This document shows positions 1 through 64,000 of a DNA stretch of 64,000 nucleotides, piece by piece. Under the pieces are notes generated by a model. The model saw only the letters and a list, made by a program, of their open reading frames with translations, did no database searches and was not told the DNA's origin. The first letter of the stretch is position 1; every line of letters starts with the position of its first letter. Both the position numbers and the translations under genes were made by a program. This DNA is from an uncultured Actinomycetes bacterium. Lineage in GTDB: Bacteria > Actinomycetota > Thermoleophilia > Gaiellales > Gaiellaceae. The stretch covers positions 725 through 64,724 of the forward strand of contig CAWGEE010000007.1 of the NCBI GenBank assembly GCA_963821415.1, read 5' to 3'.

Positions 1-420
1 GATCGTCTCCGGCAGCGGGCCGAGCTCGTCTGCGAGCAGGATCAGCACCGCGTAGGGCGGCGGCTCCTCGAGATCCTTGAGCAGCGCGTCGGCGGCCTCC
101 TCGTTCAGCGAGTGCGCGGAGACGAGCAGGTAGACGCGCCACTCGGCCTCGAACGGACGCATGTGGAGGTCGCGCCGCAGCCGGCGCACCTCGTCGATGC
201 GGATCTGGTCGCCGAGCGGCTCGAGCAGGTAGAGATCGGGATGCGCCCGCCGCTCGACCCGGCCGCGGTCGCCGAGCAGGTGAGCCGCGAACGCGAGCGC
301 CGTCTTCTGCTTGCCGACACCGGGCGGGCCGTGGAACAGGTACGCATGAACCGGCCCGTCCTCCACGGCCGACTGGAGGAGGCTCTTGGCCGCGTGCTGC
401 TCGATGATCTCGTCAAACAC
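1..420 (-). CDS. holB: DNA polymerase III subunit delta-prime (5' part; gene runs off the left edge)
   Basis: Not in the ORF track because it has a GTG start and is truncated. My minus-strand translation from 420 reads VFDEIIEQHAAKSLLQSAVEDGPVHAYLFHGPPGVGKQKTALAFAAHLL..., with the clamp-loader P-loop GPPGVGK. It lies directly downstream of tmk, the classic tmk-holB pair. The GTG at 420 overlaps the tmk stop region. Confidence 0.8.
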   Translation of the reverse strand, partial: MFDEIIEQHAAKSLLQSAVEDGPVHAYLFHGPPGVGKQKTALAFAAHLLGDRGRVERRAHPDLYLLEPLGDQIRIDEVRRLRRDLHMRPFEAEWRVYLLVSAHSLNEEAADALLKDLEEPPPYAVLILLADELGPLPETI

Positions 421-1009
421 CGAGTGCCTCCCGGATGCGTGCGGCGATGTCCCACATCGGTTGCGAGCCGTCCAAGATGACGATGCGCTCCGGATAGCGC
501 CCGGCCAGCTGCTGGTAGCCGTCGGCGACGGCCGCGCGAAACGTGCCGTCCTCTCGCTCCATGCGGTCCGGCGACGGGCCGGCGCGGGCCGCCGCGACCT
601 CCGCATCGAGCAGCAGGACGAACGTGCGGTCGGGCGTGAGGTCGGCGACGCCGACGTTCAGCTCCAGGACGCGGTCGATGCCGAGCCCGCGCGCGACACC
701 CTGGTAGGCGAGCGAGGAGTCGAGGAAGCGGTCGCAGACGACGTCGCTGCCTGCCTCCAGCGCCGGGCGGATGACGCGCTCGGCCAACTCGGCCCGCGCG
801 GCGGCGAACAGCGCCGCCTCCGTCCAGGGCGCGGGCTCGTCGCCGTCGAGCAGCAGACCGCGAATCTTCTCGCCGAGCGGCGTGCCTCCTGGCTCGCGCG
901 TCGCTTCGACCTCGCGTCCCAGGCTCGTCAGATGCTCCACGAGCAGCGCCGCCTGGGTCGACTTCCCCGAGCCGTCCACGCCTTCGAACGTCACGAACAT
1001 CGGCGCCAT
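413..1009 (-). CDS. tmk: thymidylate kinase
   Basis: ORF 413..1138(-). An internal Met gives MAPMFVTFEGVDGSGKSTQ (P-loop), followed by REPGGTPLGEKIR and DRFLDSSLAYQG motifs. Length is ~198 aa. The upstream 43 codons of the ORF are read-through of the neighbouring gene. Confidence 0.93.
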   Translation of the reverse strand: MAPMFVTFEGVDGSGKSTQAALLVEHLTSLGREVEATREPGGTPLGEKIRGLLLDGDEPAPWTEAALFAAARAELAERVIRPALEAGSDVVCDRFLDSSLAYQGVARGLGIDRVLELNVGVADLTPDRTFVLLLDAEVAAARAGPSPDRMEREDGTFRAAVADGYQQLAGRYPERIVILDGSQPMWDIAARIREALGV

Positions 1010-1010
1010 C

Positions 1011-1925
1011 CTACGGCCGCGGCTGGCGCGTCGAGACCCACTCGGAGACGACCTCGAGGAGGTCGTCGTCGACGGGGCGGCGAAGCTGAGCCGGATACGC
1101 CGCCAGGCTCGGCGGGCCGCTGTCCTTTCGCAGGACATGCGTCAGGTCGTCCGGCGTGCTCCCGGTGAACAGGCCCGTGACGAGTCGTCCGATGCGCTCG
1201 ACGTCGTCCGGCTCGACCTGGATGTCGCTCCGCCCCGTGATCGCAAGCACGGCGCAGCGAATCGCGGACAGGTCGTCCTCGGGGTCGTACGCCATGTACT
1301 CCCTGAACCAGCGAGCGGGCAGACCGCCATGGGCGTCGAGAACGTCGTCTTCGCTTGCGAGCAGCGCCCGCCGGATCTTCTCCTGTCGCCGGAGGAAGCG
1401 CCGTGCTCCAAGCCTCTGGAGCCCGCGGAGCGAGCCGGCGATTCGCTCCGATTGGATTCGCATCACTTCGGCTCCCGGAGTGGCCGCGGCGGCGAGCAGC
1501 ACGACACCGGCGAGCCACTCGTATCTCGCCGCGAGCCGAATCGCGATCGTCGCGCCGACCGAGTGACCGACGATCGTGACTCGCTCCGGGTCGACTCCCT
1601 GCACGCTGCGAAGGGCGAGCAGTGCCGCGGCCGCGTCGTCGGTCTCCCGGTCGAAGCTCGTCGTGAGGTACTCACCCTCCGACTCACCAACACCACGCTT
1701 GTCGAATCGGAGCGAGGCGACGCCACGCTCGGCGAGGCTGTCGGCAAGCGAGGAGGCAACGTCGAGCGCCTGGCCGGGCATGTTCGAGTCGCGGTCGAGC
1801 GGCCCCGACCCGTTGACCAGAAGCGCAGCCGGAACGTCGCCGACTACGTCCGGGAACGTCACCGTCCCGACGAGGCGCGCACCGTCGTCGGTCGCCAGCT
1901 CGAGCCGGTCACTCGAGGGTTGCAC
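1011..1925 (-). CDS. alpha/beta-fold hydrolase
   Basis: ORF 1011..2138(-) has the nucleophile elbow GHSVG. The first ~70 ORF codons are antisense to the epimerase gene, so I moved the start to the GTG at 1925 (VQPSSDRLELATDDG...). The start is uncertain. Confidence 0.7.
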   Translation of the reverse strand: MQPSSDRLELATDDGARLVGTVTFPDVVGDVPAALLVNGSGPLDRDSNMPGQALDVASSLADSLAERGVASLRFDKRGVGESEGEYLTTSFDRETDDAAAALLALRSVQGVDPERVTIVGHSVGATIAIRLAARYEWLAGVVLLAAAATPGAEVMRIQSERIAGSLRGLQRLGARRFLRRQEKIRRALLASEDDVLDAHGGLPARWFREYMAYDPEDDLSAIRCAVLAITGRSDIQVEPDDVERIGRLVTGLFTGSTPDDLTHVLRKDSGPPSLAAYPAQLRRPVDDDLLEVVSEWVSTRQPRP

Positions 1926-1943
1926 GGACCATAGGATGCATCC

Positions 1944-2842
1944 GTGCGGGCGGTCGTCACCGGAGGCGCGGGCTTCATCGGCTCGCACGTCGTGGATGCG
2001 CTCGTCGCGCGCGGCGACGAGGTGACGGTCGTCGACGACCTGTCGACCGGACGGCGCGAGAACGTCAACCCTGCGGCCCGCCTCGTCGAGCACGACATCC
2101 GCGAGCCGTTCGAGATCGAGGCGGACACCGTCTTCCACCTCGCGGCGCAGGCCGACGTCGTCACCTCGGTCGAGCGGCCGACCTTCGACGCCGAGGTCAA
2201 CGTCATCGGCCTGTTGCGTGTCCTGGAGGCCGCGCCGGAGCCGGCGCCCAGGTCGTCTTCACGTCGACCGGCGGCGCGATCTACGGCGAGTGCGCGCGCC
2301 CCGCGCGCGAAGACGACCCTCGCGAGCCCTTCTCGCCGTACGGCACGTCGAAGCTCGCCGGCGAGGAGTACCTCGCCACCTGGAATCGCCTGCACGGAAC
2401 GCGGCACGTCGCGCTGAGGCTCGCCAACGTCTACGGGCCTCGCCAGCTGCCGACCCTCGAAGGCGGCGTGATCGCGATCTTCCTCAACCGGATGGGGGCC
2501 GGTGAGGAGACGATCGTGTACGGCGACGGGCTCCAGTCGCGGGACTTCGTCCACGTCGGGGACGTGGCGCGTGCGCTGCTCGCAGCCGTCGGCGCGACGC
2601 CGGGCGTCTACAACATCGGCACGGGCGTCGACACGAGGATCGTCGACCTGCACGCGCTGTGCCGCCGCGCGACCGGAACCGAGGGTGACCCCACGTTTGC
2701 CGATCCGCGGCCGGGCGAGATTCTCCGCAGCGTGCTCGACCCGTCGGCCGCTGAACGGGAGCTCGGCTGGCGGGCGGAGATGGGCCTCGAAGAGGGCCTG
2801 CGCAAGACGTGGGAGGAGTCGGAGGGGCAAGCGCCGAAGTGA
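1944..2842 (+). pseudogene. NAD-dependent sugar epimerase/dehydratase (GalE-like), frame broken once
   Basis: ORF 1944..2417 begins MRAVVTGGAGFIGSHVVDAL (Rossmann GxxGxxG). After ~2235 the family sequence (AGAGAQVVFTSTGGAIYGE...SPYGTSKLAGEEY, the YxxxK motif) continues in the frame of ORF 2468..2842, a -1 shift. TAGGAT (1932-1937)-N6-GTG suggests a leaderless start. Confidence 0.8.
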
Positions 2843-2852
2843 CCCGGGCGCC

Positions 2853-3389
2853 GTGGAGTCATCAGTCTCGACAACCGACGCGCTGGTCCGACCCTGGCGC
2901 ACCGCGACAATCGTCGCCACACTCGTCGCGGCTGTAGAGCTCTTCATCCTCATCGGCTTCGCGGTCGCGCTCTTCGGTCCACCGGTGCTCGACTGGGCGC
3001 AGGGTACGAAGGAGAGCAGCGCTGCGCCGGCGGCCAAGCAGGACAAACCGGCCGCTGCCGAGCAGCCACCCGCACAGGAGGCGAAGCCGGCGGCGCCAAG
3101 GCTCGCGCGCACGGAGACGTCCGTGCTCGTCCTCAACGGGAACGGCATCGCCGGCGCCGCCGCGTCGGCCGGGCAGCTCGTGCGCCACAAGGGCTACGTC
3201 GTGGCCGCGGTCGGCAATGCGCCGCGGAGCGACTACCGGCGCAGCGTCGTCATGTACCGGCCCGGCTACGCGCCCGAGGCGGCGCGGTTCGCGCGTGACC
3301 TCGGCATGAAGGTCGTCTCACCGCTCGACGGGTTGCGCCGGAAGGACCTCATGGGCGCGCACGTCGCCGTCGTCCTCGGCGCCAGCTAG
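2853..3389 (+). CDS. LytR_C-domain membrane protein (cell-envelope associated)
   Basis: Distal part of ORF 2502..3389, with a GTG at 2853 just after the epimerase stop. It has an N-terminal TM helix (TATIVATLVAAVELFILIGFAVALF), a Pro/Ala/Lys-rich linker, then VLVLNGNGIAGAAASAGQLVRHKGYVV...VVMYRPGY, typical of LytR_C. Confidence 0.6.
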   Translation: MESSVSTTDALVRPWRTATIVATLVAAVELFILIGFAVALFGPPVLDWAQGTKESSAAPAAKQDKPAAAEQPPAQEAKPAAPRLARTETSVLVLNGNGIAGAAASAGQLVRHKGYVVAAVGNAPRSDYRRSVVMYRPGYAPEAARFARDLGMKVVSPLDGLRRKDLMGAHVAVVLGAS

Positions 3390-5316
3390 CGGCCTTCGAC
3401 CTTGGCGCGGGCCTGGTCGAGCAGGCCTCCCGGGAGACCCGCAGGCCCGTACGGGTCGAGGCCGTACGCTCGGTCGAGGTGGATGTACGCGTCCCGGTAG
3501 CGGCGTAGCTCGAACTCGTAGGCGCCGAGCGCAAACCACGTGTCGGAGTTCTCGGGCTGGAGTTCCGTCGCCTGGAGATAGCGGTCGAGCGTCCCGCGCG
3601 GGATTCCTTGCCGTCGCCTCCGCGAGCGCCCACGCCCAGAGCGGCTCGACCGACAGCGGATTGAGATCGTGAGCCTGGCGCGCGGCGGATCGTGCGGCCC
3701 CTGCGTCGCCTCTGGCGATGGCCGAGTACGCGTCCTCGACTCTGCGCTGCGAGATCCAGGGTGCGGTGATCGAGTAGAGGACGGCGAGCGCGACGACTCC
3801 CGCGCCGAGCGCGAGCGCGCGGACGGCTCCGCGGCGCCCCCGGCAAGCGGCCCGCCGACAGCAGCACGCCCGTCGCTACCAGCACAGGAGCCGAGGCGGC
3901 CACGAAGTCCCAGTCGATGTCGGCCAGCGCGTGCAGCAGGTAGACGGGCAGCAGCACGGCGAGCGCCGTGGCCGCCGGCTGCTCGTCACCGTCCAGCCGT
4001 CTCAGCGCCTCGCGGCATGCGAGCAGGGCGAGGCCTGCGGCGCCGATGCCCAACAGCAGGCCGACGATTCCCAGCTCTGCCAAGCGACTGGACGCCGATG
4101 TTGTGCGGCTCCTCCGTGACGACCGAGCCGACGCGCAGCGGGCGGCGGGCGATCTCGAACGTGTGCGCGCCGTGGCCTCCGGCGGGCTCGTCGCGAAAGA
4201 GCTCCCACGACTCCTGCCACCACGTCCAGCGGTTGTTCGAGCTCAGCTCGGCCAGCCGCCCCGAGCCCTGCGCGACGTCCCCGCCGCGGAACTCGTCGAA
4301 CCACTCGTCCGGACCGCCGACGGCGATCGTGGCAGCGATGACCGCGACCGCCGCCAGACCGGCGAGCGCTGCCGCGAGCGTGATCGTCCAGACGCGCCGC
4401 TCCTCGTTCGAGAAGCGCTCGCCCAGCCGCGCGCCGTAGTGGGAGAGCGCGAGCGCAGCCGCACCTCCGATCACGAGGACGAGCGCGAACCAGGCGCCCG
4501 CTCGCTCACGCGTGCGCGGAGGTCTGGAGGTGGTCGACGAGCCCCGGCTGCGTCGAACGCCCACGCCGCGACGACGAGCCCTGGCCCGGCGCCTGCGATG
4601 AGCATCAGCAGCCCCTCGAAGCGGTCGCGACACAGCCAGAGCCAGAGCCCGACACCCACCGCAGCGACGACGATGCCCGCCCGCGAGTACGTCAGCACGA
4701 GGGCGATCGACGCGACGTAGAGGAGGACGATGCCGCCGGCGCGCACGACGCGCGCATGCCGGCGCCCGGCCGCCAGCCACAAGCCGAGCGGCAACGCCAG
4801 GGCCGCGATCAGCGCCAGCGCGTTCCAGTAGCCGATCGGGTTCCGTAGCCGAGCCACGCGCGCCCCGTCCGGGAACAAGCCCGGGAAGACCTTGCCCAGC
4901 AGCGCCCACCCCAGCACGCCGAGAAACAGCGCCGCGAGCAGTCCCGCGGTCATCGCACGGGCCGTCCGACGCACGAGCGCCCCCACGTACAGCCCGACCA
5001 CGGCGAGCGCGAGATACGCGAGCCCCCGGTTCAGATACGCCCACGACCGGTCGGGCGCGATCGACCAGACGATCGTCAGTCCGCCCCAGAGGACGAAGGC
5101 CGCGAACAGGCCGAGCGCTAACCAGCCATGTTTCGTCGGCGTCGGACAGGGAAGAAAGCCGAGCAGCGTCGCGAATACCAGGACCAGTGCCGTCAGCGAA
5201 GCAACGATTCCAATCCAGAACAGCCGCCCGTCACTCGAGCCGTGACCGAAGAAGAGCGCGACCACCAGCAGCGCGCCCGCGACGCCGAGGACCGAAAGCC
5301 CTGCGGCCGCTCGCAT
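3386..5316 (-). pseudogene. O-antigen ligase/polymerase (Wzy_C)-like polytopic membrane protein with C-terminal TPR-like tail; at least 4 frame breaks
   Basis: ORFs 4471..5316, 3986..5044 and 3349..4083 (all minus) each carry a consecutive piece: many TM helices, YSRAGIVVAAVGVGLWL, NNRWTWWQESWELFRDEP, HNIGVQ/LAELGIVGLLLG. The tail DTWFALGAYEFELRRYRDAYIHLDRAYGLDPYGPAG...AKVEGR is in yet another frame. Breaks lie near 4530, 4085, 3850 and 3620. Confidence 0.6.
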
Positions 5317-5522
5317 CGATCGAAGCTAGCACAGGCTCTTTCCCGGACTCACTCTTTACAGACACCTAACGGCGGGCAATCGTGCCGTCATGGCCATGGA
5401 CGAGACTGCGAGCAGTTCCTGCCGAGGGATCGGCAGGCATTTGCGTAGACTCAACCCCGACGTACGGACGAAACCTGATCCCACTCCGACGCCAAGCCTC
5501 GTGAAAAGCCGCCCTCCAGACA

Positions 5523-6142
5523 GTGCTGCTCGTGCTCGTCGCCGCCGCGGGAGCACTGCTCCTCGCCGGCCCGGCCGCCGCGAAGGAGCCCTGCTGGAAG
5601 ACGCTGATCGACGACTGGTACGACGGCCGGATCGACAACGTCTATCCCGTGGCGTGCTACCGAGCAGCGCTGGAGCACATGCCCGAGGACGTCGCCCAGT
5701 ACTCGACGCTCGGCGACGACATCAACCGCGCGCTCCAGGCAGCCATCGCCGCGGAGAGCTCTGGCGGGGGATCGAACGGCAACTCGTCCGGCAACCCTCC
5801 GGCGACTCGATCGGGCGTGAAGGGCGAGACCAGCTCGAACTCGAGCACCGACACGAGCACGTTCTACGGCGGGCCCACCGCGGAGCGCGAAGGCGCGGTG
5901 CTCGCCTCGGACGGACGTGACCCGGCGGCGGGGCGGTCGGCCAGGCGCTGGATTCCATCGGCCCGGGCGACGCGGACTCCGTGCCCGTGCCGCTACTCGT
6001 GCTGGCCGCGCTCTCCATCCTGCTGCTGACGCTGGGAGCCGCCGGCTTCGTTGCCCGGCGGGTGCAGACACGTCGCGCAACCGTCGGTCCTCGCGGCGAC
6101 GCTGAGCGACCGCGTTTCCGTCCGACTCCGGCTCTACGCTAG
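5523..6142 (+). pseudogene. secreted, C-terminally membrane-anchored 2-Cys domain protein (paralog 1), one frame break
   Basis: ORF 5523..6029 has a signal peptide (MLLVLVAAAGALLLAGPAAA), then KEPCWKTLIDDWYDGRIDNVYPVACYRAALEHMPEDVAQYSTLGDDINRAL and a Ser/Gly-rich linker. After ~5930 the plausible continuation (DSVPVPLLVLAALSILLLTLGAAGFVARRVQTRR, a TM anchor) is in the -1 frame and ends at TAG 6140-6142. Confidence 0.6.
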
Positions 6143-6219
6143 CCGGTCCGTTCGGTTTCGCGACCCTCCGCGGCCGCGCGGGAGAACATAGGAGTCACTC
6201 GATGCCCGGGAGGCACAAT

Positions 6220-8984
6220 ATGGCGACCGTGAAGACAGACGAGATCACCGACACCCTGTTCGAGAATTCGGTGCTCGACGCCGAGCGACACACCGGCGTT
6301 CGCCGCTACTTCACGATCCCTGGCCGCGACCCGTTCGAGGAGATCGAATGGGAGATGCGCGACGCGTTCATCCCCGGCAAGGACAAGCCGGCCTTCGAGC
6401 AGAAGGGCGTCGAGTTCCCGAAGTTCTGGTCGCAGACGGCCACCAACATCGTCGCCCAGAAGTACTTCCGCGGCCAGCTCGGCTCCCCCGAGCGCGAGTG
6501 GAGCGTGCGCCAGATGATCGGCCGCGTCGTCTCCACGATCGGCGGCTGGGGCCGCGAGGGCGAGTACTTCGCGGACGAGGAAGAGGCCGAGACGTTCGAG
6601 GCCGAGCTGAAGACGATCCTCGTCAACCAGCTCGCGTCGTTCAACTCCCCGGTGCTGGTTCAACGTCGGGTTCGAGGAGAAGCCGCAGTGCTCGGCGTGC
6701 TTCATCCTCTCCATCGACGACTCCATGGAGTCGATCCTCGACTGGATCCGCCGCGAGGGCGTCATCTTCCGCGGCGGCTCCGGCTCGGGCGTCAACCTGT
6801 CGCGGCTGCGCTCGTCGAAGGAGCAGCTGTCGAAGGGCGGCTACGCCTCCGGGCCGGTGTCGTTCATGCGCGGCGCCGACGCGTCCGCCGGCACGATCAA
6901 GTCGGGCGGCAAGACGCGGCGCGCGGCGAAGATGGTCGTGCTCGACGTCGACCACCCGGACATCGAAGAGTTCATCTGGTGCAAGGCGAAGGAGGAGCGC
7001 AAGGCGCGCGTGCTCGAGGCGGCGGGCTACGACATGTCGCTCGACTCGCCCGACTGGGCGTCGATCCAGTACCAGAACGCCAACAACTCCGTGCGCGTGA
7101 CGGACGCGTTCATGCAGGCGGCCGAAGAAGGCGCGGAGTGGAATTTGAATGCACGCACCGATGGCACAGTCGTCGACACGGTCGACGCGCGCGGCCTGCT
7201 GCTCGAGATGGCCGACGCGGCGTGGCAGTGCGCCGACCCGGGCGTCCAGTACGACACGACGATCAACGCCTGGCACACGTGCCCCAACTCGGGCCGCATC
7301 AACGCCTCCAACCCGTGCTCGGAGTACATGCACCTCGACGACTCGGCGTGCAACCTCGCGTCGCTCAACCTCATGAAGTTCCGCCGCGACGACGGCGAGC
7401 TCGACGTCGAGGCGTTCGAGCACGCGGTCGACGTCGTGTTCCTCGCCCAGGAGATCGTCGTCGGCTACTCGTCGTACCCGACGCAGCAGATCGAGCGCAA
7501 CGCGCGGGCGTACCGCGAGCTCGGCCTGGGCTACGCGAACCTCGGCGCGCTGCTGATGGCGCGCAGCCTGCCCTACGACTCCGACGAGGGACGCGCGTAC
7601 GCCGCCGCCGTGACGGCGCTCATGACCGGCCGTGCCTACCGCAAGTCGGCCGAGATCGCGTCGCGCATGGGCCCGTTCGCCGGCTACCAGCCGAACGCGG
7701 CGGCCATGACCGGCGTGATCGCGAAGCACCGCGCGGCGGTCGGCAACATCGAGCACACCGAATCGGTGCCGAACGACCTGCTCGCGGCTGCCCGCAAGTC
7801 CTGGGACGACGCGCTCGACGCCGGCGAGGTCAACGGCTTCCGCAACTCGCAGGCCACCGTGCTGGCGCCGACCGGGACGATCAGCTTCATGATGGATTGC
7901 GACACGACCGGCGTCGAGCCCGACTTCTCGCTCGTGAAGTCGAAGAAGCTCGTCGGCGGCGGCGAGATCACGATCGTCAACAAGACCGTGCCGATGGCGC
8001 TCGAGAAGCTCGGCTACGCGCCCGAGGAGGTCGAGGAGATCGTGGCCTTCGTCGACGAGCGCAACACCGTCGTCGGCGCGCCGTTCGTGAAGGCCGAGCA
8101 CTACCCGATCTTCGACTGCGCCATCGGCGACCGCGCCATCCACTACTCCGGCCACGTGAAGATGATGGGCGCCGTCCAGCCGTTCATCTCCGGCGCCATC
8201 TCGAAGACCGTGAACATGCCGGAGACGGTCACCGTCGAGGAGGTGCGCGACCTCTTCGTCGACGCCTGGAAGCTCGGCGTGAAGGCGATCGCCATCTACC
8301 GCGACAACTGCAAGGTCGCGCAGCCGCTGTCCTCGAAGGAGAAGGCGACGGTCGCGCGCTCTGGTGCCCGGCGTGACGCTCGCGCCGCAGCGACGGAGGC
8401 TGCCCGAGGACCGCACCGAGGTCGGCCGGAAGTTCCGCGTCGGCGAGTACGAGGGCTACATCCACGTCGGCCTGTTCGACGACGGGACGCCCGGCGACAT
8501 CTTCGTGGACATCGCGAAGGAGGGCACGACGCTCGCCGGCCTCATGAACTCGTTCATGATCTCCGTCTCGCTCGGCCTCCAGTACGGCGTGCCGCTCGAG
8601 GTCTACGTCTCGAAGTTCTCGCACATGCGCTTCGAGCCGGCGGGTGCGACGAACGACCCGGACATCCGCATCGCGAAGTCGATCGTCGACTACATCTTCC
8701 GCTGGATGGGCAAGAAGTTCCTCACGGTCGACCAGCAGGAGGAGATCGGCATCCTCTCGGCCGAGGTGCGAGCGCGGCTAGCGGAGCGCTACGCGGACGG
8801 CGAGGGCAAGCCGGCGAGCGCGGAGACGGCATCGGTGCCGCTCGAGGCGCCCCCGCCCGGCCAGACGGCGCTCTTCAACACGCACGAAGACGCCGTCGAG
8901 TGCGCCCGCTGCGGCGGCCGCATGGTGCGGACAGGCTCCTGCTACACGTGCAGGGACTGCGGCACCAACACCGGCTGCTCGTAA
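6220..8984 (+). pseudogene. nrdJ: class II (adenosylcobalamin-dependent) ribonucleotide reductase, two frame breaks
   Basis: There are three consecutive pieces: the frame of ORF 6202, ORF 6725..9028 and ORF 8364..8984. Hallmarks are QKYFRGQLGSPERE, FNSPV/WFNVG, GSGSGVNLSRLRSS, NPCSEYMHLDDSACNLASLNL, and the Cys-rich C-terminal tail ECARCGGRMVRTGSCYTCRDCG. Breaks lie at 6655 (extra C in CCGGTGcTGGTTC) and ~8355-8380. A GGGAGG SD sits 7 nt before ATG 6220. Confidence 0.9.
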
Positions 8985-9270
8985 GCCGACGAGCCGGGCC
9001 GCCGGGATTCTCACAGCTTCGGCTGTAGCCGTCTCGATGGGTCCCATGCCAACGCCTCACCGAGAGGTGTTGTGACCGCCTCCGAAAAGCAAGGCCCTCC
9101 CGGAGATAGGCCACCGCATCGTACGCGGCCTGTCGCGCGCCCTCGACGTCGGCCTCGGATGGCTTGTAGCCCAAATGGACTACTCGATTCCTAAGGGCAT
9201 AGCCACACCGCCACCAGTCCGCGATGGGATCCTGACTCACGCTCAGATCGATCAGGGACGTTGGCGTCAC
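8875..9270 (-). CDS. orphan ORF fragment with a HEPN-like Rx4H motif (only the part above ~8985 is plausible)
   Basis: The ORF starts with GTG at 9270 and contains ALRNRVVHLGY (R-x4-H at 9175-9192). It lies in a visibly lower-GC patch (9030-9470). Its 3' part overlaps the nrdJ tail and is Arg/Cys-rich nonsense. Confidence 0.2.
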   Translation of the reverse strand: MTPTSLIDLSVSQDPIADWWRCGYALRNRVVHLGYKPSEADVEGARQAAYDAVAYLREGLAFRRRSQHLSVRRWHGTHRDGYSRSCENPGGPARRLTSSRCWCRSPCTCSRSLSAPCGRRSGRTRRRLRAC

Positions 9271-9474
9271 TTCCCGAGATGGTCAGCTTACCTGATTCTT
9301 GAGTCCGGACTGATCGGGAGCATACGATCGCTGGCTCGAGGTCGTGATCGAGCGTGCATCGGAGCGGAGCACGGACGGACGCCTTCGTCGGCCTGCTTCA
9401 CCGAGGACGCCGGCTACGCCTCGGGCGGGCCCGTGGGACGAGCCGCTGCCGGGCTGATCGCCTAGGCTCCCGGC

Positions 9475-9939
9475 ATGAAGATCTTCAACCTCAACAGCGA
9501 CGAGTGGGACGGGACGAGGGACCGCGAGGGCTGGCGCGTCAAGGGCGCGCTTGTCGGCCAACGCATCGGCGGTGAGCTAATCGGCGCGACCATGTCCGAG
9601 GTCGAGCCTGGCAGCAGGCTCTGGCCCTACCACACGCACTACCTGAACGAGGAATGGGTGATCGTGCTCCGCGGCGAGCCGACGCTGCGCACGCCCGAAG
9701 GTGAGCATGTGTTGAAGGAGGGTGACGTCGTCTGCTTTCCGCGGGGCAAGGACGGTGCGCATCAGATCATCAACCGAACAGACTCGCCTATTCGCGTACT
9801 CATGCTCTCCTCGATGGTCCGCGGCGAGATCATCGAGTACCTCGACACCGGAAAGGTGCTCGCCAAGGGCGTCGACGACGAAGACATCTTGTTCGCGAGG
9901 CCCGGACCCGCGGTCGAGTACTGGGAAGACGAGGACTAG
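9475..9939 (+). CDS. cupin-domain protein
   Basis: ORF 9475..9939 carries cupin motifs (PYHTHYLNEEWVIVLRGE ... GDVVCFPRGKDGAHQIIN). TAGGCT (9463-9468)-N6-ATG. Confidence 0.85.
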   Translation: MKIFNLNSDEWDGTRDREGWRVKGALVGQRIGGELIGATMSEVEPGSRLWPYHTHYLNEEWVIVLRGEPTLRTPEGEHVLKEGDVVCFPRGKDGAHQIINRTDSPIRVLMLSSMVRGEIIEYLDTGKVLAKGVDDEDILFARPGPAVEYWEDED

Positions 9940-9952
9940 ACGGCTCCGCGGC

Positions 9953-10418
9953 ATGAAGGTCTTCAACCTCAACAGCGACGAGTGGGATCGCACGGAGGAT
10001 CGCGAGGGTTGGCGCATCAAGGACGCCTGGGTCGGCGCGCACATCGACGCCGAGCTGATCGGCGCAAGCATGTACGAGGTCGAGCCGGGGAACAAGCAGG
10101 GGCCATTCCACACGCACCACGCGAACGAGGAGTGGGTGATCGTCCTCCGCGGCGAGCCGACGCTCCGCACGCACGAGGGCGAGCAGGTGCTGCGCGAGGG
10201 CGACGTGGTCGCCTTCCCCCGCGGCAAGGAGGGCGCGCACCAGATCCGCAACGACACGGACGCGCCGATCCGCGTGCTCATGCTCTCGACGCTCGATCGC
10301 GCCGGACATCGTCGAGTACCTCGACACCGGCAAGATCGGCGCGCGGAGCGTCGCCGGCGACCGGATCCTGTTCGCTCGCCCCGGGCCTGAGCTCGAGTAC
10401 TGGGAAGACGAGGACTAG
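9953..10418 (+). pseudogene. cupin-domain protein, tandem paralog of 9475..9939, one frame break near the 3' end
   Basis: MKVFNLNSDEWDRTEDREGWRIKDAW...FHTHHANEEWVIVLRGEPTLRTHEGE parallels the upstream cupin residue for residue. After ~10300 the homologous tail PDIVEYLDTGKIGARSVAGDRILFARPGPELEYWEDED is in the +1 frame and ends at TAG 10416-10418. Confidence 0.75.
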
Positions 10419-10431
10419 GGAGAACTCGGCT

Positions 10432-10814
10432 GTGACGCTCGAGGAGCTCGACCGCTGGCTCGACGTCTACGGCCGCGCGTGGGAGCGGCAGGACGTGGAC
10501 GCCTTCGTCGCCTGCTACGCCGAGGACGCCGTCTACCACTGGGGCCCGTGGGGGAGCCGCTGCGCGGCCACGACGAGATTCGCGCCCGCACGGAGCAGGC
10601 GATCGCCGAGCAAGAGGACATCCAGTTCGGCCACGAGCCGCTCGCGATCACGCCCGACGGACGCGGCATCGCCCGCTGGTGGGTCTCGATCAAGCTGAAG
10701 GGCGAGGACACGATCGAGGAGAACGAGGGCATCTTCCTCGTCACGCTCGACGAGAACGGCCGGTGCACGGACTTCCGCGAGTGGTGGAACAGCCGCACGC
10801 GGCCGGTGAGCTAG
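10432..10814 (+). pseudogene. SnoaL/NTF2-like fold protein, one frame break
   Basis: GTG 10432 gives VTLEELDRWLDVYGRAWERQDVDAFVACYAEDAVYHWGPWG. The sequence then continues as EPLRGHDEIRARTEQAIAEQ...FLVTLDENGRCTDFREWW in ORF 10479..10814. The break sits in a G5 run at 10550-10554, where one G appears to be missing. Confidence 0.7.
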
Positions 10815-10816
10815 CC

Positions 10817-11206
10817 GTGGAGCGCGTGCGCATCGACAAGTGGCTGTGGGCGGCGCGGTTCTTCAAGACCCGCTCCGCTGCGACGGAGGCCGTCGCAGGC
10901 GGCCACGTGCGCGTCAACGGCGCGCGTGCGAAGCCGTCCCGCGAAGTAGCCGTCGGCGACCGTATCGAGGTACGAAGGAGCGCTCAGGGGTGGACGGTCG
11001 ACATCCGGGCGCTCGCCGATCGCCGCGGCCCGGCGACCGCCGCCGCAGCGCTCTACGAGGAGACGCCGGAGTCCTCGGCCGCACGCGAGCAGCGCCGGCT
11101 CGAGGCGCGGGCTAGCCGCCCGCTGGGAGCAGACCTGGGCGTTCGGCCGACCAAGCGCGACCGGCGCCGGCTCGATGCGCTACGCCGCGGTCAGCGGCGC
11201 AGGTAG
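10817..11206 (+). CDS. S4-domain RNA-binding protein (Hsp15/HslR-like)
   Basis: In-frame GTG at 10817 within ORF 10679..11206. The N-terminus VERVRIDKWLWAARFFKTRSAATEAVAGGHVRVNGARAKPS is the S4 motif, followed by a basic C-terminal tail. Confidence 0.75.
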   Translation: MERVRIDKWLWAARFFKTRSAATEAVAGGHVRVNGARAKPSREVAVGDRIEVRRSAQGWTVDIRALADRRGPATAAAALYEETPESSAAREQRRLEARASRPLGADLGVRPTKRDRRRLDALRRGQRRR

Positions 11207-11214
11207 TCGTCGTC

Positions 11215-12609
11215 TCAGCCTGACGCGATGTTGAACGTGCTGCTGAAGACGTTGTCCGGGTCGTACGTCGCTTTCACCTCGCGCAGACGCTCGAAGTTGG
11301 CTCCGTACGTCTCGGGGAGCGCGGCTTGCCCTTCGTCTGTGAAGCCGCCGAAGTTGAGGTATGTGCCACCCGGGAATCGCTCGCCGAGCGCCGACACGAG
11401 CTCGCGCGCCCACGCGAGGTTTGCCTCGTCGTCGGCCGGATCGTCCCAGTTCGACTCGACGCCGATCAGATACGGGTGGTCTCGCCGTGCAAAGGCGCTG
11501 CCGCCACTCGGCTCTTGCGCCATTGCGCCGCCGAGGGCCCAGACGTCCACGGAGCTGAGCGGCGACGGCCGACGCGCGGCGCTGTCGGTCAAGATGTCGA
11601 CGACCTCGTCGTCGAGTGAATCGATGTAGATCGACTTCCAGTAGTAGCGGCGCCCGTCCGGGTATTCGGGATCGAAGATCTGCTGTAGCTCGAGGTACGG
11701 CATCGGACCGCTGAAGTCTGCGATCGGTGTCGCCAGCTCGCGCAACGGTCGCGTCGCCTCCTCCCCGTCGGCGACGTCGCCCGACCAGGCGCCGATGAAG
11801 ACGATGACCGGCGCGCCCCACCACTGCTCCGGGATCGGCTCCTCGTGGCCGGCCGTCCAGAGGACGGCCAGGACCATCAGCTCGTCCGGCGCGTCCCTCA
11901 TGACTTCGTCGAAGCGGCGGAGACCAGCCGCAGATTCGGCAGCCGGGTAGATCGTCATCAACGTGAACACCTCGGGACCGAGCTCGTGCAGGCGGTACTC
12001 GAGCGAGGTCACGACCCCGAAGTTCCCACCTCCGCCGCGCAGCGCCCAGAGCAGGTCGGGATGCGTCCGCTCGTCGACATTCAGCAGACGGCCGTCGGCC
12101 GTGACGACGTCGGCGGCGACGAGGTTGTCGCACGACAGCCCATACCGGCGCGTGAGGAAGCCGAGCCCGCCGTGGAGTGTCAGCCCGCCGATCCCCGTTC
12201 GCGGCACCGCGCCCAGGGGCGTCACCAGCCCGAAGGCCTGGGTCTCGTGGTCGACGTCTGCGAGGACGGCACCGCCTCCCGCGCGAACGGTTCGCCGCTC
12301 GAGGTCGACGCGGGCGCGGTTCAGCGGGGAGAGATCGATGACGACGCCGCCGTCGACCAATGCGTTCCCTGCAACGTTGTGGCCGCCTCCCCTTACCGAG
12401 ACGGGTAAATGCTCCTTGCGCGCGAACTCGAGCGCAGCGGTCACGTCTGCGTTGCCGGTGCAACGAACGACCGCGGCCGGCCGGCGCTCGATCATCCCGT
12501 TCCAGACCTTGGCGGCCTCTTCGTAGGCGGCGTCCCCCGGCGCGAGGACCGTTCCGCGAACGCGAGCCCGCAGCGCTTCCAAGCGAGCCTCCTCAGTCCC
12601 GATGACCAT
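11215..12609 (-). CDS. FAD-linked oxidase (PCMH/BBE-type FAD-binding domain)
   Basis: Part of ORF 11215..13056(-). Motifs include RGGGHNVAGNA, LRGGGGNFGVVTS and the C-terminal BBE-like YLNF...YDPDNVF. The ATG at 12609 is preceded by GGGAGGTG. Upstream ORF codons are antisense to the TfoX gene. Confidence 0.85.
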   Translation of the reverse strand: MVIGTEEARLEALRARVRGTVLAPGDAAYEEAAKVWNGMIERRPAAVVRCTGNADVTAALEFARKEHLPVSVRGGGHNVAGNALVDGGVVIDLSPLNRARVDLERRTVRAGGGAVLADVDHETQAFGLVTPLGAVPRTGIGGLTLHGGLGFLTRRYGLSCDNLVAADVVTADGRLLNVDERTHPDLLWALRGGGGNFGVVTSLEYRLHELGPEVFTLMTIYPAAESAAGLRRFDEVMRDAPDELMVLAVLWTAGHEEPIPEQWWGAPVIVFIGAWSGDVADGEEATRPLRELATPIADFSGPMPYLELQQIFDPEYPDGRRYYWKSIYIDSLDDEVVDILTDSAARRPSPLSSVDVWALGGAMAQEPSGGSAFARRDHPYLIGVESNWDDPADDEANLAWARELVSALGERFPGGTYLNFGGFTDEGQAALPETYGANFERLREVKATYDPDNVFSSTFNIASG

Positions 12610-12699
12610 CGCCACCTCCCTTGTGTCGGCGATACCGTAACGCCCGCCGATCAGCCGCGTGCCGGACATTGCGCACGGTCGGCCGATTAGGCTCCCGGC

Positions 12700-13032
12700 A
12701 TGGCGTACGACGAGGCGCTGGCCGGCCGGATCCGGGACGTGCTCGCAGACCGCGGTGATCGCGTCCGTGAGCAGAAGATGTTCGGCGGAATCGCCTTCAT
12801 GGTCGACGGGCACATGACCGTCGGCGTCGTCAAGGACGAGCTCATGGCGCGCGTCGGGCCCGACGGCGAGGACGACGCGCTCGCCCAGCCTCACGCCCGC
12901 ACGATGGACTTCACCGGCCGCCCGATGACCGGGTTCATCCAGTTGGCAGCGGCCGGCGTCGCCACGGAGGACGACGTCAAAGCCTGGGTGGATCGCTCCC
13001 TCGCATTCACAACGACGCTGCCGCCGAAGTAG
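12700..13032 (+). CDS. TfoX/Sxy N-terminal-domain family protein (copy 1)
   Basis: The 110-aa ORF reads MAYDEALAGRIRDVL...KMFGGIAFMVDGHMTVGV...MARVGPDG...MTGFI...WVDRSLAFTTTLPPK, the typical small TfoX_N pattern. TAGGCT (12688-12693)-N6-ATG. Confidence 0.75.
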   Translation: MAYDEALAGRIRDVLADRGDRVREQKMFGGIAFMVDGHMTVGVVKDELMARVGPDGEDDALAQPHARTMDFTGRPMTGFIQLAAAGVATEDDVKAWVDRSLAFTTTLPPK

Positions 13033-13054
13033 TGCCGCTGCGGAACGAGAGCGC

Positions 13055-13588
13055 ATGGTCGCCGGCGAGTCGTACGACGCCTCGGATCCGGCGCTCGTGG
13101 CGGCGCGTGCACGCGCCCGCCGACTGACGGCGCGCTACAACACGACGTCACAGGAAGACGGCGACGAGCGGCGCGCACTGTTGACTGAGCTGTTCGAAGA
13201 GGTCGGCGACGGAGCGTGGATCGAGCCGCCGTTCCAGTGCGATTACGGCTGGAACATCACGCTCGGAGACCGTGTGTTCCTGAACTTCAACTGCGTGATC
13301 CTCGACTGCGCCCCCGTCACGATCGGTGCGCGTACGCAGATCGGCCCCGCAGTGCAGCTCTGCGCAGCCACGCATCCCGTGAGCCCGGAAGAGCGTGCTG
13401 AGGGCATCGAGTACGCGAAGCCGATCTCGATCGGGCGCAACGTGTGGATCGGCGCGGGCGCGATCGTCGGCCCAGGCGTCACGATCGGCGACGATGCCGT
13501 CATCGGCGCGGGCAGCGTAGTCCTACGCGATGTGCCGGCGCGCTCGGTGGCCGCCGGCGTCCCCTGCCGGATCCTGCGGTCGATCTAA
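13055..13588 (+). CDS. maltose/galactoside O-acetyltransferase-like hexapeptide-repeat protein (copy 1)
   Basis: ORF 13055..13588 has a Mac-type N-terminus (SYDASDPALVAARARARRLTARYN) and a left-handed beta-helix (NVWIGAGAIVGPGVTIGDDAVIGAGSVV). Confidence 0.85.
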   Translation: MVAGESYDASDPALVAARARARRLTARYNTTSQEDGDERRALLTELFEEVGDGAWIEPPFQCDYGWNITLGDRVFLNFNCVILDCAPVTIGARTQIGPAVQLCAATHPVSPEERAEGIEYAKPISIGRNVWIGAGAIVGPGVTIGDDAVIGAGSVVLRDVPARSVAAGVPCRILRSI

Positions 13589-13652
13589 GCCACGCCGCTG
13601 TACCCCCACGAGCCGAGGTTTAATGACGGGCTGAGGCGAGTACGATCGGTCC

Positions 13653-16376
13653 ATGCTGTACGGCCGCGAGGCCGAGTGCACGGCTGTCGACGCGTTGCTC
13701 GACGGGGCGCGCGCGTCGCAGAGCGGCGTCCTCGTCCTGCGCGGCGAGCCAGGCGTGGGCAAGTCGGTACTGCTCGCGTACGGCAGCGACCAAGCTGAGG
13801 GATTTCGCGTGCTCCGCGCGACCGGCATCGAGTCCGAATCCCAACTGCCGTTCGCCGGGCTCCACCAGCTCCTCTGGCCCGTGCTCGACCGAGTCGACAC
13901 GCTCCACGGCCCGCAGGCCGCCGCGTTGAGAGCCGCGTTCGGGCTGACGGACGAGGGCGTCGGCGATCGGTTCCTCGTCTACTTCGGGGTGCTGAGCCTC
14001 CTGGCCGAGGTCGCCGAGGACGGCCCGCTGCTCTGTCTCGTGGACGACGCCCAGTGGCTCGACGACCCCTCGGCGGACGCGCTCGTGTTCGCCAGCCGCC
14101 GCCTCCAGGCCGAGCGAGTCGTGATGCTCTTTGCCGCGCGCGAGGGCACGGATGCGACCTTCGCCGGGCCGGGACTGCCCGACCTCCACGTGGGCGGCCT
14201 AGACAGGGAAGCGGCCGGGACACTCCTCGCGGAGCGGGGAGCGCTGTCGCCCGAGGTCCGGCAGCAGCTCTTCGAAGCGACGGCCGGCAACCCACTCGCA
14301 CTTGTCGAGTTGGCCGCCGAGCTGACCGAGGCGCAGTTGACGGGACGGGAGACGCTGCCAGAGCGGCTCGTCCTGGGCAGCGGCGTCGAGCGCGCATTCC
14401 TCGAGCGGGTCCGCGAACTACCGGATGACACCCGCGGCCTGCTCGTGCTCGCGGCAGCCGACGACACCGGCAGCCTCTCGGCGATATTCGGTGCCGGGAC
14501 TGCGCTAGGCGTCACGTCCGACGCGCTGGCCGCTGCGGAGTCAGCCGGCCTCGTGCGCGCGGACGACGGCCACCTTCACTTCCGCCACCCCCTCGTCCGC
14601 TCCGCCGTCTACCAGGGCGCCTCGTTCGCCGAACGCCAGGACGCTCACCTCGCCCTCGCGGCGGCGCTCGACGGCGATGAGCACAGCGATCGCCGAGCCT
14701 GGCATCGCGCGGCCGCCACCCTCGAGCCCGACGCGGAGGTCGCCGACGAGCTCGAGCGCACGGCCGACCGCGCACGAGCTGCGAAGCGGCTTCGCGGCCG
14801 CGGGCGCGGCCCTCGAGCGGGCCGCGGAGCTCTCCGTCGACGACAGAGGAGCGTGCGCGCCGGTACGTCTCCGCTGCCCGGGAGGCCTGGCTCGGGGGCC
14901 GGCCGGAGCGGGCACGGGCGCTCCTCGACCGGACGGAGGCGACTGGTGGAGGACGAGGTCCTGAGAGCCGAGATCCTCCACGCCAGGGGCGTGATCGAGA
15001 ACCATTGCGGTGTTCCCGAGCGCGCGCGCCAGATCCTCGTCGCGGGCGCGGAGGCAATACGGGAGGTGGATCCCGACCGCGCGGGGCGCATGCTCGCCGA
15101 CGCCGGACACGCGGCGACGTTCATCGGGGACGCGCAGCACACGCTGGCCGTGGCGGAAGCCGCCGCCTCGCTCCCCGAGTCGGCCGAGGCGGCCTTCGCC
15201 GCCGACCTCTTCGGCGGCTGCGCGTACGTCTACCTCGACGAGCCGGAGAAGGCGGCGCGCCTACCTGCGCCGCGCCCTCGAGCGCGCCGAGGCTCGGAGC
15301 GAAGACCCGCGCTCGCTCGTCCACGTCGGCGGCGCGGCGAGCTACCTCGGCGACGACGCGAGGGCCAGACGCTCGTACGCGAGGCCGCCGACCGCGCCCG
15401 AGCCGCCGGCGCCGTGCGGCAGCCTCGTGATCGCGCTCGACGCCCTCGCGTCCGGCGAGGTGTGGTCGGGCCGGCCGATCTGCGGCCGCCGAGTACGGAA
15501 GCGAAGGGACTGACGCTCGCGCGTGAGACCGGCGAGGGAAACGCCGAGTGCAGATTGCTCGGCACCCTCGCGTTCGTCGCTGCCACTCAGGGACGGGAAG
15601 ACGACTGCCGGCAGCTAGCGGGTGAGGCACTTGCGCAGGCGCAGGCCCGCGGTCTGGTGAACCAGGGCACATTCGCCGAGTGGGCGCTCGGACGGCTCGA
15701 GCTCGGACTCGGCAGATACGAGGAGGCTCTCGGCCGCCTCGAGCGCGCCTCGACGGGCCACCCGTTCGCGGGGCTGCTGCTCACGCCCGACCTCGTCGAG
15801 GCAGCGGTGCGAACCGACCGGCGCGAGGCCGCCCTCACGGGATTCGCCCGCTTCGAGCGCTGGGCTGAGGCGACCGAGTCCGCGTGGGGCGCCGCCGCCG
15901 TCAGCCGCTGCCGGGGCCTCCTGACAGCGGGCGAGACCGCCAGCCGGCACTTCGCCGAGGCGGTCAGCCTCCACACAGCGCCATACGACCGCGCCCGCAC
16001 CCAACTCGTGTACGGCGAGCACCTCCGGCGCGAGCGCCGGCGGAGCGAGGCGCGTGATCACCTCCGCGCAGCGGTCGAGCTCTTCGCGCAGCTCGGAGCG
16101 GCGCCTTGGGAAGAGCGTGCGCGGGCGGAGCTGCGCGCGACGGGAGAGAGTGCACGAAAGCGCGACCCGAGCACGATCGACCTGCTGACGCCGCAGGAGC
16201 TGCAGATCGCCCGTCTCGTGAGCGAAGGGCAGACGAACAAAGAGGTGGCAGCCCAGCTGTTCCTCAGCCCGCGGACGATCGACTACCACCTGCGCAAGGT
16301 GTTCCAGAAGCTCCGAATCTCCTCGCGTGCGCAGCTGAGCAAGCTCGACCTCAGCCGCGAGCCTGCACCTGCGTAG
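13653..16376 (+). pseudogene. large ATP-binding LuxR-family (LAL-type) transcriptional regulator, at least 6 internal frame changes
   Basis: It has Walker A GEPGVGKS, a TPR-like middle, and a C-terminal LuxR HTH (LTPQELQIARLVSEGQTNKEVAAQLFLSPRTIDYHLRKVFQKL). The 907-aa ORF stays open only because of GC bias. Arg-rich nonsense stretches (~14755-14945 and ~15250-15510) are replaced by good family sequence in the other frames, e.g. SGFAAAGAALERAAELS, ERARRYVSAAREAWLGGRPERARALLDR, YLRRALERAEARSEDPRSLVHVGGAASYLGDD. TACGAT (13641-13646)-N6-ATG. Confidence 0.8.
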
Positions 16377-16474
16377 CCGGTCACAAGACTGGCGATCTCG
16401 CTGATGCGACCGGCGATGCCCGGTGCGAGCCTCCAGACGTGGTCAATAGCACGTCAACCGAAGGAGGGAACCGC

Positions 16475-16507
16475 ATGTCGACCACTATCAGGCTCCGACG
16501 GCGGTGA
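16475..16507 (+). CDS. 10-codon upstream ORF ([10 protein letters not shown]) translationally coupled to the ABC ATPase gene
   Basis: GAAGGAGGG lies 7 nt upstream of ATG 16475. The stop TGA 16505-16507 overlaps GTG 16504 of the ATPase (GGTGA). The ATPase GTG has no SD of its own. Confidence 0.3.
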   Translation: MSTTIRLRRR

Positions 16508-17256
16508 TCGACGGGCTGGCCGAGCGGCCGCCCGTCATCGTCGAGGGGCAGGGGATCGCCCGCTGCTACGGCACGGGCGACGCCGCGGTGCACGCCCTGC
16601 GCGGTGTGACGCTTTCCGTCGCCAAGGGCGAGCTGATCGCGGTCATGGGGCCATCGGGCTCCGGTAAGTCCACGCTGATGCACATCCTCGCCGGGCTCGA
16701 CCACCCGGACGAGGGCGAAGTCTGGATCGCCGACACGGAGATCACCCAGCTCGGCGACGACGCGCTGACGAAGCTCCGCCGGCGGCACGTCGGCTTCATC
16801 TTCCAGTTCTTCAACCTGCTCCCGATGCTCACGGCCGAGGAGAACATCCTCCTGCCGCTGAGGATCGCGGGCAAGAAGCCCGAACGTGCGTGGGTCGACG
16901 AGGTCGTGTCGACGGTCGGGCTCGCGGATAGGCTCTCCCACCGGCCGTCGGAGCTCTCCGGCGGCCAGCAGCAGCGCGTGGCCATCGCGCGCGCGATGGT
17001 CTCCCGGCCGACGGTGATGTTCGCCGACGAGCCGACGGGCAACCTCGACTCGCAGACGGGCGCCGAGATCCTCGAGCTGCTGCGGCACTCGGTGGAGCGC
17101 TACGAGCAAACGACCGTCATGGTCACCCACGATCCGACTGCGGCGGCGATCGCCGACCGCATCGTGTTCCTCGCCGACGGGCAGGTCGTCAAGACCCTCG
17201 GCCACACGGACGGCCGCACAGTCCTGGCGGCCATGGAGGAGGTGAGCTCGAGGTGA
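16504..17256 (+). CDS. ABC transporter ATP-binding protein (MacB/LolD/FtsE-like)
   Basis: ORF 16504..17256 has Walker [10 protein letters not shown], the signature [14 protein letters not shown] and Walker [13 protein letters not shown]. Confidence 0.9.
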
Positions 17257-19834
17257 TCGCCGTCGCACTCAAAGGGCTCCTGGGACGGAAGGTCCGCGCC
17301 ATCCTGACCGGCTTCGCCGTCGTGCTCGGCGTGGCGATGGTCAGCGGCACATTCATCCTGACGGACACCATCTCGAAGGCGTTCGATCAGATCTTCAACG
17401 GCACGTACGAGAACACGTCGGCCGTCATCTCGGGCAAGGAGATCGTGAAGGGCTCGTCGAGCGGCAACGCGACGATCCCTGCCTCGCTCCTCCAGCACGT
17501 CCGGCGCATCGACGGCGTTGCCGAGGCGGCGGGCGCCATTTACGACCTCGGATCGAGCTCCAACTACACGAAGCTCGTCGCTGCCGACGGAAGGTGATCG
17601 GAGGCGGCGGTGCCCCGACCCTCGGCTTCGGGATCGACACCTCCAGCCGCGGTTCAATCCGCTGAACCTCGTCGAAGGGGAGTGGGCAATCGGCCAGCAG
17701 GTCGTGGTCGACAAGGGAACTGCCGGCTCAACGATCTGGCAGTCGGGGAGACTCATCGGCGTGTCCACGCGGGGACGCGTGGAGCAGTTCACGATCTCCG
17801 GGATCGCGAAGTTCGGCACGGTCGACTCGCTTGGCGGCGCCACGCTCGCGGTGTTCGACATCCCGACCGCCCAGCGCCTGCTGGGCAAGGAAGGGCAGTT
17901 CGACAGCATCTCCGTCGCGGCCGAGAGCGGCGTTTCGCCGACTGCGCTCGCGGCGAAGATCCGACGAAGTCCTGCCCGCATCTGCTCAGGTGCAAGACCG
18001 GGGCAGAGCAGGCGCAAGCGAGCGCGAAGGACACGAAGACGTTCATGAAGTTCATCCAGCTGTTCCTGCTCGCGTTCGGCGGCATCGCGCTGTTCGTAGG
18101 CGCGTTCGTCATCTTCAACACGCTCTCGATCACGGTCGCTCAGCGGACGAGGGAGTTCGCCACATTGCGGGCCCTGGGTGCCTCACGACGGCAGGTTCTC
18201 CGCTCCGTCCTGTTGGAAGGGCTGGTGATCGGGTTCGTCGCCTCGATCGTCGGACTCGCGCTCGGGGTCGGCCTCGCGAAGGGCCTGACGTGGCTGCTCG
18301 GCGTCCTCCAGCTCGACCTGCCTCAGGCGGGAACGGTATTCGAGGCCCGCACGATCGTCGATCTCCATGATCGTCGGCGTCGGGATCACGCTGGTCGCGA
18401 CGGTGGGGCCGGCACTGAGGGCGACCCGCGTGCCGCCGATCGCAGCGGTTCGCGAGGGCTCGACCCTCCCCAAGTCCCGCTTCGCACCCATCGCCCCGTT
18501 CGTGGCTCTGGGACTGATCGTGGCGGGGGCGGCAGCATTCGCGACGGCACTTGGATTCGGATCGCTCGAGACGCGCTGGGTGCTCCTGCTGATCGCGGCC
18601 GGATGCATCGCAGTGTTCCTCGGCGTCGGGATGATCTCGTCTCGTCTCGTTCGTCCGCTCGTGAAGGTCGTCGGGCAGCCGGCGCGACACGGCGGCGGCG
18701 AAGCGGGCAAGCTGGCGAGCGAGAACGCCGTCCGGAACCCGTCTCGCACAGCCTCGACGGCGGCCGCGCTGATGATCGGCCTCGCGCTCGTCACGGTCGT
18801 GGCGACGCTCGGTACGAGCATGCGGAATTCGGACAAGGCTGCGATTGCCGCGCAGCTCGACACGGACTTCGTGGTTACGTCGAAGAACGGGTTCGACGTC
18901 TTCCAGGCGCAGGCGGGCGAGCTGCTCGCGGCGGTACCCGGCATCGGAGCCGTCACGAACGTCCGTCAGGAGAAGGCGAAGGTGGCCGGTGCGACGACCA
19001 CCGTGCACGGAGTCGACCCATCGATAGGCCAGACGGCAAGCTTCCAGTGGAGGTCAGGCAGTGACGACGTGCTTGCCGATCTCGGTGCAAACGGCGTGAT
19101 CCTCAAGCAGCTGTTCGCCGAGAAGCACGACCTCGCTGTCGGCAGCAACGTGTCGCTCCTGACCCCTTCGGGTGACCGCCACTCGTTCACCGTTCGCGGC
19201 CTCTTCGAGCCGGCCGCATTCGACCGGATCGACCCGCTCTTCGGGAACGTGGTCATGTCGAGGACCGCGTTCGACTCGTCCTTCGCGAGGCCTCAGAACA
19301 TCCTCGCGCTCGTCGAGCTCGGGCGAGACGCAACGCCGGCCACGCTGACGGGCATGAATGACGTCCTCGCTCAGTACCCCGGGACGGTCATGCGAAGCGA
19401 GGCCGACTACGTGACCTGGCGGGCTGCAGGGCTGAACAAGCTCCTCAACTTGCTCTACGTCCTCCTCGCACTGTCGGTCATCGTCAGCCTGTTCGGGATG
19501 ATCAACACGCTCATCCTGTCGACCTTTGAGCGGACAAGGGAGCTCGGCATGCTCCGAGCAGTCGGCATGACGCGCCGCCAGGTGCGACGGATGGTGCGCC
19601 ACGAGAGCGTCATCACGGCACTGATCGGTGCGGCGCTCGGCTTGCCGATCGGCGTCGCGCTGGCGGCGCTCGTCACGAATGCACTCTCCGATCAGGGGCT
19701 CGTCTTCAGCGTGTCCATCGGCTACCTCGCGGTGTTCACACTCGTAGCGATCGCCGCCGGTGTGGTGGCGGCGATCGCACCGGCCCGGCGAGCCGGACGG
19801 CTGAACGTCCTGGCCGCGCCTCCACTACGAGTAA
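17253..19834 (+). pseudogene. ABC transporter permease with two FtsX/MacB-type domains, about 6 frame changes
   Basis: Consecutive pieces lie in ORFs 17253..17597, 17518..18048, 17831..18370, 17610..19064 and 18367..19908. FtsX hallmarks include FMKFIQLFLLAFGGIALFVGAFVIFNTLSITVAQRTREFATLRALGASRRQV and LFGMINTLILSTFERTRELGMLRAVGMTRRQV. Breaks lie near 17590, 17650, 17960, 17990, 18365 and 19819. The last restores the typical end ...LNVLAALHYE, TAA 19832-19834. Confidence 0.75.
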
Positions 19835-19844
19835 GCAGAACTAA

Positions 19845-19868
19845 GGGGGGCGGCGTCCGCCGCCCCCC
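19845..19868 (+). terminator. GC-rich hairpin downstream of the ABC permease
   Basis: GGGGGGCGGC-GTCC-GCCGCCCCCC is a 10-bp perfect stem, followed by TCCTCTT (a weak U-tract). It starts 11 nt after the proposed stop. Confidence 0.5.
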
Positions 19869-19978
19869 TCCTCTTGACTCATGCTCTGCATGGGGATCGC
19901 TCCGCTAGCGGGCAGTCGACGCGTGTACCGTCGTAGCGTTTCAGCAAGCGGGCAGACAGACGACATAGGCTTTCGGGC

Positions 19979-20311
19979 ATGGCCTACGACGAGGCGCTGG
20001 CCGGCCGAATCCGCGACGTGCTCGCAGACCGCGGTGATCGCGTTCGTGAGCAGAAGATGTTCGGCGGGATCGCCTTCATGGTCGACGGGCACATGACGGT
20101 CGGCGTCGTCAAGGACGAGCTGATGGCACGCGTCGGCGCGGACGGCGAGGACGACGCACTCGCCCAGCCGCACGCGCGGACGATGGACTTCACCGGCAGG
20201 CCGATGACCGGGTTCATCCAGGTCTCAGCCGCCGGCGTCGCCACGGAGGAGGACGTCAAGGCCTGGGTGGATCGCGCCCTGGCGTTCACGACGACGCTGC
20301 CGCCGAAGTAG
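19979..20311 (+). CDS. TfoX/Sxy N-terminal-domain family protein (copy 2)
   Basis: 110 aa, with 6 amino-acid differences from copy 1 (P54A, L85V, A86S, D96E, S105A, and one more). TAGGCT (19966-19971)-N7-ATG. Confidence 0.75.
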   Translation: MAYDEALAGRIRDVLADRGDRVREQKMFGGIAFMVDGHMTVGVVKDELMARVGADGEDDALAQPHARTMDFTGRPMTGFIQVSAAGVATEEDVKAWVDRALAFTTTLPPK

Positions 20312-20335
20312 TGCGCGGCAGTGGAACGAGCGCGC

Positions 20336-20869
20336 ATGGTCGCCGGCGAGTCGTACGACGCCTCGGATCCGGCGCTCGTGGCGGCGCGTGCACGCGCCCG
20401 CCGGCTGACGGCGCGCTACAACACGACGTCACAGGAAGACGGCGACGAGCGGCGCGCACTGTTGACTGAGCTGTTCGAAGAGGTCGGCGACGGAGCGTGG
20501 ATCGAGCCGCCGTTCCAGTGCGATTACGGCTGGAACATCACGCTCGGAGACCGTGTCTTCCTGAACTTCAACTGCGTGATCCTCGACTGCGCCCCCGTCA
20601 CGATCGGTGCGCTTACGCAGATCGGCCCCGCAGTGCAGCTCTGCGCAGCCACGCATCCCGTGAACCCTGAAGAGCGTGCTGAGGGCATCGAGTACGCGAA
20701 GCCGATCTCGATCGGGCGCAACGTCTGGATCGGCGCAGGCGCGATCGTCGGCCCAGGCGTCACGATCGGCGACGATGCCGTCATCGGCGCGGGCAGCGTA
20801 GTCCTACGCGACGTACCCGCGCGCTCGGTGGCCGCCGGCGTCCCCTGCCGGATCCTGCGGTCGATCTAG
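20336..20869 (+). CDS. maltose/galactoside O-acetyltransferase-like hexapeptide-repeat protein (copy 2)
   Basis: Part of ORF 20321..20869. The same MVAGESYD start is chosen as in copy 1. It differs by 2 amino acids (R/L, S/N). Confidence 0.85.
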   Translation: MVAGESYDASDPALVAARARARRLTARYNTTSQEDGDERRALLTELFEEVGDGAWIEPPFQCDYGWNITLGDRVFLNFNCVILDCAPVTIGALTQIGPAVQLCAATHPVNPEERAEGIEYAKPISIGRNVWIGAGAIVGPGVTIGDDAVIGAGSVVLRDVPARSVAAGVPCRILRSI

Positions 20870-20901
20870 GCGCACCGAAACGCGAGCCGTAGAATCGCCG
20901 C

Positions 20902-22713
20902 GTGGCCGACGCCCCGCGTCACGACTACCTGCCGATCGCGGATCACGGCATCATCGGCGACCTGCACTCGGCTGCGCTCGTCGGCACCGACGGCACGATC
21001 GACTGGTACTGCCACGACCGCTTCGACGCGCCCAGCGTGTTCGCGTCGATCCTCGACGCCGAGCGCGGCGGCTTCTTCCGTCTCACGCCGATCAAGTGCC
21101 AGTGGACGTCGAAGCAGCTCTACGTGCCGGACACGAACGTCCTCATCACACGGTTCCTGTCGCAGGACGGCGTGGGCGAGGTCATCGACTTCATGCCCGT
21201 CGACGACCGCCGGCAGGGGACGCACCGCCAGCGGCTCGTGCGACGGGTCCTCTGCGTGAAGGGCGCGCTGCAGTTCCAGGCCGAGGTGGAGCCGCGCTTC
21301 GACTACGGCCGTGCGGACGCGGACATCGCCGTCACCGACGACGGCGCCGTCTTCGCCTCACCCGATCTGACGCTCTCGCTCTCGGCCCGCGTCCCGTCTC
21401 GAGCGCACGAAGGCAGGTGTCCGCGCTGCCTTCGCACTCGATCAGGGCCAGAGCGCGACGTTCGTGCTCGAGCAAGGCGACCAGCCGCGCCCCGTACGCC
21501 GAGGACGACACGCGCGAGCTGTTCGACGAAACCGTCGACTACTGGCTGCGGTGGATCGCCGCGGCGCGCTACCAGGGACGGTGGCGCGAGATCGTGAGGC
21601 GTTCCGCGCTGACGTTGAAGCTCCTGACGTACCAGTCCGTCGGGCGCGCTCATCGCCGCCGCGACGACGAGCCTCCCCGAGCAGCTCGGCGGCGAGCGCA
21701 ACTGGGACTACCGCTACACGTGGATTCGCGACGCGGCGTTCTCCCTCTACGCGCTGCTGCGGCTGGGCTTCACGGAGGAGGCCGCAGCGTTCGGCGGCTG
21801 GCTGACCGACCGATTCCGCGAGGAGCACAAAGGCGAGTCCGGGCCGCTCCAGATCATGTACGCGATCGACGGCAACTCCGATCTCGAGGAGCAGATCCTC
21901 GACCACCTGGAGGGCTACTGCGGCTCGGGCCCGGTGCGAATCGGCAACGGCGCCGCCGACCAGCTGCAGCTCGACATCTACGGCGAGCTCGTCGACTCCG
22001 TCTACCTCTACAACAAGTACGGCGAGCCGATCTCCCACGACGCCTGGATGGATCTGACGCGAATCGTCAACTGGGTCTGCGAGAACTGGGACCAGCCGGA
22101 CGAGGGGATCTGGGAGACGCGCGGCGGCCGCCAACACTTCACGTACTCGCGGCTGATGTGCTGGGTAGCGGTCGAGCGGGCGGTCCGCGTCGCGCGCCAG
22201 CGCGGCCTACCGGCCGATCTCGTCGCCTGGACGAAGACGCGCGACGAGATCTACCACCAGATCATGGAGAAGGGCTGGAACGAGGAGCGCGGCGCGTTCG
22301 TGCAGCACTACGGCTCGGACGTCCTCGACGCGTCGAACCTCCTCATGCCGCTCGTGAAGTTCGTCTCGCCCACCGATCCGCGCTGGCTCTCGACGCTCGA
22401 CCTGATGACGGAGGAGCTCGTCTCCGACACGCTCGTCTACCGCTACAACGTCAGGGCCTCGCCGGACGGAGTCGAGGGCGACGAGGGCACGTTCTCGATC
22501 TGCTCGTTCTGGTACGTGGAGGCGCTGGCACGCGCGGGCCAGCTCGATCGCGCGCGCATCGCCTTCGAGAAGATGCTCACGTACGCGAACCACCTCGGCC
22601 TCTTCTCCGAGGAGATCGGCCCGCACGGCGAGCAGCTCGGCAACTTCCCGCAGGCGTTCACGCACCTGGCGCTGATCAGCGCCGCGACGAACCTCGACCG
22701 CCAGCTTGGCTAG
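20902..22713 (+). pseudogene. glycoside hydrolase family 15 (glucoamylase/trehalase-like), 3 frame changes
   Basis: Pieces lie in ORF 20902..21597, the frames of ORFs 21464 and 21096, then ORF 21856..22713. Motifs include [53 protein letters not shown] and [18 protein letters not shown]. Breaks lie near 21395, 21490 and 21640. TAGAAT (20890-20895)-N6-GTG. Confidence 0.8.
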
Positions 22714-23145
22714 GCCAGCTCCATGTCGACAAACGGCACGTCGCCCCAGCCCTCGAAGAACCGCGTCTTGGTGCCCGTCCGCCGGAACCCGGCTCGCTCG
22801 TACACGTGGATCGCCCGCTCGTTGAACTCGGCCACGTCGAGCACGAACCGGGTCGCTCCAAGATCGCTCTCTCGCGAAGTCGAGACCGGCGGTCACGAAG
22901 GCCTGCCCTAACCCGCGTCCGGTGAGGTCGGGCCTCAGCCCGAGGCCGTAAAACATCGCGCCTCCACGCTCCGCGAAGAAGTAGAAGCCTGCGATTGCAC
23001 CGTCGTCGGTGAGCACGCTGTAGAAGCACTCCGGATTCAGGGGCGGGAGCCCGTCGTCGTCGTAGAAGTCGTAGGGCGGCGGATACCGCCACTTCCCCCG
23101 CTCCCGAAACAGCGCGTCCGTTGCAGGCTCGATGCGGAGGATCAC
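22710..23145 (-). pseudogene. GNAT-family N-acetyltransferase, one frame break
   Basis: ORF 22207..23145(-) N-terminal part reads ...FYFFAERGGAMFYGLGLRPDLTGRGLGQAFV (the acetyl-CoA Q/RxxGxG/A motif). After ~22870 the family tail GATRFVLDVAEFNERAIHVYERAGFRRTG...DMELA is in another frame and stops at 22710-22712. Confidence 0.65.
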
Positions 23146-23312
23146 GGCAGCGAACGAAGGATCTGCTCTGCCTCGGCAACGACCCGCCGCACGATTTCGC
23201 CTGCGGGGAGCACCTCGTCGACGAGCCCGCCGTCTCCGAACCCGCCTGCCGCGACCGCGCAGACGACGGGGTGCTCGATGCCGACGAGCCGGGTGAACGC
23301 CGTCTCGATCAC
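23142..23312 (-). pseudogene. 56-codon remnant of a nitronate-monooxygenase-like gene (large internal deletion)
   Basis: Below the ORF-track size cut-off. My translation is VIETAFTRLVGIEHPVVCAVAAGGFGDGGLVDEVLPAGEIVRRVVAEAEQILRSLP. It looks like the N-terminal and C-terminal ends of an NMO/enoyl-reductase-type TIM barrel joined in frame. TAGAAT (23319-23324, minus)-N6-GTG. The stop overlaps the GNAT GTG (GTGA). Confidence 0.4.
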
Positions 23313-23329
23313 GCGCCGATTCTAGTGCT

Positions 23330-23362
23330 ATAGTTCACTCCGAAATAGTTCACACTGAACTA
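23330..23362. promoter_or_regulatory. candidate PadR operator in an AT-rich divergent promoter region
   Basis: ATAGTTCAC occurs twice (23330-23338 and 23345-23353). The second copy is part of the perfect inverted repeat TAGTTCA-cac-TGAACTA (23346-23362), 19 nt upstream of the PadR GTG. Confidence 0.5.
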
Positions 23363-23380
23363 ACACCCACCGAAGCGGCC

Positions 23381-23878
23381 GTGCTCTCACTCCTTGCCAT
23401 CGAGGGCGAGCGGTCGCGCTACGACCTCATGAAGAGCCTCTCGAAGGCGATCGGCTACATCTGGGCGCCGGCGAAGACGCAGCTCTACGCGCTCCTCCCC
23501 AAGCTCGCCGAGCGCGGCCTCGCGACGAGCCGTACGGTGCGTGAAGGCGCGCGGCCGGAGAAGAAGCTCTTCAAGATCACGAGCGCCGGCCAGTCGGAGC
23601 TCGATCGCTGGCTCGCAGAGCGGCCCGACTCGACCGAGACCTTCTACCTCCGGCTCTTCGTCGGCGGCCTCGTCCCGCCGGAGGTGCTCGCTCAACACGT
23701 TGAGTGGTTCCGCGAGCGGACGGCCGAGCAGCTCGAGGAGTACCGGCAGATCGAGCCGACGAACACGCGCACGGACAACGACTTCTTCCACTACTTCCTG
23801 CTCCGCCTCGGCATCGAGCGCTCGGAGCATCTCCTCCGCTGGTCGGACTGGGTTCTCGAGGAGCTCGAGGCCGCATGA
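23381..23878 (+). CDS. PadR-family transcriptional regulator
   Basis: ORF 23381..23878 has the winged-helix region ERSRYDLMKSLSKAIGYIWAPAKTQLYALLPKLAERGLA and a C-terminal dimerisation helix. In-frame upstream codons (ELTPTEAA) also look PadR-like but have no canonical start, so the start is uncertain. Confidence 0.8.
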   Translation: MLSLLAIEGERSRYDLMKSLSKAIGYIWAPAKTQLYALLPKLAERGLATSRTVREGARPEKKLFKITSAGQSELDRWLAERPDSTETFYLRLFVGGLVPPEVLAQHVEWFRERTAEQLEEYRQIEPTNTRTDNDFFHYFLLRLGIERSEHLLRWSDWVLEELEAA

Positions 23879-25149
23879 CCCTGCTCGCCCGACTGCTCGT
23901 GGTGGTCGCCCTCTGCCTGGTCGCGGTCGGGTCGAGCGGGGCCTCGACGTCGGCGACCGTGCCCGGCGCGGAGTCGGACGTGCGCCTGCTCGCGCAGCAG
24001 CTGGAGGCGATCCATCCCGACCTGTTCGACAGCGTCCCACGCGCACGTTTCAAGTCAGCCGTCGACACCGCGGCGGCCCGCGCCGACGAGCTCTCCGAGA
24101 ACGAGCTGCTCGTCGAGCTCATGCGCATCGCGGCGCTCCCGGGCAACGGGAACGGCCATAGCGGCATCTTCCCCGGCGATCCGCAGCACCGTCGCGACCT
24201 CCACCTCTATCCCCTCCGCCTCTACGCGTTCCCCGACGGGACGTACGTCGTCGACGAGAAGGGCAGTGACGGCCTCGTCGGCGCGCGCCTCACGGCGATC
24301 GGCGGCGTCTCCTACGCCGAGGTCGCGAAACGCGTGCGGCCGCTCGTCCCGCATGACAACGCGAGCAACCTCCAGGGCTACCTGCCGCACTGGGTGTTGA
24401 CGGCGGAAGTGCTCGACGGGCTCGGCATCGCTGACGGCATTTCTCCGCTCGAGTTCACGTTCGTGCAGGGCGGCAAGTCGCGGTCGGTGACGCTCTCCCC
24501 CGTGACAGTGCCGTCCTACGTCTCGACGTTCCAGCGACCCGCTCCACGGGCACTATCCGTCGATCCTGCCCCGGCGGAAGCCGACGCCTCTCTACCTCCA
24601 GAAGAGCGCGAGCCTGCTCTGGGTCGGGACCCTCGACCGCGGTCGAGCGGTCTTCGTGGGCTTCAACGCAGTGCAACGTCCGAGTCAGGCGCTCGTGGAC
24701 CGCGTCACGAAGCTCTCGCGCGGGAGGCAGGTCAAGCGCGTGATCGTCGACCTCCGCCTCAACGGCGGCGGGGACAACACGACGTACGGGAGCCTGCTCA
24801 GCGCGCTCACCGACTCGAGTCATCAACCGGAAAGGGCGGCTGTTCGTCCTCATCGGCCGCGCGACCTTCTCGGCCGCAGCGAACTTCGCCGCCGACGTCG
24901 ACCGGCTCACGAAGGCGACGTTCATCGGAGAGCCGACCGGCGGCTTCGTGCGCGGACTACGGAGACACCGTTTCGGTGCTGCTCCCGAAGAGCGGGATCA
25001 ACGTGCGCATCGCGGCCCGCTACTGGGACTTCAGCAAGGGCTCCAGCGACCGGCGGCTCGCCGTAAACCCTGACCGCAAGGTCAAGGTGACCATCGCCGA
25101 CTTCCTCGCCGGCCGAGACCCGGTGCTCGCCGCGGCGCTCAGGAGCTGA
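23875..25149 (+). pseudogene. secreted S41-family peptidase-like protein, 3 frame changes
   Basis: ATG 23875 overlaps the PadR stop (ATGA). The signal peptide is MTLLARLLVVVALCLVAVGSSGA. The middle part ([20 protein letters not shown], then [32 protein letters not shown]) runs in the two other frames. The tail ...[25 protein letters not shown] returns to the first frame. Breaks lie near 24540, 24825 and 24950. Confidence 0.55.
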
Positions 25150-25178
25150 AGCCTTAGGTCTGCGACAATCGCGGCCTC

Positions 25179-27937
25179 GTGTCCGGCCGCGTCGACCTGC
25201 CCGAGGGTGAGGTCACCTTTCTCTTCACCGACGTGCAAGGGAGCACGCGGCTGCTCGAGGAGCACCCGGTGGAGTACGCGTCGAAGATCGCGCGGCATCA
25301 CGAGCTGCTGGAGGATGCCGTCGTCGATCGTCGAGGAGTCGTGTTCGAGACGATCGGTGATGCGGTGTACGCCGCGTTCGCCGACCCGACGGACGCGGTC
25401 GAGGCCGCGGTCGCAGGCCAGCTGGCGCTCGCCGCAGAGGACTGGGGATCGCTCGGGCAGATCACGGTACGCATGGGCCTGCACACCGGGCCGGTCGAGC
25501 GACGCGACACCCATTACTTCGGTGCTCCGCTCTACCGCTGTGCGCGCCTGATGGCGACTGCACACGGAGGCCAGATCGTGCTGACGGAGGCGACGGCGCG
25601 CCTCGTTCAGGATTCGCTCGACGCGACGCTCGTGGACCTCGGCATGCACGGGCTGAAAGATCTCCGCGAGCCCGAACGCGTCTTCCAGGTTGCCCGCGAC
25701 GGCCTCGCTGCAGACTTCCCGCCGCTTCGATCCGCGGGAGGAAGGCCGAACAACCTGCCGGCGGAGGTGAAGACCTTTGTCGGGCGGCGAGACGAGCTGG
25801 CGTCGTTGTGCGAGCTGCTCCTGACACCGGGCGTCCGGGCCGTGACGATCACCGGTCCCGGCGGCACGGGCAAGACGCGCCTGGCGCTGCGAGCGGCGGA
25901 GCAGCTGCTCGAGCCGTTCAAGGACGGCGTCTTCTTCGTTCCGCTGACGCCCCTCTCCGGCCCGGAGCTCGTGATGCCCGCGATCGCCGGCGTGCTCGGC
26001 GTCCAGAAGTCGGCGGACCGAACGCTCGTCGACTCCGTCGTCACTCACCTTGCCGGCAAGGAGCTGCTGCTCGTGCTCGACAACTTCGAGCATGTCCTGC
26101 CGGCCGCCGAGGACGTCGCGGCGGTGCTCGCGTCCACCCCCAACGTGAGAGTGCTGGCGACGAGCCGCGTGCCGCTGCACATCCAGGGCGAGCATGACGT
26201 TCACATCCGCCCTCTCGCGCTGCCGGAGACGGATGCGAGCCTCGGCGAAGTCATGCGCGCGCCGGCCGTTCAGCTCTTCGCACAGCGGGCGCAGGAGTCG
26301 AGAGACGACTTCGCGCTGACCGAGGACAACTGCCGGACGATCGGCGAGATCTGCCGCCGGCTCGACGGACTGCCGCTGGCGATCGAGCTCGCCGCCTCGC
26401 GAAGCCGGCTGCTGTCACCGGAGGCGATGCTCGAGCGCGTGGACGACCGCCTCGGCCTGCTGACCGGCGGCCCCAGCGATCTGCCGTCGAGACAGCAGAC
26501 GCTTCGCAGCACGATTCAGTGGAGCTTCGACTTGCTCGAAGAGCCGGAGCAGGTGCTCCTGGGTCGGCTGTCGATCTTTCGCGGCGGCTGCGACCTGCCC
26601 GCCGCGGAGGCCGTTTGCGGCGCCGACGTCCTGACGTCCCTCTCCGTCCTCGTCGAGCACAGCCTCGTCGAGGCGCGTTGGAACGAGCTGGGCGACACTC
26701 GCTACGAGCTGCTGGAGACGATCGCCGAGTTCGCACGCGAGCGACTCGAAGAGAGCGGCGAAGCCGATGAGGTCGCCGAGCGGCACGCCGAGTACTTCGC
26801 GGCCTATGCCGAGGCCGTCGAGCCGTCGCTCTACAGCGACGCGCGGGCTCCGTGGCTCCTCAGGCTGTCCGATGACCGCGACAACGTCCGTGCCGCCCTG
26901 GCCTGGTCGGTGGAGCGCGACGAGGCCGCGGTCGGCCTCCGCATCCTGGCGGCGCTCTGGCTCTGGTGGTGGACGGCGTTCAGCGAGGGACTTGCCTGGG
27001 CAGAGCAAGTGCTCAGCCTGCCCAGCGCGGCCGAGCCGACGAGCGCACGCGCCGGAACGTTGTTCACGGCAGAGATCTGCGCAATCGGCGCCGGTGACGT
27101 TCGGCTGACACGCCGGTACGCGGAGGAGGCGCTCGCCGTCAGCCGTTCGCTCGGCGAGGAGCGCTTGTTCGCGCTCGCGCAAGGACTCGGCGCAGGCGCA
27201 CTTGCCGGCCTTCGGAGCGGCCCCGGGGTCGCCTTCGACGATCCCGACGGGCCGCAGCGGGTACAGGAGCTGGGCACGGAGGCGATCGCCGTCGCTGAGC
27301 GCAGCGGGGATCGAATGGGTCGTCGCGTGGGTGACGATGATCTCGGGTTACGCGACGCTGCTGTCAGGCAACCCGGTGGCGGCCGAGCCCTGGGCAGCGG
27401 CCGCCGTGGCGAGATTCGAGCGAGCTCGGCGACTCGTGGTCGAGAGCCACGGCGTCGGTCGCCCGCGCCTTCTCGCTCGTGCAGCTCGGCGAGCTGGAGG
27501 CGGCAGGCGAGGCGCTCGAAGGCAGCGTGGACGCGCTGCGCTCGGTTGGAGATTTGAAGATGGCCAACACCGGCCTCATCGCGAACGGGCTCGTCGCCCG
27601 GCTGACCGGCGACATGGAGAGCTCGGAGGCCCGCTACGGCGAAGCACTCGCCGTCTGCGTCGAAGTGGGCGATCCGGCCAACGCGCCCGTCTGCCTGGAG
27701 GGCGTCGCGGCGTCGGTCGCCGCCCACGACCCCGAGCGCGCCGCCCGTCTACTTGGAGCAGCGAAGGCGCTCTTCGACTCCGGCGCCTTTCCGACCGTTC
27801 CCGGGTTCGAGGTCTTCTATGTCGGGACGCGATCCATGCTGGCGGACGCCCTCGGCGAAGACGAGGTCGGCCGGCTCGAAGCCCTCGGCGCGACGAACGC
27901 AAAGACGCGGCCACTCGCCGAGCTCATCGACGCCTGA
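25179..27937 (+). pseudogene. class III adenylate/guanylate cyclase domain - NTPase (P-loop) - TPR multidomain signalling protein (STAND-like), 2 frame changes near the C-terminus
   Basis: ORF 25179..27557 has the cyclase core (VTFLFTDVQGST...ETIGDAVYAAF...RMGLHTG), the P-loop GPGGTGKTRLAL, the Walker B-like LLLVLDNFEH, and TPR-like repeats. The C-terminal repeats continue in ORF 27202 (IEWVVAWVTMISGYATLLSGNP) and ORF 27479..27937. Breaks lie near 27300 and 27420. Confidence 0.8.
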
Positions 27938-28691
27938 TCAGTCGTTCGCGGCGATGAAGCCGAGGACGCGCGCCCACGCGTCGTCCGACGCGTCCTGGAA
28001 GTCCTCCTGCTTGCGGTCGAAGAAGCTGTGCGGCGCGCCAGGGTAGGTCACGAGCTCGTGCTGTACGCCCGCTGCGCGCAACGCCTCCTCGAACGCCGCG
28101 TTGTCCTCGGCCGTGATGTTCTGGTCGTCGCCTGCCTGGAGCGCGAGGATCGGGCACTCCATCTCCGGCGCGCGCTGGATCGGTCCGGGTGAGCCGTCGG
28201 GACCTTCACCGGTGCGTCCATAGAAGCCGACCGCCCCGGCCAGACCGTGGCCTCCCGCGGCGGACAGCCACGAGTGGCGCCCGCCCATGCAGAAGCCGAC
28301 GGTGAAGACCTTCTTCAGCTCCGTGCTCGCGCAGCCAGGCGACGGCTGCGGCGACGTCGGCCTGAATCTCCGAGGGCTTCACGGCCTGCACGTGCGGCAT
28401 GTACTCGAACTCGTCATCGCGCTTGGCGACGCCCGCCGTGCGGCCGAAGTAGTCGAACGCGATGGCCGGGTAGCCGCGCTCCGCGAAGCGCAGGGCCAGC
28501 TCCTCGTAGAAGCGGTAGAGGCCGCGAACGTCGGGGAGGATGACGATGCCGGTGTCGCCCGGCTCGTCGGGCAGCGCGGCGAAGGCGGCGAAGCGGTTGC
28601 CGTCGGCCGCATCCAGCACGAGCTCCTCGTGCGAGACGGCCGCGCCGGAGATGACGGGGACGGGCGGAGAGGAGTCGTCGTCGAAGCACAT
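27938..28691 (-). pseudogene. dienelactone hydrolase family protein, one frame break
   Basis: ORF 28206..28691(-) reads ...GIVILPDVRGLYRFYEELALRFAERGYPAIAFDYFGR. The nucleophile segment VFTVGFCMGGRHSW and the tail (ORF 27938..28288) are in another frame. The break is near 28300. A GGGAG SD precedes ATG 28691. Confidence 0.8.
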
Positions 28692-28746
28692 CGCACTCCC
28701 GACGATACCCGCTTGACAAGCGTGCGAGAACGTGAAAGATTCTCCC

Positions 28747-28793
28747 CGTCAAGTCCTCGGAGATCTTCGGATCGCCGGGGACTTGGCGTTTTT
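28747..28793 (+). terminator. orphan intrinsic-terminator-like hairpin (UUCG-capped) plus T5
   Basis: CGTCAAGTCCTCGG-A-GATC-TTCG-GATC-G-CCGGGGACTTGGCG pairs 14 + 4 bp (two G-T wobbles, one A/G mismatch). It is followed by TTTTT (28789-28793). No plus-strand gene ends upstream of it. Confidence 0.45.
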
Positions 28794-28798
28794 GCGTT

Positions 28799-28819
28799 GG
28801 GGGAAACCATGTTTCCCCC
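28799..28819. other. perfect 9-bp palindrome GGGGGAAAC-cat-GTTTCCCCC
   Basis: Read directly from the sequence. It starts 6 nt after the T5 tract, inside a ~320-bp non-coding, lower-GC spacer. Confidence 0.5.
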
Positions 28820-29010
28820 ACGGACCCCCTTCTTCTCGTCGCTGGTGGGAAGCTGGATCGGTGATTCGAGACCGACTCTCGCGCACAGGTTTGCTGTGGC
28901 GAAGGCGCCGGCCAAGCCGCCGCCTTCGTCGTTTCTTGGAGTCGTGGCTGGGAAGATCGACCGCACATCACCCTCGGGCCACAGCGGGCGTGGGCTGTTT
29001 GGCGAGCCGT

Positions 29011-30310
29011 CTACTTGATGCGGAGCGTGACGCCGAACATGTCGTCACGCGGTGACCAGATGCGCAGGCGCGTGTCGCGGCCCGCCTTCACCGTCACCCG
29101 GAACGAGCCGTTGGGCTGCGTCACGCGGGCGCCGCCGAGCCACTGCCACTGCCGAACCGCATCTCCTGCAACCGGTACGGCTGAACTCCGTTGCGCGGCC
29201 GCACCTGGCCCCACAGGGTCGTCTGTTCCCCGTGGCGCGAGGCCCGCACGAGCGGCAGCATGAATGCGCGCAGCGACGGCTTGGGCGCGCCACGGGCGGT
29301 GACGAAGCCGCTCTGCCAGCCCGACGAAGAGCCGTTGCTGTCGGCGATGTCGTCCTGGTAGAGGAAGTTGATCAGCATGTCGACGTAGGGCGCCTTCCAC
29401 ACTCGGAGGCTGCCTCGGCCGTGTAGATCGCCTGCAGCGCCGGCTCGATGCCGAGCCACGTGTCGGGCGGGTTCGTCTGGTAGCCGTACTCGGTCAGCCA
29501 GATGCGCTTCGGCCCCAGCGACTTGCGGACGGCAGCGGTCAACCGCTCGAGCGAGGCCATCGAGATCGTCTGGCAGTACTTGCACCCGCCGCTCCAGGGC
29601 GTTTCCGTCTGCGGCTGCACCGGATACGGGTGGTGCGCGTAGGCGTCGAGCTTGGCGTTGGCCCGGCCCATGCCGGCGATCCAGGCGAGCGGAGACAGGC
29701 CGCCCGCATTCCCGCGCGGCGCCGTGACGCCACCGCCGACGCGCGCCCCGGGAAGAACCTGCTTGATCGCCGCGTACCCCGGGTTGAGCAGCCGGCTCAC
29801 GTAGATCTGCGGCGTGGTGGGCTTCAGCCACCGCGCCTGGTTGGGCTCGTTCCAGATCGTCCAGTGGCGGACGAACGGGTAGCGGCTCGCCGCGGCGTAC
29901 GCGAAGTCGGCGAACGCCGTGGGCGATTCCGGCGCCCAGCTGGCGTCGAAGCCGCCGTTGGCCCACGATGGAGTGCCGACGAGCGTGACGACGGCGGCGA
30001 TGCCGCGCCTGTTCAGCGCGGTGAGAACACGGTCAGGGTTGCGCCAGCGATAGGCGCGGTCTCGGTTATCCGTGGGGTCGCGCGGCTCCCGGACGGCGAT
30101 CTGATCCCAGCGCAGCGTGAAGCGGACGATGTCCACACCGATGCGGTCGAGCTCGGCGGTGCGCTCCGAGAGCGAGCCGGGACCGCTGAGCAGCCACGCG
30201 TCGTCGTGGATCCCGAACTTCGCGCCGGAGGCTGCGCCCGCCGTCGGAGTAACGAAACCAGCGACCGCCACCACCACGGCGGCCAGCGTTGCGCACCTAA
30301 GCAATGTCAT
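29011..30310 (-). pseudogene. secreted clan GH-A (TIM-barrel) glycoside hydrolase, 2 frame changes
   Basis: ATG 30310 gives the signal peptide MTLLRCATLAAVVVAVAGFVTPTAGAASG. It has the acid/base motif WTIWNEPN and the nucleophile motif IWLTEYGY (ORF 29372..30736). The C-terminal beta-rich part runs in ORFs 29121..29966 and 29011..29400. Breaks lie near 29400 and 29155. Confidence 0.7.
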
Positions 30311-30777
30311 CAGTCGTTCGGCGCACGGAGGCGTGCGGCGCCTCTCCATTTCCTCTGCGCGTAGAACCCGGCCGCGCCGCCCAGGAGGAGCAGGGCGGCA
30401 AGCGATCCGAAGAGCACGAGCGGCGTGCCGGAGCTCCCGTCGGCCGCGACCGCCGCAGCGGCGGTTGGCTGGGAAGCGCCGTCTGCGCTCGAGCCGGCGA
30501 GGCTTCGCCCCACCACGCGGCCCGAGAGCGCGCGGTTGATGTCGTCGCTGGCGCTCGAGTAGAGACGAACGTCTTCGGGCATGTTCTTGAGCGCCTGCCG
30601 GTAGCAGCTGATCGGGTAGAGGTTGCTGATCGCGCCGTCGCTCCAGTCGGCGACGAGCGTTTCCCAGCACTCCTCCTTCGCGGACGCCGTGGCAGGTGCC
30701 AGCGCGACGACTGCGAACAGCGCGGAAACCCCACATGCTGTACGCAGGTACGCGGAAGCCTTGCGTATCGACGTCAC
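30310..30777 (-). CDS. secreted, C-terminally membrane-anchored 2-Cys domain protein (paralog 2)
   Basis: Part of ORF 30310..30846(-). The GTG at 30777 is preceded by GAGGGGG. The signal peptide ends ...LAPATASA. The domain KEECWETLVADWSDGAISNLYPISCYRQALKNMPEDVRLYSSASDDINRAL aligns with 5523..6142. It has an Ala/Ser/Gly linker and the TM anchor PLVLFGSLAALLLLGGAAGFYAQRKWRG. Its stop overlaps the glycosidase ATG (TGATG). Confidence 0.7.
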   Translation of the reverse strand: MTSIRKASAYLRTACGVSALFAVVALAPATASAKEECWETLVADWSDGAISNLYPISCYRQALKNMPEDVRLYSSASDDINRALSGRVVGRSLAGSSADGASQPTAAAAVAADGSSGTPLVLFGSLAALLLLGGAAGFYAQRKWRGAARLRAPND

Positions 30778-30938
30778 CCGAACACCCCCTCGATGTGGGC
30801 GTCCTACCCCTTTATTGGACGCAAAAAACGCTCGTCGGTAAGCCACAACGCTAGGGGCCGCCCGTAAATGCCCCCTGAGAGCGACGTAAGTGGCGCGTAA
30901 GGCGTGGTGTCAGGGCGGTGAACGCGGCGATGCACGTG

Positions 30939-31734
30939 CTATGCGGTTCGGCCGTAGTACATGCGCTGCGCCATCGCGCTGAGCATGTGCCCGGGCTCGA
31001 CGGAGTACGTGAGCACGGAGTTCATTCGCGGCGTCGAGCCGACGACGGGCGGCACCCGGTGGAGCGAGTAGCGGCCGCGGAAGAACGCGAGCGTGCCCGG
31101 ATCGGACGCGAGCTGTCTTGGCCGGCGTGTCGCCGATCAGCACGGAGCGGACCGCGTCGTAGCGCTCGTCGTCGGGCGTTCGCACCATCGGCGCGTACTC
31201 GAAGTCGCCGCCGGCCTGCGAGCGCTGGATCATCAGCGTCACGGAGAACTCGCTCTGGTCGAAGTGCCAGCCGAGCTCGTCTCCCTGCTCGTAGACCGTC
31301 ATGTTCACGCCGTCGAGCGGGTCGGCGCTGCGGTACAGCTCGTCCTTCTCGAGAGCCGCGGCGACGAACGCGAGCACCTCGTCCGATGCGTAGATGCGCC
31401 GCGAGCCGAAGTCTTCCGGCATCAGATCCATCGCGACCGCCTTCTGGGCCGAGCGGACCTCGATGCGCCGCGGGTGGTCCACCGGCAGCGACTCGTCGAT
31501 CTCGTCGTCGAAGTAGCAGTTGTGGGTCGCGTCGTTCGGGTAGCCCTGGGTGGCCAGGTCGCCGGCCTCCTCCGCCATTCGCTCAACGGCGTCCGGTCGG
31601 ACGAAGCCGTCCAGGCGGCACGCACCCTCGCTGCGGAGGGCGGCGCGACACTCTGCGACGAGCCCCTGCGCGGCCGCGCCTTCGAGCTCGTGAATCGGAT
31701 AGCGATCGAGGTCGATGAGGTCGTCCAGCGCCAC
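30939..31734 (-). pseudogene. Fe(II)/2-oxoglutarate-dependent oxygenase (HxD...H type; resembles free-amino-acid hydroxylase/halogenase family), one frame break
   Basis: ORF 30910..31734(-) has GDELGWHFDQSEFSVTLMIQ (the HxD triad). After ~31125 the family tail LASDPGTLAFFRGRYSLHRVPPVVGSTPRMNSVLTYS...RMYYGRTA (distal His, Arg) is in another frame and stops at 30939-30941. Confidence 0.6.
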
Positions 31735-31755
31735 GATCGCGACTTACAAGGAGGA

Positions 31756-31841
31756 CTTGGCGAAACAGTGACTGAGCCGCCGGAATCACGCTGGAGGCCG
31801 CGCGGCGTCCTCGGTCCCGACGATTGTACCGTTCCGCCAAG
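31756..31841 (+). repeat. partial copy of the sodA-upstream palindromic element
   Basis: 31758-31816 (TGGCGAAACAGTGACTGAGCCGCCGGAATCACGCTGGAGGCCGCGCGGCGTCCTCGGTC) matches the reverse complement of 34048-34109, apart from 2 substitutions and a 3-nt indel. CTTGGCGaAAC (31756-) can pair with GTTcCGCCAAG (-31841). Confidence 0.8.
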
Positions 31842-31866
31842 CCCTACCGCGCTCTACGATCACGTC

Positions 31867-32661
31867 GTGGTCGATGCGAAGCTCGTCGACTCCTTCCGCC
31901 GCGACGGCGCGGTCTGCATCCGCGGCGCGTTCACCGACGACGAGGTGGCGCTCGTCGCCCAAGGCATCGAGCGCAACCTCGCCGAGCCGAGCGAGCTGGC
32001 CCTCGTCGCGAGCCGTCCGGACGACCCGGGCCGCTTCTTCGAGGACTTTCGCGGCTGGCAGCGCATCCCCGAATACGAGGAGTTCATCCGCGAGTCGGCC
32101 GCGGCGCAGATCGCCGGCGAGCTGATGGGCTCAAAGCAGGTACGCCTCTTCCACGACCACGTGCTCGTGAAGGAGCCGGCGACACGTCAGCCGACGCCGT
32201 GGCATCAGGACCAGCCGTACTACAACGTCGACGGCCGGCAGGTCTGCTCGCTCTGGATGCCCGTCGACCCGGTCGACCGCGAGTCGACTGTCGAGTTCGT
32301 CGCCGGCTCGCATCTCGGTCCGTGGCTCATGCCGAGGACGTTCATGGACGCGGAGGCGAAGTGGTTCCCCGAGGGAACCCTCGAGGACCTGCCCGACATC
32401 GAGGGCAATCGCGACGGCTTCGAGATCCTCGCGTGGGAGCTCGAGCCGGGAGACTGCGTCTACTTCCACATGCTGACGCTCCACGCAGCAGGTGGAGCTA
32501 CGAGACGGCGGCGGGCGCTCTCGATCCGCTTCCTCGGCGATGACGCAACGCATGCGCCGCGCCGCTGGAAGACGTCGCCAGACTTTCCCGAGCTCGCCGA
32601 CCTCCCTGCGGGCGCTCCGATGCGTCACGAGCTGTTCCCCGTGCTGTGGAGACGCGACTAG
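31867..32661 (+). CDS. phytanoyl-CoA dioxygenase (PhyH)-family Fe(II)/2OG oxygenase
   Basis: Distal part of ORF 31093..32661. Motifs include FRRDGAVCIRGAF, PTPWHQDQPYY (HxD) and GDCVYFHMLTLHAAGG. My preferred start is GTG 31867 (TACGAT 31855-31860-N6-GTG). The alternative is GTG 31768 inside the repeat, which would add 33 aa. Confidence 0.8.
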   Translation: MVDAKLVDSFRRDGAVCIRGAFTDDEVALVAQGIERNLAEPSELALVASRPDDPGRFFEDFRGWQRIPEYEEFIRESAAAQIAGELMGSKQVRLFHDHVLVKEPATRQPTPWHQDQPYYNVDGRQVCSLWMPVDPVDRESTVEFVAGSHLGPWLMPRTFMDAEAKWFPEGTLEDLPDIEGNRDGFEILAWELEPGDCVYFHMLTLHAAGGATRRRRALSIRFLGDDATHAPRRWKTSPDFPELADLPAGAPMRHELFPVLWRRD

Positions 32662-32664
32662 CGG

Positions 32665-33300
32665 CTACCAGCCGTCCCAGTGCACGATCGTCTCCAGCGG
32701 CTTGCGCCGCGCGGGACGGAACTCGGTGCCGATCGTGTACGCGACGGGGATGAGGGCGACCTGCATCACCTCCGCGTACGGGATCCCGAGCAGCTCGGCG
32801 GCCTCCTCCTCATGGGCGAGGTGGAACGTCGTCCAGCAGGTGCCGAGGCCGCGCGTGCGGGCGGCGAGCATGAAGCTCCACACGGCGGGCACGATCGTGC
32901 CGAAGCGGGACGCCTGGTGGGGAATCGGCTTGCCGTCCGTGCGACCCTCGATGCACGGGATGACGTGCACCGGCACGTCGCCGATGTGATCCATCAGGTG
33001 CCAGACGGAGTCGAGCAACCGCCGCGTGCCATCGGGTAGCTCCACGTCGGGCGCGGGCCGCTCCCCTCCCAGGTAGCGCTGACCGAACCGGCGCCAGAGC
33101 TCGCCCAGAGCAGCGCGCTTCTCGGGATCGGTGACGACGACGAAGTGCCAGTCCTCGCGGTAGCTGGCCGCCGGCGCCTGCTGTGCCAGGCGAAGGCAAT
33201 CCTCGAGCACCTCGCGCTCGACGGGCCGCTCGAGGTCCAGCCGCCGCCGCACCGCCCGCGTGGTGGACAACACCTCGTCGGGCGTCAGGTCGAGCAGCAC
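32665..33300 (-). CDS. nitroreductase-family protein
   Basis: Part of ORF 32665..33372(-). Motifs include TTRAVRRRLDLERPVEREVLEDCLRLAQQAPAASY and ...AARTRGLGTCWTT. The start is set to GTG 33300, just after the sodA stop; the longer ORF would overlap sodA by 60 nt. Confidence 0.75.
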   Translation of the reverse strand: MLLDLTPDEVLSTTRAVRRRLDLERPVEREVLEDCLRLAQQAPAASYREDWHFVVVTDPEKRAALGELWRRFGQRYLGGERPAPDVELPDGTRRLLDSVWHLMDHIGDVPVHVIPCIEGRTDGKPIPHQASRFGTIVPAVWSFMLAARTRGLGTCWTTFHLAHEEEAAELLGIPYAEVMQVALIPVAYTIGTEFRPARRKPLETIVHWDGW

Positions 33301-33311
33301 TCGGTTCTCGC

Positions 33312-33920
33312 TCAGGAGGAGGCTTCCGCGTAGCGGCGGCCGACCTCGTCCCAGTTGACGACGTTCCACCACGCGGCGAGATAGTCAGGCCGCCGGTTCT
33401 GGTACTTGAGGTAGTAGGCGTGCTCCCAGACGTCGATGCCGAGCAGCGGCACGTCGTCGGTCAGAAGCGGGCTGTCCTGGTTCGGCAGCGAGTAGACGGC
33501 GAGTCCCGTGCCGTCCCACACGAGCCAGGTCCAGCCAGAGCCGAAGCGCTTCACGCCTGCGTCGTTCACCGCATCCTTGAGCGCCTGGACGCTGCCGAAG
33601 ACGTCGTTGATCGCGTCTGCGAGCGAACCGGTCGGCTCGCCACCGCCGTCGGGGCTCATGAACGTCCAGAAGAGCGAGTGGTTGGCATGGCCGCCTGCGT
33701 TGTTGCGAACGGTCGTGCGGATCTCCTCCGGTAGCGCGTCGAGGTTCGCGAGCACCTGCTCGACCGACTGGTCGGCCCACTGCGTCCCTTCGAGCGCCTT
33801 GTTCGCGTTGTCGACGTACGCCTGGTGATGCTTGCCGTGGTGGATCTCCATCGTCTGCGCGTCGATGTGCGGCTCGAGCGCGTCCAGCTCGTAGGGCAGT
33901 GAGGGAAGGTCGAAGGCCAT
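33312..33920 (-). CDS. sodA: Mn-type superoxide dismutase
   Basis: C-terminal part of the artefactual ORF 33312..35846(-). The sequence reads [72 protein letters not shown]. The GGH and NQD positions point to the Mn type. An AAGGAGAC SD is present. Confidence 0.92.
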
Positions 33921-33952
33921 GCGGGTCTCCTTTGTGGCTGTCCCGGCGATTC

Positions 33953-34119
33953 TAGGGGGGTCTGGCGGAACGGTGCTCGTCGCCGGGGCGCGCTGGAGGT
34001 TGTGATGCAAGGACGCAGGGAGCCCGCGTACTAGTAAGTACGTGGGCGACCGAGGACGCCGCAGCGCGGCCTCCAGCGTGATTCCGGCGGCACAGTCACT
34101 GTTGCGCCAGACCCCCCTA
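33953..34119. repeat. 167-bp imperfect palindromic element (MITE-like or structured leader) between sodA and the OCD-family gene
   Basis: The terminal 15-bp perfect inverted repeats are TAGGGGGGTCTGGCG (33953-33967) and CGCCAGACCCCCCTA (34105-34119). Further arm pairing includes AAC/GTT, GTG/CAC, CGCTGGAGG/CCTCCAGCG and an apical stem 34022-34047 around the loop TAGTAA. The outermost dinucleotide is TA on both sides. Confidence 0.8.
34031..34099 (-). CDS. 22-codon mini-ORF inside the palindromic element ([22 protein letters not shown])
   Basis: The GTG at 34099 lies 12 nt after AGGGGGG. The same frame in the 31768 copy reads [16 protein letters not shown]..., after AAGGAGG at a similar distance. 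The copies differ by one codon substitution and one in-frame 3-nt indel. Confidence 0.2.
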
Positions 34120-34130
34120 AAATCACTTGC

Positions 34131-35052
34131 TTGCGCGAGATGCTCGTTCTGGGCGAAGCGGACGTCGAGGTGCTCCTCGACCCCGCCGGCTGTCTCGAGG
34201 CAGTCGAGCGCGCGCTCGTCGCTCTCGCGCGCGGCGAGATCCATCTGCCGCTGCGGATGATCGTGCGGCCGCCCGGCGAAGAGAGCCTGATCGGGCTGAT
34301 GCCGGTGCATCGCGGCGGCGAGGAGCGGCTCTACGGGTTGAAGACCGTCGTCATCGTGCCGGGCAACTCCGCGCGCGGTCTCGATCCGCACCAGGGCACG
34401 GTGACGCTGTTCGACGGCGAGACCGGACAGACGATCGCCGTCATGAACGCGTCTCCGATCACCGCCATCCGTACTGCGGCGGCCAGCGCGCTCGCGACCC
34501 GCGAGCTCGCGCGGAAGGACGCTCGCGTGCTGGCCATCGTGGGCACGGGGCACCAGGGGCGCGCGCATCAGCGGCTGCTCCCCGCCGTCTTGCCGTTCGA
34601 CGAGGTGCTGATGGCGGGCAGAGGCGACGCCGAAGCTGCGGTGCGGCAGGCGGACGTCGTGGTCACGGCGACGAGCTCGAGTGAGCCTGTAATCCGGCGT
34701 GAGTGGCTCAAGGACGGCACGCACATCAACGCAGTCGGCGCGTGCTTCCCGCACACACGCGAGCTGGACTCGGCCACGGTCGCCGCCTCGACGTTCATCG
34801 CCGACCGGCGGGAGTCGGCAGAGAACGAGTCCGGCGACTACCGCCTCGCGCTCGCGGAAGGCGCGATCGCCGAAGATCACATCGCAGCGAGAGCTGGGCG
34901 ACGTGCTCACGGGCGCGCACCCGGGCCGCACGTCGGCGGACGAGATCACGGTCTTCGAGTCGCTGGGAGTCGCGGTCGAGGACCTCTTCGCCGCCGAGTA
35001 CGTCGTCCGCCGGGCGCGGGAGACCGGTCGCGGCATCGCCGCCGACTTTTGA
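34131..35052 (+). pseudogene. ornithine cyclodeaminase/mu-crystallin family protein, one frame break
   Basis: First part of ORF 34131..35996, including the Rossmann motif [13 protein letters not shown]. After ~34889 the family tail [42 protein letters not shown] is in ORF 34699..35052. TAAAAT (34118-34123)-N7-TTG 34131; the alternative start is ATG 34140. Confidence 0.8.
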
Positions 35053-35996
35053 TTCCGATCGACGAGATTCGCCGGGCGGCGGACGTGATCGCCGGCGGGG
35101 CTCTGCGCACTCCGCTCGTGCGTGCGCAACTGCCGGACACGCCGTGCGAGCTCTGGCTCAAGCTCGAATGCTTGCAGCCGGTCGGCGCTTTCAAGATTCG
35201 CGGAGCGTTGAATGCCATGAGGCAAGCCCCTGAGGCAGCGCTGGCCGCCGGCGTCGTCACTCCGAGCGCCGGCAACATGGGGCAGGCAATCGCGTGGGCG
35301 GCCCGCAACGCAGGCGTCGGCGCCACGATCGTCGCCCCCGACCATGCCCCGCGCGTGAAGCTGGCGGCCATCGAGCGGCTCGGCGGACGGGTCGTCACAG
35401 TGCCGTTCGAGCGATGGTGGCAGGTGATGGAGGAGGGGCGGTTCGAGGGCAATGACGAATTCTTTGTCCACCCCGTGCGGGACCCACTCGTCATGGCGGG
35501 CAACGGCACGATCGGGCTGGAGGTCATCGATGACCTGGCGACGCCCGATGCCGTCGTCGTACCAGTCGGCGGCGGCGGCCTGGTCAGCGGGATCGCCAGT
35601 GCAGTCAAGGTGGCGAGCCCCGGTACGCGCATCATCGCCGTCGAGCCCGAGACGGCCGCGCCCCTGGCGGCGTCGTTCGCCGCCGGTGCGCCCACTGAGA
35701 TCGCCTACCAGCCGTCCTTCGTCGACGGCGCAGGCGGCCGCAGCATCCTGCCCGGAATGTGGCCGTTGCTGCAGGAGGTCGTCGACCAGGCCGTGACCGT
35801 CTCCCTCGAGGAGACCGCGCGGGCCGTGCGCCTGCTCCTGGAACACGCGAAAGTGGTGGCGGAGGGGGCCGGCGCCCTTGCCACGGCCGCTGTGCTGGCC
35901 GGGCGTGCAGGCTCGGGTCGCGTGGTGTCCGTCGTTTCGGGCGGCAACATCGACGCGCCCGTGCTCGCGCGCATCGCCGGCGGGGACATCCCGTAG
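35049..35996 (+). CDS. PLP-dependent threonine/serine dehydratase-like enzyme (PALP fold)
   Basis: TTG 35049 overlaps the stop of the previous gene (TTGA). Motifs are [17 protein letters not shown] (PLP Lys), [13 protein letters not shown] and the glycine loop [11 protein letters not shown]. The single 621-aa ORF in the track is an artefactual fusion. Confidence 0.85.
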
Positions 35997-36017
35997 GGAG
36001 ATGCGTAGAGTGCTCCC

Positions 36018-36479
36018 GTGAAGGTCGAGGGCACCAAGGCGTTCGACGCGGCGCCCGAAGTGGTGTGGGAAGTGCTCATGGACCCGGAGCGAATGGCGAA
36101 GCTGCTACCCGGCGTCGAGAGCTTCGAGGTGCACGACGCCGACCACTGGACGGCCGCCGTCAAGGTGCCGCTCGGGATGGGCGCCCTCAAGCTGAAGTTC
36201 GCCTTCGAGCAGGTCGAGAGGCGGCCGATCGACTACGCGAAGCTCAGCGCCAAGGGCCAGGGCGTCGGTGCGATCGTGAACATGCAGACCGAGTTCCACC
36301 TCGCGCCGGACGGCGATGCGACGACGATGCGCTGGGAGGCCGACGTCCGCGTGGCAGGGCCCGTCGGCTCCATGGGGCAGCGGGTCTTCCAGCCGATCGT
36401 CAACCAGCAGGTGACGAGCGTGCTCGACGCGCTGGAGGTTCAGGTCGCGGAGGCGAAGCAGGCGAAAGCGGCCGGCTAG
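36018..36479 (+). CDS. SRPBCC-fold protein, CoxG family
   Basis: ORF 36018..36479 reads [37 protein letters not shown]..., typical of CoxG. TAGAGT (36006-36011)-N6-GTG. Confidence 0.8.
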
Positions 36480-36975
36480 GCGCTCGGGCCTGAGCACTTG
36501 AACGACCCTGAGGCCGTTCCCTTGCCGCCCAGCAGCAGCTTCCCGGTGTAAGTCGCCTGCGTTTGCTTCTTCTTGAAGGTCATCTTGATGTTGCCGAGCA
36601 TGTAGTGCTTCCTGCCCAGCCACCACTCGACGAAGACGCTCCTTGCGATAGACGCCGTCGCCGCTGCAACGCGCCGACGAACTCCCAGTACTTCGTCTTC
36701 GGATCCGTGCCGCGGAAGATGCGCCGGCCGAGGTAGAGGAACATCACCCCGTTCCGCTTGATGCAGGTGCCGCTCGCGAACTTCACCGGTGCCTTCCCGG
36801 CCACCTTCGCCGTCGCCGTCGCGGGCCCGCAGTACTGGACCCAGAACTTCCCGCCCGACCGGATCGCGCCCGGCTCGCACTTCGCAGTCGAGCTCGCCGT
36901 CGCGCTTGCCGTGGCAGCGATCAGGGCGAGGCCCACGCAGGCGAGCAGTGTCAGGCGACGGTGTGTGAGTCTCAT
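36476..36975 (-). pseudogene. small secreted/lipoprotein-like hypothetical protein, one frame break
   Basis: ORF 36580..36975(-) has the signal peptide MRLTHRRLTLLACVGLALIAATASA. The Lys-rich tail [54 protein letters not shown] is in ORF 36476..36880. The break is near 36660. Confidence 0.45.
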
Positions 36976-37091
36976 CTCAGGTGCCCCAGGTCTCCGAGCT
37001 CCTGGGCAGAGCTCGAACGTCGGCAGGATACCTGAGCCGATCGGCCGTTCTCCGCTTCAACTGTCTCCGGCGGAGAGGCTAGCCTCGCCCG

Positions 37092-37949
37092 ATGTCCGCG
37101 GTCGTCCTGGCGCTCATCGCCGCCGTGCTCTTCGGTGCGATGGCGGCCACGCTGGGCGTCGCGTTCCAGCGGAGCTCGGACGCCGAGGCGGGAGCGCTCG
37201 TCACCGGTCTGGTCGCGCTGGGTGTGACCGCCGCGCTCTCGCTGAACGCGCTCTCGGACAGCGGCGATCTCTGGCCGTTTCTCCTCACCGGGCTCATCGC
37301 GCCGGGCGGCTCGCAGCTCCTGTACGTCATGGCCGTGAAGGAGGTCGGGGCTTCGCGGGCAGCCGTCATCGCGGGAGCCGGGCCGCTCGTCGCCGTCACG
37401 ATCGCGTTCGCGATCCTCGACGAGCCGGTCGAGCCGGCGCTGGTCGCCGGCGCCGTGTTGATCGTGCTCGGCGTCTTCGCGCTCGCGGGTGAGCGAGACA
37501 GGCCGGAGCATCTGCGCTTCGTCGGGCTCGTGCTCGCTCTCGCGTCCACAGTGTTCTTTGCAACCCGCGACAACATCGTCAGATGGCTGGCCGAGGACAC
37601 CACGGTCGATCCACAGCTCGCCGCAGCGGCGACGATCGTCAGCGGCTCGGCGGTGATGGCCACGTACGTCCTCTTCCTCAGGGGGCGAACGATGCTCGGG
37701 GACGTGCGCCGAGCCTTCCGCCCGTTCGCCCTGCCCGGCGTGCTCTGGGGTCTGTCCTACGCTGCCATCTTCGAGGCCTTCTACCGTGGGCGGGTGAGCG
37801 TCGTCAGCCCGCTCATTGCCACCGAGGCGCTCTTCGGCGTGCTGCTCGCCGCCGTGATCATCGGGCGGAGCGAGCTGATCGGGCGACACGTCATCGTTGC
37901 GGCCGGGTTCATCGTCTGCGGCGGCGCCCTGATCGGAGTGTTCCGGTGA
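37092..37949 (+). CDS. EamA/DMT-superfamily transporter
   Basis: ORF 37092..37949 has ten predicted TM helices and two EamA-like halves. TAGCCT (37080-37085)-N6-ATG. Confidence 0.8.
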   Translation: MSAVVLALIAAVLFGAMAATLGVAFQRSSDAEAGALVTGLVALGVTAALSLNALSDSGDLWPFLLTGLIAPGGSQLLYVMAVKEVGASRAAVIAGAGPLVAVTIAFAILDEPVEPALVAGAVLIVLGVFALAGERDRPEHLRFVGLVLALASTVFFATRDNIVRWLAEDTTVDPQLAAAATIVSGSAVMATYVLFLRGRTMLGDVRRAFRPFALPGVLWGLSYAAIFEAFYRGRVSVVSPLIATEALFGVLLAAVIIGRSELIGRHVIVAAGFIVCGGALIGVFR

Positions 37950-39004
37950 TCGTCGCGCATCTCGATCTCGATGCCTTCTTCGCAGCGGTCGAGGAGCTGG
38001 AAGACCCGTCGCTGCGCCGGCAGCCGCTCGTCGTCGGAGGCAACCCGCAGGGCCGCGGCGTCGTGGCGACCGCCAACTACGCGGCGCGGCGCTTCGGGAT
38101 CCACTCGGCGATGAGCTGCGCCGAGGCGAAGCGACGCTGCCCACATGCGGTCTTCCTCACGCCCAGACACGCGCTGTACCGCGACTACTCGCGCGCCGTC
38201 TGGGACTCGGTGCGACATGTCGTGCCGACGGTCGAGCGCACCGGCATCGACGAGGGCTACCTGGACATGACGGACATTGCCGCGGACTTCCTGCAAGCCC
38301 GGCGCGTGGCCGAGGCCGTGCAGGCGGCCGTGCGCGGCGCCACGAGCCTCTCGTGCTCGCTCGGTGTCGCGCCGTGCAAGGTCGTCGCCAAGGTGGCAAG
38401 CGACCTGCGGAAGCCCGGCGGACTGCTCGTCGTGCCGGCGGGGCGGGAAGCGGCGTTTCTCGCGCCGTTCGACATGCGCAAGCTCCCCGGCGTCGGGCCC
38501 AGGTCCGAGCAGCGGCTCCGCGCCGCAGGGCTGGAGACGATCGGGCAGCTCGCCGCCCTCGATGACGCTGATCTGCGGCGGCTGCTGCCCGGAAAGGTCG
38601 GCCGCCTGCTGCGGGACCGGGCTCGCGGTATCGATCCTCGCGGCCTGGAGCTGGCCGTCGAGCGGATCTCCGTGAGCCACGAGGAGACGTTCGAGCGGGA
38701 CGTCGCCGACCGGGAGGTGCTGCACGCCGAGCTGCGGCGGATGGCCGAGCGGCTGGCCGAGCATCTCTCCTCCCGCGGCGAGGCGGCGCGGACGATCACG
38801 ACGAAGGTGCGCTACCCGGACTTCGCCATCCGCAGCCGATCGACCACCCTGGCGGCGGGCGTCGACGACGCGGAGACGATCGGCGACGTCGCGTGCCGGC
38901 TGCTCGACCGGGCGCTTCGCGACCGTGCCGGGCCGCTTCGCCTCGTCGGCGTCGGGCTCTCCAACATCGAGCCCTTCCGCCAGCTCGCGCTGACGACTCC
39001 CTAG
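37946..39004 (+). CDS. dinB: DNA polymerase IV (Y-family)
   Basis: GTG 37946 overlaps the EamA stop (GTGA). Motifs include [58 protein letters not shown] and [13 protein letters not shown]. Confidence 0.92.
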
Positions 39005-40048
39005 CGGGCGAGCGTGACTTTGCTCAACCCGACGGGCTTGTCGGGATCAAAGCCCTTGGCGCGGGCGAGAGCGCCGGCGAAGAGCTGGCCGGGCAGCACC
39101 GACAGCAGCGGTGCGAGCACCGGCAAGGGCGGCTCGGGCACCGCCAGTATGTACGCGGGGTCCTCGACCTCGGCCGCTGCGTTTCCACTGGCCACGATCG
39201 CCGCGCCTGCCGATCGCACTCGGGCGCTCGCTTCGAGCACGGCGGGGAGGGCGTCGTCGCGCGACGCGATCGTCCACACGGGAAAGAGCGGATCGAGCGC
39301 GGCGATCGGGCCATGGACCAGGTCGGTCGCCGTGAACGGCTCGGCGGCGATCCGGCACGTCTCCTTCAACTTGAGCGCGACCTCGCGCGCGGTGGCGAAC
39401 TCGAGGCCTCGGCCCATGACGAACATGCGGCCGACGAAGGCGAACGCGTTCGCCGGAGCCGCGACGGCAGCGGCCAGCCCCGGAATGACGCCGGCCATCT
39501 GGTCGGCGACCCGCTCGAGCCCCGACGCGACGCCGTTGCGCCCTCCCGCGGTGCAGCCGGCGAGCAGCGCCAGCCCAGCAAGCTGGTTGACGTAGGTCTT
39601 CGTCGCCGCGACCGCTTGCTCCGGGCCTGCCTCCAGCGGCAGGACGAGGTCGGCGGCCTGGCCGAGCTCGGATGCCGGCGCGTTCGTGAGCGCGATCGTC
39701 AGGGCGCCGCGCTTGCGGGCCTGGACGACGTACTCGACGACGTCGGGCGTCTGCCCCGACTGCGAGAGCGCGACGACGGCCGACCGCTCGAAGTCGACCT
39801 GCGCGCCGTAGTAGATCGTGAGCGACATCGAGTCGCGCATCGCCGTCCAACCGGGCAGCAGGCCGAAGGCGTAGACGCCGTACGAGGCCGCGTTGTCGGA
39901 CGAGCCGTGGCCGACGAGGCGTACGACGGACGGCTGGAGCTTCGCCAGCTTCCGGCCTGCCGACGCGTAGAGCCGCCGCCGCTCGAGCAGGCGCGCTGAT
40001 CGCGGCGGGCTGCTCGCGAATCTCGGCGCTGAACAGCTCGCCCGGCAC
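39001..40048 (-). pseudogene. SIS-domain sugar-phosphate isomerase/deaminase (GlmS C-terminal-like, NagB-II/AgaS type), one frame break near the 5' end
   Basis: Distal half of the artefactual ORF 39001..41157(-). Motifs include [32 protein letters not shown] and [14 protein letters not shown]. The N-terminus (V)[17 protein letters not shown] is in ORF 39047..40153; the break is near 39995. The start is GTG 40048, or TTG 40075 overlapping the nagA stop. Confidence 0.8.
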
Positions 40049-40067
40049 AGGCTCGGCGGGGCTGGGC

Positions 40068-41157
40068 TCAGGCAACGCCACTGAGCTCGCCTCCGACCAG
40101 CACGCGATCGATCTCGAGGTTGTCGCCGAGGACGACGATGTCCGCGGGAGCACCTGCGACGAGGCCCTCCGTCGGAGCGCCCGATGATCCGAGACGGCAC
40201 GGCCGTGGCCGCGTCGAGCGCGTCCGCAAGCGGGACGCCGAGACTGTGCAGGTTGCGAACCGCCTCGATCATCGTCAGGGAGCTGCCCGCGAGCACCCCG
40301 TCCGGGCCGCGAGCCACTCCGTCCCGGATCTCCACTTCCAGCCCGCCGAGGCTGTACGAGCCGTCGCCGTTGCCGGCGCCGGCCATCGAGTCCGTGACGA
40401 GCGCGACACGTCCGCCGCCCACGCTCCAGATCAGCTTGGCCGTGTCGGGCGCGAGGTGAATGCCGTCGAGGATCACCTGGACGATGACGTCGTCACGCGA
40501 AAGCGCCACGCCCGCAATGCCGGGATCGCGGTGGCTGAAGGGACGCATGGCGTTGAAGAGGTGCGTGACGGTGTGCACTCCGAGGTCGAAGGCTGCGTTC
40601 GCCTCGTAGGCGTCTGCGTCCGTGTGGCCGCAGGAGACGGTGACCCCGCGCTGCTGGAGCAGCTCGATCAGCGTGTCTGCGCCCGGGAGCTCGGGCGCGA
40701 GCGTGACGAGGCGCACCGGACCGGCCGCAAGCAGGCGTTCGAGCAGCTCGGTGTCGGGATCGCGGCGCGCCGACTCCGGGTGCGTGCCGAGCCGCTCCGG
40801 GGCAAGGAACGGCCCTTCGAGGTGGGCGCCCAGGACATGCGGCGGCCCGGAACCGTTGGGCATCTCTCTCAGCGCGGCAACGAGCTGCTCCTCGGGAGCC
40901 GTGATGAACGTGGGCAGGTACGCGGTGACACCTGTCTCCAGCAGCGCCCGGCCGGCCACCCGGTAGCCGGCGGCGTCGGCGTCCAGGAAGTCGATGCCGC
41001 CGAAGCCGTTCACCTGGAGATCGACGAAGCCGGGCGACGCCACGCCCTTGCCGTTGGCGGACGAGAGGCCGACACGCCCGATGTGGCCGTCGAGGATCTC
41101 GACGTCCCCGGGCACGAGCTCGCGCCCGACGAGAGCGGCTTCGACGCCGAGTCTCAT
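40068..41157 (-). pseudogene. nagA: N-acetylglucosamine-6-phosphate deacetylase, one frame break near the 3' end
   Basis: Proximal half of ORF 39001..41157(-). Motifs include SPGFVDLQVNGFGG, AHLEGPF, SCGHTDA and THLFNAM. The typical tail LVAGAPADIVVLGDNLEIDRVLVGGELSGVA is in another frame after ~40165, with TGA at 40068-40070. Confidence 0.88.
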
Positions 41158-42054
41158 GAGCCGAGGGCCGCCCGTATCCGGCCGTCGGCGGCGTCGAGCC
41201 GGGAGCGCGCCGTCTCGGCGTCGACCTCGGCGAGCAGCGACACGATCGCGACCTTGGCCTCGCCGCCCGCCGCCTCGAGCGCGGCGTCGACCTCGTCCGG
41301 CGGCGCGCCCGTGGCCAGCTCGACGATGCGGCGGACTCGGGCCCGAAGCTTGTCGTTCGTCGCGCGGACGTCGACCATGAGGTTGCCGAAGGTCTTGCCG
41401 ATGCGCACCATCGCCACGGTCGAGACGGTGTTGAGGACGAGCTTCTGCGCGGTGCCCGACTTCAAACGGGTCGACCCGGCGAGAAACTCGGGGCCGACGA
41501 CGACGAGAATCTCGTGATCGACGAGGGCGGCGAGCGGCGAGTCCGGTGCGGAGACGACCGCGCCCGTCAGCGCGCCGGCCGCGGCGGCGGCCTCGACCGC
41601 TCCGACGACGAACGGCGTGCGTCCGCTCGCGCTGACGCCCAACACGACGTCGGCTGCGGTTACCGAGGCGGTCGCCACGTCGCGCGCGCCGGCCTCGGCG
41701 TCATCCTCGGCAGCGTCGCGCTCGGCCGCGGAGGCGAGCCCCGCGCCGGCGACGATCGCCGCCACTCTTCCGGGCGGCAGCGCGAACGTCGTCTCGCACT
41801 CGGCCGCATCGAGCGCCGCGATCGCGCCGGAAGATCCCGCGCCGACATAGAGCAACCGACCGCCTGTCTCGAGACGGTCGACGACCGCATCCACCAGCTC
41901 GGCGATTTGACCGGACGCCGCGCGAACGGCCGGTGCCACGGCCTCGTCCTCGTCGTTCATCAGCTCGACGAGCTCTTGTGAGGTCAGGAGGTCGATGTCG
42001 GCGCTCGCCGCCACGCGCCTCCGTGATCAGGTCGTCCTGATCGGTCCGCGCCAT
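41154..42054 (-). pseudogene. murQ: N-acetylmuramic acid 6-phosphate etherase, one frame break at codon ~14
   Basis: ORF 41154..42014(-) has ...SADIDLLTSQELVELMNDEDEAV, GRLLYVGAGSSG, GVSASGRTPFV and STRLKSGTAQK. The expected N-terminus MARTDQDDLITEAR is in the ORF 41701..42072 frame (ATG 42054). The break is near 42012. Confidence 0.88.
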
Positions 42055-42080
42055 AGCCCAGTCTATGCACAAGGAGGCCC

Positions 42081-42096
42081 AGTGGTCAATACCACT
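42081..42096. promoter_or_regulatory. dre-like (DasR-type) operator in the murQ / msiK divergent region
   Basis: AGTGGTCAATACCACT matches the Streptomyces dre consensus A(G/C)TGGTCTAGACCA(G/C)T at 14 of 16 positions and is itself palindromic. Its reverse complement contains the TTGACC -35 of a TTGACC-N18-TAGACT promoter reading into murQ. Confidence 0.6.
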
Positions 42097-42128
42097 TTTG
42101 CTCGAGATCGAGTATGCTGGCAGCCCGC

Positions 42129-43318
<1,190 letters not shown>

Positions 43319-43322
<4 letters not shown>

Positions 43323-44083
43323 CGAAGCAAGCCGAGACGCGCGAGCAGGTGCTCGACCTGATCGACCAGCTGTCGATCGGGGACGCCATCCCATCCGAGC
43401 GCGCGCTGAGCACCGACCTCAAGGTCTCTCGCCTGACCGTGCGAGCGGCTCTGGACGACCTCGTGCGCGAGGGCTACCTCGTCCGGCGACGGGGTGCGGG
43501 AACATTCGTGAGCGAGCCGAAGATCGCGCAGGAGCTGACGATGACGTCCTTCACGGAGGACATGCGCCAGCGCGGAATGCAGCCCGCCAGCCGAACGCTG
43601 GAGCTGCGTACGGTCCCGGCCGGCGCCCGCCTCGGCCGCATCCTTCACGTTTCGCCGTCGGAGCCGATCGTCGTCGCGACGCGCCTACGGCTTGCCGATC
43701 GCGAGACGATGGCGATCGAGACGCTGCACGTCCGCCAGTCGCTCGTGCCCGATCTCAGCGCTGGTGATCTGGAGGAGCATTCGTTTTACGAGCTGCTTCA
43801 GGACCGGTACGGGATCGAGCTCGTCACGGGCCTGCAGACCGTCGAGCCCACCGTGACCGGTGAGGACGAATCGGCGGCGCTCGGTGTGCCCCTCCACTCC
43901 CCGGCGTTCGTCTTCGAGCGCGTCACGCGATCGGAGGCCGACGAGATCGTCGAGTACGTCCGCTCTGTTTACCGCGGAGATCGGTACCGTCTCGTCACCG
44001 AGCTCCGACGTGGCGCGCACGGGCTCTCGTCGCCCATGGCGCTCGCGGCGCGCAACGACGACTGGAGCCACACACGACCGTGA
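43319..44083 (+). CDS. GntR/HutC-family transcriptional regulator (DasR-like)
   Basis: ORF 43319..44083 has the N-terminal wHTH ([41 protein letters not shown]) and a UTRA effector domain. It overlaps the ATPase stop (ATGA). Confidence 0.85.
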
Positions 44084-44145
44084 CACGCACGATGGTGAAG
44101 ATCTTGACACCAGAGTGGTTATGTGCAAATCTCACCGCCGTGGCA

Positions 44146-44161
44146 AGTGGTCTAAACCAAT
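44146..44161. promoter_or_regulatory. dre-like operator upstream of the sugar-binding protein gene
   Basis: AGTGGTCTAAACCAAT matches the dre consensus at 14 of 16 positions. It lies ~37 nt downstream of a TTGACA (44104-44109) and ~80 nt upstream of ATG 44244. Confidence 0.6.
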
Positions 44162-44243
44162 TTAGGGCCAGAACCGCTTCTGCGACCCCGCCACAGGATC
44201 GGAGCGCGGGGAGGCCGTGTCCCACGCCTATGGAGGTTCGTTC

Positions 44244-45480
44244 ATGAAAGCACGCATCCTTGTAGCGGTCGCTGTGCTGCGGCTGTCGGGGTTACGGCCT
44301 CGTCCGCCGGCGGCAGCACCGCCCGATCGCAGGCCAGCATCACCGTCTGGCTGCAGACCGACGCACAGAACGGCTGGCCAGAGCTCGTCGCATCCGTGAA
44401 CAACGCAGTTCGGAAGGGAGCATCCGGGTGTCGACGTCAACGTCCAGTACCAGACGTGGACGACCCATCTGCAGAAGTTCGACGCGACGCTGGCAGGCGG
44501 AAACGCGCCGGACGTCATCGAGATGGGGAACACGCGAGTTGACGAAGTACGCGGCCGCCGGCGCGCTCCAGGACCTCACGTCCGAGCGGTCGTCCTTCGC
44601 GAACTCGGCCAACTGGCTCAAGTCCCTGAGGGAATCGGCCACCTACGGCGGCCGCCTGTACGGCGTTCCGTACTACGGCGGCTCGCGCATCGTCACGTAT
44701 CGGACCGACCTCTTCAGGAAGGCGGGCGCCTCCAAGCCGCCGACGAGCCTGGCAGAGTTCACCACTATTGCGAAGAAGCTCGCCGCAACGAACAAGGCGA
44801 AGGGCTTCTCGCCGGTCTACATCGCCGGTCAGGACTGGTACGTGGCCCTGAGCTTCGTGTACGACTACGGCGGACAGATCGCCAAGGTCTACCGTGGCAA
44901 GTGGCAGGGCACCCTCGACTCACCGAAGTCGATCGCCGGGCTGACCGCCTTCAAGAAGTTCTTCCTCACGGCATCCCGGGCCAGCAAGTCGACGATCGAG
45001 ACCAAGCCGTGGCCGTACGAGGTGTACGCCCCGGGCATGGCTGCCTCGATGATCGGCAACGCGTGGTTCACCTGCTGCGTCGGTGACAAGTACAAGGGCG
45101 TCACCGGCACGTTCGTCATGCCGAGCCACGAGAAGGGGAAGCCGATGCCGGGCTTCATCGGCGGCTCGGATCTCTCGGTGCCCATCGGTGCCAACAAGGC
45201 CCTGGCGGTGGACTGGATCCGAGCGTTCACGGACACGGCATCGCAGCGAGCCCTCCAGGCGAAGGGCAACATCCCCAACGCCACGAACCTGCTGGGGAAC
45301 AGCGTCAACGAACGTGCTGCCGTCCGCAGCTGGTTCGTACCAACCGCGAAGAACTGGGTCAACGTCGAGAACGGCAACATCGTCCGCAACATGCTGACCC
45401 AGATCCTCACGAACAAGCTGACGGTCAAGCAGGCAGCGTCGTCGGCGAGTGACAACATCACGTCAGTGCTGAACGGATAG
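44244..45480 (+). pseudogene. sugar ABC transporter substrate-binding protein, 3 frame changes in the first 300 nt
   Basis: A GGAGG SD sits 7 nt before ATG 44244 (MKARILVAVAVL...). The next segments are AAVGVTASSAGGSTARSQASITVWLQTDAQNGWPELV and EHPGVDVNVQYQTWTTHLQKFDATLAGGNAPDVIEMGNT. ORF 44428..45480 then carries ELTKYAAAGALQDLT.... These occupy different frames, with breaks near 44275, 44405 and 44535. Confidence 0.8.
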
Positions 45481-45498
45481 CGCCAGAATCGGGGCGGC

Positions 45499-46485
45499 GT
45501 GCTCAGTAGCCAGCTCCCCGACAGTCCCTCCCTCGCCTCCGGGCCGGCCCTAGGGTCGGCCCGGAGGCGTCGGCGTCTCACGGGCCGTCGCCTGCTCGGC
45601 CTGTCGACGCCCTACCTCCTGGTGCTGCCCGTGGTCGTGGCCATCGGCGCGATCCTCGGGTACCCGATCTACAACCTCGTCCGGCTCTCGCTCGAGCGCT
45701 ACGGCCTCTTCGAGCTCATCCAGCGCAAGGGCGAGTGGATCGGGCTGGACAACTACGACTCCGTCCTTCACGACGCAGTCTTCTGGGACACGCTGGTACG
45801 GACGATCGTCTTCACGGTCGTCAACGTCGGCCTGACGATCGTGCTGGGCACGCTGATCGCGCTGCTGCTCGTGCAGGTCAGCTCCGTCATCCGGATCCTC
45901 CTGACCGCGGGCCTCGTGCTCGTCTGGTCGATGCCGATCGTCGTCGCCGTCCAGGTCTGGTACTGGATGACGAACTTCCAGAACGGGATCCTCAACTACG
46001 TGCTGAACGCGCTTCCGTTCGGCGACTACAGCCAGCACGACTGGTACGCATCGACCTCCTCCCAGCTCGGCCTCGTGACCTCGCTCATCGTCTGGGGCGG
46101 CATCCCCTTCGTCACGATCAGCGTCTACGCGGGGCTCGCGCAGGTCCCCCGGGAGCTCGTCGAGGCTGCCGAGGTGGACGGCGCAGGTTCGCTTCGCGTC
46201 TTCCGCGACGTCACGTTCCCGATCCTGAAGCCGATCCTCCTGATCCTGACCAGCCTTTCGATCATCTGGGACTTCGCCGTCTTCACGCAGCCGTACCTGC
46301 TGCTCGGTCAGGCACAGCTGAACGTCGACAACTACCTGATGGCCATCTACCTCTTCGAGGAGGGCTACTTCCAGAGCGACTTCGGGCGCGGCGCGGCCAT
46401 CTCCCTCTTGATGCTGGTGATCGTCGCGGTGCTGAGCGTCTTCTACGTCCGGAGGATGGTGCGGGAAGACGAGGCCGCCGCATGA
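45499..46485 (+). CDS. sugar ABC transporter permease (MalF/UgpA-like)
   Basis: ORF 45499..46485 has six TM helices and the EAA loop region ELVEAAEVDGAGSLRVFRDVTFP. Confidence 0.88.
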   Translation: MLSSQLPDSPSLASGPALGSARRRRRLTGRRLLGLSTPYLLVLPVVVAIGAILGYPIYNLVRLSLERYGLFELIQRKGEWIGLDNYDSVLHDAVFWDTLVRTIVFTVVNVGLTIVLGTLIALLLVQVSSVIRILLTAGLVLVWSMPIVVAVQVWYWMTNFQNGILNYVLNALPFGDYSQHDWYASTSSQLGLVTSLIVWGGIPFVTISVYAGLAQVPRELVEAAEVDGAGSLRVFRDVTFPILKPILLILTSLSIIWDFAVFTQPYLLLGQAQLNVDNYLMAIYLFEEGYFQSDFGRGAAISLLMLVIVAVLSVFYVRRMVREDEAAA

Positions 46486-47336
46486 GCAACGCTCTGTACG
46501 GGCGCCGACGGCGCAGGCTGCGCAAGACGGCGTGGAACCTCGTCGGGCTGGCCGTCCTCGTGGTCCTCGTGTTTCCCGTCTACTGGATGATCTCGACGGC
46601 CTTCAAGCCGGACGACGAGCTCGTCAGCCTCACGCCGACGTGGTTCTCCCTGAGCCCCACGCTCGATCACTTTCGCGACGCGATCAACCGGCCGTACTTC
46701 TGGTCGAGCGTCAAGAACAGCTTGATCGTCGTGTCCGTCGCGGTTGCACTCTCGATGGTGCTGGCCTTCCTGGCGGCGGTCGCGCTGGCGAAGTTCCGCT
46801 TCACCGGCCGAAAGATCTTCATCGTCCTCATGATCGGGATCCTCATGCTGCCGCAGGCAGGGCTGATCATCCCGCTCTACGTCGTCCTCGCCGAGTACCA
46901 CCTGACGAACACCCTGACCGGGGTGACGATCACCTACATGACGTTCGTCCTGCCCTTCGCGGTCTGGGTGTTGCGCGGCTTCATCATGGGCATCCCGAAG
47001 GAGCTCGAGGAGGCGGCGATGGTCGACGGGTCCAGCCGGCTCGGCGCCTTCACCCGCATCCTGCTGCCGCTCGTGGCGCCGGGCCTCGTGGCCACGTCGG
47101 TCTTCGTCTTCATCACCGCGTGGAACGAGTACATCTTCGCCAACGTCATCCTCACCGATCAGTCGAACCACACGCTGACCGTGTGGCTCTCGTACTTCAC
47201 CGGCGGGAGCCGCAACACCGACTGGGGCGGCCTGATGGCGGCGTCGACGCTGACGGCGATCCCCGTCGTCGCGTTCTTCCTGCTCTTGCAGCGGCGGATC
47301 AGGTTCGGGCTCACGTCCGGCGCCGTCAAGGGGTGA
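46482..47336 (+). CDS. sugar ABC transporter permease (MalG/UgpE-like)
   Basis: ATG 46482 overlaps the preceding stop (ATGA). The sequence reads MSNALYGRRRRRLRKTAWNLVGL..., with the EAA loop ELEEAAMVDGSSRLGAFTRILLP. Confidence 0.88.
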   Translation: MSNALYGRRRRRLRKTAWNLVGLAVLVVLVFPVYWMISTAFKPDDELVSLTPTWFSLSPTLDHFRDAINRPYFWSSVKNSLIVVSVAVALSMVLAFLAAVALAKFRFTGRKIFIVLMIGILMLPQAGLIIPLYVVLAEYHLTNTLTGVTITYMTFVLPFAVWVLRGFIMGIPKELEEAAMVDGSSRLGAFTRILLPLVAPGLVATSVFVFITAWNEYIFANVILTDQSNHTLTVWLSYFTGGSRNTDWGGLMAASTLTAIPVVAFFLLLQRRIRFGLTSGAVKG

Positions 47337-47340
47337 CGCC

Positions 47341-48731
47341 GTGACGGCCGGCGAGCTCGAGCGCCTCGCCCTGGGCTGCTTGCTGCCCGGCTTCCCGGGC
47401 GAGGAGCCGCCGGACTGGATTCGTCGGCTGCTCGAGGCGGGGCTCGGCGGCGTCGTCCTCTACGCCTGGAACGTGCGCGACCCGGCACCAGCTGCGTTCG
47501 CTGACCGACGCACTCCGTGCCGAGCGGCCCGAGCTCGTGATCGCCATCGACGAGGAAGGGGGCGACGTCACGCGCCTCGAGGCTCGAGAAGGCAGCTCGT
47601 ATCCCGGAAACTGGGCGCTCGGCGTCGTCGACGACGTCGAGCTGACGCGGGCCGTGGCCGGTGCGATGGCATCCGACCTGACCGGCGCGGGGATCAACCT
47701 CGACTTCGCCCCGGTCGCCGATGTGAACACCACGGCGGACAACCCGATCATCGGCGTCCGCTCGTTCGGCTCGGACGCGGAGCTCGTCGCGCGCCACGTG
47801 GCCGCGTTCGTGGCAGGGCTCGAGACGGGCGGCGTCGCCGCCTGCGCCAAGCACTTCCCGGGCCACGGCGACACGCTGGAGGATTCGCACCTGGAGCTGC
47901 CGACGGTCGACACGTTGCGTCCGGAGGCGCTGCTTCCGTTCCGCGCTGCGATCGACGCGGGCGTGACGGCGATCATGAGCGCCCACATCCGCGTCCGCGA
48001 GATCGGGGACGAGCCGGCCACCCTGAGTCCCGCGCTGCTCACCGACCTGCTGCGCGGCGAGCTGGGATTCACGGGCGTGGCGATCACCGACGCACTGGAG
48101 ATGAAGGCGATCAGCGCCACCGTGGGCGTGGAGCAGGGCGCAGTTCGGGCGCTGACCGCCGGTGCCGACGCGCTCTGTCTCGGCCACGACCTCGGCGCCG
48201 ACTCGGTCGAGCGAATCGTCGCTGCGGTGGTCGAAGGCGTCCCGGAGCAGCGGCTGGTAGAAGCAAGTTCACGCGTCGCCGGGATCAGCGGAGCACGCGC
48301 AGAAGCCGACTCGCCGAGTCGCGGCGTCGGTGCCGACGCTGCCCAGCGGGCCGTCCGAGCCGAGGGCGACGTGCGCCTGACGCGACCCGCGGTCGTCGTC
48401 GAGCTGCGGCCGGAGCCCACCATCGCCGTCGACGCCCGCAACGGTGGGCTCGGCAGCGCGCTCGCCACACGCCTGCCCGACACGAGAGTCCTCCACGAGC
48501 CGATGGCGACACCGAGCGACGCGCGGCTGGTGGTCGTGGTGCAGGACGCGCACCGGCACGAATGGCAGCGCGCTGCGGTGACCCGGCTGCTCGCAGGCGG
48601 CGCCGGACGCGATCGTCGTCGAAGTAGGGCTACCGGTCTGGCGTCCGGAAGAAGCCGCCGGTTACGTCGCCACCCACGGGGCGGCGAGGGTGAACGTCGA
48701 GGCCGCCGTCGATCGGCTGCTCGGCGGCTAG
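47341..48731 (+). pseudogene. nagZ: GH3 beta-N-acetylhexosaminidase, 2 frame changes
   Basis: ORF 47537..48769 has the core (IAIDEEGGDVTRL, NLDFAPVADV, KHFPGHGDT, ITDALEM). The N-terminus (ORF 47341 frame) and the tail (ADAIVVEVGLPVWRPEEAAGYVATHGAARVNVEAAVDRLLGG, TAG 48729-48731) are in other frames. Breaks lie near 47490 and 48600. Confidence 0.85.
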
Positions 48732-50132
48732 CGGGTTCCGACGCGCAAACCGAGGCGCTGCGGCAGTGAGGCGACGAGCCGTGCGGGAGCGGACGGGGTG
48801 CGGCCGGACTCCTCCGCCTTCTCGACGGCGATCAGCGCCTTCCGCACGACGCTGCCGCCGAGGAAGTTGATTGGCTCCGGAGGCAAGCTCATGATGCGGC
48901 GATCGACCAGCGGCAGGCGCGACCACTCGTCGTCCAGGCCGAGCGCGAGCGAGGCGAGGATCTGACCGCCGAGCCAACTGGGCCCGACACCGTTTCCCGT
49001 GTAGCCGGCCCCGTAGTGGATACGAGTTCCGGGCACCGTGCCGAACAGCGGCAGGTGATCGGCGGAGACGTCGATCGGGCCTCCCCACGCGTGCTCCACC
49101 TTCGCCGCCGCCAGCCCTGGCAGCAGCAGGCGCAGGCCGGCCTCGGCGCGCGCGGCCGTTCCGCGGTCCTGTGAGAAGCGCTTGTCGATCCTGCCGCGGA
49201 AGCCGATCGGGCCCGAGCCGGAGCCCATCAGCACGCGGCCGTCGGTGGTCGTCCGGAAGTAGTGCAGGAACATGCGGCAGTCGGTGATCGCCTCGCCGCC
49301 GGTCCAGCCGATCTCGGCGAGCAGCTCGGGCACCGGCTCGGTGAGGACGACGTAGCTGCCGAACGGCGTCAGCAGTCGCGACAAGGGCTTCCAGCCCGCC
49401 CCCCAGGCGTTGGTGGCGACGACGACCTCCGGTGCGCGCACGATCCCGCGCTTCGTATCGAGCAGCCCGTTGTCGATACGTGTGACCTTCGTCCGCTCGT
49501 GGAGACGGACTCCGGCCGCGAGCGCCTCGCCCCCGCAACGCTCGCACGAGTCGCGCCGGATGCACGGTCGCCCCGTCGCGGAAGAAGACGCCGCGCCGGA
49601 AGGCCGGCGACGAGCAGTGCCGCGCCACTTCCTCGCGGGACAGCGGAACCGCCTCCTCCTCGACTCCGAGCTCACGAGCGACAGCGAGCGAACGGTCGAG
49701 GATCCGGTCCTGCGCGGGAGACGTCGAGACCCGCAGCAGCCCACCCTCGCGGAGCCACACGTCCTCGCCGAGGGCGCGCACGGCGGGGATCGCCCCATCC
49801 GCTGCGCGAGCGACCGCGAGCGCTCCCTCGGCGCCGAGCACATCGCGGAAGCGCGCCAGGCTCGACCAGTAGCCGTGGAGGAAGCCGCCGTTGCGGCCAC
49901 TGGGCCCGATCCCGCAGCGCGCGGCCTCGAGCACGACCACGTCCAGCCCGGGCTCCCGCCGCTTCAGCTCGAGCGCCGTCCAGAGCCCGGTGAAGCCGGC
50001 GCCGACGACGGCCACGTCGGCCTGCGTGTCGCCGTCGAGCGGGGCCTGCTCAGGGTCCTGGGGCGCCTCCTGTAGCCACCACGGCGCGGCCAGGCCGGGC
50101 TCTACGGTCAGCGCTTCTTCAGTTCTTCCCAC
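48728..50132 (-). pseudogene. FAD-dependent oxidoreductase (DAO family; gamma-glutamylputrescine-oxidase-like), one frame break
   Basis: The N-terminus is in the frame of ORF 48630..51578 (DVAVVGAGFTGLWTALEL, the dinucleotide-binding motif). After a C5 run at 49530-49534 (one C too many) it continues in ORF 48728..49900 (EALAAGVRLHERTKVTRID...GYTGNGVGPSWLGG). The start (GTG 50132) is uncertain. Confidence 0.75.
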
Positions 50133-51487
50133 GCCTCGGCCAGTGTCTCGCCGAGCACCTCCACCATGCGATCGAACTCGGGCTGGCGCGCGACGAGCGG
50201 AGGCGAGATCTGGATCACGGGATCTCCGCGGTCGTCCGCGCGGCAGATCAGCCCTCGCTCGAACATGCGGCTCGACAGGAAGTCGCGCAACAGCCACTCG
50301 CACTCGTCGGACGAGAACGTCTCGCGCGTCTCCTTGTCTTTGACCAGCTCTATCGCGTAGAAGAAGCCCGTTCCTCGCACATCGCCGACGATCGGCAGGT
50401 CCAGCAGCTGCTCCAGCGTCGAGCGGAACGCGCCCTCGTACTCGAGCACGCCCTCCATGATCCGCTCCCGCTTCATGATCTCGATGTTCTTGAGCGCGAT
50501 CGCGCACATCACCGGGTGGCCGCCGAACGTGATGCCGTGGGAGAACATCGACGTGTCCGAGAGGAACGGCTCCATCACGCCGTCGGTGGCGACGACGGCG
50601 CCGATCGCCGCGTAGGAGGATGAGAGGCCCTTTGCGCAGCAGACGATGTCCGGCCGGATGTCGTACCGCTCGGAGGCAAACCAGTGGCCGACGCGACCGA
50701 AGCCGGTGATCACCTCGTCGGCGGAGAGCAGGATGTCGTACTCCGTGCACAGGTCCCGCACGCCCTGCCAGTAGCCCGCGGGCGCCACGAACGCGCCGCC
50801 GGCGTTCTGCACGGGCTCCATGTGCACGAGGCACACCGTGTCCGCGCCCATGGCCTGGATCGTCCGATCCAGCTCGTCGAGCAGGAAGGCGGTGAACTCC
50901 TCCTCGGTCTCCCCCGCCGGACGGTGGTAGCGGTTCGTGTTGGACACGTGCCGCACCTCGGGCACGAGCGGCTCGAACGGCGTGCGGATGGCGGGGATGC
51001 CGTTGATCGAGAGCGCGCCGAACGTCGTCCCGTGGTACGCGACGCGCCGGGCGATCGCCTTGTAGCGGCGCGGGTAGGTGAGGCCTCGCGCCAGGTAGTA
51101 CTGGCGGGCGAGCTTCCAGGCCGACTCGACGGCTTCCGACCCGCCGGAGACGAAGAACACGCGGTTGAGATCGCCGGGCGCGAGGGAAGCGACCTCCTCT
51201 GCCAGCTCGATCGCGCGGGGGTGCGAGTACGACCAGTTCGTGTAGAACGGCAGCTCCCGCATCTGCTCGAGCGCCGCCTGGCCGATCTCCTCGCCGAACG
51301 AGTAGCCGAGGTTGACGGAGAACAGACCGGCCAGCGCATCGAGGTAGCGCGTGCCGTGAACGTCCTCGAGATAGCAGCCGTCGCCGCGGACGATGATGGG
51401 CACGTCGGCCTCGCGGTAGCCGCCCATGCGCGTGAAGTGCAGCCACAGGTGGTCTCGCGCAGACTGCTGAAGATCGGCGACGGTCAC
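50108..51487 (-). CDS. class III (omega) aminotransferase, putrescine/beta-alanine-pyruvate type
   Basis: Part of ORF 50108..51622(-). Motifs include FFVSGGSEAVESAWKLAR, DEVITGFGRVGHWF and CCAKGLSSSYAAIGA (PLP Lys). GTG 51487 overlaps the permease stop (GTGA). Confidence 0.85.
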   Translation of the reverse strand: MTVADLQQSARDHLWLHFTRMGGYREADVPIIVRGDGCYLEDVHGTRYLDALAGLFSVNLGYSFGEEIGQAALEQMRELPFYTNWSYSHPRAIELAEEVASLAPGDLNRVFFVSGGSEAVESAWKLARQYYLARGLTYPRRYKAIARRVAYHGTTFGALSINGIPAIRTPFEPLVPEVRHVSNTNRYHRPAGETEEEFTAFLLDELDRTIQAMGADTVCLVHMEPVQNAGGAFVAPAGYWQGVRDLCTEYDILLSADEVITGFGRVGHWFASERYDIRPDIVCCAKGLSSSYAAIGAVVATDGVMEPFLSDTSMFSHGITFGGHPVMCAIALKNIEIMKRERIMEGVLEYEGAFRSTLEQLLDLPIVGDVRGTGFFYAIELVKDKETRETFSSDECEWLLRDFLSSRMFERGLICRADDRGDPVIQISPPLVARQPEFDRMVEVLGETLAEAWEELKKR

Positions 51488-52302
51488 ACGGCTCCTCTCG
51501 TTCGTCTCGCCTGACGGTACTGCCAGAAGACATTGCCAAGTCCGAAGGCGATCGCGACGAGGAAGATCGCGCTGGCAACGACGTTGACCTGCGGCGGCAC
51601 GGTGACCCGCGAGACGCCCCACACGAAGACGGGGAACGTCTGCTCAGGCCCGGCCGCGAAGTACGTGATCACGAAGTCGTCGATCGAGAGCGCAAAGCCC
51701 AGCAGTGCCGCTGCGAGCATCGCCGGCGCGATCAGCGGCAAGGTCACCTTGCGAAACGTCGTGAGCTCGTTGGCGCCGAGGTCCATCGCCGCCTCTTCCA
51801 GGTGACGGTCGAACCCGATCAAGCGCGCCTTCACCGTGACGACGATGAAGCTGACGATGAACATCACATGGGCGATGAAGATCGTCCAGAAGCCGAGCTG
51901 GAAGACAGCGGTCGTGTTGAGGAACAGCGTGAGCAGCGAGGCCCCGAGCACGATTTCAGGCGTCGCCATGGGCAGGAAGACGAGGACGTTCGTCGTCCCG
52001 CGGCCGGCGAAGCGATGCCGCACGATGGCGAGCGCGATCAGTGTGCCCAGCACCGTGGCCACGAGCGTCGCCAGCAAGCCGACCTCCAGCGAAAGGATCA
52101 CCGCGTCCCGGATGCCGAGCACGGCGTCCCACTCCAGCCAGTTGTCGAATGTGAACCCTTCCCAGACGTAGTTGAAGCGCCCCGCTGGATCGTTGAACGA
52201 GAAGAGGATGACAACGGCGATCGGGAGCATCAGATAGCCGACGGCGAGGAGCGCGTACGCCGTCAGCGCATGCCGCTTCACGAAGCCCCAGGCGGCGCTC
52301 AT
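51484..52302 (-). CDS. polyamine-type ABC transporter permease (PotC-like)
   Basis: Distal part of ORF 51484..53004(-), from MSAAWGFVKRHALTAYALL. The EAA loop is LEEAAMDLGANELTTFRKVTLP. An ATGA overlap joins it to the upstream permease. Confidence 0.85.
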   Translation of the reverse strand: MSAAWGFVKRHALTAYALLAVGYLMLPIAVVILFSFNDPAGRFNYVWEGFTFDNWLEWDAVLGIRDAVILSLEVGLLATLVATVLGTLIALAIVRHRFAGRGTTNVLVFLPMATPEIVLGASLLTLFLNTTAVFQLGFWTIFIAHVMFIVSFIVVTVKARLIGFDRHLEEAAMDLGANELTTFRKVTLPLIAPAMLAAALLGFALSIDDFVITYFAAGPEQTFPVFVWGVSRVTVPPQVNVVASAIFLVAIAFGLGNVFWQYRQARRTRGAV

Positions 52303-53156
52303 CCTGTGAGCTTCTCCGACCCCACTGCGCGCGCGTACACGAGGAGCCCGACGAGGATCATCGCCATGAGGATGAAGGACAGCGAGGCCGCCGTCGGATA
52401 GTCGAGCGACTGCAGGAACTTCGCCTGGATGACGTTGCCGATCATCTGCTGCTTGGGAGTGCCGAGCAACGCGGCGTTGATGAAGTCGCCAGCGGCAGGG
52501 ATGAACGTGAGCAGCGTGCCCGCGACGATCCCCGGCGCCGAGAGTGGCAGCGTGACGCGGAGGAACGCCTGCGTCGACGACGAGTAGAGGTCTTTCGCGG
52601 CCTCGAGCATGCGTGGGTCGATCTGCTCGAGGGACACGTAGAGCGGTAGGGCCATGAAGGGGAAGAAGTTGTAGGTGATGCCCGCGACGACGGCGAACGT
52701 CGTCGCCAGCAGGCGCCCGTCTTCGTCCAGCAGGTGGATTCCCTGCAAGAAGCCGACGACCGGCCCTTCGTCGGCCAGGATGTTCAGCCAGGCGAGCGTG
52801 CGGATCAGGTACGTGACGAAGAACGGCGCCACGATGAAGAGCAGGAAGAGGTTCCGCCACGGCCCGGCGCGGAACGCGATCCAGTAGGCGAGCGGATACG
52901 CGAGCAGCAGGCAGGCGACCGTCGCGAGGCCGGCGTAGAAGAACGAGCGCAGCAGGTGCTCGTGATAGTCCGAGATCGCATCCGAGAAGTTGGAGAACTC
53001 CCACGTGAACTCGAAGTTCGGGAAAGTCCCCGATTGCAGCGACTGGTAGCCGAGATAGCCGAGCGGGATCAGGAAGAAGATCGCCAGCCAGGCCACCCCA
53101 GGCAGGAGCAGCAGGTACGGAGTCGCGCCCCGGTGGCGGTGGAAGAACTGCCCCAT
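52299..53156 (-). CDS. polyamine-type ABC transporter permease (PotB-like)
   Basis: ORF 52299..53156(-) has six TM helices and the EAA loop MLEAAKDLYSSSTQAFLRVTLP. Confidence 0.85.
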   Translation of the reverse strand: MGQFFHRHRGATPYLLLLPGVAWLAIFFLIPLGYLGYQSLQSGTFPNFEFTWEFSNFSDAISDYHEHLLRSFFYAGLATVACLLLAYPLAYWIAFRAGPWRNLFLLFIVAPFFVTYLIRTLAWLNILADEGPVVGFLQGIHLLDEDGRLLATTFAVVAGITYNFFPFMALPLYVSLEQIDPRMLEAAKDLYSSSTQAFLRVTLPLSAPGIVAGTLLTFIPAAGDFINAALLGTPKQQMIGNVIQAKFLQSLDYPTAASLSFILMAMILVGLLVYARAVGSEKLTG

Positions 53157-53160
53157 GCCG

Positions 53161-54297
53161 CTACTGGCCCTGGACCTCTTGCCACCTCGTGATGTAGTCG
53201 TCGTTGTTCAGCATCGCCGGGTCGTTCTGCTGCACCTGGGCGAGCGTCTCGTCGTCCGGGAAGATGAGCGGGTTGTTCGCCGAATCGGGGTCGAGCTTGA
53301 CGGCCTCTTCCTTGACCCCCTTCACCGCGACCATGTAGCTCGTGCCCACGGCAATCTGGGCGGCGATCTTCGGGTCGTAGACGAAGTTCATGTACGTCGA
53401 CGCGGTGGGCACGCTGCCGCCCGTGGGAATCAACATGTTGTCCGTCCAGATGATCCCGCCTTTGTCCGGAAGCGCCCACTTGAGCTTCGGGATGCCCGCC
53501 GACGCGATGTCACCCCCCCACGCCACACAGGCCGCGATGTCCCCCTGGGTCAGCGGCTGGACGTAGTCGTTGCCCGTGAAGCGTCGGATCTGGCCGGAGT
53601 CGACGGCCGCCTGGATGCGCGCGAGCGCGCGGTCGAACGCCTCGTCGGTGACCGCGGCAGGGTCGTCTCCGTTGTCCAGGAGCACGAGACCGATCGTGTC
53701 CGACATCTCGCTCAGCACCGTCACCTTGCCTTTGAGCTTCGGATCCTCGAGCAGCTGCGTCATCGAGGTCACAGGGCCGGTCACGTCTTCGTTCCACGCG
53801 ATGCCGTCCATCCCCGAGAGCCATGGCAGCGAGTACGTTCGGTCTGGATCGAACGGAGGCGATGCCTGCGCCTCGATGAGGTTCTCGAAGTTCGGGATCA
53901 ACTCCTTGTCCAGGGGCTGCACCCAGCCCTGCTCCACGTAGAGGGCGGGGAAGCGCGAGTTGTCGGTTGCGACGATGAGGTCGCGGTCGATCCCCTGGCC
54001 CTGCGAGAGCCGGCCCTGGATCTTGGCGAAGTACTCGTCGTTCGAGTTGACGTCTTCGAAGTAGTTGACGTTGATGCCCGTCTCGGCCGTGAACTGGTCG
54101 AGCGTGGGGTGCTTCTTGCCCTCGACATCCATGTAGTACGGCCAGTTGGAGAAGTTGAGGACGTCCTTCAGCTCGCCTCCGTCGGCGCTCCCGCCGCCAC
54201 CTCCGCCGCACGCTGCGAGCAGACCGGGAAGCGACAGGACCGTCACACCGGCCGCGCCGCGCTGCAACAACGCCTTCCTCGTGATCTCGGTGCTCAT
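53161..54297 (-). CDS. polyamine-type ABC transporter substrate-binding lipoprotein (PotD/PotF-like)
   Basis: ORF 53161..54297(-) has a Tat/lipobox-like leader (RKALLQRGAAGVTVLSLPGLLAACGG), followed by the PotD-like pattern NFSNWPYYMD... Confidence 0.85.
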   Translation of the reverse strand: MSTEITRKALLQRGAAGVTVLSLPGLLAACGGGGGGSADGGELKDVLNFSNWPYYMDVEGKKHPTLDQFTAETGINVNYFEDVNSNDEYFAKIQGRLSQGQGIDRDLIVATDNSRFPALYVEQGWVQPLDKELIPNFENLIEAQASPPFDPDRTYSLPWLSGMDGIAWNEDVTGPVTSMTQLLEDPKLKGKVTVLSEMSDTIGLVLLDNGDDPAAVTDEAFDRALARIQAAVDSGQIRRFTGNDYVQPLTQGDIAACVAWGGDIASAGIPKLKWALPDKGGIIWTDNMLIPTGGSVPTASTYMNFVYDPKIAAQIAVGTSYMVAVKGVKEEAVKLDPDSANNPLIFPDDETLAQVQQNDPAMLNNDDYITRWQEVQGQ

Positions 54298-55373
54298 GCT
54301 GCCTCCTTCTCCTCTTCGATGGGAACGGACTCGACGACGAACGTCGACTCGGGGCTCCAGCTGAGCGTGACCGGCGATCCGGGGGCGGGCGCGCGCGAGC
54401 CGGAGTCGATGTTCTGGGCGAAGACCTGCACGGTGCCCGCGGGCGTGTCGACCACGAGCTGCGTGGCGACGCCGATGTATGCGGTCTCGGCGACGGTGCC
54501 CGTGAGGCGGTTTGGCCCTCCCCCCTCGCCCAGGGCGATCTTCTCCGGGCGCACTCCGGCGGAGACGGCGCCCGTCCGGCCGTCGGTATCGGCGCGCACG
54601 ACGGTGCCGTCGGCGAGGCGCACCGTGCCGGCGCCTTCCACGACGCCCGCGAGGAGGTTGGAGGCGCCGAGGAAGCCGGCAACGAAGGCCGTCTGTGGCC
54701 GCTCGTACAGCTCCTCAGGTGCCCCGAGCTGCTCGATCCGGCCGCGGTTCATGACCGCGATCGTGTCCGCCATCGTCATGGCCTCCTCCTGGTCGTGCGT
54801 GACGTGGACGAACGTGATGCCGAGCTCGTGTTGGATCCGCTTGAGGAAGAGCTGCATCTGCTTGCGGAGCTTGAGGTCGAGCGCGCCCAGCGGCTCATCG
54901 AGGAGCAGCACACGCGGCCGGCACACGAGCGCCCTGGCGAGCGCCACCCGCTGCTGCTGCCCGCCCGACAGCTGACGAGTCTTGCGGTGTCCGACGCCGG
55001 TCAGGTCTACAAGCCGCAGGATGTCGTCGACGCGGCCCTTGATCTGGTTCTTCGGCACGCGCTGTCGCTCGAGGCCAAACGCGACGTTGTCCGAGATGGA
55101 CAGGTGCGGGAAGAGCGCGTACGACTGGAAAACCGTGTTGACGTCGCGCTTGTACGGTGGCAGGCCGACGACGTCGCGGTCGCCGAGGAAGATCCGGCCC
55201 TCGTTGGGCTCCTCGAAGCCGCCGATCATGCGCAGCGTCGTCGTCTTGCCGCAGCCCGAGGGGCCGAGCAACGCGAAGAACCGTCCGTGCTCCACCTCCA
55301 GCGAGAGGGCGTCGACGGCGACGACGTCGTCGAATTGCTTGGTGACGCCTTCCAGGCGGACGTCAGCGGTCAC
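54294..55373 (-). CDS. polyamine-type ABC transporter ATP-binding protein (PotA-like)
   Basis: Part of ORF 54294..55562(-). The start is GTG 55373 (VTADVRLEGVTKQF), overlapping the regulator stop (GTGA). It has Walker [24 protein letters not shown] and a TOBE-like C-terminus. Confidence 0.9.
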   Translation of the reverse strand: MTADVRLEGVTKQFDDVVAVDALSLEVEHGRFFALLGPSGCGKTTTLRMIGGFEEPNEGRIFLGDRDVVGLPPYKRDVNTVFQSYALFPHLSISDNVAFGLERQRVPKNQIKGRVDDILRLVDLTGVGHRKTRQLSGGQQQRVALARALVCRPRVLLLDEPLGALDLKLRKQMQLFLKRIQHELGITFVHVTHDQEEAMTMADTIAVMNRGRIEQLGAPEELYERPQTAFVAGFLGASNLLAGVVEGAGTVRLADGTVVRADTDGRTGAVSAGVRPEKIALGEGGGPNRLTGTVAETAYIGVATQLVVDTPAGTVQVFAQNIDSGSRAPAPGSPVTLSWSPESTFVVESVPIEEEKEAA

Positions 55374-55882
55374 GAGCTCGTGCCCCAGTCGTAGACCTGC
55401 TTGCAGAGCTCGAGGTAGAGGAAGCTCTCGGTGGAGGTGACCCCGTCGAGGCTGCGGATGCGGCTCGTCAGCTCCAGCAGGTGGCGACGGTCGGTGCAGA
55501 CGAGCTCGACGAGCACGTCGTACTGGCCGGCCGTGATGACGACATAGCCCGCCTCGTCCCAACGGGCGATCTCCTCCGCCACGGGCTCGGGAGGCCCGGC
55601 AGTACGCACTGCGACCATCGCCTGTGAGTCGAAGCCGAGCCCCAGTGGGTTGGTGACTCCGGTGACCTGGAGGATGGCGTCGTCCACGAGGCGCGTGTAG
55701 CGCGCGCGCACGGTTGCTTCGGAGACGCCGAGCCCGGCGGCGATGCGACGAAAAGGCTCGCGGCCGTTGCGCTGCAGCGCCACGATGATCGCGCGGTCGA
55801 CCTCGTCCAGCTCGCGCGGCCGCGAGACGGGTCCTCGCGCGGGCTGCGCTTTGCCGATCGAGAAGGCCGCATCTCCTCGCAA
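55370..55882 (-). CDS. Lrp/AsnC-family transcriptional regulator
   Basis: ORF 55370..55882(-), with a TTG start. It has the HTH (LDEVDRAIIVALQRNGREPFRRIAAGLGVSEATVRARYTRL) and a RAM/ACT-like C-terminal domain. Confidence 0.85.
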   Translation of the reverse strand: MRGDAAFSIGKAQPARGPVSRPRELDEVDRAIIVALQRNGREPFRRIAAGLGVSEATVRARYTRLVDDAILQVTGVTNPLGLGFDSQAMVAVRTAGPPEPVAEEIARWDEAGYVVITAGQYDVLVELVCTDRRHLLELTSRIRSLDGVTSTESFLYLELCKQVYDWGTSS

Positions 55883-55912
55883 TGCGAGGTGCTACCTATC
55901 AGGTTCTGCGGA

Positions 55913-56104
55913 TTAGTTCAACTGACATCGGGCACCGGCACGACGAGCACCGGGATCGTCGAAGCGGTGGACGAGCTTGGGCTCGACCGCGTACACGACC
56001 ACGAGCGTGTCCCCGAGCCCAGCGGCGAGCTCGACGGCCCTGTCGACTGCGACGTCCGAGCAGTGGGAGCCGTCGACGCCAACGACGATCGTGCCCCTGG
56101 TCAT
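55913..56104 (-). pseudogene. universal stress protein remnant (internal deletion)
   Basis: ORF 55913..56104(-) reads MTRGTIVVGVDGSHCSDVAVDRAVELAAGLGDTLVVVYAVEP..., a USP N-terminus. The typical USP C-terminal end IPVLVVPVPDVS follows only ~50 codons in, and in a shifted frame. About 80 central codons of a normal USP are missing. Confidence 0.5.
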
Positions 56105-56110
56105 GCGTCC

Positions 56111-57556
56111 CTACGCGAGTTTCACGGCGACATGCTTGATGCGGGTGTACTCCTCCATGGAGTAGATGGACATGTCCTTGCCGTAGCCCGACTCCTTGAA
56201 GCCGCCGTGCGGCATCTCCGAGGTGAGCGGGAACAGGTGCTCGTTGACCCAGACGGTGCCGAAGTCGAGCTTTGCCGCCACCTTCAACGCCCGCCCCACG
56301 TTCTCGGAGAAGACCGAGGCAGCGAGGCCGTAACGGACGCCGTTGGCCATCGCGATCGCCTCGTCATCCGAGGAGAAGCGCTGCATCGTGACCACGGGGC
56401 CGAAGACCTCCTTCTGCACGATCTCCGAATGCTGCTCCACGTCGGTGACCACGGTGGGCTGCACGAAGAAGCCGCGATCGCCGACGGTGCCGCCGCCGGT
56501 GACGACGGTCGCCTTCGCATCGACGGCGCGCTCGAGGAACCCGAGCACGCGCTCGCGCTGCTCGGCGGAGATGAGTGGGCCCATGTCGACGTCCTCACCC
56601 TCGGCCGGGTCGGCCACCTTCATCGCCTCGACGGCCTTCACGGACTCGGCGAGCACGTCGTCGTACACGCCCTCGTGGACGATGATCCGCGAGGAAGCGG
56701 TGCAGTCCTGGCCGGTGTTCCAGTAGCCGCCGATCTTGACCGCCTCGGCGACGGTGGCGGGATCCGCGTCGTCGAGCACGACCATCGGCGCCTTGCCGCC
56801 CAGCTCGAGGTGGACGCGCTTGAGGTTGTCGGCGGCGTTGCGGGCGATCGTCTTCCCCGTCTCGACGTCGCCGGTCAGGGAAACGAGCCGGACCTCGGGG
56901 TGCCGGACGAGCATGTCGCCGACGGGCACGCCCTCGCCGGTGACCACCTGGACGACTCCCGGCGGCACGACCTCCTGCGCGAGCTCGAAGAAGCGGAGCG
57001 TCGTCAGCGGCGTCTGCTCGGCGGGCTTGAGGATCTGGACGTTGCCGGCAGCGAGCGCCGGGCCGAGCTTCCAGACCATCATCATCAGCGGGTAGTTCCA
57101 GGGCGTGATGCCGGCGACGATGCCGAGCGGCTCGCGGCGGACGATCGACGTGTAGCCCTCGACGTACTCCGCCGCCGACTTGCCCTCGAGGTTGCGGGCC
57201 GCACCGGCGAAGAAGCGAAGGTTGTCGACGGAGAACGGGATCTCGTCACGCGCGATGGCGGCGGGCTTGCCGACGTTCAGAGACTCGAGCTGCCACAGCT
57301 CCTCGGCGTTCTCCTCCATGACGTCGGCGAGTGCGAGCAGGAGCTCCATGCGATCCTTCGGCGTCTTCGATTGCCACTCGTCCCAGGCGTCGCCCGCGGC
57401 GTCGATCGCCCGCTCGGCGTCTTCCGCCGAGCAGCGCGGCACCTCGGCGATGACCTCGCCCGTCGAGGGGTTCAGCACCTCCATCGTCTGGCCGTCCGCG
57501 GCGTCCACCCAATTGCCGCCGATCAGGTTCTTGTGCTTCGCCACCGTCACAGCCAT
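56111..57556 (-). CDS. NAD-dependent aldehyde dehydrogenase (aminobutyraldehyde dehydrogenase-like)
   Basis: Distal part of ORF 56111..58312(-), from MAVTVAKHKNLIGGNWVDA. Motifs are VHLELGGKAP and GQDCTASSR (catalytic Glu and Cys). A GAGGAGG SD sits 7 nt upstream of ATG 57556. Confidence 0.9.
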   Translation of the reverse strand: MAVTVAKHKNLIGGNWVDAADGQTMEVLNPSTGEVIAEVPRCSAEDAERAIDAAGDAWDEWQSKTPKDRMELLLALADVMEENAEELWQLESLNVGKPAAIARDEIPFSVDNLRFFAGAARNLEGKSAAEYVEGYTSIVRREPLGIVAGITPWNYPLMMMVWKLGPALAAGNVQILKPAEQTPLTTLRFFELAQEVVPPGVVQVVTGEGVPVGDMLVRHPEVRLVSLTGDVETGKTIARNAADNLKRVHLELGGKAPMVVLDDADPATVAEAVKIGGYWNTGQDCTASSRIIVHEGVYDDVLAESVKAVEAMKVADPAEGEDVDMGPLISAEQRERVLGFLERAVDAKATVVTGGGTVGDRGFFVQPTVVTDVEQHSEIVQKEVFGPVVTMQRFSSDDEAIAMANGVRYGLAASVFSENVGRALKVAAKLDFGTVWVNEHLFPLTSEMPHGGFKESGYGKDMSIYSMEEYTRIKHVAVKLA

Positions 57557-57594
57557 CTCACGACCTCCTCGCCGTTGCGCGTCTCCGCGCATTA

Positions 57595-58734
57595 TCAACC
57601 GACGACGTTCGCCCAGGCCTCCTGCCACCGCTTGTAGGGCACGCAGTCCGTGCGACCGGCGCGGCCGCAGCGCGCGACGGGCGTCTTCCAGAACACGAGG
57701 CGCTTGAGCAGCGCTGCCGGCGCCGCGCCGTAGTACGCCGCGCAGGATCCTTCCTCCGTCGCGTTCATGATCGGACACGCGCCGGGGTTCACGGGCGACT
57801 CGCGGAGCAGGAGAGACTGGGCGGACTGGACGTCGGCCGTGAGCACGTGGCGCATCCAGAGATACGCGCAGTTGGGATGCTTCGCCTGCTTCGCGAGCAG
57901 CCAGCTGTCGGCCCAGGCGGTCGCACCCTCCCTGGGCACGCGCCTGCCGACCGGCACATCCTGCGCGGTTAGCACCTGGCGTTGGTACGGCCAGCTCGCG
58001 CCGACGACGGCCGCCGCGGTGCGGAAGTCGAGGATCTGCTCGCTGGCGAACTGCCAGTAGCGCGTCACGAGCTGCCGCTGGCGGCGCAGGAGGGCGACGG
58101 CGGCGTCGAACTGGCGCGGCGTGAGCTCGTAGACGTCCCTGATGTTGAGCCGCGGCTCGCGCGCCTTCAGATAGACGGCGGCGTCTGCGATCTGCATCGG
58201 GTTGTCGGGAACGGAGATCTTGTTGCGGAAGCGGTCGTCGTACACCGCGCGCCAGGACACGGGGCTCGGCTTCGCCGAGTCGGAGCGGTACAGAAGCTCG
58301 TTCGGCGTCCACATGATCGTCACGCCGTAGTGCACGCCCTTCACCGTGTTGTACGCAGGCGACCGGAACGCCGGGGCCATCTGTCTCCAGCCCGGGATCA
58401 GCTTCACGTTGACGGGCTGGACGTAGCGGCGGCGGATCAGCTCTCCGCTCACGTCGCCGGAGGCCGAGACGAGGTCGTAGGGACCGCGCCGCATCAGCTC
58501 GACGATGTCGGCCGAGGACTTCACCTCTCGCTTCGTGATCTTGCAGCCCGTCTCACGCTCGTAGTCACCGGCGAAGGAGGGATGCGAGTAGCCCGGCCAC
58601 TGCAGCAGCACCAGCGAGCCCTCGCCCTTGCCGATCTTCTGCGGCAGCTTGGCCTCGCCCGAGCCGACGCTGGACACGGGAACGACGAGGGCGACGACTG
58701 CGAGCATGCCTGCAAACGCGAGTACGGCACGCAC
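57595..58734 (-). CDS. extra polyamine-type substrate-binding protein with Cys-rich C-terminal extension
   Basis: Distal part of ORF 57595..59421(-). The GTG 58734 leader is VRAVLAFAGMLAVVALVVPVSS. The fold is PotD-like, and the tail is ...NPGACPIMNATEEGSCAAYYG...WKTPVARCGRAGRTDCVPYKRWQEAW. Confidence 0.75.
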   Translation of the reverse strand: MRAVLAFAGMLAVVALVVPVSSVGSGEAKLPQKIGKGEGSLVLLQWPGYSHPSFAGDYERETGCKITKREVKSSADIVELMRRGPYDLVSASGDVSGELIRRRYVQPVNVKLIPGWRQMAPAFRSPAYNTVKGVHYGVTIMWTPNELLYRSDSAKPSPVSWRAVYDDRFRNKISVPDNPMQIADAAVYLKAREPRLNIRDVYELTPRQFDAAVALLRRQRQLVTRYWQFASEQILDFRTAAAVVGASWPYQRQVLTAQDVPVGRRVPREGATAWADSWLLAKQAKHPNCAYLWMRHVLTADVQSAQSLLLRESPVNPGACPIMNATEEGSCAAYYGAAPAALLKRLVFWKTPVARCGRAGRTDCVPYKRWQEAWANVVG

Positions 58735-58736
58735 GG

Positions 58737-59543
58737 CTAACCGCGCCCGCCGGCGATGCCGCGGGACTCGTCGGTGAGGCGTGTTGCTATCCACACGGGA
58801 ATGATGGAGACGAGGATGACGAAAAGCGCTACGACGTTCACGATCGGCTGCTCCACGGGCTTGAAGAGGTTGGCAAAGATCCAGATCGGCAGCGTCTGCT
58901 CCGCACCTGAGGTGAAGATGGTCACGACGACCTCGTCCCAGGAAAGGGCGAACGCGAGCAGGCCCCCCGCGAGCAGGGCCGTTCGCATCTGCGGGAACGT
59001 CACGTAGCGGAACGTCTGCCACGAGTCGGCGCCGAGGTCCTTCGACGCCTCCTCGAGATTGCCGTGAAGCCTGCGCAGACGCGCGACGGCGTTGTTGAAG
59101 ACGACGACGATGCAGAACGTCGCGTGCCCGATGATGATCGTCCGCAGGCCGTAGGTCATGTCGATCGTCGTGTAGGTCGTCTGCAGAGCAAGCCCCGTGA
59201 TGATGCCCGGAAGCGCGATGGGGAGGATCACCAGCAGCGTCACCGTGCCACGCCCGAAGAACGAGAAGCGCGCCATCGCCAGCGAAAGGAGGGTGCCTAG
59301 CACTAGCGCGATGGCGGTGGCCCCGAGCGCCGCCCGCACGGACATCCAGAGCGCGTCCCGTACGTCGGGGTTGTGATACGCGACGCTGAACCACCGCGTC
59401 GTGAACTCCTCGATCGGCCACCCCTGCGTGACGCTCTCGTTGAACGCGTAGACGGCCACGAGGATCAGGGGTATGTAGATGAAGGCCAGCGTCAGGCCGG
59501 CGGCGAGCCGCAGCAGCACTCGCGTCAGGCGAGACTCGGTCAC
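58737..59543 (-). CDS. polyamine-type ABC transporter permease (PotC-like, set 2)
   Basis: Distal part of ORF 58737..60128(-), from GTG 59543 (VTESRLTRVLLRLAAGL), with a GTGA overlap to the upstream permease. The EAA loop is LEEASKDLGADSWQTFRYVTFP. Confidence 0.85.
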   Translation of the reverse strand: MTESRLTRVLLRLAAGLTLAFIYIPLILVAVYAFNESVTQGWPIEEFTTRWFSVAYHNPDVRDALWMSVRAALGATAIALVLGTLLSLAMARFSFFGRGTVTLLVILPIALPGIITGLALQTTYTTIDMTYGLRTIIIGHATFCIVVVFNNAVARLRRLHGNLEEASKDLGADSWQTFRYVTFPQMRTALLAGGLLAFALSWDEVVVTIFTSGAEQTLPIWIFANLFKPVEQPIVNVVALFVILVSIIPVWIATRLTDESRGIAGGRG

Positions 59544-60454
59544 AGCGCCTCGAACGCCTTCAGCCGCCGTGCGGCGATGAGGTAGGCGGTCATGACGACG
59601 ATCGGCACGAAGGTGAACGCGGCGGCGACCGGAAGGTTCACGCCACGCTCGCCGTAGATGACTGTGCCGATGAACTGCTGGTTCGATATCAGTGACGGCG
59701 CGATGTAGTCGCCGAGCGTCAGTGAGAAGGTAAAGATCGAGCCGGCGACGACGGCTGGGAAGACAAGCGGCAGCGTCACCTTGAAGAACGTCCGCCCCGC
59801 CCGTGCTCCGAGATCGCCGGACGCTTCGAGCAGCGAGCTCGGGATTCGCTCGAGACCGGCGTAGATGGGGAGGATCATGAACGGCAGCCAGAGGTACGTG
59901 AAGACGAGCCACAGGCCGACCGAGGAGTAGCCGTCGAACGAGAGACCAAGCGGCTCCAGCAGCCAGTTGATGACGCCGTTGTCGGACAGGATCGTTCGCC
60001 ATACGTACCCCTTCACGAGGTAGCCCGCCCAGAGCGGCGTGAGCACGGCGACGATGAGGATCGTCCGCGTCCTGCGCGAGGCCACGCGGGCCATGTAGTA
60101 CGCGATCGGGAACGCGAGGACCGCGCATGCGACCGTCACGAGCGCTGCCATCCTGACCGTCCGCCAGGCAACATCCCGGTAGACGTTGCCCTCGACGGTT
60201 AGCCAGTCGCCGAAGACGCGTTCGAAGTTGTCGAGCGTGAACGTGTGGACGATCTCGGCCGTGAAGACGTCCGTGTCCCAGAAGGCGGTCATCAGGAGCA
60301 CGAACAGGGAGCCGAGATAGCCGATCAGCAGCCAGCCGAGCGGCGCCGCCAGGAGCGCGCCCATGGAGGCGCGCGGATGGCGGTGGAAGAACGTCGAGAG
60401 CCGCCGCCCCAGTGAGGCTCGGGGCGACGGCTCTCCGTACTTGACCGAGGTCAC
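59540..60454 (-). CDS. polyamine-type ABC transporter permease (PotB-like, set 2)
   Basis: ORF 59540..60454(-), with the EAA loop LLEASGDLGARAGRTFFKVTLP. Confidence 0.85.
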   Translation of the reverse strand: MTSVKYGEPSPRASLGRRLSTFFHRHPRASMGALLAAPLGWLLIGYLGSLFVLLMTAFWDTDVFTAEIVHTFTLDNFERVFGDWLTVEGNVYRDVAWRTVRMAALVTVACAVLAFPIAYYMARVASRRTRTILIVAVLTPLWAGYLVKGYVWRTILSDNGVINWLLEPLGLSFDGYSSVGLWLVFTYLWLPFMILPIYAGLERIPSSLLEASGDLGARAGRTFFKVTLPLVFPAVVAGSIFTFSLTLGDYIAPSLISNQQFIGTVIYGERGVNLPVAAAFTFVPIVVMTAYLIAARRLKAFEAL

Positions 60455-60478
60455 GAGATCAGCGGTGTTCCTGGGTCG

Positions 60479-61681
60479 TTAGCCCCTGATCTCTGTCCAT
60501 GCGTTCCGCCAGTCCTGCTGCGTCACGCATGTGGTCGAGTCGTCGTCGTCCCCGCAGTCCTCCCGCGGGGTGTCCCAGTAGTAAACGTCTTCCCACCAGG
60601 ACTCGTCCGCTGCGTGGTAGTCGTCGCAGTGGTCCGGGTTATCGGTCAGGTCACACGCCTTGAGGTTGACGGGCGCCTCGCCGAAGCCCTCGGTGGCAAT
60701 TGCCTGCGCCTCCGGCGACATCATGTGATTCATCCAGAGGTACATGCAGTTCGGGTTCTGGGCGTTCGACGAAATCATCCACGTGTCAGACCAGCCCGTG
60801 GTGCCCTCCTTCGGCTTCACGACCTCGACCGGCTCGTTGTCAGCCGTGAGGACGTTGTACTGAAGCGGCCATACCGTGCCGACGACGCTGTCCTTGTTCT
60901 TGAACGACTGGACCTGCTTCGCGTAGTCGCCCCACCACTCGCCGACGTTCGGTGCCACGCTCTTCATCAGGTCCTTGACGGCCTCGAACTGCTCTGCCGT
61001 CAACTGGTAGGGATCCTCGATGCCGAGGTCGGGCTGCGTAGCCTTGAGGTAGAGCGCAGCGTCGGCAAAGAAGATGTTGTCGTCGTAGAGGGAGATCTTG
61101 CCCTTGTACGGCGTCGCTGGATCGAAGACCACCGACCAGCTATCGGCGGCCGGCGTCACCTCGTCGGTGCGGAACATCAGATAGTTCGGCCCGCGTCCAT
61201 GCGGCCCGCCGTACGGCTCGCCGTCCTTCGAGTTGTACGACTTGAGCTTGATGCCCTCCTCGATGTCGGCGTAGTTCGACAGCAGGTCGGGGTTGACGGG
61301 CGCAACATCGCCGGCCTCCATCAGCCGTACGCTCGTGTGCCCGGACGCCGAGACGCCGTCGTACTCGCCAGACTGGATGAGCGTGATCATCTCGTCGCCG
61401 GTGGTCGCGTCCTTCGTCTTGACCTCGCAGCCGGTCGCCTCGGTGAACTCGTCGACCAGCGTCGCGTATGTCGGCCACTGCACGATGTTGACCGCGCCTT
61501 CGCTGCGGGCGTTCTCCTGGATCTCCTCGATCGTGGATCCGAGCCCGGCGATCTGCCAGTCACCAGATGCACTCTCGCCGCCGCCGTCGTCGCCGCCACA
61601 ACCGGCGGCCAAGAACGCGAGCGCCGCCACGCAAGCGGCCAGTGACGTGATGCCCAGGTGCTTCCTTGGCATCTTCTTCAT
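60479..61681 (-). CDS. polyamine-type substrate-binding lipoprotein (set 2) with Cys-rich C-terminal extension
   Basis: ORF 60479..61681(-) has the lipobox LAAGCGG. The tail is ...[18 protein letters not shown]...[27 protein letters not shown]. Confidence 0.85.
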
Positions 61682-62745
61682 TCGTTGCCCTCCCTTTCCC
61701 CCCGTTGTTCGATTACATACGTGTGCTCGGGCCGCCAGGCGAGCTGCACCGGCCGGCCTCGTTCTTCTGCCATGTCACCGACGTTCTGCTTGACGACGGT
61801 GAGCAGACCGCCCGCGTCGAGTTCGACGATGTACCGCGTCACAGAGCCCAGATACACCACCTCCCGCAGAACGCCACTTTCCGACTCCTCTCCCGCTTCG
61901 GGCTGGTCGCCCTCTGCGAGAAGGCGGATCTTCTCAGGTCGTACGGTGAAGCGTCGCCCGTTCCGCTCCAGCATGTTGGAGACGCCCACGAAGCCCGCCA
62001 CGAACTCCGTGGCCGGGCGCTCGTAGACCTCGACCGGAGTCCCCACCTGGTCGATGCGGCCATGGCTGAACACGGCGATGCGGTCGCTCATCGTCAGCGC
62101 CTCGTCCTGGTCATGCGTGACGTACACGAACGTGATGCCGACGTCCTGCTGGATTCGCTTGAGCTCGATCTGCATCTCCTCGCGCAGCTTGAGGTCGAGC
62201 GCGCCGAGCGGCTCGTCCAGCAACAGCACGCGCGGCCGATTGACGAGCGCGCGGGCGAGCGCCACGCGCTGCCGCTGGCCCCCCGAGAGCTGTGTCGGCT
62301 TCCGCCCGCCGAACTGCGGAAGGCGGACGGTCTCCAGCGCCTCCGCCACGCGCGTCCGGCGCTCCTCCTTGGGCACGCGCTTGACCCTGAGGCCGTACTC
62401 GACGTTCTCCGCCACCGTCATGTGCGGAAAGAGGGCGTAGTCCTGGAAGACGGTGTTGACGTCGCGGTCGTATGGCGGCTTGTCGGCCATATCGACCCCG
62501 GCGAGCAGGATCTGGCCGGAATCGGGCCGCTCGAAGCCTGCGATCAGCCGGAGCGTCGTCGTCTTGCCGGAGCCGGACGGCCCGAGCATCGTGAAGAACT
62601 CGCCGCGCGGCACCTCGAGGTCGATCGAGTCGACGGCCACGACGTCGCCGAACGTCTTCCGGACGGCGACGAGCCGGATGTCGGCGTCGACCGGCTCCGG
62701 GTCGACCGCGCTAGCCCGCTCCTGCGCTTGCGTCGACAAGCGCAC
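61678..62745 (-). CDS. polyamine-type ABC transporter ATP-binding protein (PotA-like, set 2)
   Basis: ORF 61678..62745(-) has Walker [10 protein letters not shown] and [14 protein letters not shown]. The GTG start overlaps the gabT end by ~35 nt, so the start is uncertain. Confidence 0.88.
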
Positions 62746-64000
62746 CCTCCAGGATGCTGAGGCCTTCCTCGATCTCCTCGTCCGCCTCGATCAGCGGCGG
62801 CAGGAGGCGCAGGACGTTCCCGTACATGCCGCAGGAGAGGAGGATCAGGCCGCGCTCCCGCGCCAGCTCGACCGTTCGCCTGGCGAGATCGCCGTCGGGC
62901 TGCTTCGACTCGCGGCCGGCAACGAGCTCGACGGCGAGCATCGGGCCGAGGCCGCGCACCTCTCCAACGGCGGGCACCTTGGCGGCCAGCTCGTCGAGCG
63001 CCGAGCGCAGCCGCTTGCCGAGCGCATCCGCCCGCGCACGAAACTCGGGGGTCGCCACCTCGTCGAGCACGGCCAGCGCTGCGGCGCACGAGAGCGGATT
63101 GCCGCCGAACGTGCCGCCGAGCCCGCCAGGATGCGGAGCGTCCATCACCTCGGCCCTGCCTGTGACGCCGGCCAGTGGCAGCCCTCCGCCCAACGACTTC
63201 CCCGACACGACGATGTCCGGCTCCACGCCGTAGTGCTCGATTGCCCAGACCGGCCCTGTACGACCGACGCCGGACTGCACCTCGTCGGCGACGTAGAGGA
63301 TGCCGTGCCTCGAGAGCAGCTGCTTCAGCCGTCCCGGAAAATCGTCGGGCATGGGGATGAAGCCGCCCTCGCCCTGCACCGACTCCAGCACCGCGCAGGC
63401 TACGGACTCCGGGTCGACGTCCGAGCGGAAGAGATCCTCGAGCGCGTCCAGTGCCGCGTCGCTCGACACGCCGCGGTACGGATACGGCCCGGGCGCACGG
63501 TAGATCTCGGGCGCAAACGGGCCGAAGCCCTTCTTGTAGACGAGCTTCGCCGTCATCGTCATCGTCAGCAGCGTCCGGCCGTGGAAGGCGTTCTCGAAGA
63601 CGATTACCGCAGGGCGGCCCGTGGCCGCGCGGGCGATCTTCACTGCGTTCTCGATCGCCTCCGCACCGGAGTTGACGAGGATCGAGCGCTGCTCGCCGCC
63701 ACCGCACGGTGAAAGCTCCGCGAGCCGCTTGCAGACCTCGACGTACGGCTCGTAGACGCCGACCATGAAGCACTGGTGGAGATAGCGATCCACCTGCTCG
63801 TGGATGGCCGCCACCACCGGCGGGAAGCCGTGCCCGGTGTTCTGGCACGCGATGCCGCCCGCGAAGTCGACGAAGCTGCGGCCGTCGACGTCCCAGACAC
63901 GAGCCCCCTCTGCGCGTGCCACGACGATCTTCGCTGCGGCGATTCCGCGTGCGACGTACCGGTCCCGCTCGGCGAGGATCCGCTCGGCGTCCGTCGTCTC
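62711..64000 (-). CDS. gabT: 4-aminobutyrate aminotransferase (5' end beyond the right edge)
   Basis: ORF 62711..63922(-) extends in frame to the window edge (...[34 protein letters not shown]). Motifs include [25 protein letters not shown] and [11 protein letters not shown] (PLP Lys). Confidence 0.88.

Follow-up and report, generated by a model that had tools for sequence, protein, structure and literature searches.

Within the window (the whole stretch of 64,000 nucleotides that was analysed), a cassette encoding a regulator and a transporter lies between two direct copies of a TfoX_N and acetyltransferase gene pair, which raises the question of how the two copies came to enclose it and whether, as the initial annotation proposed, the cassette is decaying. 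The two direct copies themselves are real. Copy A (12693-13590) and copy B (19972-20871) display 95.2% identity, with 43 mismatches over 897 aligned nucleotides and two indels, one of 1 nt and one of 2 nt, both in non-coding spacers. Each copy comprises a gene for a TfoX_N-only protein of 110 aa (TfoX A, 12700-13032; TfoX B, 19979-20311) followed by a gene for a maltose/galactoside O-acetyltransferase-like protein of 177 aa (Maa A, 13055-13588; Maa B, 20336-20869, read from the ATG at 20336), all on the forward strand. The TfoX genes differ at 27 of 333 nt and the Maa genes at 11 of 534 (Fisher p = 4.8e-5), exactly as counted before. By codon position these differences distribute as 5/0/22 in TfoX and 0/2/9 in Maa; the TfoX proteins differ at five amino acids rather than the six stated earlier, and the Maa proteins at two. 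Both copies are intact and under purifying selection, and their 43 substitutions and unlike flanks mark them as distinct. A -10-like hexamer, TAGGCT, marks the left edge of each copy on the forward strand, 6 nt upstream of the TfoX A start codon (12688-12693) and 7 nt upstream of that of TfoX B (19966-19971), whereas at the right end the similarity does not stop exactly at the Maa stop codon, as had been claimed, but runs a few nucleotides past it. TAGGCT or TAGGAT is found at an equal distance before TfoX in five related contigs (L081, L086, L088, L089 and L094), three of which (L081, L086 and L088) also have in common the sequence 5' of TfoX B, GACGACATAGGCT. The hexamer might represent a promoter producing a leaderless mRNA; a scan with the sigma-70 consensus found no promoter.

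The left neighbour of copy A is an intact FAD-binding/BBE-type oxidase gene on the reverse strand (FADox, 11218-12609; Pfam FAD_binding_4 and BBE), which is read in a single frame of 464 aa and is 96.8% identical to its orthologue in contig L089. Copy B is followed on the forward strand by a conserved right neighbour, a trehalase/glucoamylase-like GH15 gene (20902-22710; Pfam TREH_N, with an NCBIfam TreH-like match under the cut-off). The TfoX copies match PF04993 (TfoX_N) over residues 19-103 (E = 1e-17), whereas TfoX_C was not found in the 110-aa protein by Pfam and the NCBIfam models gave no match. Full-length TfoX/Sxy proteins are about 200 aa long and include the TfoX_C domain. The window proteins therefore share TfoX_N with these competence regulators but differ from them in consisting of the N-terminal domain only. 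Maa contains PF12464 (Mac) and the hexapeptide repeats PF00132 and PF14602 and scores 204.8 bits against the NCBIfam maltose O-acetyltransferase model NF007499, under its 314-bit cut-off; the predicted relationship to that enzyme is a similarity at the family level only.

As for the 6.4 kb between the copies, Pfam and a hairpin search bear out the reported contents with one exception. The first gene (13653-16376, forward strand) is a LuxR-type regulator gene whose 907-aa ORF has AAA_16 at residues 2-157, TPR_12 at 634-699 and GerE at 844-895; it stays open despite about seven window-specific 1-nt indels, which garble its middle part. The predicted product has the LAL architecture, namely, an N-terminal NTPase, central TPR and a C-terminal GerE helix-turn-helix in about 900 aa. 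It is followed on the same strand by a gene for a MacB/LolD-type ABC ATPase (16475-17256; Pfam ABC_tran, NCBIfam MacB/LolD-like) and a duplicated MacB_PCD/FtsX permease gene (17253-19834, the last position being the end of its stop codon), in which some 6-8 small indels divide the reading among four frames. Its pieces match MacB_PCD and FtsX twice in Pfam and, weakly, the ADOP duplicated-permease model; full-length homologues have 829-854 aa, and the ORF at 18367-19908 corresponds to P0121 at 100% identity. The nearest permeases outside the clade are at most 57% identical. A G+C-rich hairpin with a 12-bp stem (19843-19870), 3' of the permease gene, is a likely intrinsic terminator, conserved in contig L086 and, in L087, with the stem kept despite sequence changes. 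The exception is the upstream ORF of 10 codons placed before the ATPase gene (16475-16507). It is in fact where the ATPase gene starts, with an ATG and a GAAGGAGG ribosome-binding site, and a 1-nt deletion near 16501 severs it from the rest of the gene. In L086 the homologous ATG and ribosome-binding site are read in frame through an ATPase of 260 aa.

The ATPase and the duplicated FtsX permease together are presumed to form an exporter. The cassette has the same domains as systems pairing a LAL regulator with a MacB-type (type VII) ABC exporter, that is, AAA_16-TPR-GerE, ABC_tran and two MacB_PCD + FtsX units, but differs in that it reaches no NCBIfam model cut-off and in that the paralogues of its regulator are not linked to such a transporter. 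Metagenome contigs searched with the LuxR N-terminus yielded only paralogues of at most 58% identity, with no linkage to the transporter, TfoX or Maa, and these are therefore uninformative as to where the cassette came from. Genome contigs searched with a joined TfoX+Maa protein gave, among the matches listed, distant Maa proteins (at most 60% identity), none with TfoX, and no identical protein was returned for Maa A, the ATPase or P0121.

The interval had been described as carrying at least 12 frame changes between intact modules. We count about 16 window-specific indels of a length not divisible by three in the 6.2 kb of the cassette, in LuxR at 14780, 14845, 14940, 15262, 15380, 15416 and 15504, in the ATPase gene near 16501, and in the permease gene at 17592, 17644, 17727, 17750, 17964, 17996, 18361 and 19819. 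The flanking modules are indeed free of such indels, as is the whole 2.4-kb stretch from FADox through TfoX A to Maa A, but the interval is not alone in having frame changes: at least 10 other window genes have them. GH15, for instance, bears three +1 insertions (at 21397, 21488-21490 and 21632-21636) that take it from frame 1 to 2 to 3 and back to 1 relative to its orthologues, and frame switches occur likewise in RNR, cupin, SnoaL, GNAT, S41, DLH, Wzy, hyp434 and HalD; nearly every longer window gene that can be compared with orthologues has such indels. A GC3 frame plot is too noisy for frameshift calls at 69% G+C, and orthologue comparison was used instead. The compared genes outside the cassette have 15 indels in 13.5 kb, so that the density in the cassette is about 2.4 times higher (about 2.6/kb versus about 1.1/kb; binomial p = 0.015, a value that overstates the significance because the events are clustered).

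Could the cassette truly be undergoing inactivation in this lineage by real frameshifts, while its flanking modules are maintained? The higher indel density, against none in FADox and the two 0.9-kb repeats, would suggest so. However, almost all indels, in the cassette and outside, are +1 insertions, a signature that extends to ribonucleotide reductase and at least 10 other genes, and their clustering is as seen with a locally poor consensus. Moreover, no nonsense codons were found in the local frames of the cassette, and the substitutions specific to the window lineage distribute over codon positions as 42:26:164 (71% at third positions), just as in L086 (47:23:160). In LuxR, too, the differences from L086 and L087 fall mainly at third codon positions in each local frame. 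Both L086 and L087 are Flye-style contigs from ENA assemblies with adjacent accession numbers, and they have their own independent, different indels in the same genes, whereas in three JGI contigs (L089-L091) the genes that are frame-shifted in the window are called full-length. The window itself comes from a metagenome contig of a soil Gaiellaceae-like actinobacterium, for which Flye-style contig names and the error pattern suggest a long-read platform. The frameshifts of the cassette, including the one behind the supposed upstream ORF, are thus best explained as consensus indel errors of the assembly, and the cassette as a functional unit under normal purifying selection. Some lesions may be real, as the indel density is higher there and no indels fall in FADox-TfoX A-Maa A, but inactivation of the cassette as a whole appears very unlikely, and its description as decaying is not supported. 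This calls for caution, as frame changes beside intact short genes in long-read metagenome contigs can mimic local decay; here, comparison with orthologues reveals 1-nt indel noise throughout the contig and removes an apparent upstream ORF.

How the arrangement arose can be approached through 14 related contigs, which display at least seven layouts of the locus. Single modules without the cassette, proposed earlier as a comparison, do exist: a single TfoX, with or without Maa, lies beside GH15 in L081-L085, L088-L092, L094 and L175. Four of these, the JGI contigs L089-L092, have FADox (reverse strand)-TfoX-GH15 without Maa; the left flanks of the other cassette-free relatives are unlike that of the window, and these relatives are therefore not simple loop-out products of it. 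Each junction of the window is also known singly from independent assemblies: besides FADox (reverse strand)-TfoX in L089-L092, Maa-LuxR in L087, orthologous to Maa A-LuxR of the window, and permease-hairpin-TfoX-Maa-GH15 in L086. Since the L087 and L086 lineages are 11-16% diverged, the architecture of the cassette junctions is old and does not reflect a fresh integration. The layout FADox (reverse strand)-TfoX-Maa-GH15, which would be the postulated parent or the loop-out allele, was found in none of the sampled genomes.

Identity along the locus is mosaic. The window is collinear with L089 at 11213-13035 (93.9%) and 20901-22736 (94.6%), with 13036-20900 being extra in the window; in the 5' part of GH15, identity reaches 96-97% with L089, as against 88-91% with L086. 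The interior is nearest to L086 (81-99% in patches). The flanks thus find their closest match in a genome that lacks the cassette, and the interior in one that carries it. As for the TfoX copies, in neighbour-joining trees, with bootstraps taken from our own split counts, TfoX B groups with its L086 orthologue (93%), and TfoX A with L088, L089 and L094 (81%). TfoX B is 5.7% divergent from the L086 orthologue and 8.1% from TfoX A. By raw distance TfoX A is nearest to TfoX B, versus 10.5% to L089, and its 81% bootstrap is moderate. A neighbour-joining tree of Maa gave no resolved grouping.

Considering the single junctions found elsewhere, the split of the TfoX clades and the mosaic identities, the repeat is best read as a merger, by homologous recombination, of two haplotypes of a variable locus into a mosaic, a reading to which we assign a probability of about 0.68. 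No integrase or transposase gene was seen near the repeat, in agreement with the initial annotation, nor were plasmid or phage genes; the tRNA scan found no tRNA gene in the 64-kb window, and Rfam gave no match between 9 and 24 kb of the window. With no integrase, transposase or tRNA gene nearby, homologous recombination is the only plausible mechanism. The variable region would consist of a conserved right arm (TfoX_N, at times Maa, then GH15, PadR and an S41-like peptidase) and an exchangeable left arm. In the resident version, FADox (reverse strand) and TfoX A would have been followed by GH15 at the other end; the second version would have been the block Maa-LuxR-ABC-permease-TfoX B-Maa. 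The two would have been joined by RecA-type recombination, with the conserved Maa and/or TfoX, and GH15, as anchors. The repeat copies would then be alleles that share one genome but, in the case of TfoX at least, descend from different lineages, with no recent duplication in place. Such is the order of events that we infer for the locus, as we do the crossover type: a Campbell-type crossover inside Maa or a double crossover with linear DNA would either of them yield the observed structure.

An alternative is an old in-place duplication around the cassette, with the copies, mainly Maa, kept alike by repeated gene conversion. Since the Maa-LuxR junction is shared with L087, Maa was already 5' of LuxR in the common ancestor, yet Maa A is 7.1% divergent from the left copy of L087 and only 2.1% from Maa B, which in turn is 1.9% from its L086 orthologue. 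Divergence between the copies is indeed uneven, as had been noted (8.1% for TfoX and, within Maa, 0.8% over the 5' half and 3.4% over the 3' half), and the longest identical run is 152 nt in Maa versus 29 nt in TfoX. However, the further proposal that this marks a conversion tract inside one duplicated unit is not supported: a GENECONV-like run test by permutation was not significant for a discrete tract in the repeat (p = 0.2), and the two TfoX genes represent separate allelic clades with distinct flanks known from other genomes, TfoX A grouping with alleles of other genomes that have the FADox flank and away from TfoX B. Maa is highly uniform between lineages as well (Maa B is 3.4% divergent from L083, as against 13.5% for TfoX), and the TfoX/Maa divergence ratio is 3.9 for the two copies and 1.0-4.0 among orthologous pairs. 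Concerted evolution by gene conversion is well known from tufA/tufB in Salmonella. The Maa copies resemble these genes in being closer to each other than would be expected from how old the left copy is, but differ in lacking a statistically defined tract, and allele exchange between genomes accounts for the pattern no less well than exchange inside a single genome. Repeated conversion of an old duplication is therefore a tentative alternative, clearly less likely than the merger.

According to the initial annotation, the layout is what would result if a circle carrying the cassette and one repeat copy had integrated by a single Campbell-type crossover, creating a unit similar to the amplifiable units of DNA (AUD) of Streptomyces. 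AUDs are bounded by direct repeats and are amplified or deleted by RecA-dependent recombination (PMC5869714). The layout agrees with this, as do the existence of cassette-free loci in relatives and the absence of an integrase or tRNA gene. A circle Maa-X-TfoX B, X being the cassette, crossing the resident Maa would give the exact order observed and would explain the different descent of the TfoX copies beside near-identical Maa copies. Repeats of several hundred nucleotides that are >90% identical are described as substrates of homologous recombination at Streptomyces AUD borders (PMC5869714), and such repeats flank a unit of a few kilobases here, likewise with no site-specific recombinase. 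But linear DNA exchanged by a double crossover would lead to an identical arrangement, and the structure fits both routes alike. Maa-LuxR and permease-TfoX are old, stable junctions, and none of the relatives has a single TfoX-Maa copy between the two flanks of the window, FADox and GH15. A Campbell-type origin may thus be compatible with the locus without being required, and we consider it improbable as an explanation in its own right. The locus also differs from AUDs in several ways: the repeats range from 92% (TfoX) to 98% (Maa) identity and are of different descent, the host is a Gaiellaceae-like MAG and not Streptomyces, and the arrangement is conserved over 11-16% divergence.

It could also be that the contig joins two co-occurring strain haplotypes and that no single genome has this arrangement. 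The two TfoX copies do resemble alleles of one locus from different lineages, the many consensus errors suggest low coverage or mixed strains, and L087 breaks directly after the cassette, 20 nt past the hairpin. On the other hand, long reads have no difficulty in bridging a repeat of 0.5-0.9 kb with 92-98% identity, and Maa-LuxR and permease-TfoX-Maa-GH15 are each confirmed by independent assemblies. Furthermore, TfoX A-spacer-Maa A is a normal TfoX-Maa junction that is absent from both the FADox-TfoX-GH15 type and the left Maa of L087, and an artefact would therefore need at least three haplotypes. We regard an assembly artefact as quite improbable, somewhat more so than a Campbell-type integration.

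The merger of two haplotypes has its closest parallel in replacement-type flexible genomic islands, in which variable gene sets between conserved flanks are swapped by homologous recombination, as in capsule and O-antigen loci and in islands of marine and soil populations. As in such islands, the right arm (TfoX/Maa/GH15/PadR/S41) and the far-left arm (RNR/cupin/S4) are both conserved, the contents between them come in at least seven versions, identity is mosaic with breakpoints inside conserved genes, and mobility genes are lacking. Unlike in those islands, the exchanged segments are short (1-8 kb) with miscellaneous functions, and the exchange left two tandem copies of the anchor module instead of a clean replacement. 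Thus, recombination between diverged haplotypes can leave two alleles of a gene pair in tandem, mimicking a duplication, and such alleles are a substrate for the later loss of a regulator/exporter cassette; here, loop-out through the repeats is a predicted property and would occur mainly through Maa, with its 152-nt identical run. The locus is a clear, small case of ordinary genome plasticity and opens no new question.

The boundaries of the exchanged segments show some regularity. The TfoX edge lies about 14-22 nt before the ATG in every case, with at least six different left neighbours, and the Maa unit always extends from about -16 to the stop codon, preceded by TfoX, SnoaL or cupin and followed by GH15, LuxR, a CBU_0592-like gene or a BNR gene. 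Integrase-free shuffling of cassettes at short conserved initiation regions would mean that the genes of this locus move as cassettes bounded at gene edges, an idea that we consider extremely unlikely; the alternative is that ordinary recombination, both homologous and illegitimate, produced the layouts and selection sorted them. A site-specific cassette mechanism was set aside, there being no common junction motif beyond each gene's own initiation region; moreover, part of a deleted SnoaL gene persists at the cupin-Maa junction of L089, pointing to ordinary deletion.

The window, with its high G+C content (65–75%), contains two copies of one module in direct orientation, and no inverted repeats were recovered in the repeat search. 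By local alignment, copies A (12688/12693–13590) and B (19966/19972–20871) show 43 mismatches over 897 aligned nt (95.2% identity) and two indels, of 1 and 2 nt, located in the two non-coding spacers. Each copy encodes a 110-aa TfoX_N-only protein (12700–13032 and 19979–20311) and a 177-aa maltose/galactoside O-acetyltransferase-like protein, Maa, with Mac and Hexapep domains (13055–13588 and 20336–20869). According to Pfam, the cassette between the copies comprises a 907-aa LuxR regulator (AAA_16/TPR/GerE), an ABC_tran ATPase and permease pieces with MacB_PCD and FtsX, twice; a hairpin with a 12-bp stem (19843–19870) lies 3′ of the permease gene. On the left, copy A is flanked by a minus-strand FAD_binding_4/BBE oxidase gene (FADox) and, on the right, copy B is followed by a trehalase/glucoamylase-like GH15 gene. 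The direct repeat and gene content of the initial annotation are thus confirmed by alignment and Pfam, making that observation largely correct, and its counts of nucleotide differences, 27/333 in TfoX and 11/534 in Maa (Fisher p = 4.8e-5), are exact on recount, distributed over the codon positions as 5/0/22 and 0/2/9, respectively. The amino-acid changes number five in TfoX, not six, and two in Maa. The repeat edges fall on functional gene boundaries. In every context without cupin coupling, TAGGCT or TAGGAT is conserved 6–7 nt 5′ of the TfoX ATG, which, by analogy with actinobacterial promoters, suggests a putative −10 element of a leaderless transcript; GGAACGAGAGCGC is conserved 5′ of the Maa ATG in all contexts.

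The ORF at 18367–19908 is identical to database protein P0121; the next permeases, one of them labelled Gaiellaceae, are 85–88% identical and others do not exceed 57%. TfoX relatives with 60–94% identity are numerous in soil metagenomes, and we compared gene context in 14 related metagenome contigs, all of which share with the window an outer synteny of RNR, cupins and S4 on the left and PadR, S41, DLH, HalD and PhyH on the right. Cassette-free relatives do exist, for example types a–e: cupin–TfoX–Maa–GH15 (type a, L082–L085), RibD_C(−)–TfoX–Maa–GH15 (type b, L081 and L088), cupin–SnoaL–FADox(−)–TfoX–GH15 without an intervening Maa (type c, L089–L092), SnoaL–Maa–CBU_0592–TfoX–GH15 (type d, L094) and methyltransferase(−)–TfoX–GH15 (type e, L175). 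The full type c layout is seen in L089–L091, L092 being a 2.3-kb contig with unannotated neighbours, and L089 has a cupin–Maa pair 8 kb upstream. The cassette is present in L086, as cupin(−)–LuxR–ABC–permease–TfoX–Maa–GH15 (type f), and in L087, as SnoaL–Maa–LuxR–ABC–permease (type g), where the contig ends 20 nt past the hairpin. This end (L087 11090–11158) sits where a second TfoX–Maa module would begin, and repeated Maa sequence may be why the contig breaks there.

In the window, the FADox(−)–TfoX A junction of type c occurs together with Maa A–LuxR of type g and permease–TfoX B–Maa B–GH15 of type f. By blastn, L089 is collinear with three window segments, 9942–10969 (90%), 11213–13035 (93.9%; FADox to the TfoX A stop codon) and 20901–22736 (94.6%; GH15), and thus 13036–20900, that is, Maa A–LuxR–ABC–permease–TfoX B–Maa B, is a block additional to L089. 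Between FADox and TfoX, hardly any differences separate the intergenic sequences of the window and L089, and the 5′ part of GH15 is 96–97% identical to L089 versus 88–91% to L086. L086, in turn, is collinear with 13640–25193, its identity over the cassette ranging from 99% (16.0–16.4 kb) to 81% (18.2–19.4 kb). TfoX B diverges by 5.7% from L086, 8.1% from TfoX A and 11.4% from L089, and TfoX A by 10.5% from L089 and 11.4% from L086. At the 27 TfoX sites that differ between the copies, L086 has the B state at 22 and the A state at 3, and many states of TfoX A are common to L088, L089 and L094. In neighbour-joining trees (JC distances, 1000 bootstrap replicates), TfoX B groups with L086 (93%) and TfoX A with L088, L089 and L094 (81%); support in the Maa tree is low (45% for A and B, 49% for A, B and L086). 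Together, the mosaic identities and the split between the TfoX clades suggest that the TfoX copies are more aptly seen as two alleles of a single locus that came to share a genome than as the diverged products of a duplication in place.

This arrangement is best read as the product of homologous recombination that joined diverged haplotypes at a variable locus. Of the two crossovers, the one on the right would lie near the GH15 start and the one on the left between the TfoX A 3′ end and Maa A; sites common to the window, L089 and L094 extend as far as 13005, and the spacer between TfoX A and Maa A is of the normal TfoX–Maa kind. Linear DNA could have entered by double crossover from a donor already carrying (TfoX–)Maa–X–TfoX–Maa, X being the cassette, or a Maa–X–TfoX circle by a single crossover inside the resident Maa gene; the same gene order would be expected from both routes. 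No integrase, transposase, tRNA gene or structured RNA was found. Assembly chimerism, which would have produced the layout by joining two parental types, is unlikely, as the TfoX A–Maa A junction is missing from both simple ones. Of the earlier proposal of a Campbell-type integration or amplifiable unit, origin by homologous recombination and the cassette-free relatives stand; the decay, the upstream ORF and the conversion tract that accompanied it are artefacts or better explained otherwise. We regard the locus as a recombination mosaic of an ordinary kind, situated in a flexible genomic region of an uncultured actinobacterium.

The uneven divergence of the copies had been taken to suggest gene conversion or a recombination breakpoint. 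When variable sites were permuted in a GENECONV-like test, no significant tract emerged (the longest run covered 19 sites; p = 0.2), and the TfoX/Maa divergence ratio, 3.9 for A versus B, lies between 1.0 and 4.0 in orthologous pairs; TfoX and Maa of copy B, for instance, differ by 13.5% and 3.4% from L083 and by 5.7% and 1.9% from L086. These ratios indicate that Maa is generally more uniform than TfoX and probably exchanged between lineages. The Maa–LuxR junction is common to the window and L087, implying that the left Maa copy is old; Maa A diverges by 2.1% from Maa B and by 7.1% from the L087 copy. This favours some within-genome homogenisation of Maa, although a Maa allele acquired from elsewhere would account for it equally well. 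Between L082 and L083 (10001–10899 in both), the TfoX protein is identical with a 0.6% nucleotide difference, the adjacent Maa differs by 3.4%, and the L083 Maa is nearer to that of the window than is the L082 Maa; this contrast provides sequence-based evidence for Maa alleles having been exchanged between lineages.

The cassette had been considered to be decaying between intact modules. However, tblastn of L081, L082 and L084 proteins against the window revealed frame switches in nearly every longer gene: RNR (frames 1, 2, 3), the second cupin gene (2, 3), SnoaL (1, 3), GH15 and S41 (1, 2, 3, 1 each), as well as GNAT, DLH, Wzy, hyp434 and HalD. In multi-way nucleotide alignments, window-specific non-3n indels number about 16 in the 6.2-kb cassette (LuxR about 7, ATPase 1, permease 6–8) and 15 in 13.5 kb of compared sequence outside it, a density about 2.4 times higher in the cassette (binomial p = 0.015, the test being too liberal given the clustering); the FADox–TfoX A–Maa A stretch (2.4 kb) has none. 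Inside and outside the cassette, almost all are clustered single-base insertions, with three +1 events within 160–420 nt in each of LuxR, GH15 and S41, where the three successive events restore the frame. Indel sites in the cassette include 14780, 14845, 14940, 16501, 17592, 18361 and 19819. Single-base indels at 6654, 8352, 10295, 10549, 21397, 21490, 21636, 22862, 24531, 24820, 24951, 28317, 29148, 29408 and 31115 are mostly +1 and outside homopolymers. The same genes also contain indels in L086 and L087, which come from independent ENA assemblies whose contigs are named in Flye style, though in each case others than in the window. In the JGI contigs, FADox is called full-length (464 aa; L089–L091), as is GH15 (603 aa; L089 and L091); relative to L089, the window FADox matches the protein in one frame and the window GH15 has three extra bases. 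Differences from L086 and L087 fall chiefly on third codon positions in every local frame, local frames contain no stop codons, and substitutions unique to the window lineage (42:26:164 by codon position) are indistinguishable from those of L086 (47:23:160). The lesions are thus either extremely recent or consensus errors, the latter being far more likely. A Nanopore-only Flye/Medaka workflow for large soil MAG sets included explicit polishing to lower such indels (PMC12313526). Because the single-base indels resemble errors in the assembly consensus, frames in this contig have to be corrected against orthologues before any ORF-based interpretation. The supposed 10-codon upstream ORF (16475–16507, ATG TCG ACC ACT ATC AGG CTC CGA CGG CGG TGA, preceded by a GAAGGAGG ribosome-binding site) is a case in point: the homologous ATG in L086 is the in-frame start of a 260-aa ATPase gene, and one nucleotide present in both L086 and L087 is missing from the window near 16501, so that this ORF is the N-terminus of the ATPase, split off by a single indel.

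Judging by domain content, the predicted products of the cassette are a transcription activator of the LAL type and an exporter of the MacB type whose permease is duplicated, with a terminator at the end; those of the repeated module are a TfoX_N-only protein and a Maa/LacA-like sugar O-acetyltransferase, encoded 5′ of a trehalase-like GH15 enzyme. The 64-nt spacer between copy A and LuxR has no obvious terminator, and transcription of copy A may thus run into the regulator gene. Four other JGI contigs (L103, L104, L112 and L119) carry distant LAL-type LuxR paralogues (51–56% identity) about 2.4–3.5 kb downstream of a divergently oriented GH15 gene (45–47% identity to that of the window). This hints at a recurring link between regulator and GH15 that recalls how glucan metabolism is controlled by MalT-type regulators.

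Several further features are found in and around the locus. On the minus strand, 23160–23312 holds a nitronate monooxygenase remnant of ~38 codons from the start and ~23 from the end of the gene, apparently the result of a real internal deletion; in L081 and L082, the gene lies between GNAT and PadR. Tandem cupin paralogues (9475–9936 and 9953–10415; about 77% nucleotide identity, 17-nt gap) occur in relatives in one to three copies at varying places in the locus and are therefore possible further substrates for rearrangement. Inverted paralogues of a small hypothetical protein (5396–5756, plus strand, and 30313–30777, minus strand; 50–62% aa identity), about 25 kb apart, enclose the whole variable region. 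Compared with L086 and L084, the HalD–PhyH intergenic region contains a 101-nt insertion (31746–31848). Finally, in L089 (1711–1746), a 15-nt leftover of the SnoaL 3′ end (ttctgcacggactta) separates the stop codon of cupin from the Maa copy upstream, indicating that this cupin–Maa junction arose through SnoaL deletion.

Follow-up and report, generated by a model that had tools for sequence, protein, structure and literature searches.

A palindrome beside sodA belongs to a family of ~165-bp non-autonomous mobile elements of Gaiellaceae in which a hairpin fold is maintained on one strand

The spacer between sodA and an OCD/mu-crystallin gene of an uncultured Gaiellaceae bacterium is occupied by a near-perfect 167-bp palindrome (33953-34119 of the window, by which is meant the whole 64,000-nucleotide stretch of DNA that was analysed). 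What is this palindrome, how did it arrive there, and what does it do to its neighbours? An initial annotation had listed three readings, a small non-autonomous mobile element with TA-flanked inverted repeats of the IS630/mariner type, a REP-like repeat, and a structured leader shared by redox or metalloenzyme genes. It had also pointed to a partial inverted copy 2.2 kb away, which could mediate inversion of the segment in between. The window contains housekeeping genes only, and those next to the two loci are as follows:

30910-31734, minus strand: HalD-like 2OG oxygenase
31867-32661, plus strand: PhyH
32665-33372, minus strand: nitroreductase
33312..33920, minus strand: sodA, Fe/Mn superoxide dismutase (Pfam Sod_Fe_N, Sod_Fe_C), outside the element
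start at 34140, plus strand: OCD/mu-crystallin gene, followed by a PALP enzyme

The perfect 15-nt termini that had been described were recovered exactly by pattern search (TAGGGGGGTCTGGCG at 33953-33967 and CGCCAGACCCCCCTA at 34105-34119), and the apical stem was present at 34022-34047. Folding of the plus strand as RNA bore out the prediction of one long hairpin: a single rod-like structure of -130.1 kcal/mol was obtained (z = -12.3), and none of 200 shuffled sequences folded as well. The minus strand as RNA gave -100.0 kcal/mol (z = -8.1), and DNA parameters preserved this asymmetry (-66.2 kcal/mol for the plus strand versus -52.7 for the minus strand). The parts of this element, called copy 1 hereafter, are listed here, with conservation taken from the 46-copy alignment presented below:

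33953..34120, plus strand: copy 1, long form, with full-length homology to at least about 100 copies; the plus strand is the best-folding or "top" strand
33964..33976, plus strand: invariant 5' core GGCGGAACGGTGC, pairing with 34097-34108 and including two conserved G·U(T) wobbles
34009..34022, plus strand: near-invariant purine-rich internal-loop motif AAGGACGCAGGGAG, 5' side
34022..34047, plus strand: apical stem-loop, covarying across the family (pairs 79-87 with 94-102, 7-19 double changes each)
34046..34059, plus strand: near-invariant internal-loop motif GCGACCGAGGACGC, 3' side, with a direct repeat of the AGGACGC of the 5' motif
34097..34108, plus strand: invariant 3' core CACTGTTGCGCC, partner of the 5' core

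The 5' core, which corresponds to alignment columns 15-27 and is invariant in the 46 copies, is likely a protein recognition site. Judged from their sequences, the two internal-loop motifs may face each other through tandem G·A pairs. No known RNA family was recognised over the window by Rfam 15 at gathering thresholds, and searches with E up to 10 returned chance miRNA-like hairpins only. A tRNA/tmRNA scan of the window was empty as well, and no copies beyond copy 1 and the inverted one (copy 2) were detected in the 64 kb by pattern search, repeat finder or nhmmer.

Further copies were sought in a genome collection with a pattern made of the two conserved cores (GGCG.AAC.GT ... AC.GTT.CGCC). 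It retrieved at least 114 stretches. Of those listed, about 48 were homologous over their full length (72-98% identity to the window copy by BLAST and nhmmer), and every one originated from MAGs of Gaiellaceae, "uncultured Actinomycetes" or Actinomycetota; the other listed stretches were chance pattern matches in other phyla. JGI metagenome contigs added 58 copies, bringing the total to at least about 100 copies of 165-170 bp, a sample in which intact copies are over-represented since the pattern demanded both cores. Copies are dispersed within genomes: the 3.1-Mb chromosome OY969889.1 carries at least four, and HAY_GM_MAG_00002 at least nine. Homologues always aligned far better in the forward than in the reverse direction, so that the family has a defined polarity. 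Its termini read GGAGGGYYTGGCGGAACGGTG, and terminal inverted repeats are present, TAGGAGGGYYTGGCGGAACGGTG pairing with its complement at the opposite end, with invariant core columns. The pattern had no match in viral contigs, and the plasmid collection gave only chance matches by blastn in distant mode. Solo termini, which would mark an autonomous parent element, were absent from the ~1.3 Mb of collected contigs.

An alignment of 46 copies showed how strongly the fold is maintained. Standard pairs fill 95.8% of its cells, and compensatory double changes are found in 32 of 61 pairs; none of 500 shuffles reached any of these measures, and slid controls were paired at about 40%. The apical stem, for instance, exists as GCGTAC/GTACGT, CAATAG/CTATTG, CGATAG/CTATCG and TCGTAGC/GCTACGG. 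The pairs backed by covariation are long-range ones, from arm to arm (e.g. columns 30-36 with 147-152), and not local hairpins within an arm. Within this structure, the cores GGCGGAACGGTGC and CACTGTTTCGCC are invariant across the family, and next to no variation is seen in the purine-rich motifs of the internal loops (AAGGACGCAGGGAG and GCGACYGAGGACGC).

Pairing is moreover specific to one strand. In the 46 copies, the top strand has 2192 Watson-Crick, 381 G·U and 91 unpaired cells, whereas the same positions read on the other strand give 2192 Watson-Crick, 18 G·U and 454 unpaired cells. Individual pairs pass via U·G and almost never via C·A; column pair 13-171, as an example, is UA in 17 copies, UG in 16, CG in 12 and non-standard in one. 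The top strand therefore carries G·U or G·T wobbles and purine-rich loops, at positions that would be A·C and pyrimidine mismatches on the other strand. The consensus structure had been derived on the top strand, a bias from which independent folding of each strand is free, and by that measure the top strand was more stable in 46 of 46 copies (means of -122.7 versus -93.0 kcal/mol). The advantage was equal for copies lying sense or antisense to neighbouring genes, hence local mRNA is not what maintains the strand bias. The entire element is thus constrained to fold as one long hairpin, on one defined strand only.

Insertion sites could be compared with their empty counterparts in related strains. 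Four syntenic contigs (L116, L117, L125 and L126) were reached through SodA homologues of 93-95% identity; in all of them the sodA-OCD spacer is 45-54 bp long, lacks the element and reads GATTCTAG directly followed by AATCAC. The filled window reads GATTCTAG, then GGGGGTC...GACCCCCC-TAA, then AATCAC. The following features result from this comparison:

33952..33955, plus strand: pre-existing target CTAG, centre of the palindrome GATTCTAGAATC in the four empty alleles
33956-34120, plus strand: inserted DNA of copy 1 as judged against the empty sites, 165 bp, GGGGGTC...GACCCCCC-TAA, beginning immediately 3' of the target CTAG
34118..34120, plus strand: 3' terminal triplet TAA of the insert, at the position for which simple duplication of TA predicts TAG (G there in four of four empty alleles)

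In the palindrome as it was first delimited, the outermost part (GATTC-TA ... TA-AAATC) is the target palindrome GATTCTAGAATC, uninterrupted in the four relatives, and not element DNA. At the HalD-PhyH locus, which holds copy 2, two alleles are empty (L116 and L117), with the spacer gcgacTCTAGcgctc. Both window copies are thus lineage-specific insertions, with intact empty sites in close relatives. Together with the dispersed copies, these sites uphold the proposal of a small mobile element: the palindrome belongs to a family of ~165-bp non-autonomous mobile elements of Gaiellaceae (Actinomycetota). This family is apparently undescribed, as neither literature searches on this lineage nor Rfam offered a match.

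Two more insertions were resolved in this way. At the stop codon of an M48 protease gene, the empty allele (L123) reads GGCGAGTAG followed by ATCGG and the filled one (L087) ...TAG, then GAGGG...CCTCC-TTGG, then ATCGG. At the stop codon of a histidine kinase gene, the empty allele (L122) reads GAGCTAG followed by CCGC, and the filled one (L049) ...TTAG, then GAGGG...CCCTCC-TACTGG, then CCAC. Three contigs (L119-L121) had been considered as empty sites devoid of TAG; they were rejected, the true empty allele L123 carrying GTAG. In all four resolved insertions the insert starts directly after an existing TAG (three CTAG, one GTAG), which in two cases is a gene stop codon. The corresponding 3' junctions are TAA, TTGTAA, TTGG and TACTGG, and none has a clean TA followed by G. 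All four end in T-purine-purine, a rule formulated after seeing these four cases. Insertion 3' of a fixed short target, with fixed polarity and no duplication, fits the four filled/empty comparisons without any extra mutation; these are four sites only, and nearly all contigs are MAG or metagenome assemblies, in which small junction indels could be assembly errors.

Flanks were then counted over 99 copies. At the 5' end, TA precedes GGAGG in 67 copies, with C (58 copies), T (7) or G (2) ahead of it. At the 3' end, TA follows CCTCC in 58 copies and is itself followed by A (23 copies), G (16), C (13) or T (6), so that TAA is the commonest triplet after CCTCC (23/99). The two flanks are therefore asymmetric, with C before the 5' TA in 87% of cases (58/67) versus G after the 3' TA in 28% (16/58; Fisher p = 1.2e-11). 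This asymmetry argues against a simple IS630-type TA duplication and for a polar single-strand mechanism. Tails shared among closely related copies, which would have spoken for a 3' triplet that moves along with the element, had no statistical support: the base after the 3' TA is no more commonly shared between close copies than between distant ones.

The choice of target also accounts for where the copies are found. CTAG is about 6.5-fold depleted in the window (28 observed versus 184 expected from base composition), and in this genome it survives mostly at stop codons and -10 boxes. Because CTAG is scarce and left mostly at such places, insertions pile up at gene ends, where they often supply a TAG stop. 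A long, high-GC3 ORF ends exactly on the 5' TAG of the element in about 17 of 46 copies, and in about 12 of 46 the TAG created at the 3' terminus closes an ORF of the opposite strand. Two copies abut the 3' ends of tRNAs. Depletion of CTAG elsewhere likewise explains the insertion of copy 1 into the TCTAGA of the putative sodA/OCD double -10 box. By splitting the palindromic GATTCTAGAATC, which is conserved in the four relatives, it left two hexamers that would face the flanking genes:

33948..33953, minus strand: -10-like hexamer TAGAAT facing sodA, left over from the split target palindrome (read from the sequence)
34118..34123, plus strand: -10-like hexamer TAAAAT facing the OCD gene (ATG 34140), made of the 3' TAA of the element and its flank

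Downstream of TAGAAT lie an AAGGAG Shine-Dalgarno sequence and the sodA ATG (33920). Both hexamers are putative promoter elements, a consensus scan having given no full sigma-70 site; scanning the surroundings of copies 1 and 2 for sigma-70 promoters and intrinsic terminators gave no matches. As far as their sequences indicate, sodA and the OCD gene would each keep a -10-like hexamer, with element DNA now upstream of it.

The partial inverted copy reported 2.2 kb away is a real match in opposite orientation (31749-31812, 64 nt, 86% complementary), and the two loci share an exact 24-mer for which no match is expected by chance. It is not a fragment of one arm, however, but a complete element that has lost about 65 bp of its centre:

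~31745..31849, minus strand: copy 2, internally deleted, ~100 bp, both arms present (alignment of both strands of both loci)

Its orientation is opposite to that of copy 1, its top strand being the minus strand of the window. It stands in place of the CTAG of the empty alleles (gcgacTCTAGcgctctacg), and its junctions are degraded. The two copies have different apical loops and hence belong to different subfamilies, which indicates independent insertions rather than a local duplication.

A contig found by exact-protein look-up with SodA (L001, 98.6% identical to the window) shows the reverse arrangement, with a short form of ~80 bp at the sodA site and a long form of ~165 bp at the PhyH site. 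The end points of the central deletions differ between the window and L001 and are located at 3-nt microhomologies. We read the two short forms as independent central deletions of an unstable palindrome, long palindromes being prone to such loss, and not as exchanged copies; the comparison contains 18 gap openings in 9.9 kb, so that junction bases and central deletions may include assembly errors. The inversion of the 2.2-kb segment that the pair of repeats had suggested was seen in none of the syntenic contigs L001, L116 and L117. Flipping in situ was also considered at orthologous sites and rejected: the candidate pairs were paralogues of only 31-53% identity, and the sole true orthologous pair has the same orientation. 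This pair is one filled site in two species (L014 and L027), with flanks 75.8% identical and elements that differ by compensated changes. Each of the two elements resembles other copies of its own genome, which suggests concerted evolution or re-insertion.

Genes next to the copies have little in common. The 57 flanking proteins match 84 unrelated Pfam families, and Pfam and PHROGs scans of the flanking ORFs revealed no recurrent transposase or functional theme among the families listed. Orientation relative to the neighbours is random, with about 13 copies in tandem sense, 14 in tandem antisense, 11 between convergent and 6 between divergent genes. Orientation relative to the replication strand, as judged by GC skew, showed no significant link (36/87, p = 0.13).

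How might such an element move? We favour a polar single-strand mechanism driven in trans by an HUH-type enzyme, to which we assign a probability of about one half. The element would move as a single-stranded DNA hairpin formed by the top strand, and would be handled by a polar enzyme such as the TnpA of IS200/IS605 or a REP-associated RAYT. This enzyme would cut after the 5' (C)TAG and after the 3' T-purine-purine triplet, and the element would insert 3' of another TAG without target duplication. Recognition would rely on the invariant cores GGCGGAACGGTGC and CACTGTT(T/G)CGCC, together with the invariant AGGACGC loops. Several observations count against this reading. A tblastn search of ~1.3 Mb of genome fragments, in which an approximate IS200 TnpA query gives low sensitivity for RAYTs, found neither a Y1/HUH enzyme nor another transposase. 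IS200/IS605 elements usually show a replication-strand orientation bias; the lack of such a bias by GC skew, together with that of a transposase, weakens the HUH reading. Classic IS200/IS605 elements have separate hairpins at their left and right ends and REPs are units of 20-40 nt, unlike the single hairpin of ~75 bp found here. Finally, TA is found at both ends in ~50-60% of copies and the target is CTAG.

These last features are the ones expected of a classical MITE, mobilised by a DDE transposase of the IS630/Tc1-mariner or IS5/IS427 group, with GGAGGG.../...CCCTCC as terminal inverted repeats and the TA of CTAG duplicated; the hairpin would then be a by-product of long inverted repeats or of selection at the RNA level after insertion. 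IS630 targets CTAG and duplicates TA, and CTAG is present in three of the four empty targets. In copies that provide a stop codon at neither end, TA persists to a similar extent on the two sides; terminal TA decays by transitions on both. ISY100 inserts at TA (PMC2170065), and IS630-Spn1 is the presumed mobiliser of RUP (PMC3049150). It is hence still conceivable that TA was duplicated and then decayed fast. Yet the four resolved 3' junctions all deviate from TA+G, and a palindromic target predicts a 3' G as frequent as the 5' C, contrary to the flank counts. Double-stranded cut-and-paste further gives no reason for pairing on one strand, with its 381 versus 18 wobbles, in every copy and independently of the direction of transcription, and the collected contigs contain neither solo termini nor a transposase. 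The earlier proposal of IS630/mariner-like repeats thus holds for the target, CTAG or TAG, and agrees poorly with the junctions and flanks, and we consider a MITE of this kind a lesser possibility, appreciably less probable than the polar mechanism. Rather unlikely, and put forward tentatively, is an unknown class of Actinomycetota element, handled as a single hairpin on a single strand, which would home to TAG/CTAG (effectively stop codons) without duplication. Its dedicated enzyme would differ both from IS630-type DDE transposases and from canonical RAYTs, and its recognition code would consist of the AGGACGC loops and tandem G·A pairs. If this were true, a REPIN-like, long-lived replicator would exist outside Proteobacteria.

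Two further readings place the function of the hairpin in RNA. According to one, the element serves the host as a terminator, insulator, mRNA-end stabiliser or RNase III site, spread by transposition and kept for the top-strand RNA hairpin at stop codons, and it is compatible with either transposition mechanism. Copies located directly at stop codons and between convergent genes would agree with it, as would the very stable ~75-bp rod, whose G·U pairs are characteristic of RNA, and ERIC, Correia, BOX and REP are known to act in transcripts (PMC3049150; PMC3733652). However, orientation is random relative to flanking genes, antisense copies keep the same top-strand bias, which local mRNA can therefore not select, U-tracts are missing and the terminator scan was empty, and the corresponding sites of close relatives are empty. 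We regard this reading as improbable for the element itself; a host-level RNA role may be superimposed, which cannot explain a strand bias independent of orientation. The other reading, a structured cis-regulatory leader or small-RNA gene common to redox and metalloenzyme genes (sodA, PhyH, 2OG oxygenase), could draw on the covariation-supported structure and on one other copy that adjoins thioredoxin-like genes. It is effectively refuted by the element-free sodA-OCD spacer of four relatives and by the absence of an Rfam match; the flanks are unrelated, so that no promoter is conserved, and the diversity of the flanking genes with the random orientation removes the idea of a redox leader.

The element family is best filed between MITEs and REPINs among bacterial small mobile hairpins. 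REPs with a GTAG tag are a source of TAG stop codons, and their single-stranded DNA is cut at the tag by RAYT (PMC3733652). Like REPs and REPINs, the present element carries an xTAG tetranucleotide at the outer foot of its hairpin, and its termini often give flanking ORFs their TAG stop. A REPIN is likewise a doublet kept as one large stem-loop by compensatory changes, and it acts as single-stranded DNA. Multiple copies, location at gene 3' ends, long persistence and homogeneity within a genome are also shared. The tag is CTAG (87%) and not GTAG, the arms of ~80 nt differ from self-palindromic REP units of 20-40 nt, the internal loops hardly vary, and the host is an actinobacterial lineage in which no RAYT was found beside any copy. 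The suggestion of a REP-like repeat is therefore apt as regards the TAG tag, the stop codons supplied and the strand-specific hairpin, but not as regards unit size or a visible RAYT.

With IS200/IS605 the family has in common that insertion is polar, directly 3' of a fixed short motif and free of duplication (as judged from the four resolved sites), that the imperfect hairpin is functional on one strand only, and that the left cleavage (or target) motif resembles the right-end one without matching it fully (TAG on the left here, TAA or TGG on the right). It differs from them by its one element-spanning hairpin in place of separate end hairpins, and in that neither TnpA or TnpB nor a replication-strand bias was detected. 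Among IS630-type MITEs (RUP), ERIC, Correia and BOX, imperfect palindromes of 100-170 bp, intergenic and dispersed, are the rule, and the TA/CTAG-type target recalls the IS630-type MITEs. Members of this group can also carry or recreate promoter hexamers at their ends, and BOX repeats supply stop codons to 36 genes (PMC3049150). The family studied here departs from them by its asymmetric flanks and irregular 3' junctions, by very strong wobble pairing on one strand only with full-length covariation, and in having no sequence similarity to them and no cognate IS identified.

With these results, the Gaiellaceae, which are abundant in soil and are represented here by MAGs and metagenome contigs only, gain a well-defined, strongly covarying family of mobile repeats. 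The family is a natural example of a small element under structural selection on one strand over its whole length, independently of host transcription, which is hard to reconcile with ordinary cut-and-paste MITEs. Its members supply stop codons, split putative promoters, as at sodA/OCD, and differ between strains that are 98-99% identical. If left unannotated, such repeats will confuse gene calling, the discovery of non-coding RNAs and the comparison of strains.

The tetranucleotide CTAG is about 6.5-fold rarer than expected in the whole window, with 28 occurrences observed versus 184 expected from base composition, whereas GATC occurs 576 times. At least one of the remaining CTAG sites in the window is formed by a C followed by a TAG stop codon, that of the PhyH gene (32658).

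Inspection of the genes around the two copies of the hairpin repeat in the window revealed several differences from relatives. The OCD gene and the PALP (threonine-dehydratase-like) gene form a single fused ORF of 621 aa in the window (34131-35996), in which the OCD Pfam match is interrupted mid-way. L001, the contig of a related strain, and the relatives' contigs L116 and L117 instead have two distinct genes, 303-323 and 315-319 aa long, with a 4-nt overlap. Alignment of the window with L001 contained 18 gap openings in 9.9 kb. The fusion is probably a frameshift or a homopolymer error of the assembly. The HalD-like ORF (30910-31734, minus strand) carries an Arg/Ala-rich C-terminus of about 60 residues beyond its Pfam match (residues 26-215), and may contain a frameshift in the window, close to its 3' end. 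In L116 and L117, the product of this gene is called as a 264-aa protein.

Both junctions of the internally deleted copy between the HalD-like and PhyH genes differ from those in L001 by several substitutions and indels (31845-31849 and 31745-31749 in the window, versus 12065-12072 and 12236-12244). These junctions, which sit immediately 5' of the start codons of PhyH and the HalD-like gene, are locally hypervariable, although the two sequences are 98.6% identical elsewhere.

In the sodA neighbourhood, a multicopper oxidase gene lies between sodA and the nitroreductase gene in three relatives (L116 5673-7601, L117 5674-7603 and L125 1032-2138), and L116 and L117 have an HTH_20 regulator gene there in addition. 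Neither gene is present in the window or L001, which accounts for a difference of some 2 kb. The ORFs of sodA and the nitroreductase almost adjoin in the window (33312-33372). Where the sodA/OCD spacer is empty (L116, L117, L125 and L126), it is 45-54 bp long, and the divergent sodA and OCD genes share a perfect palindrome, GATTCTAGAATC (L116 4961-4972), consisting of two overlapping TAGAAT -10-like hexamers that face outward.

Further copies were found on other contigs. An orthologous filled site is present in two species (L014 6220-6385 and L027 3086-3254), bounded on one side by the stop codon of a gene for a YkuD L,D-transpeptidase and on the other by a gene for a ResA-like thioredoxin; both copies are closer to other copies of their own genomes than to each other. 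Partial copies occur in L015 (3102-3170, model positions 53-122 only), L143 (3302-3422) and L183 (280-400; both model positions 26-147), and all three consist of the inner part only, without terminal arms.

Two copies (L110 3758-3997 and L113 4349-4594) lie immediately 3' of tRNA genes: tRNA-Arg(TCG) is followed by one copy at a distance of 0 nt, and tRNA-Gln(CTG) by the other at 6 nt. For two others, the 3' flanks, TACTAG-TGGCGGAACGAC... (L044 3015-3040) and TACTAG-CCTCCCTAGGA... (L035 ~3570-3594), resemble pieces of additional copies. Because these flanks look like copy fragments, they suggest insertion beside or into older copies, at the older copies' own CTAG ends.
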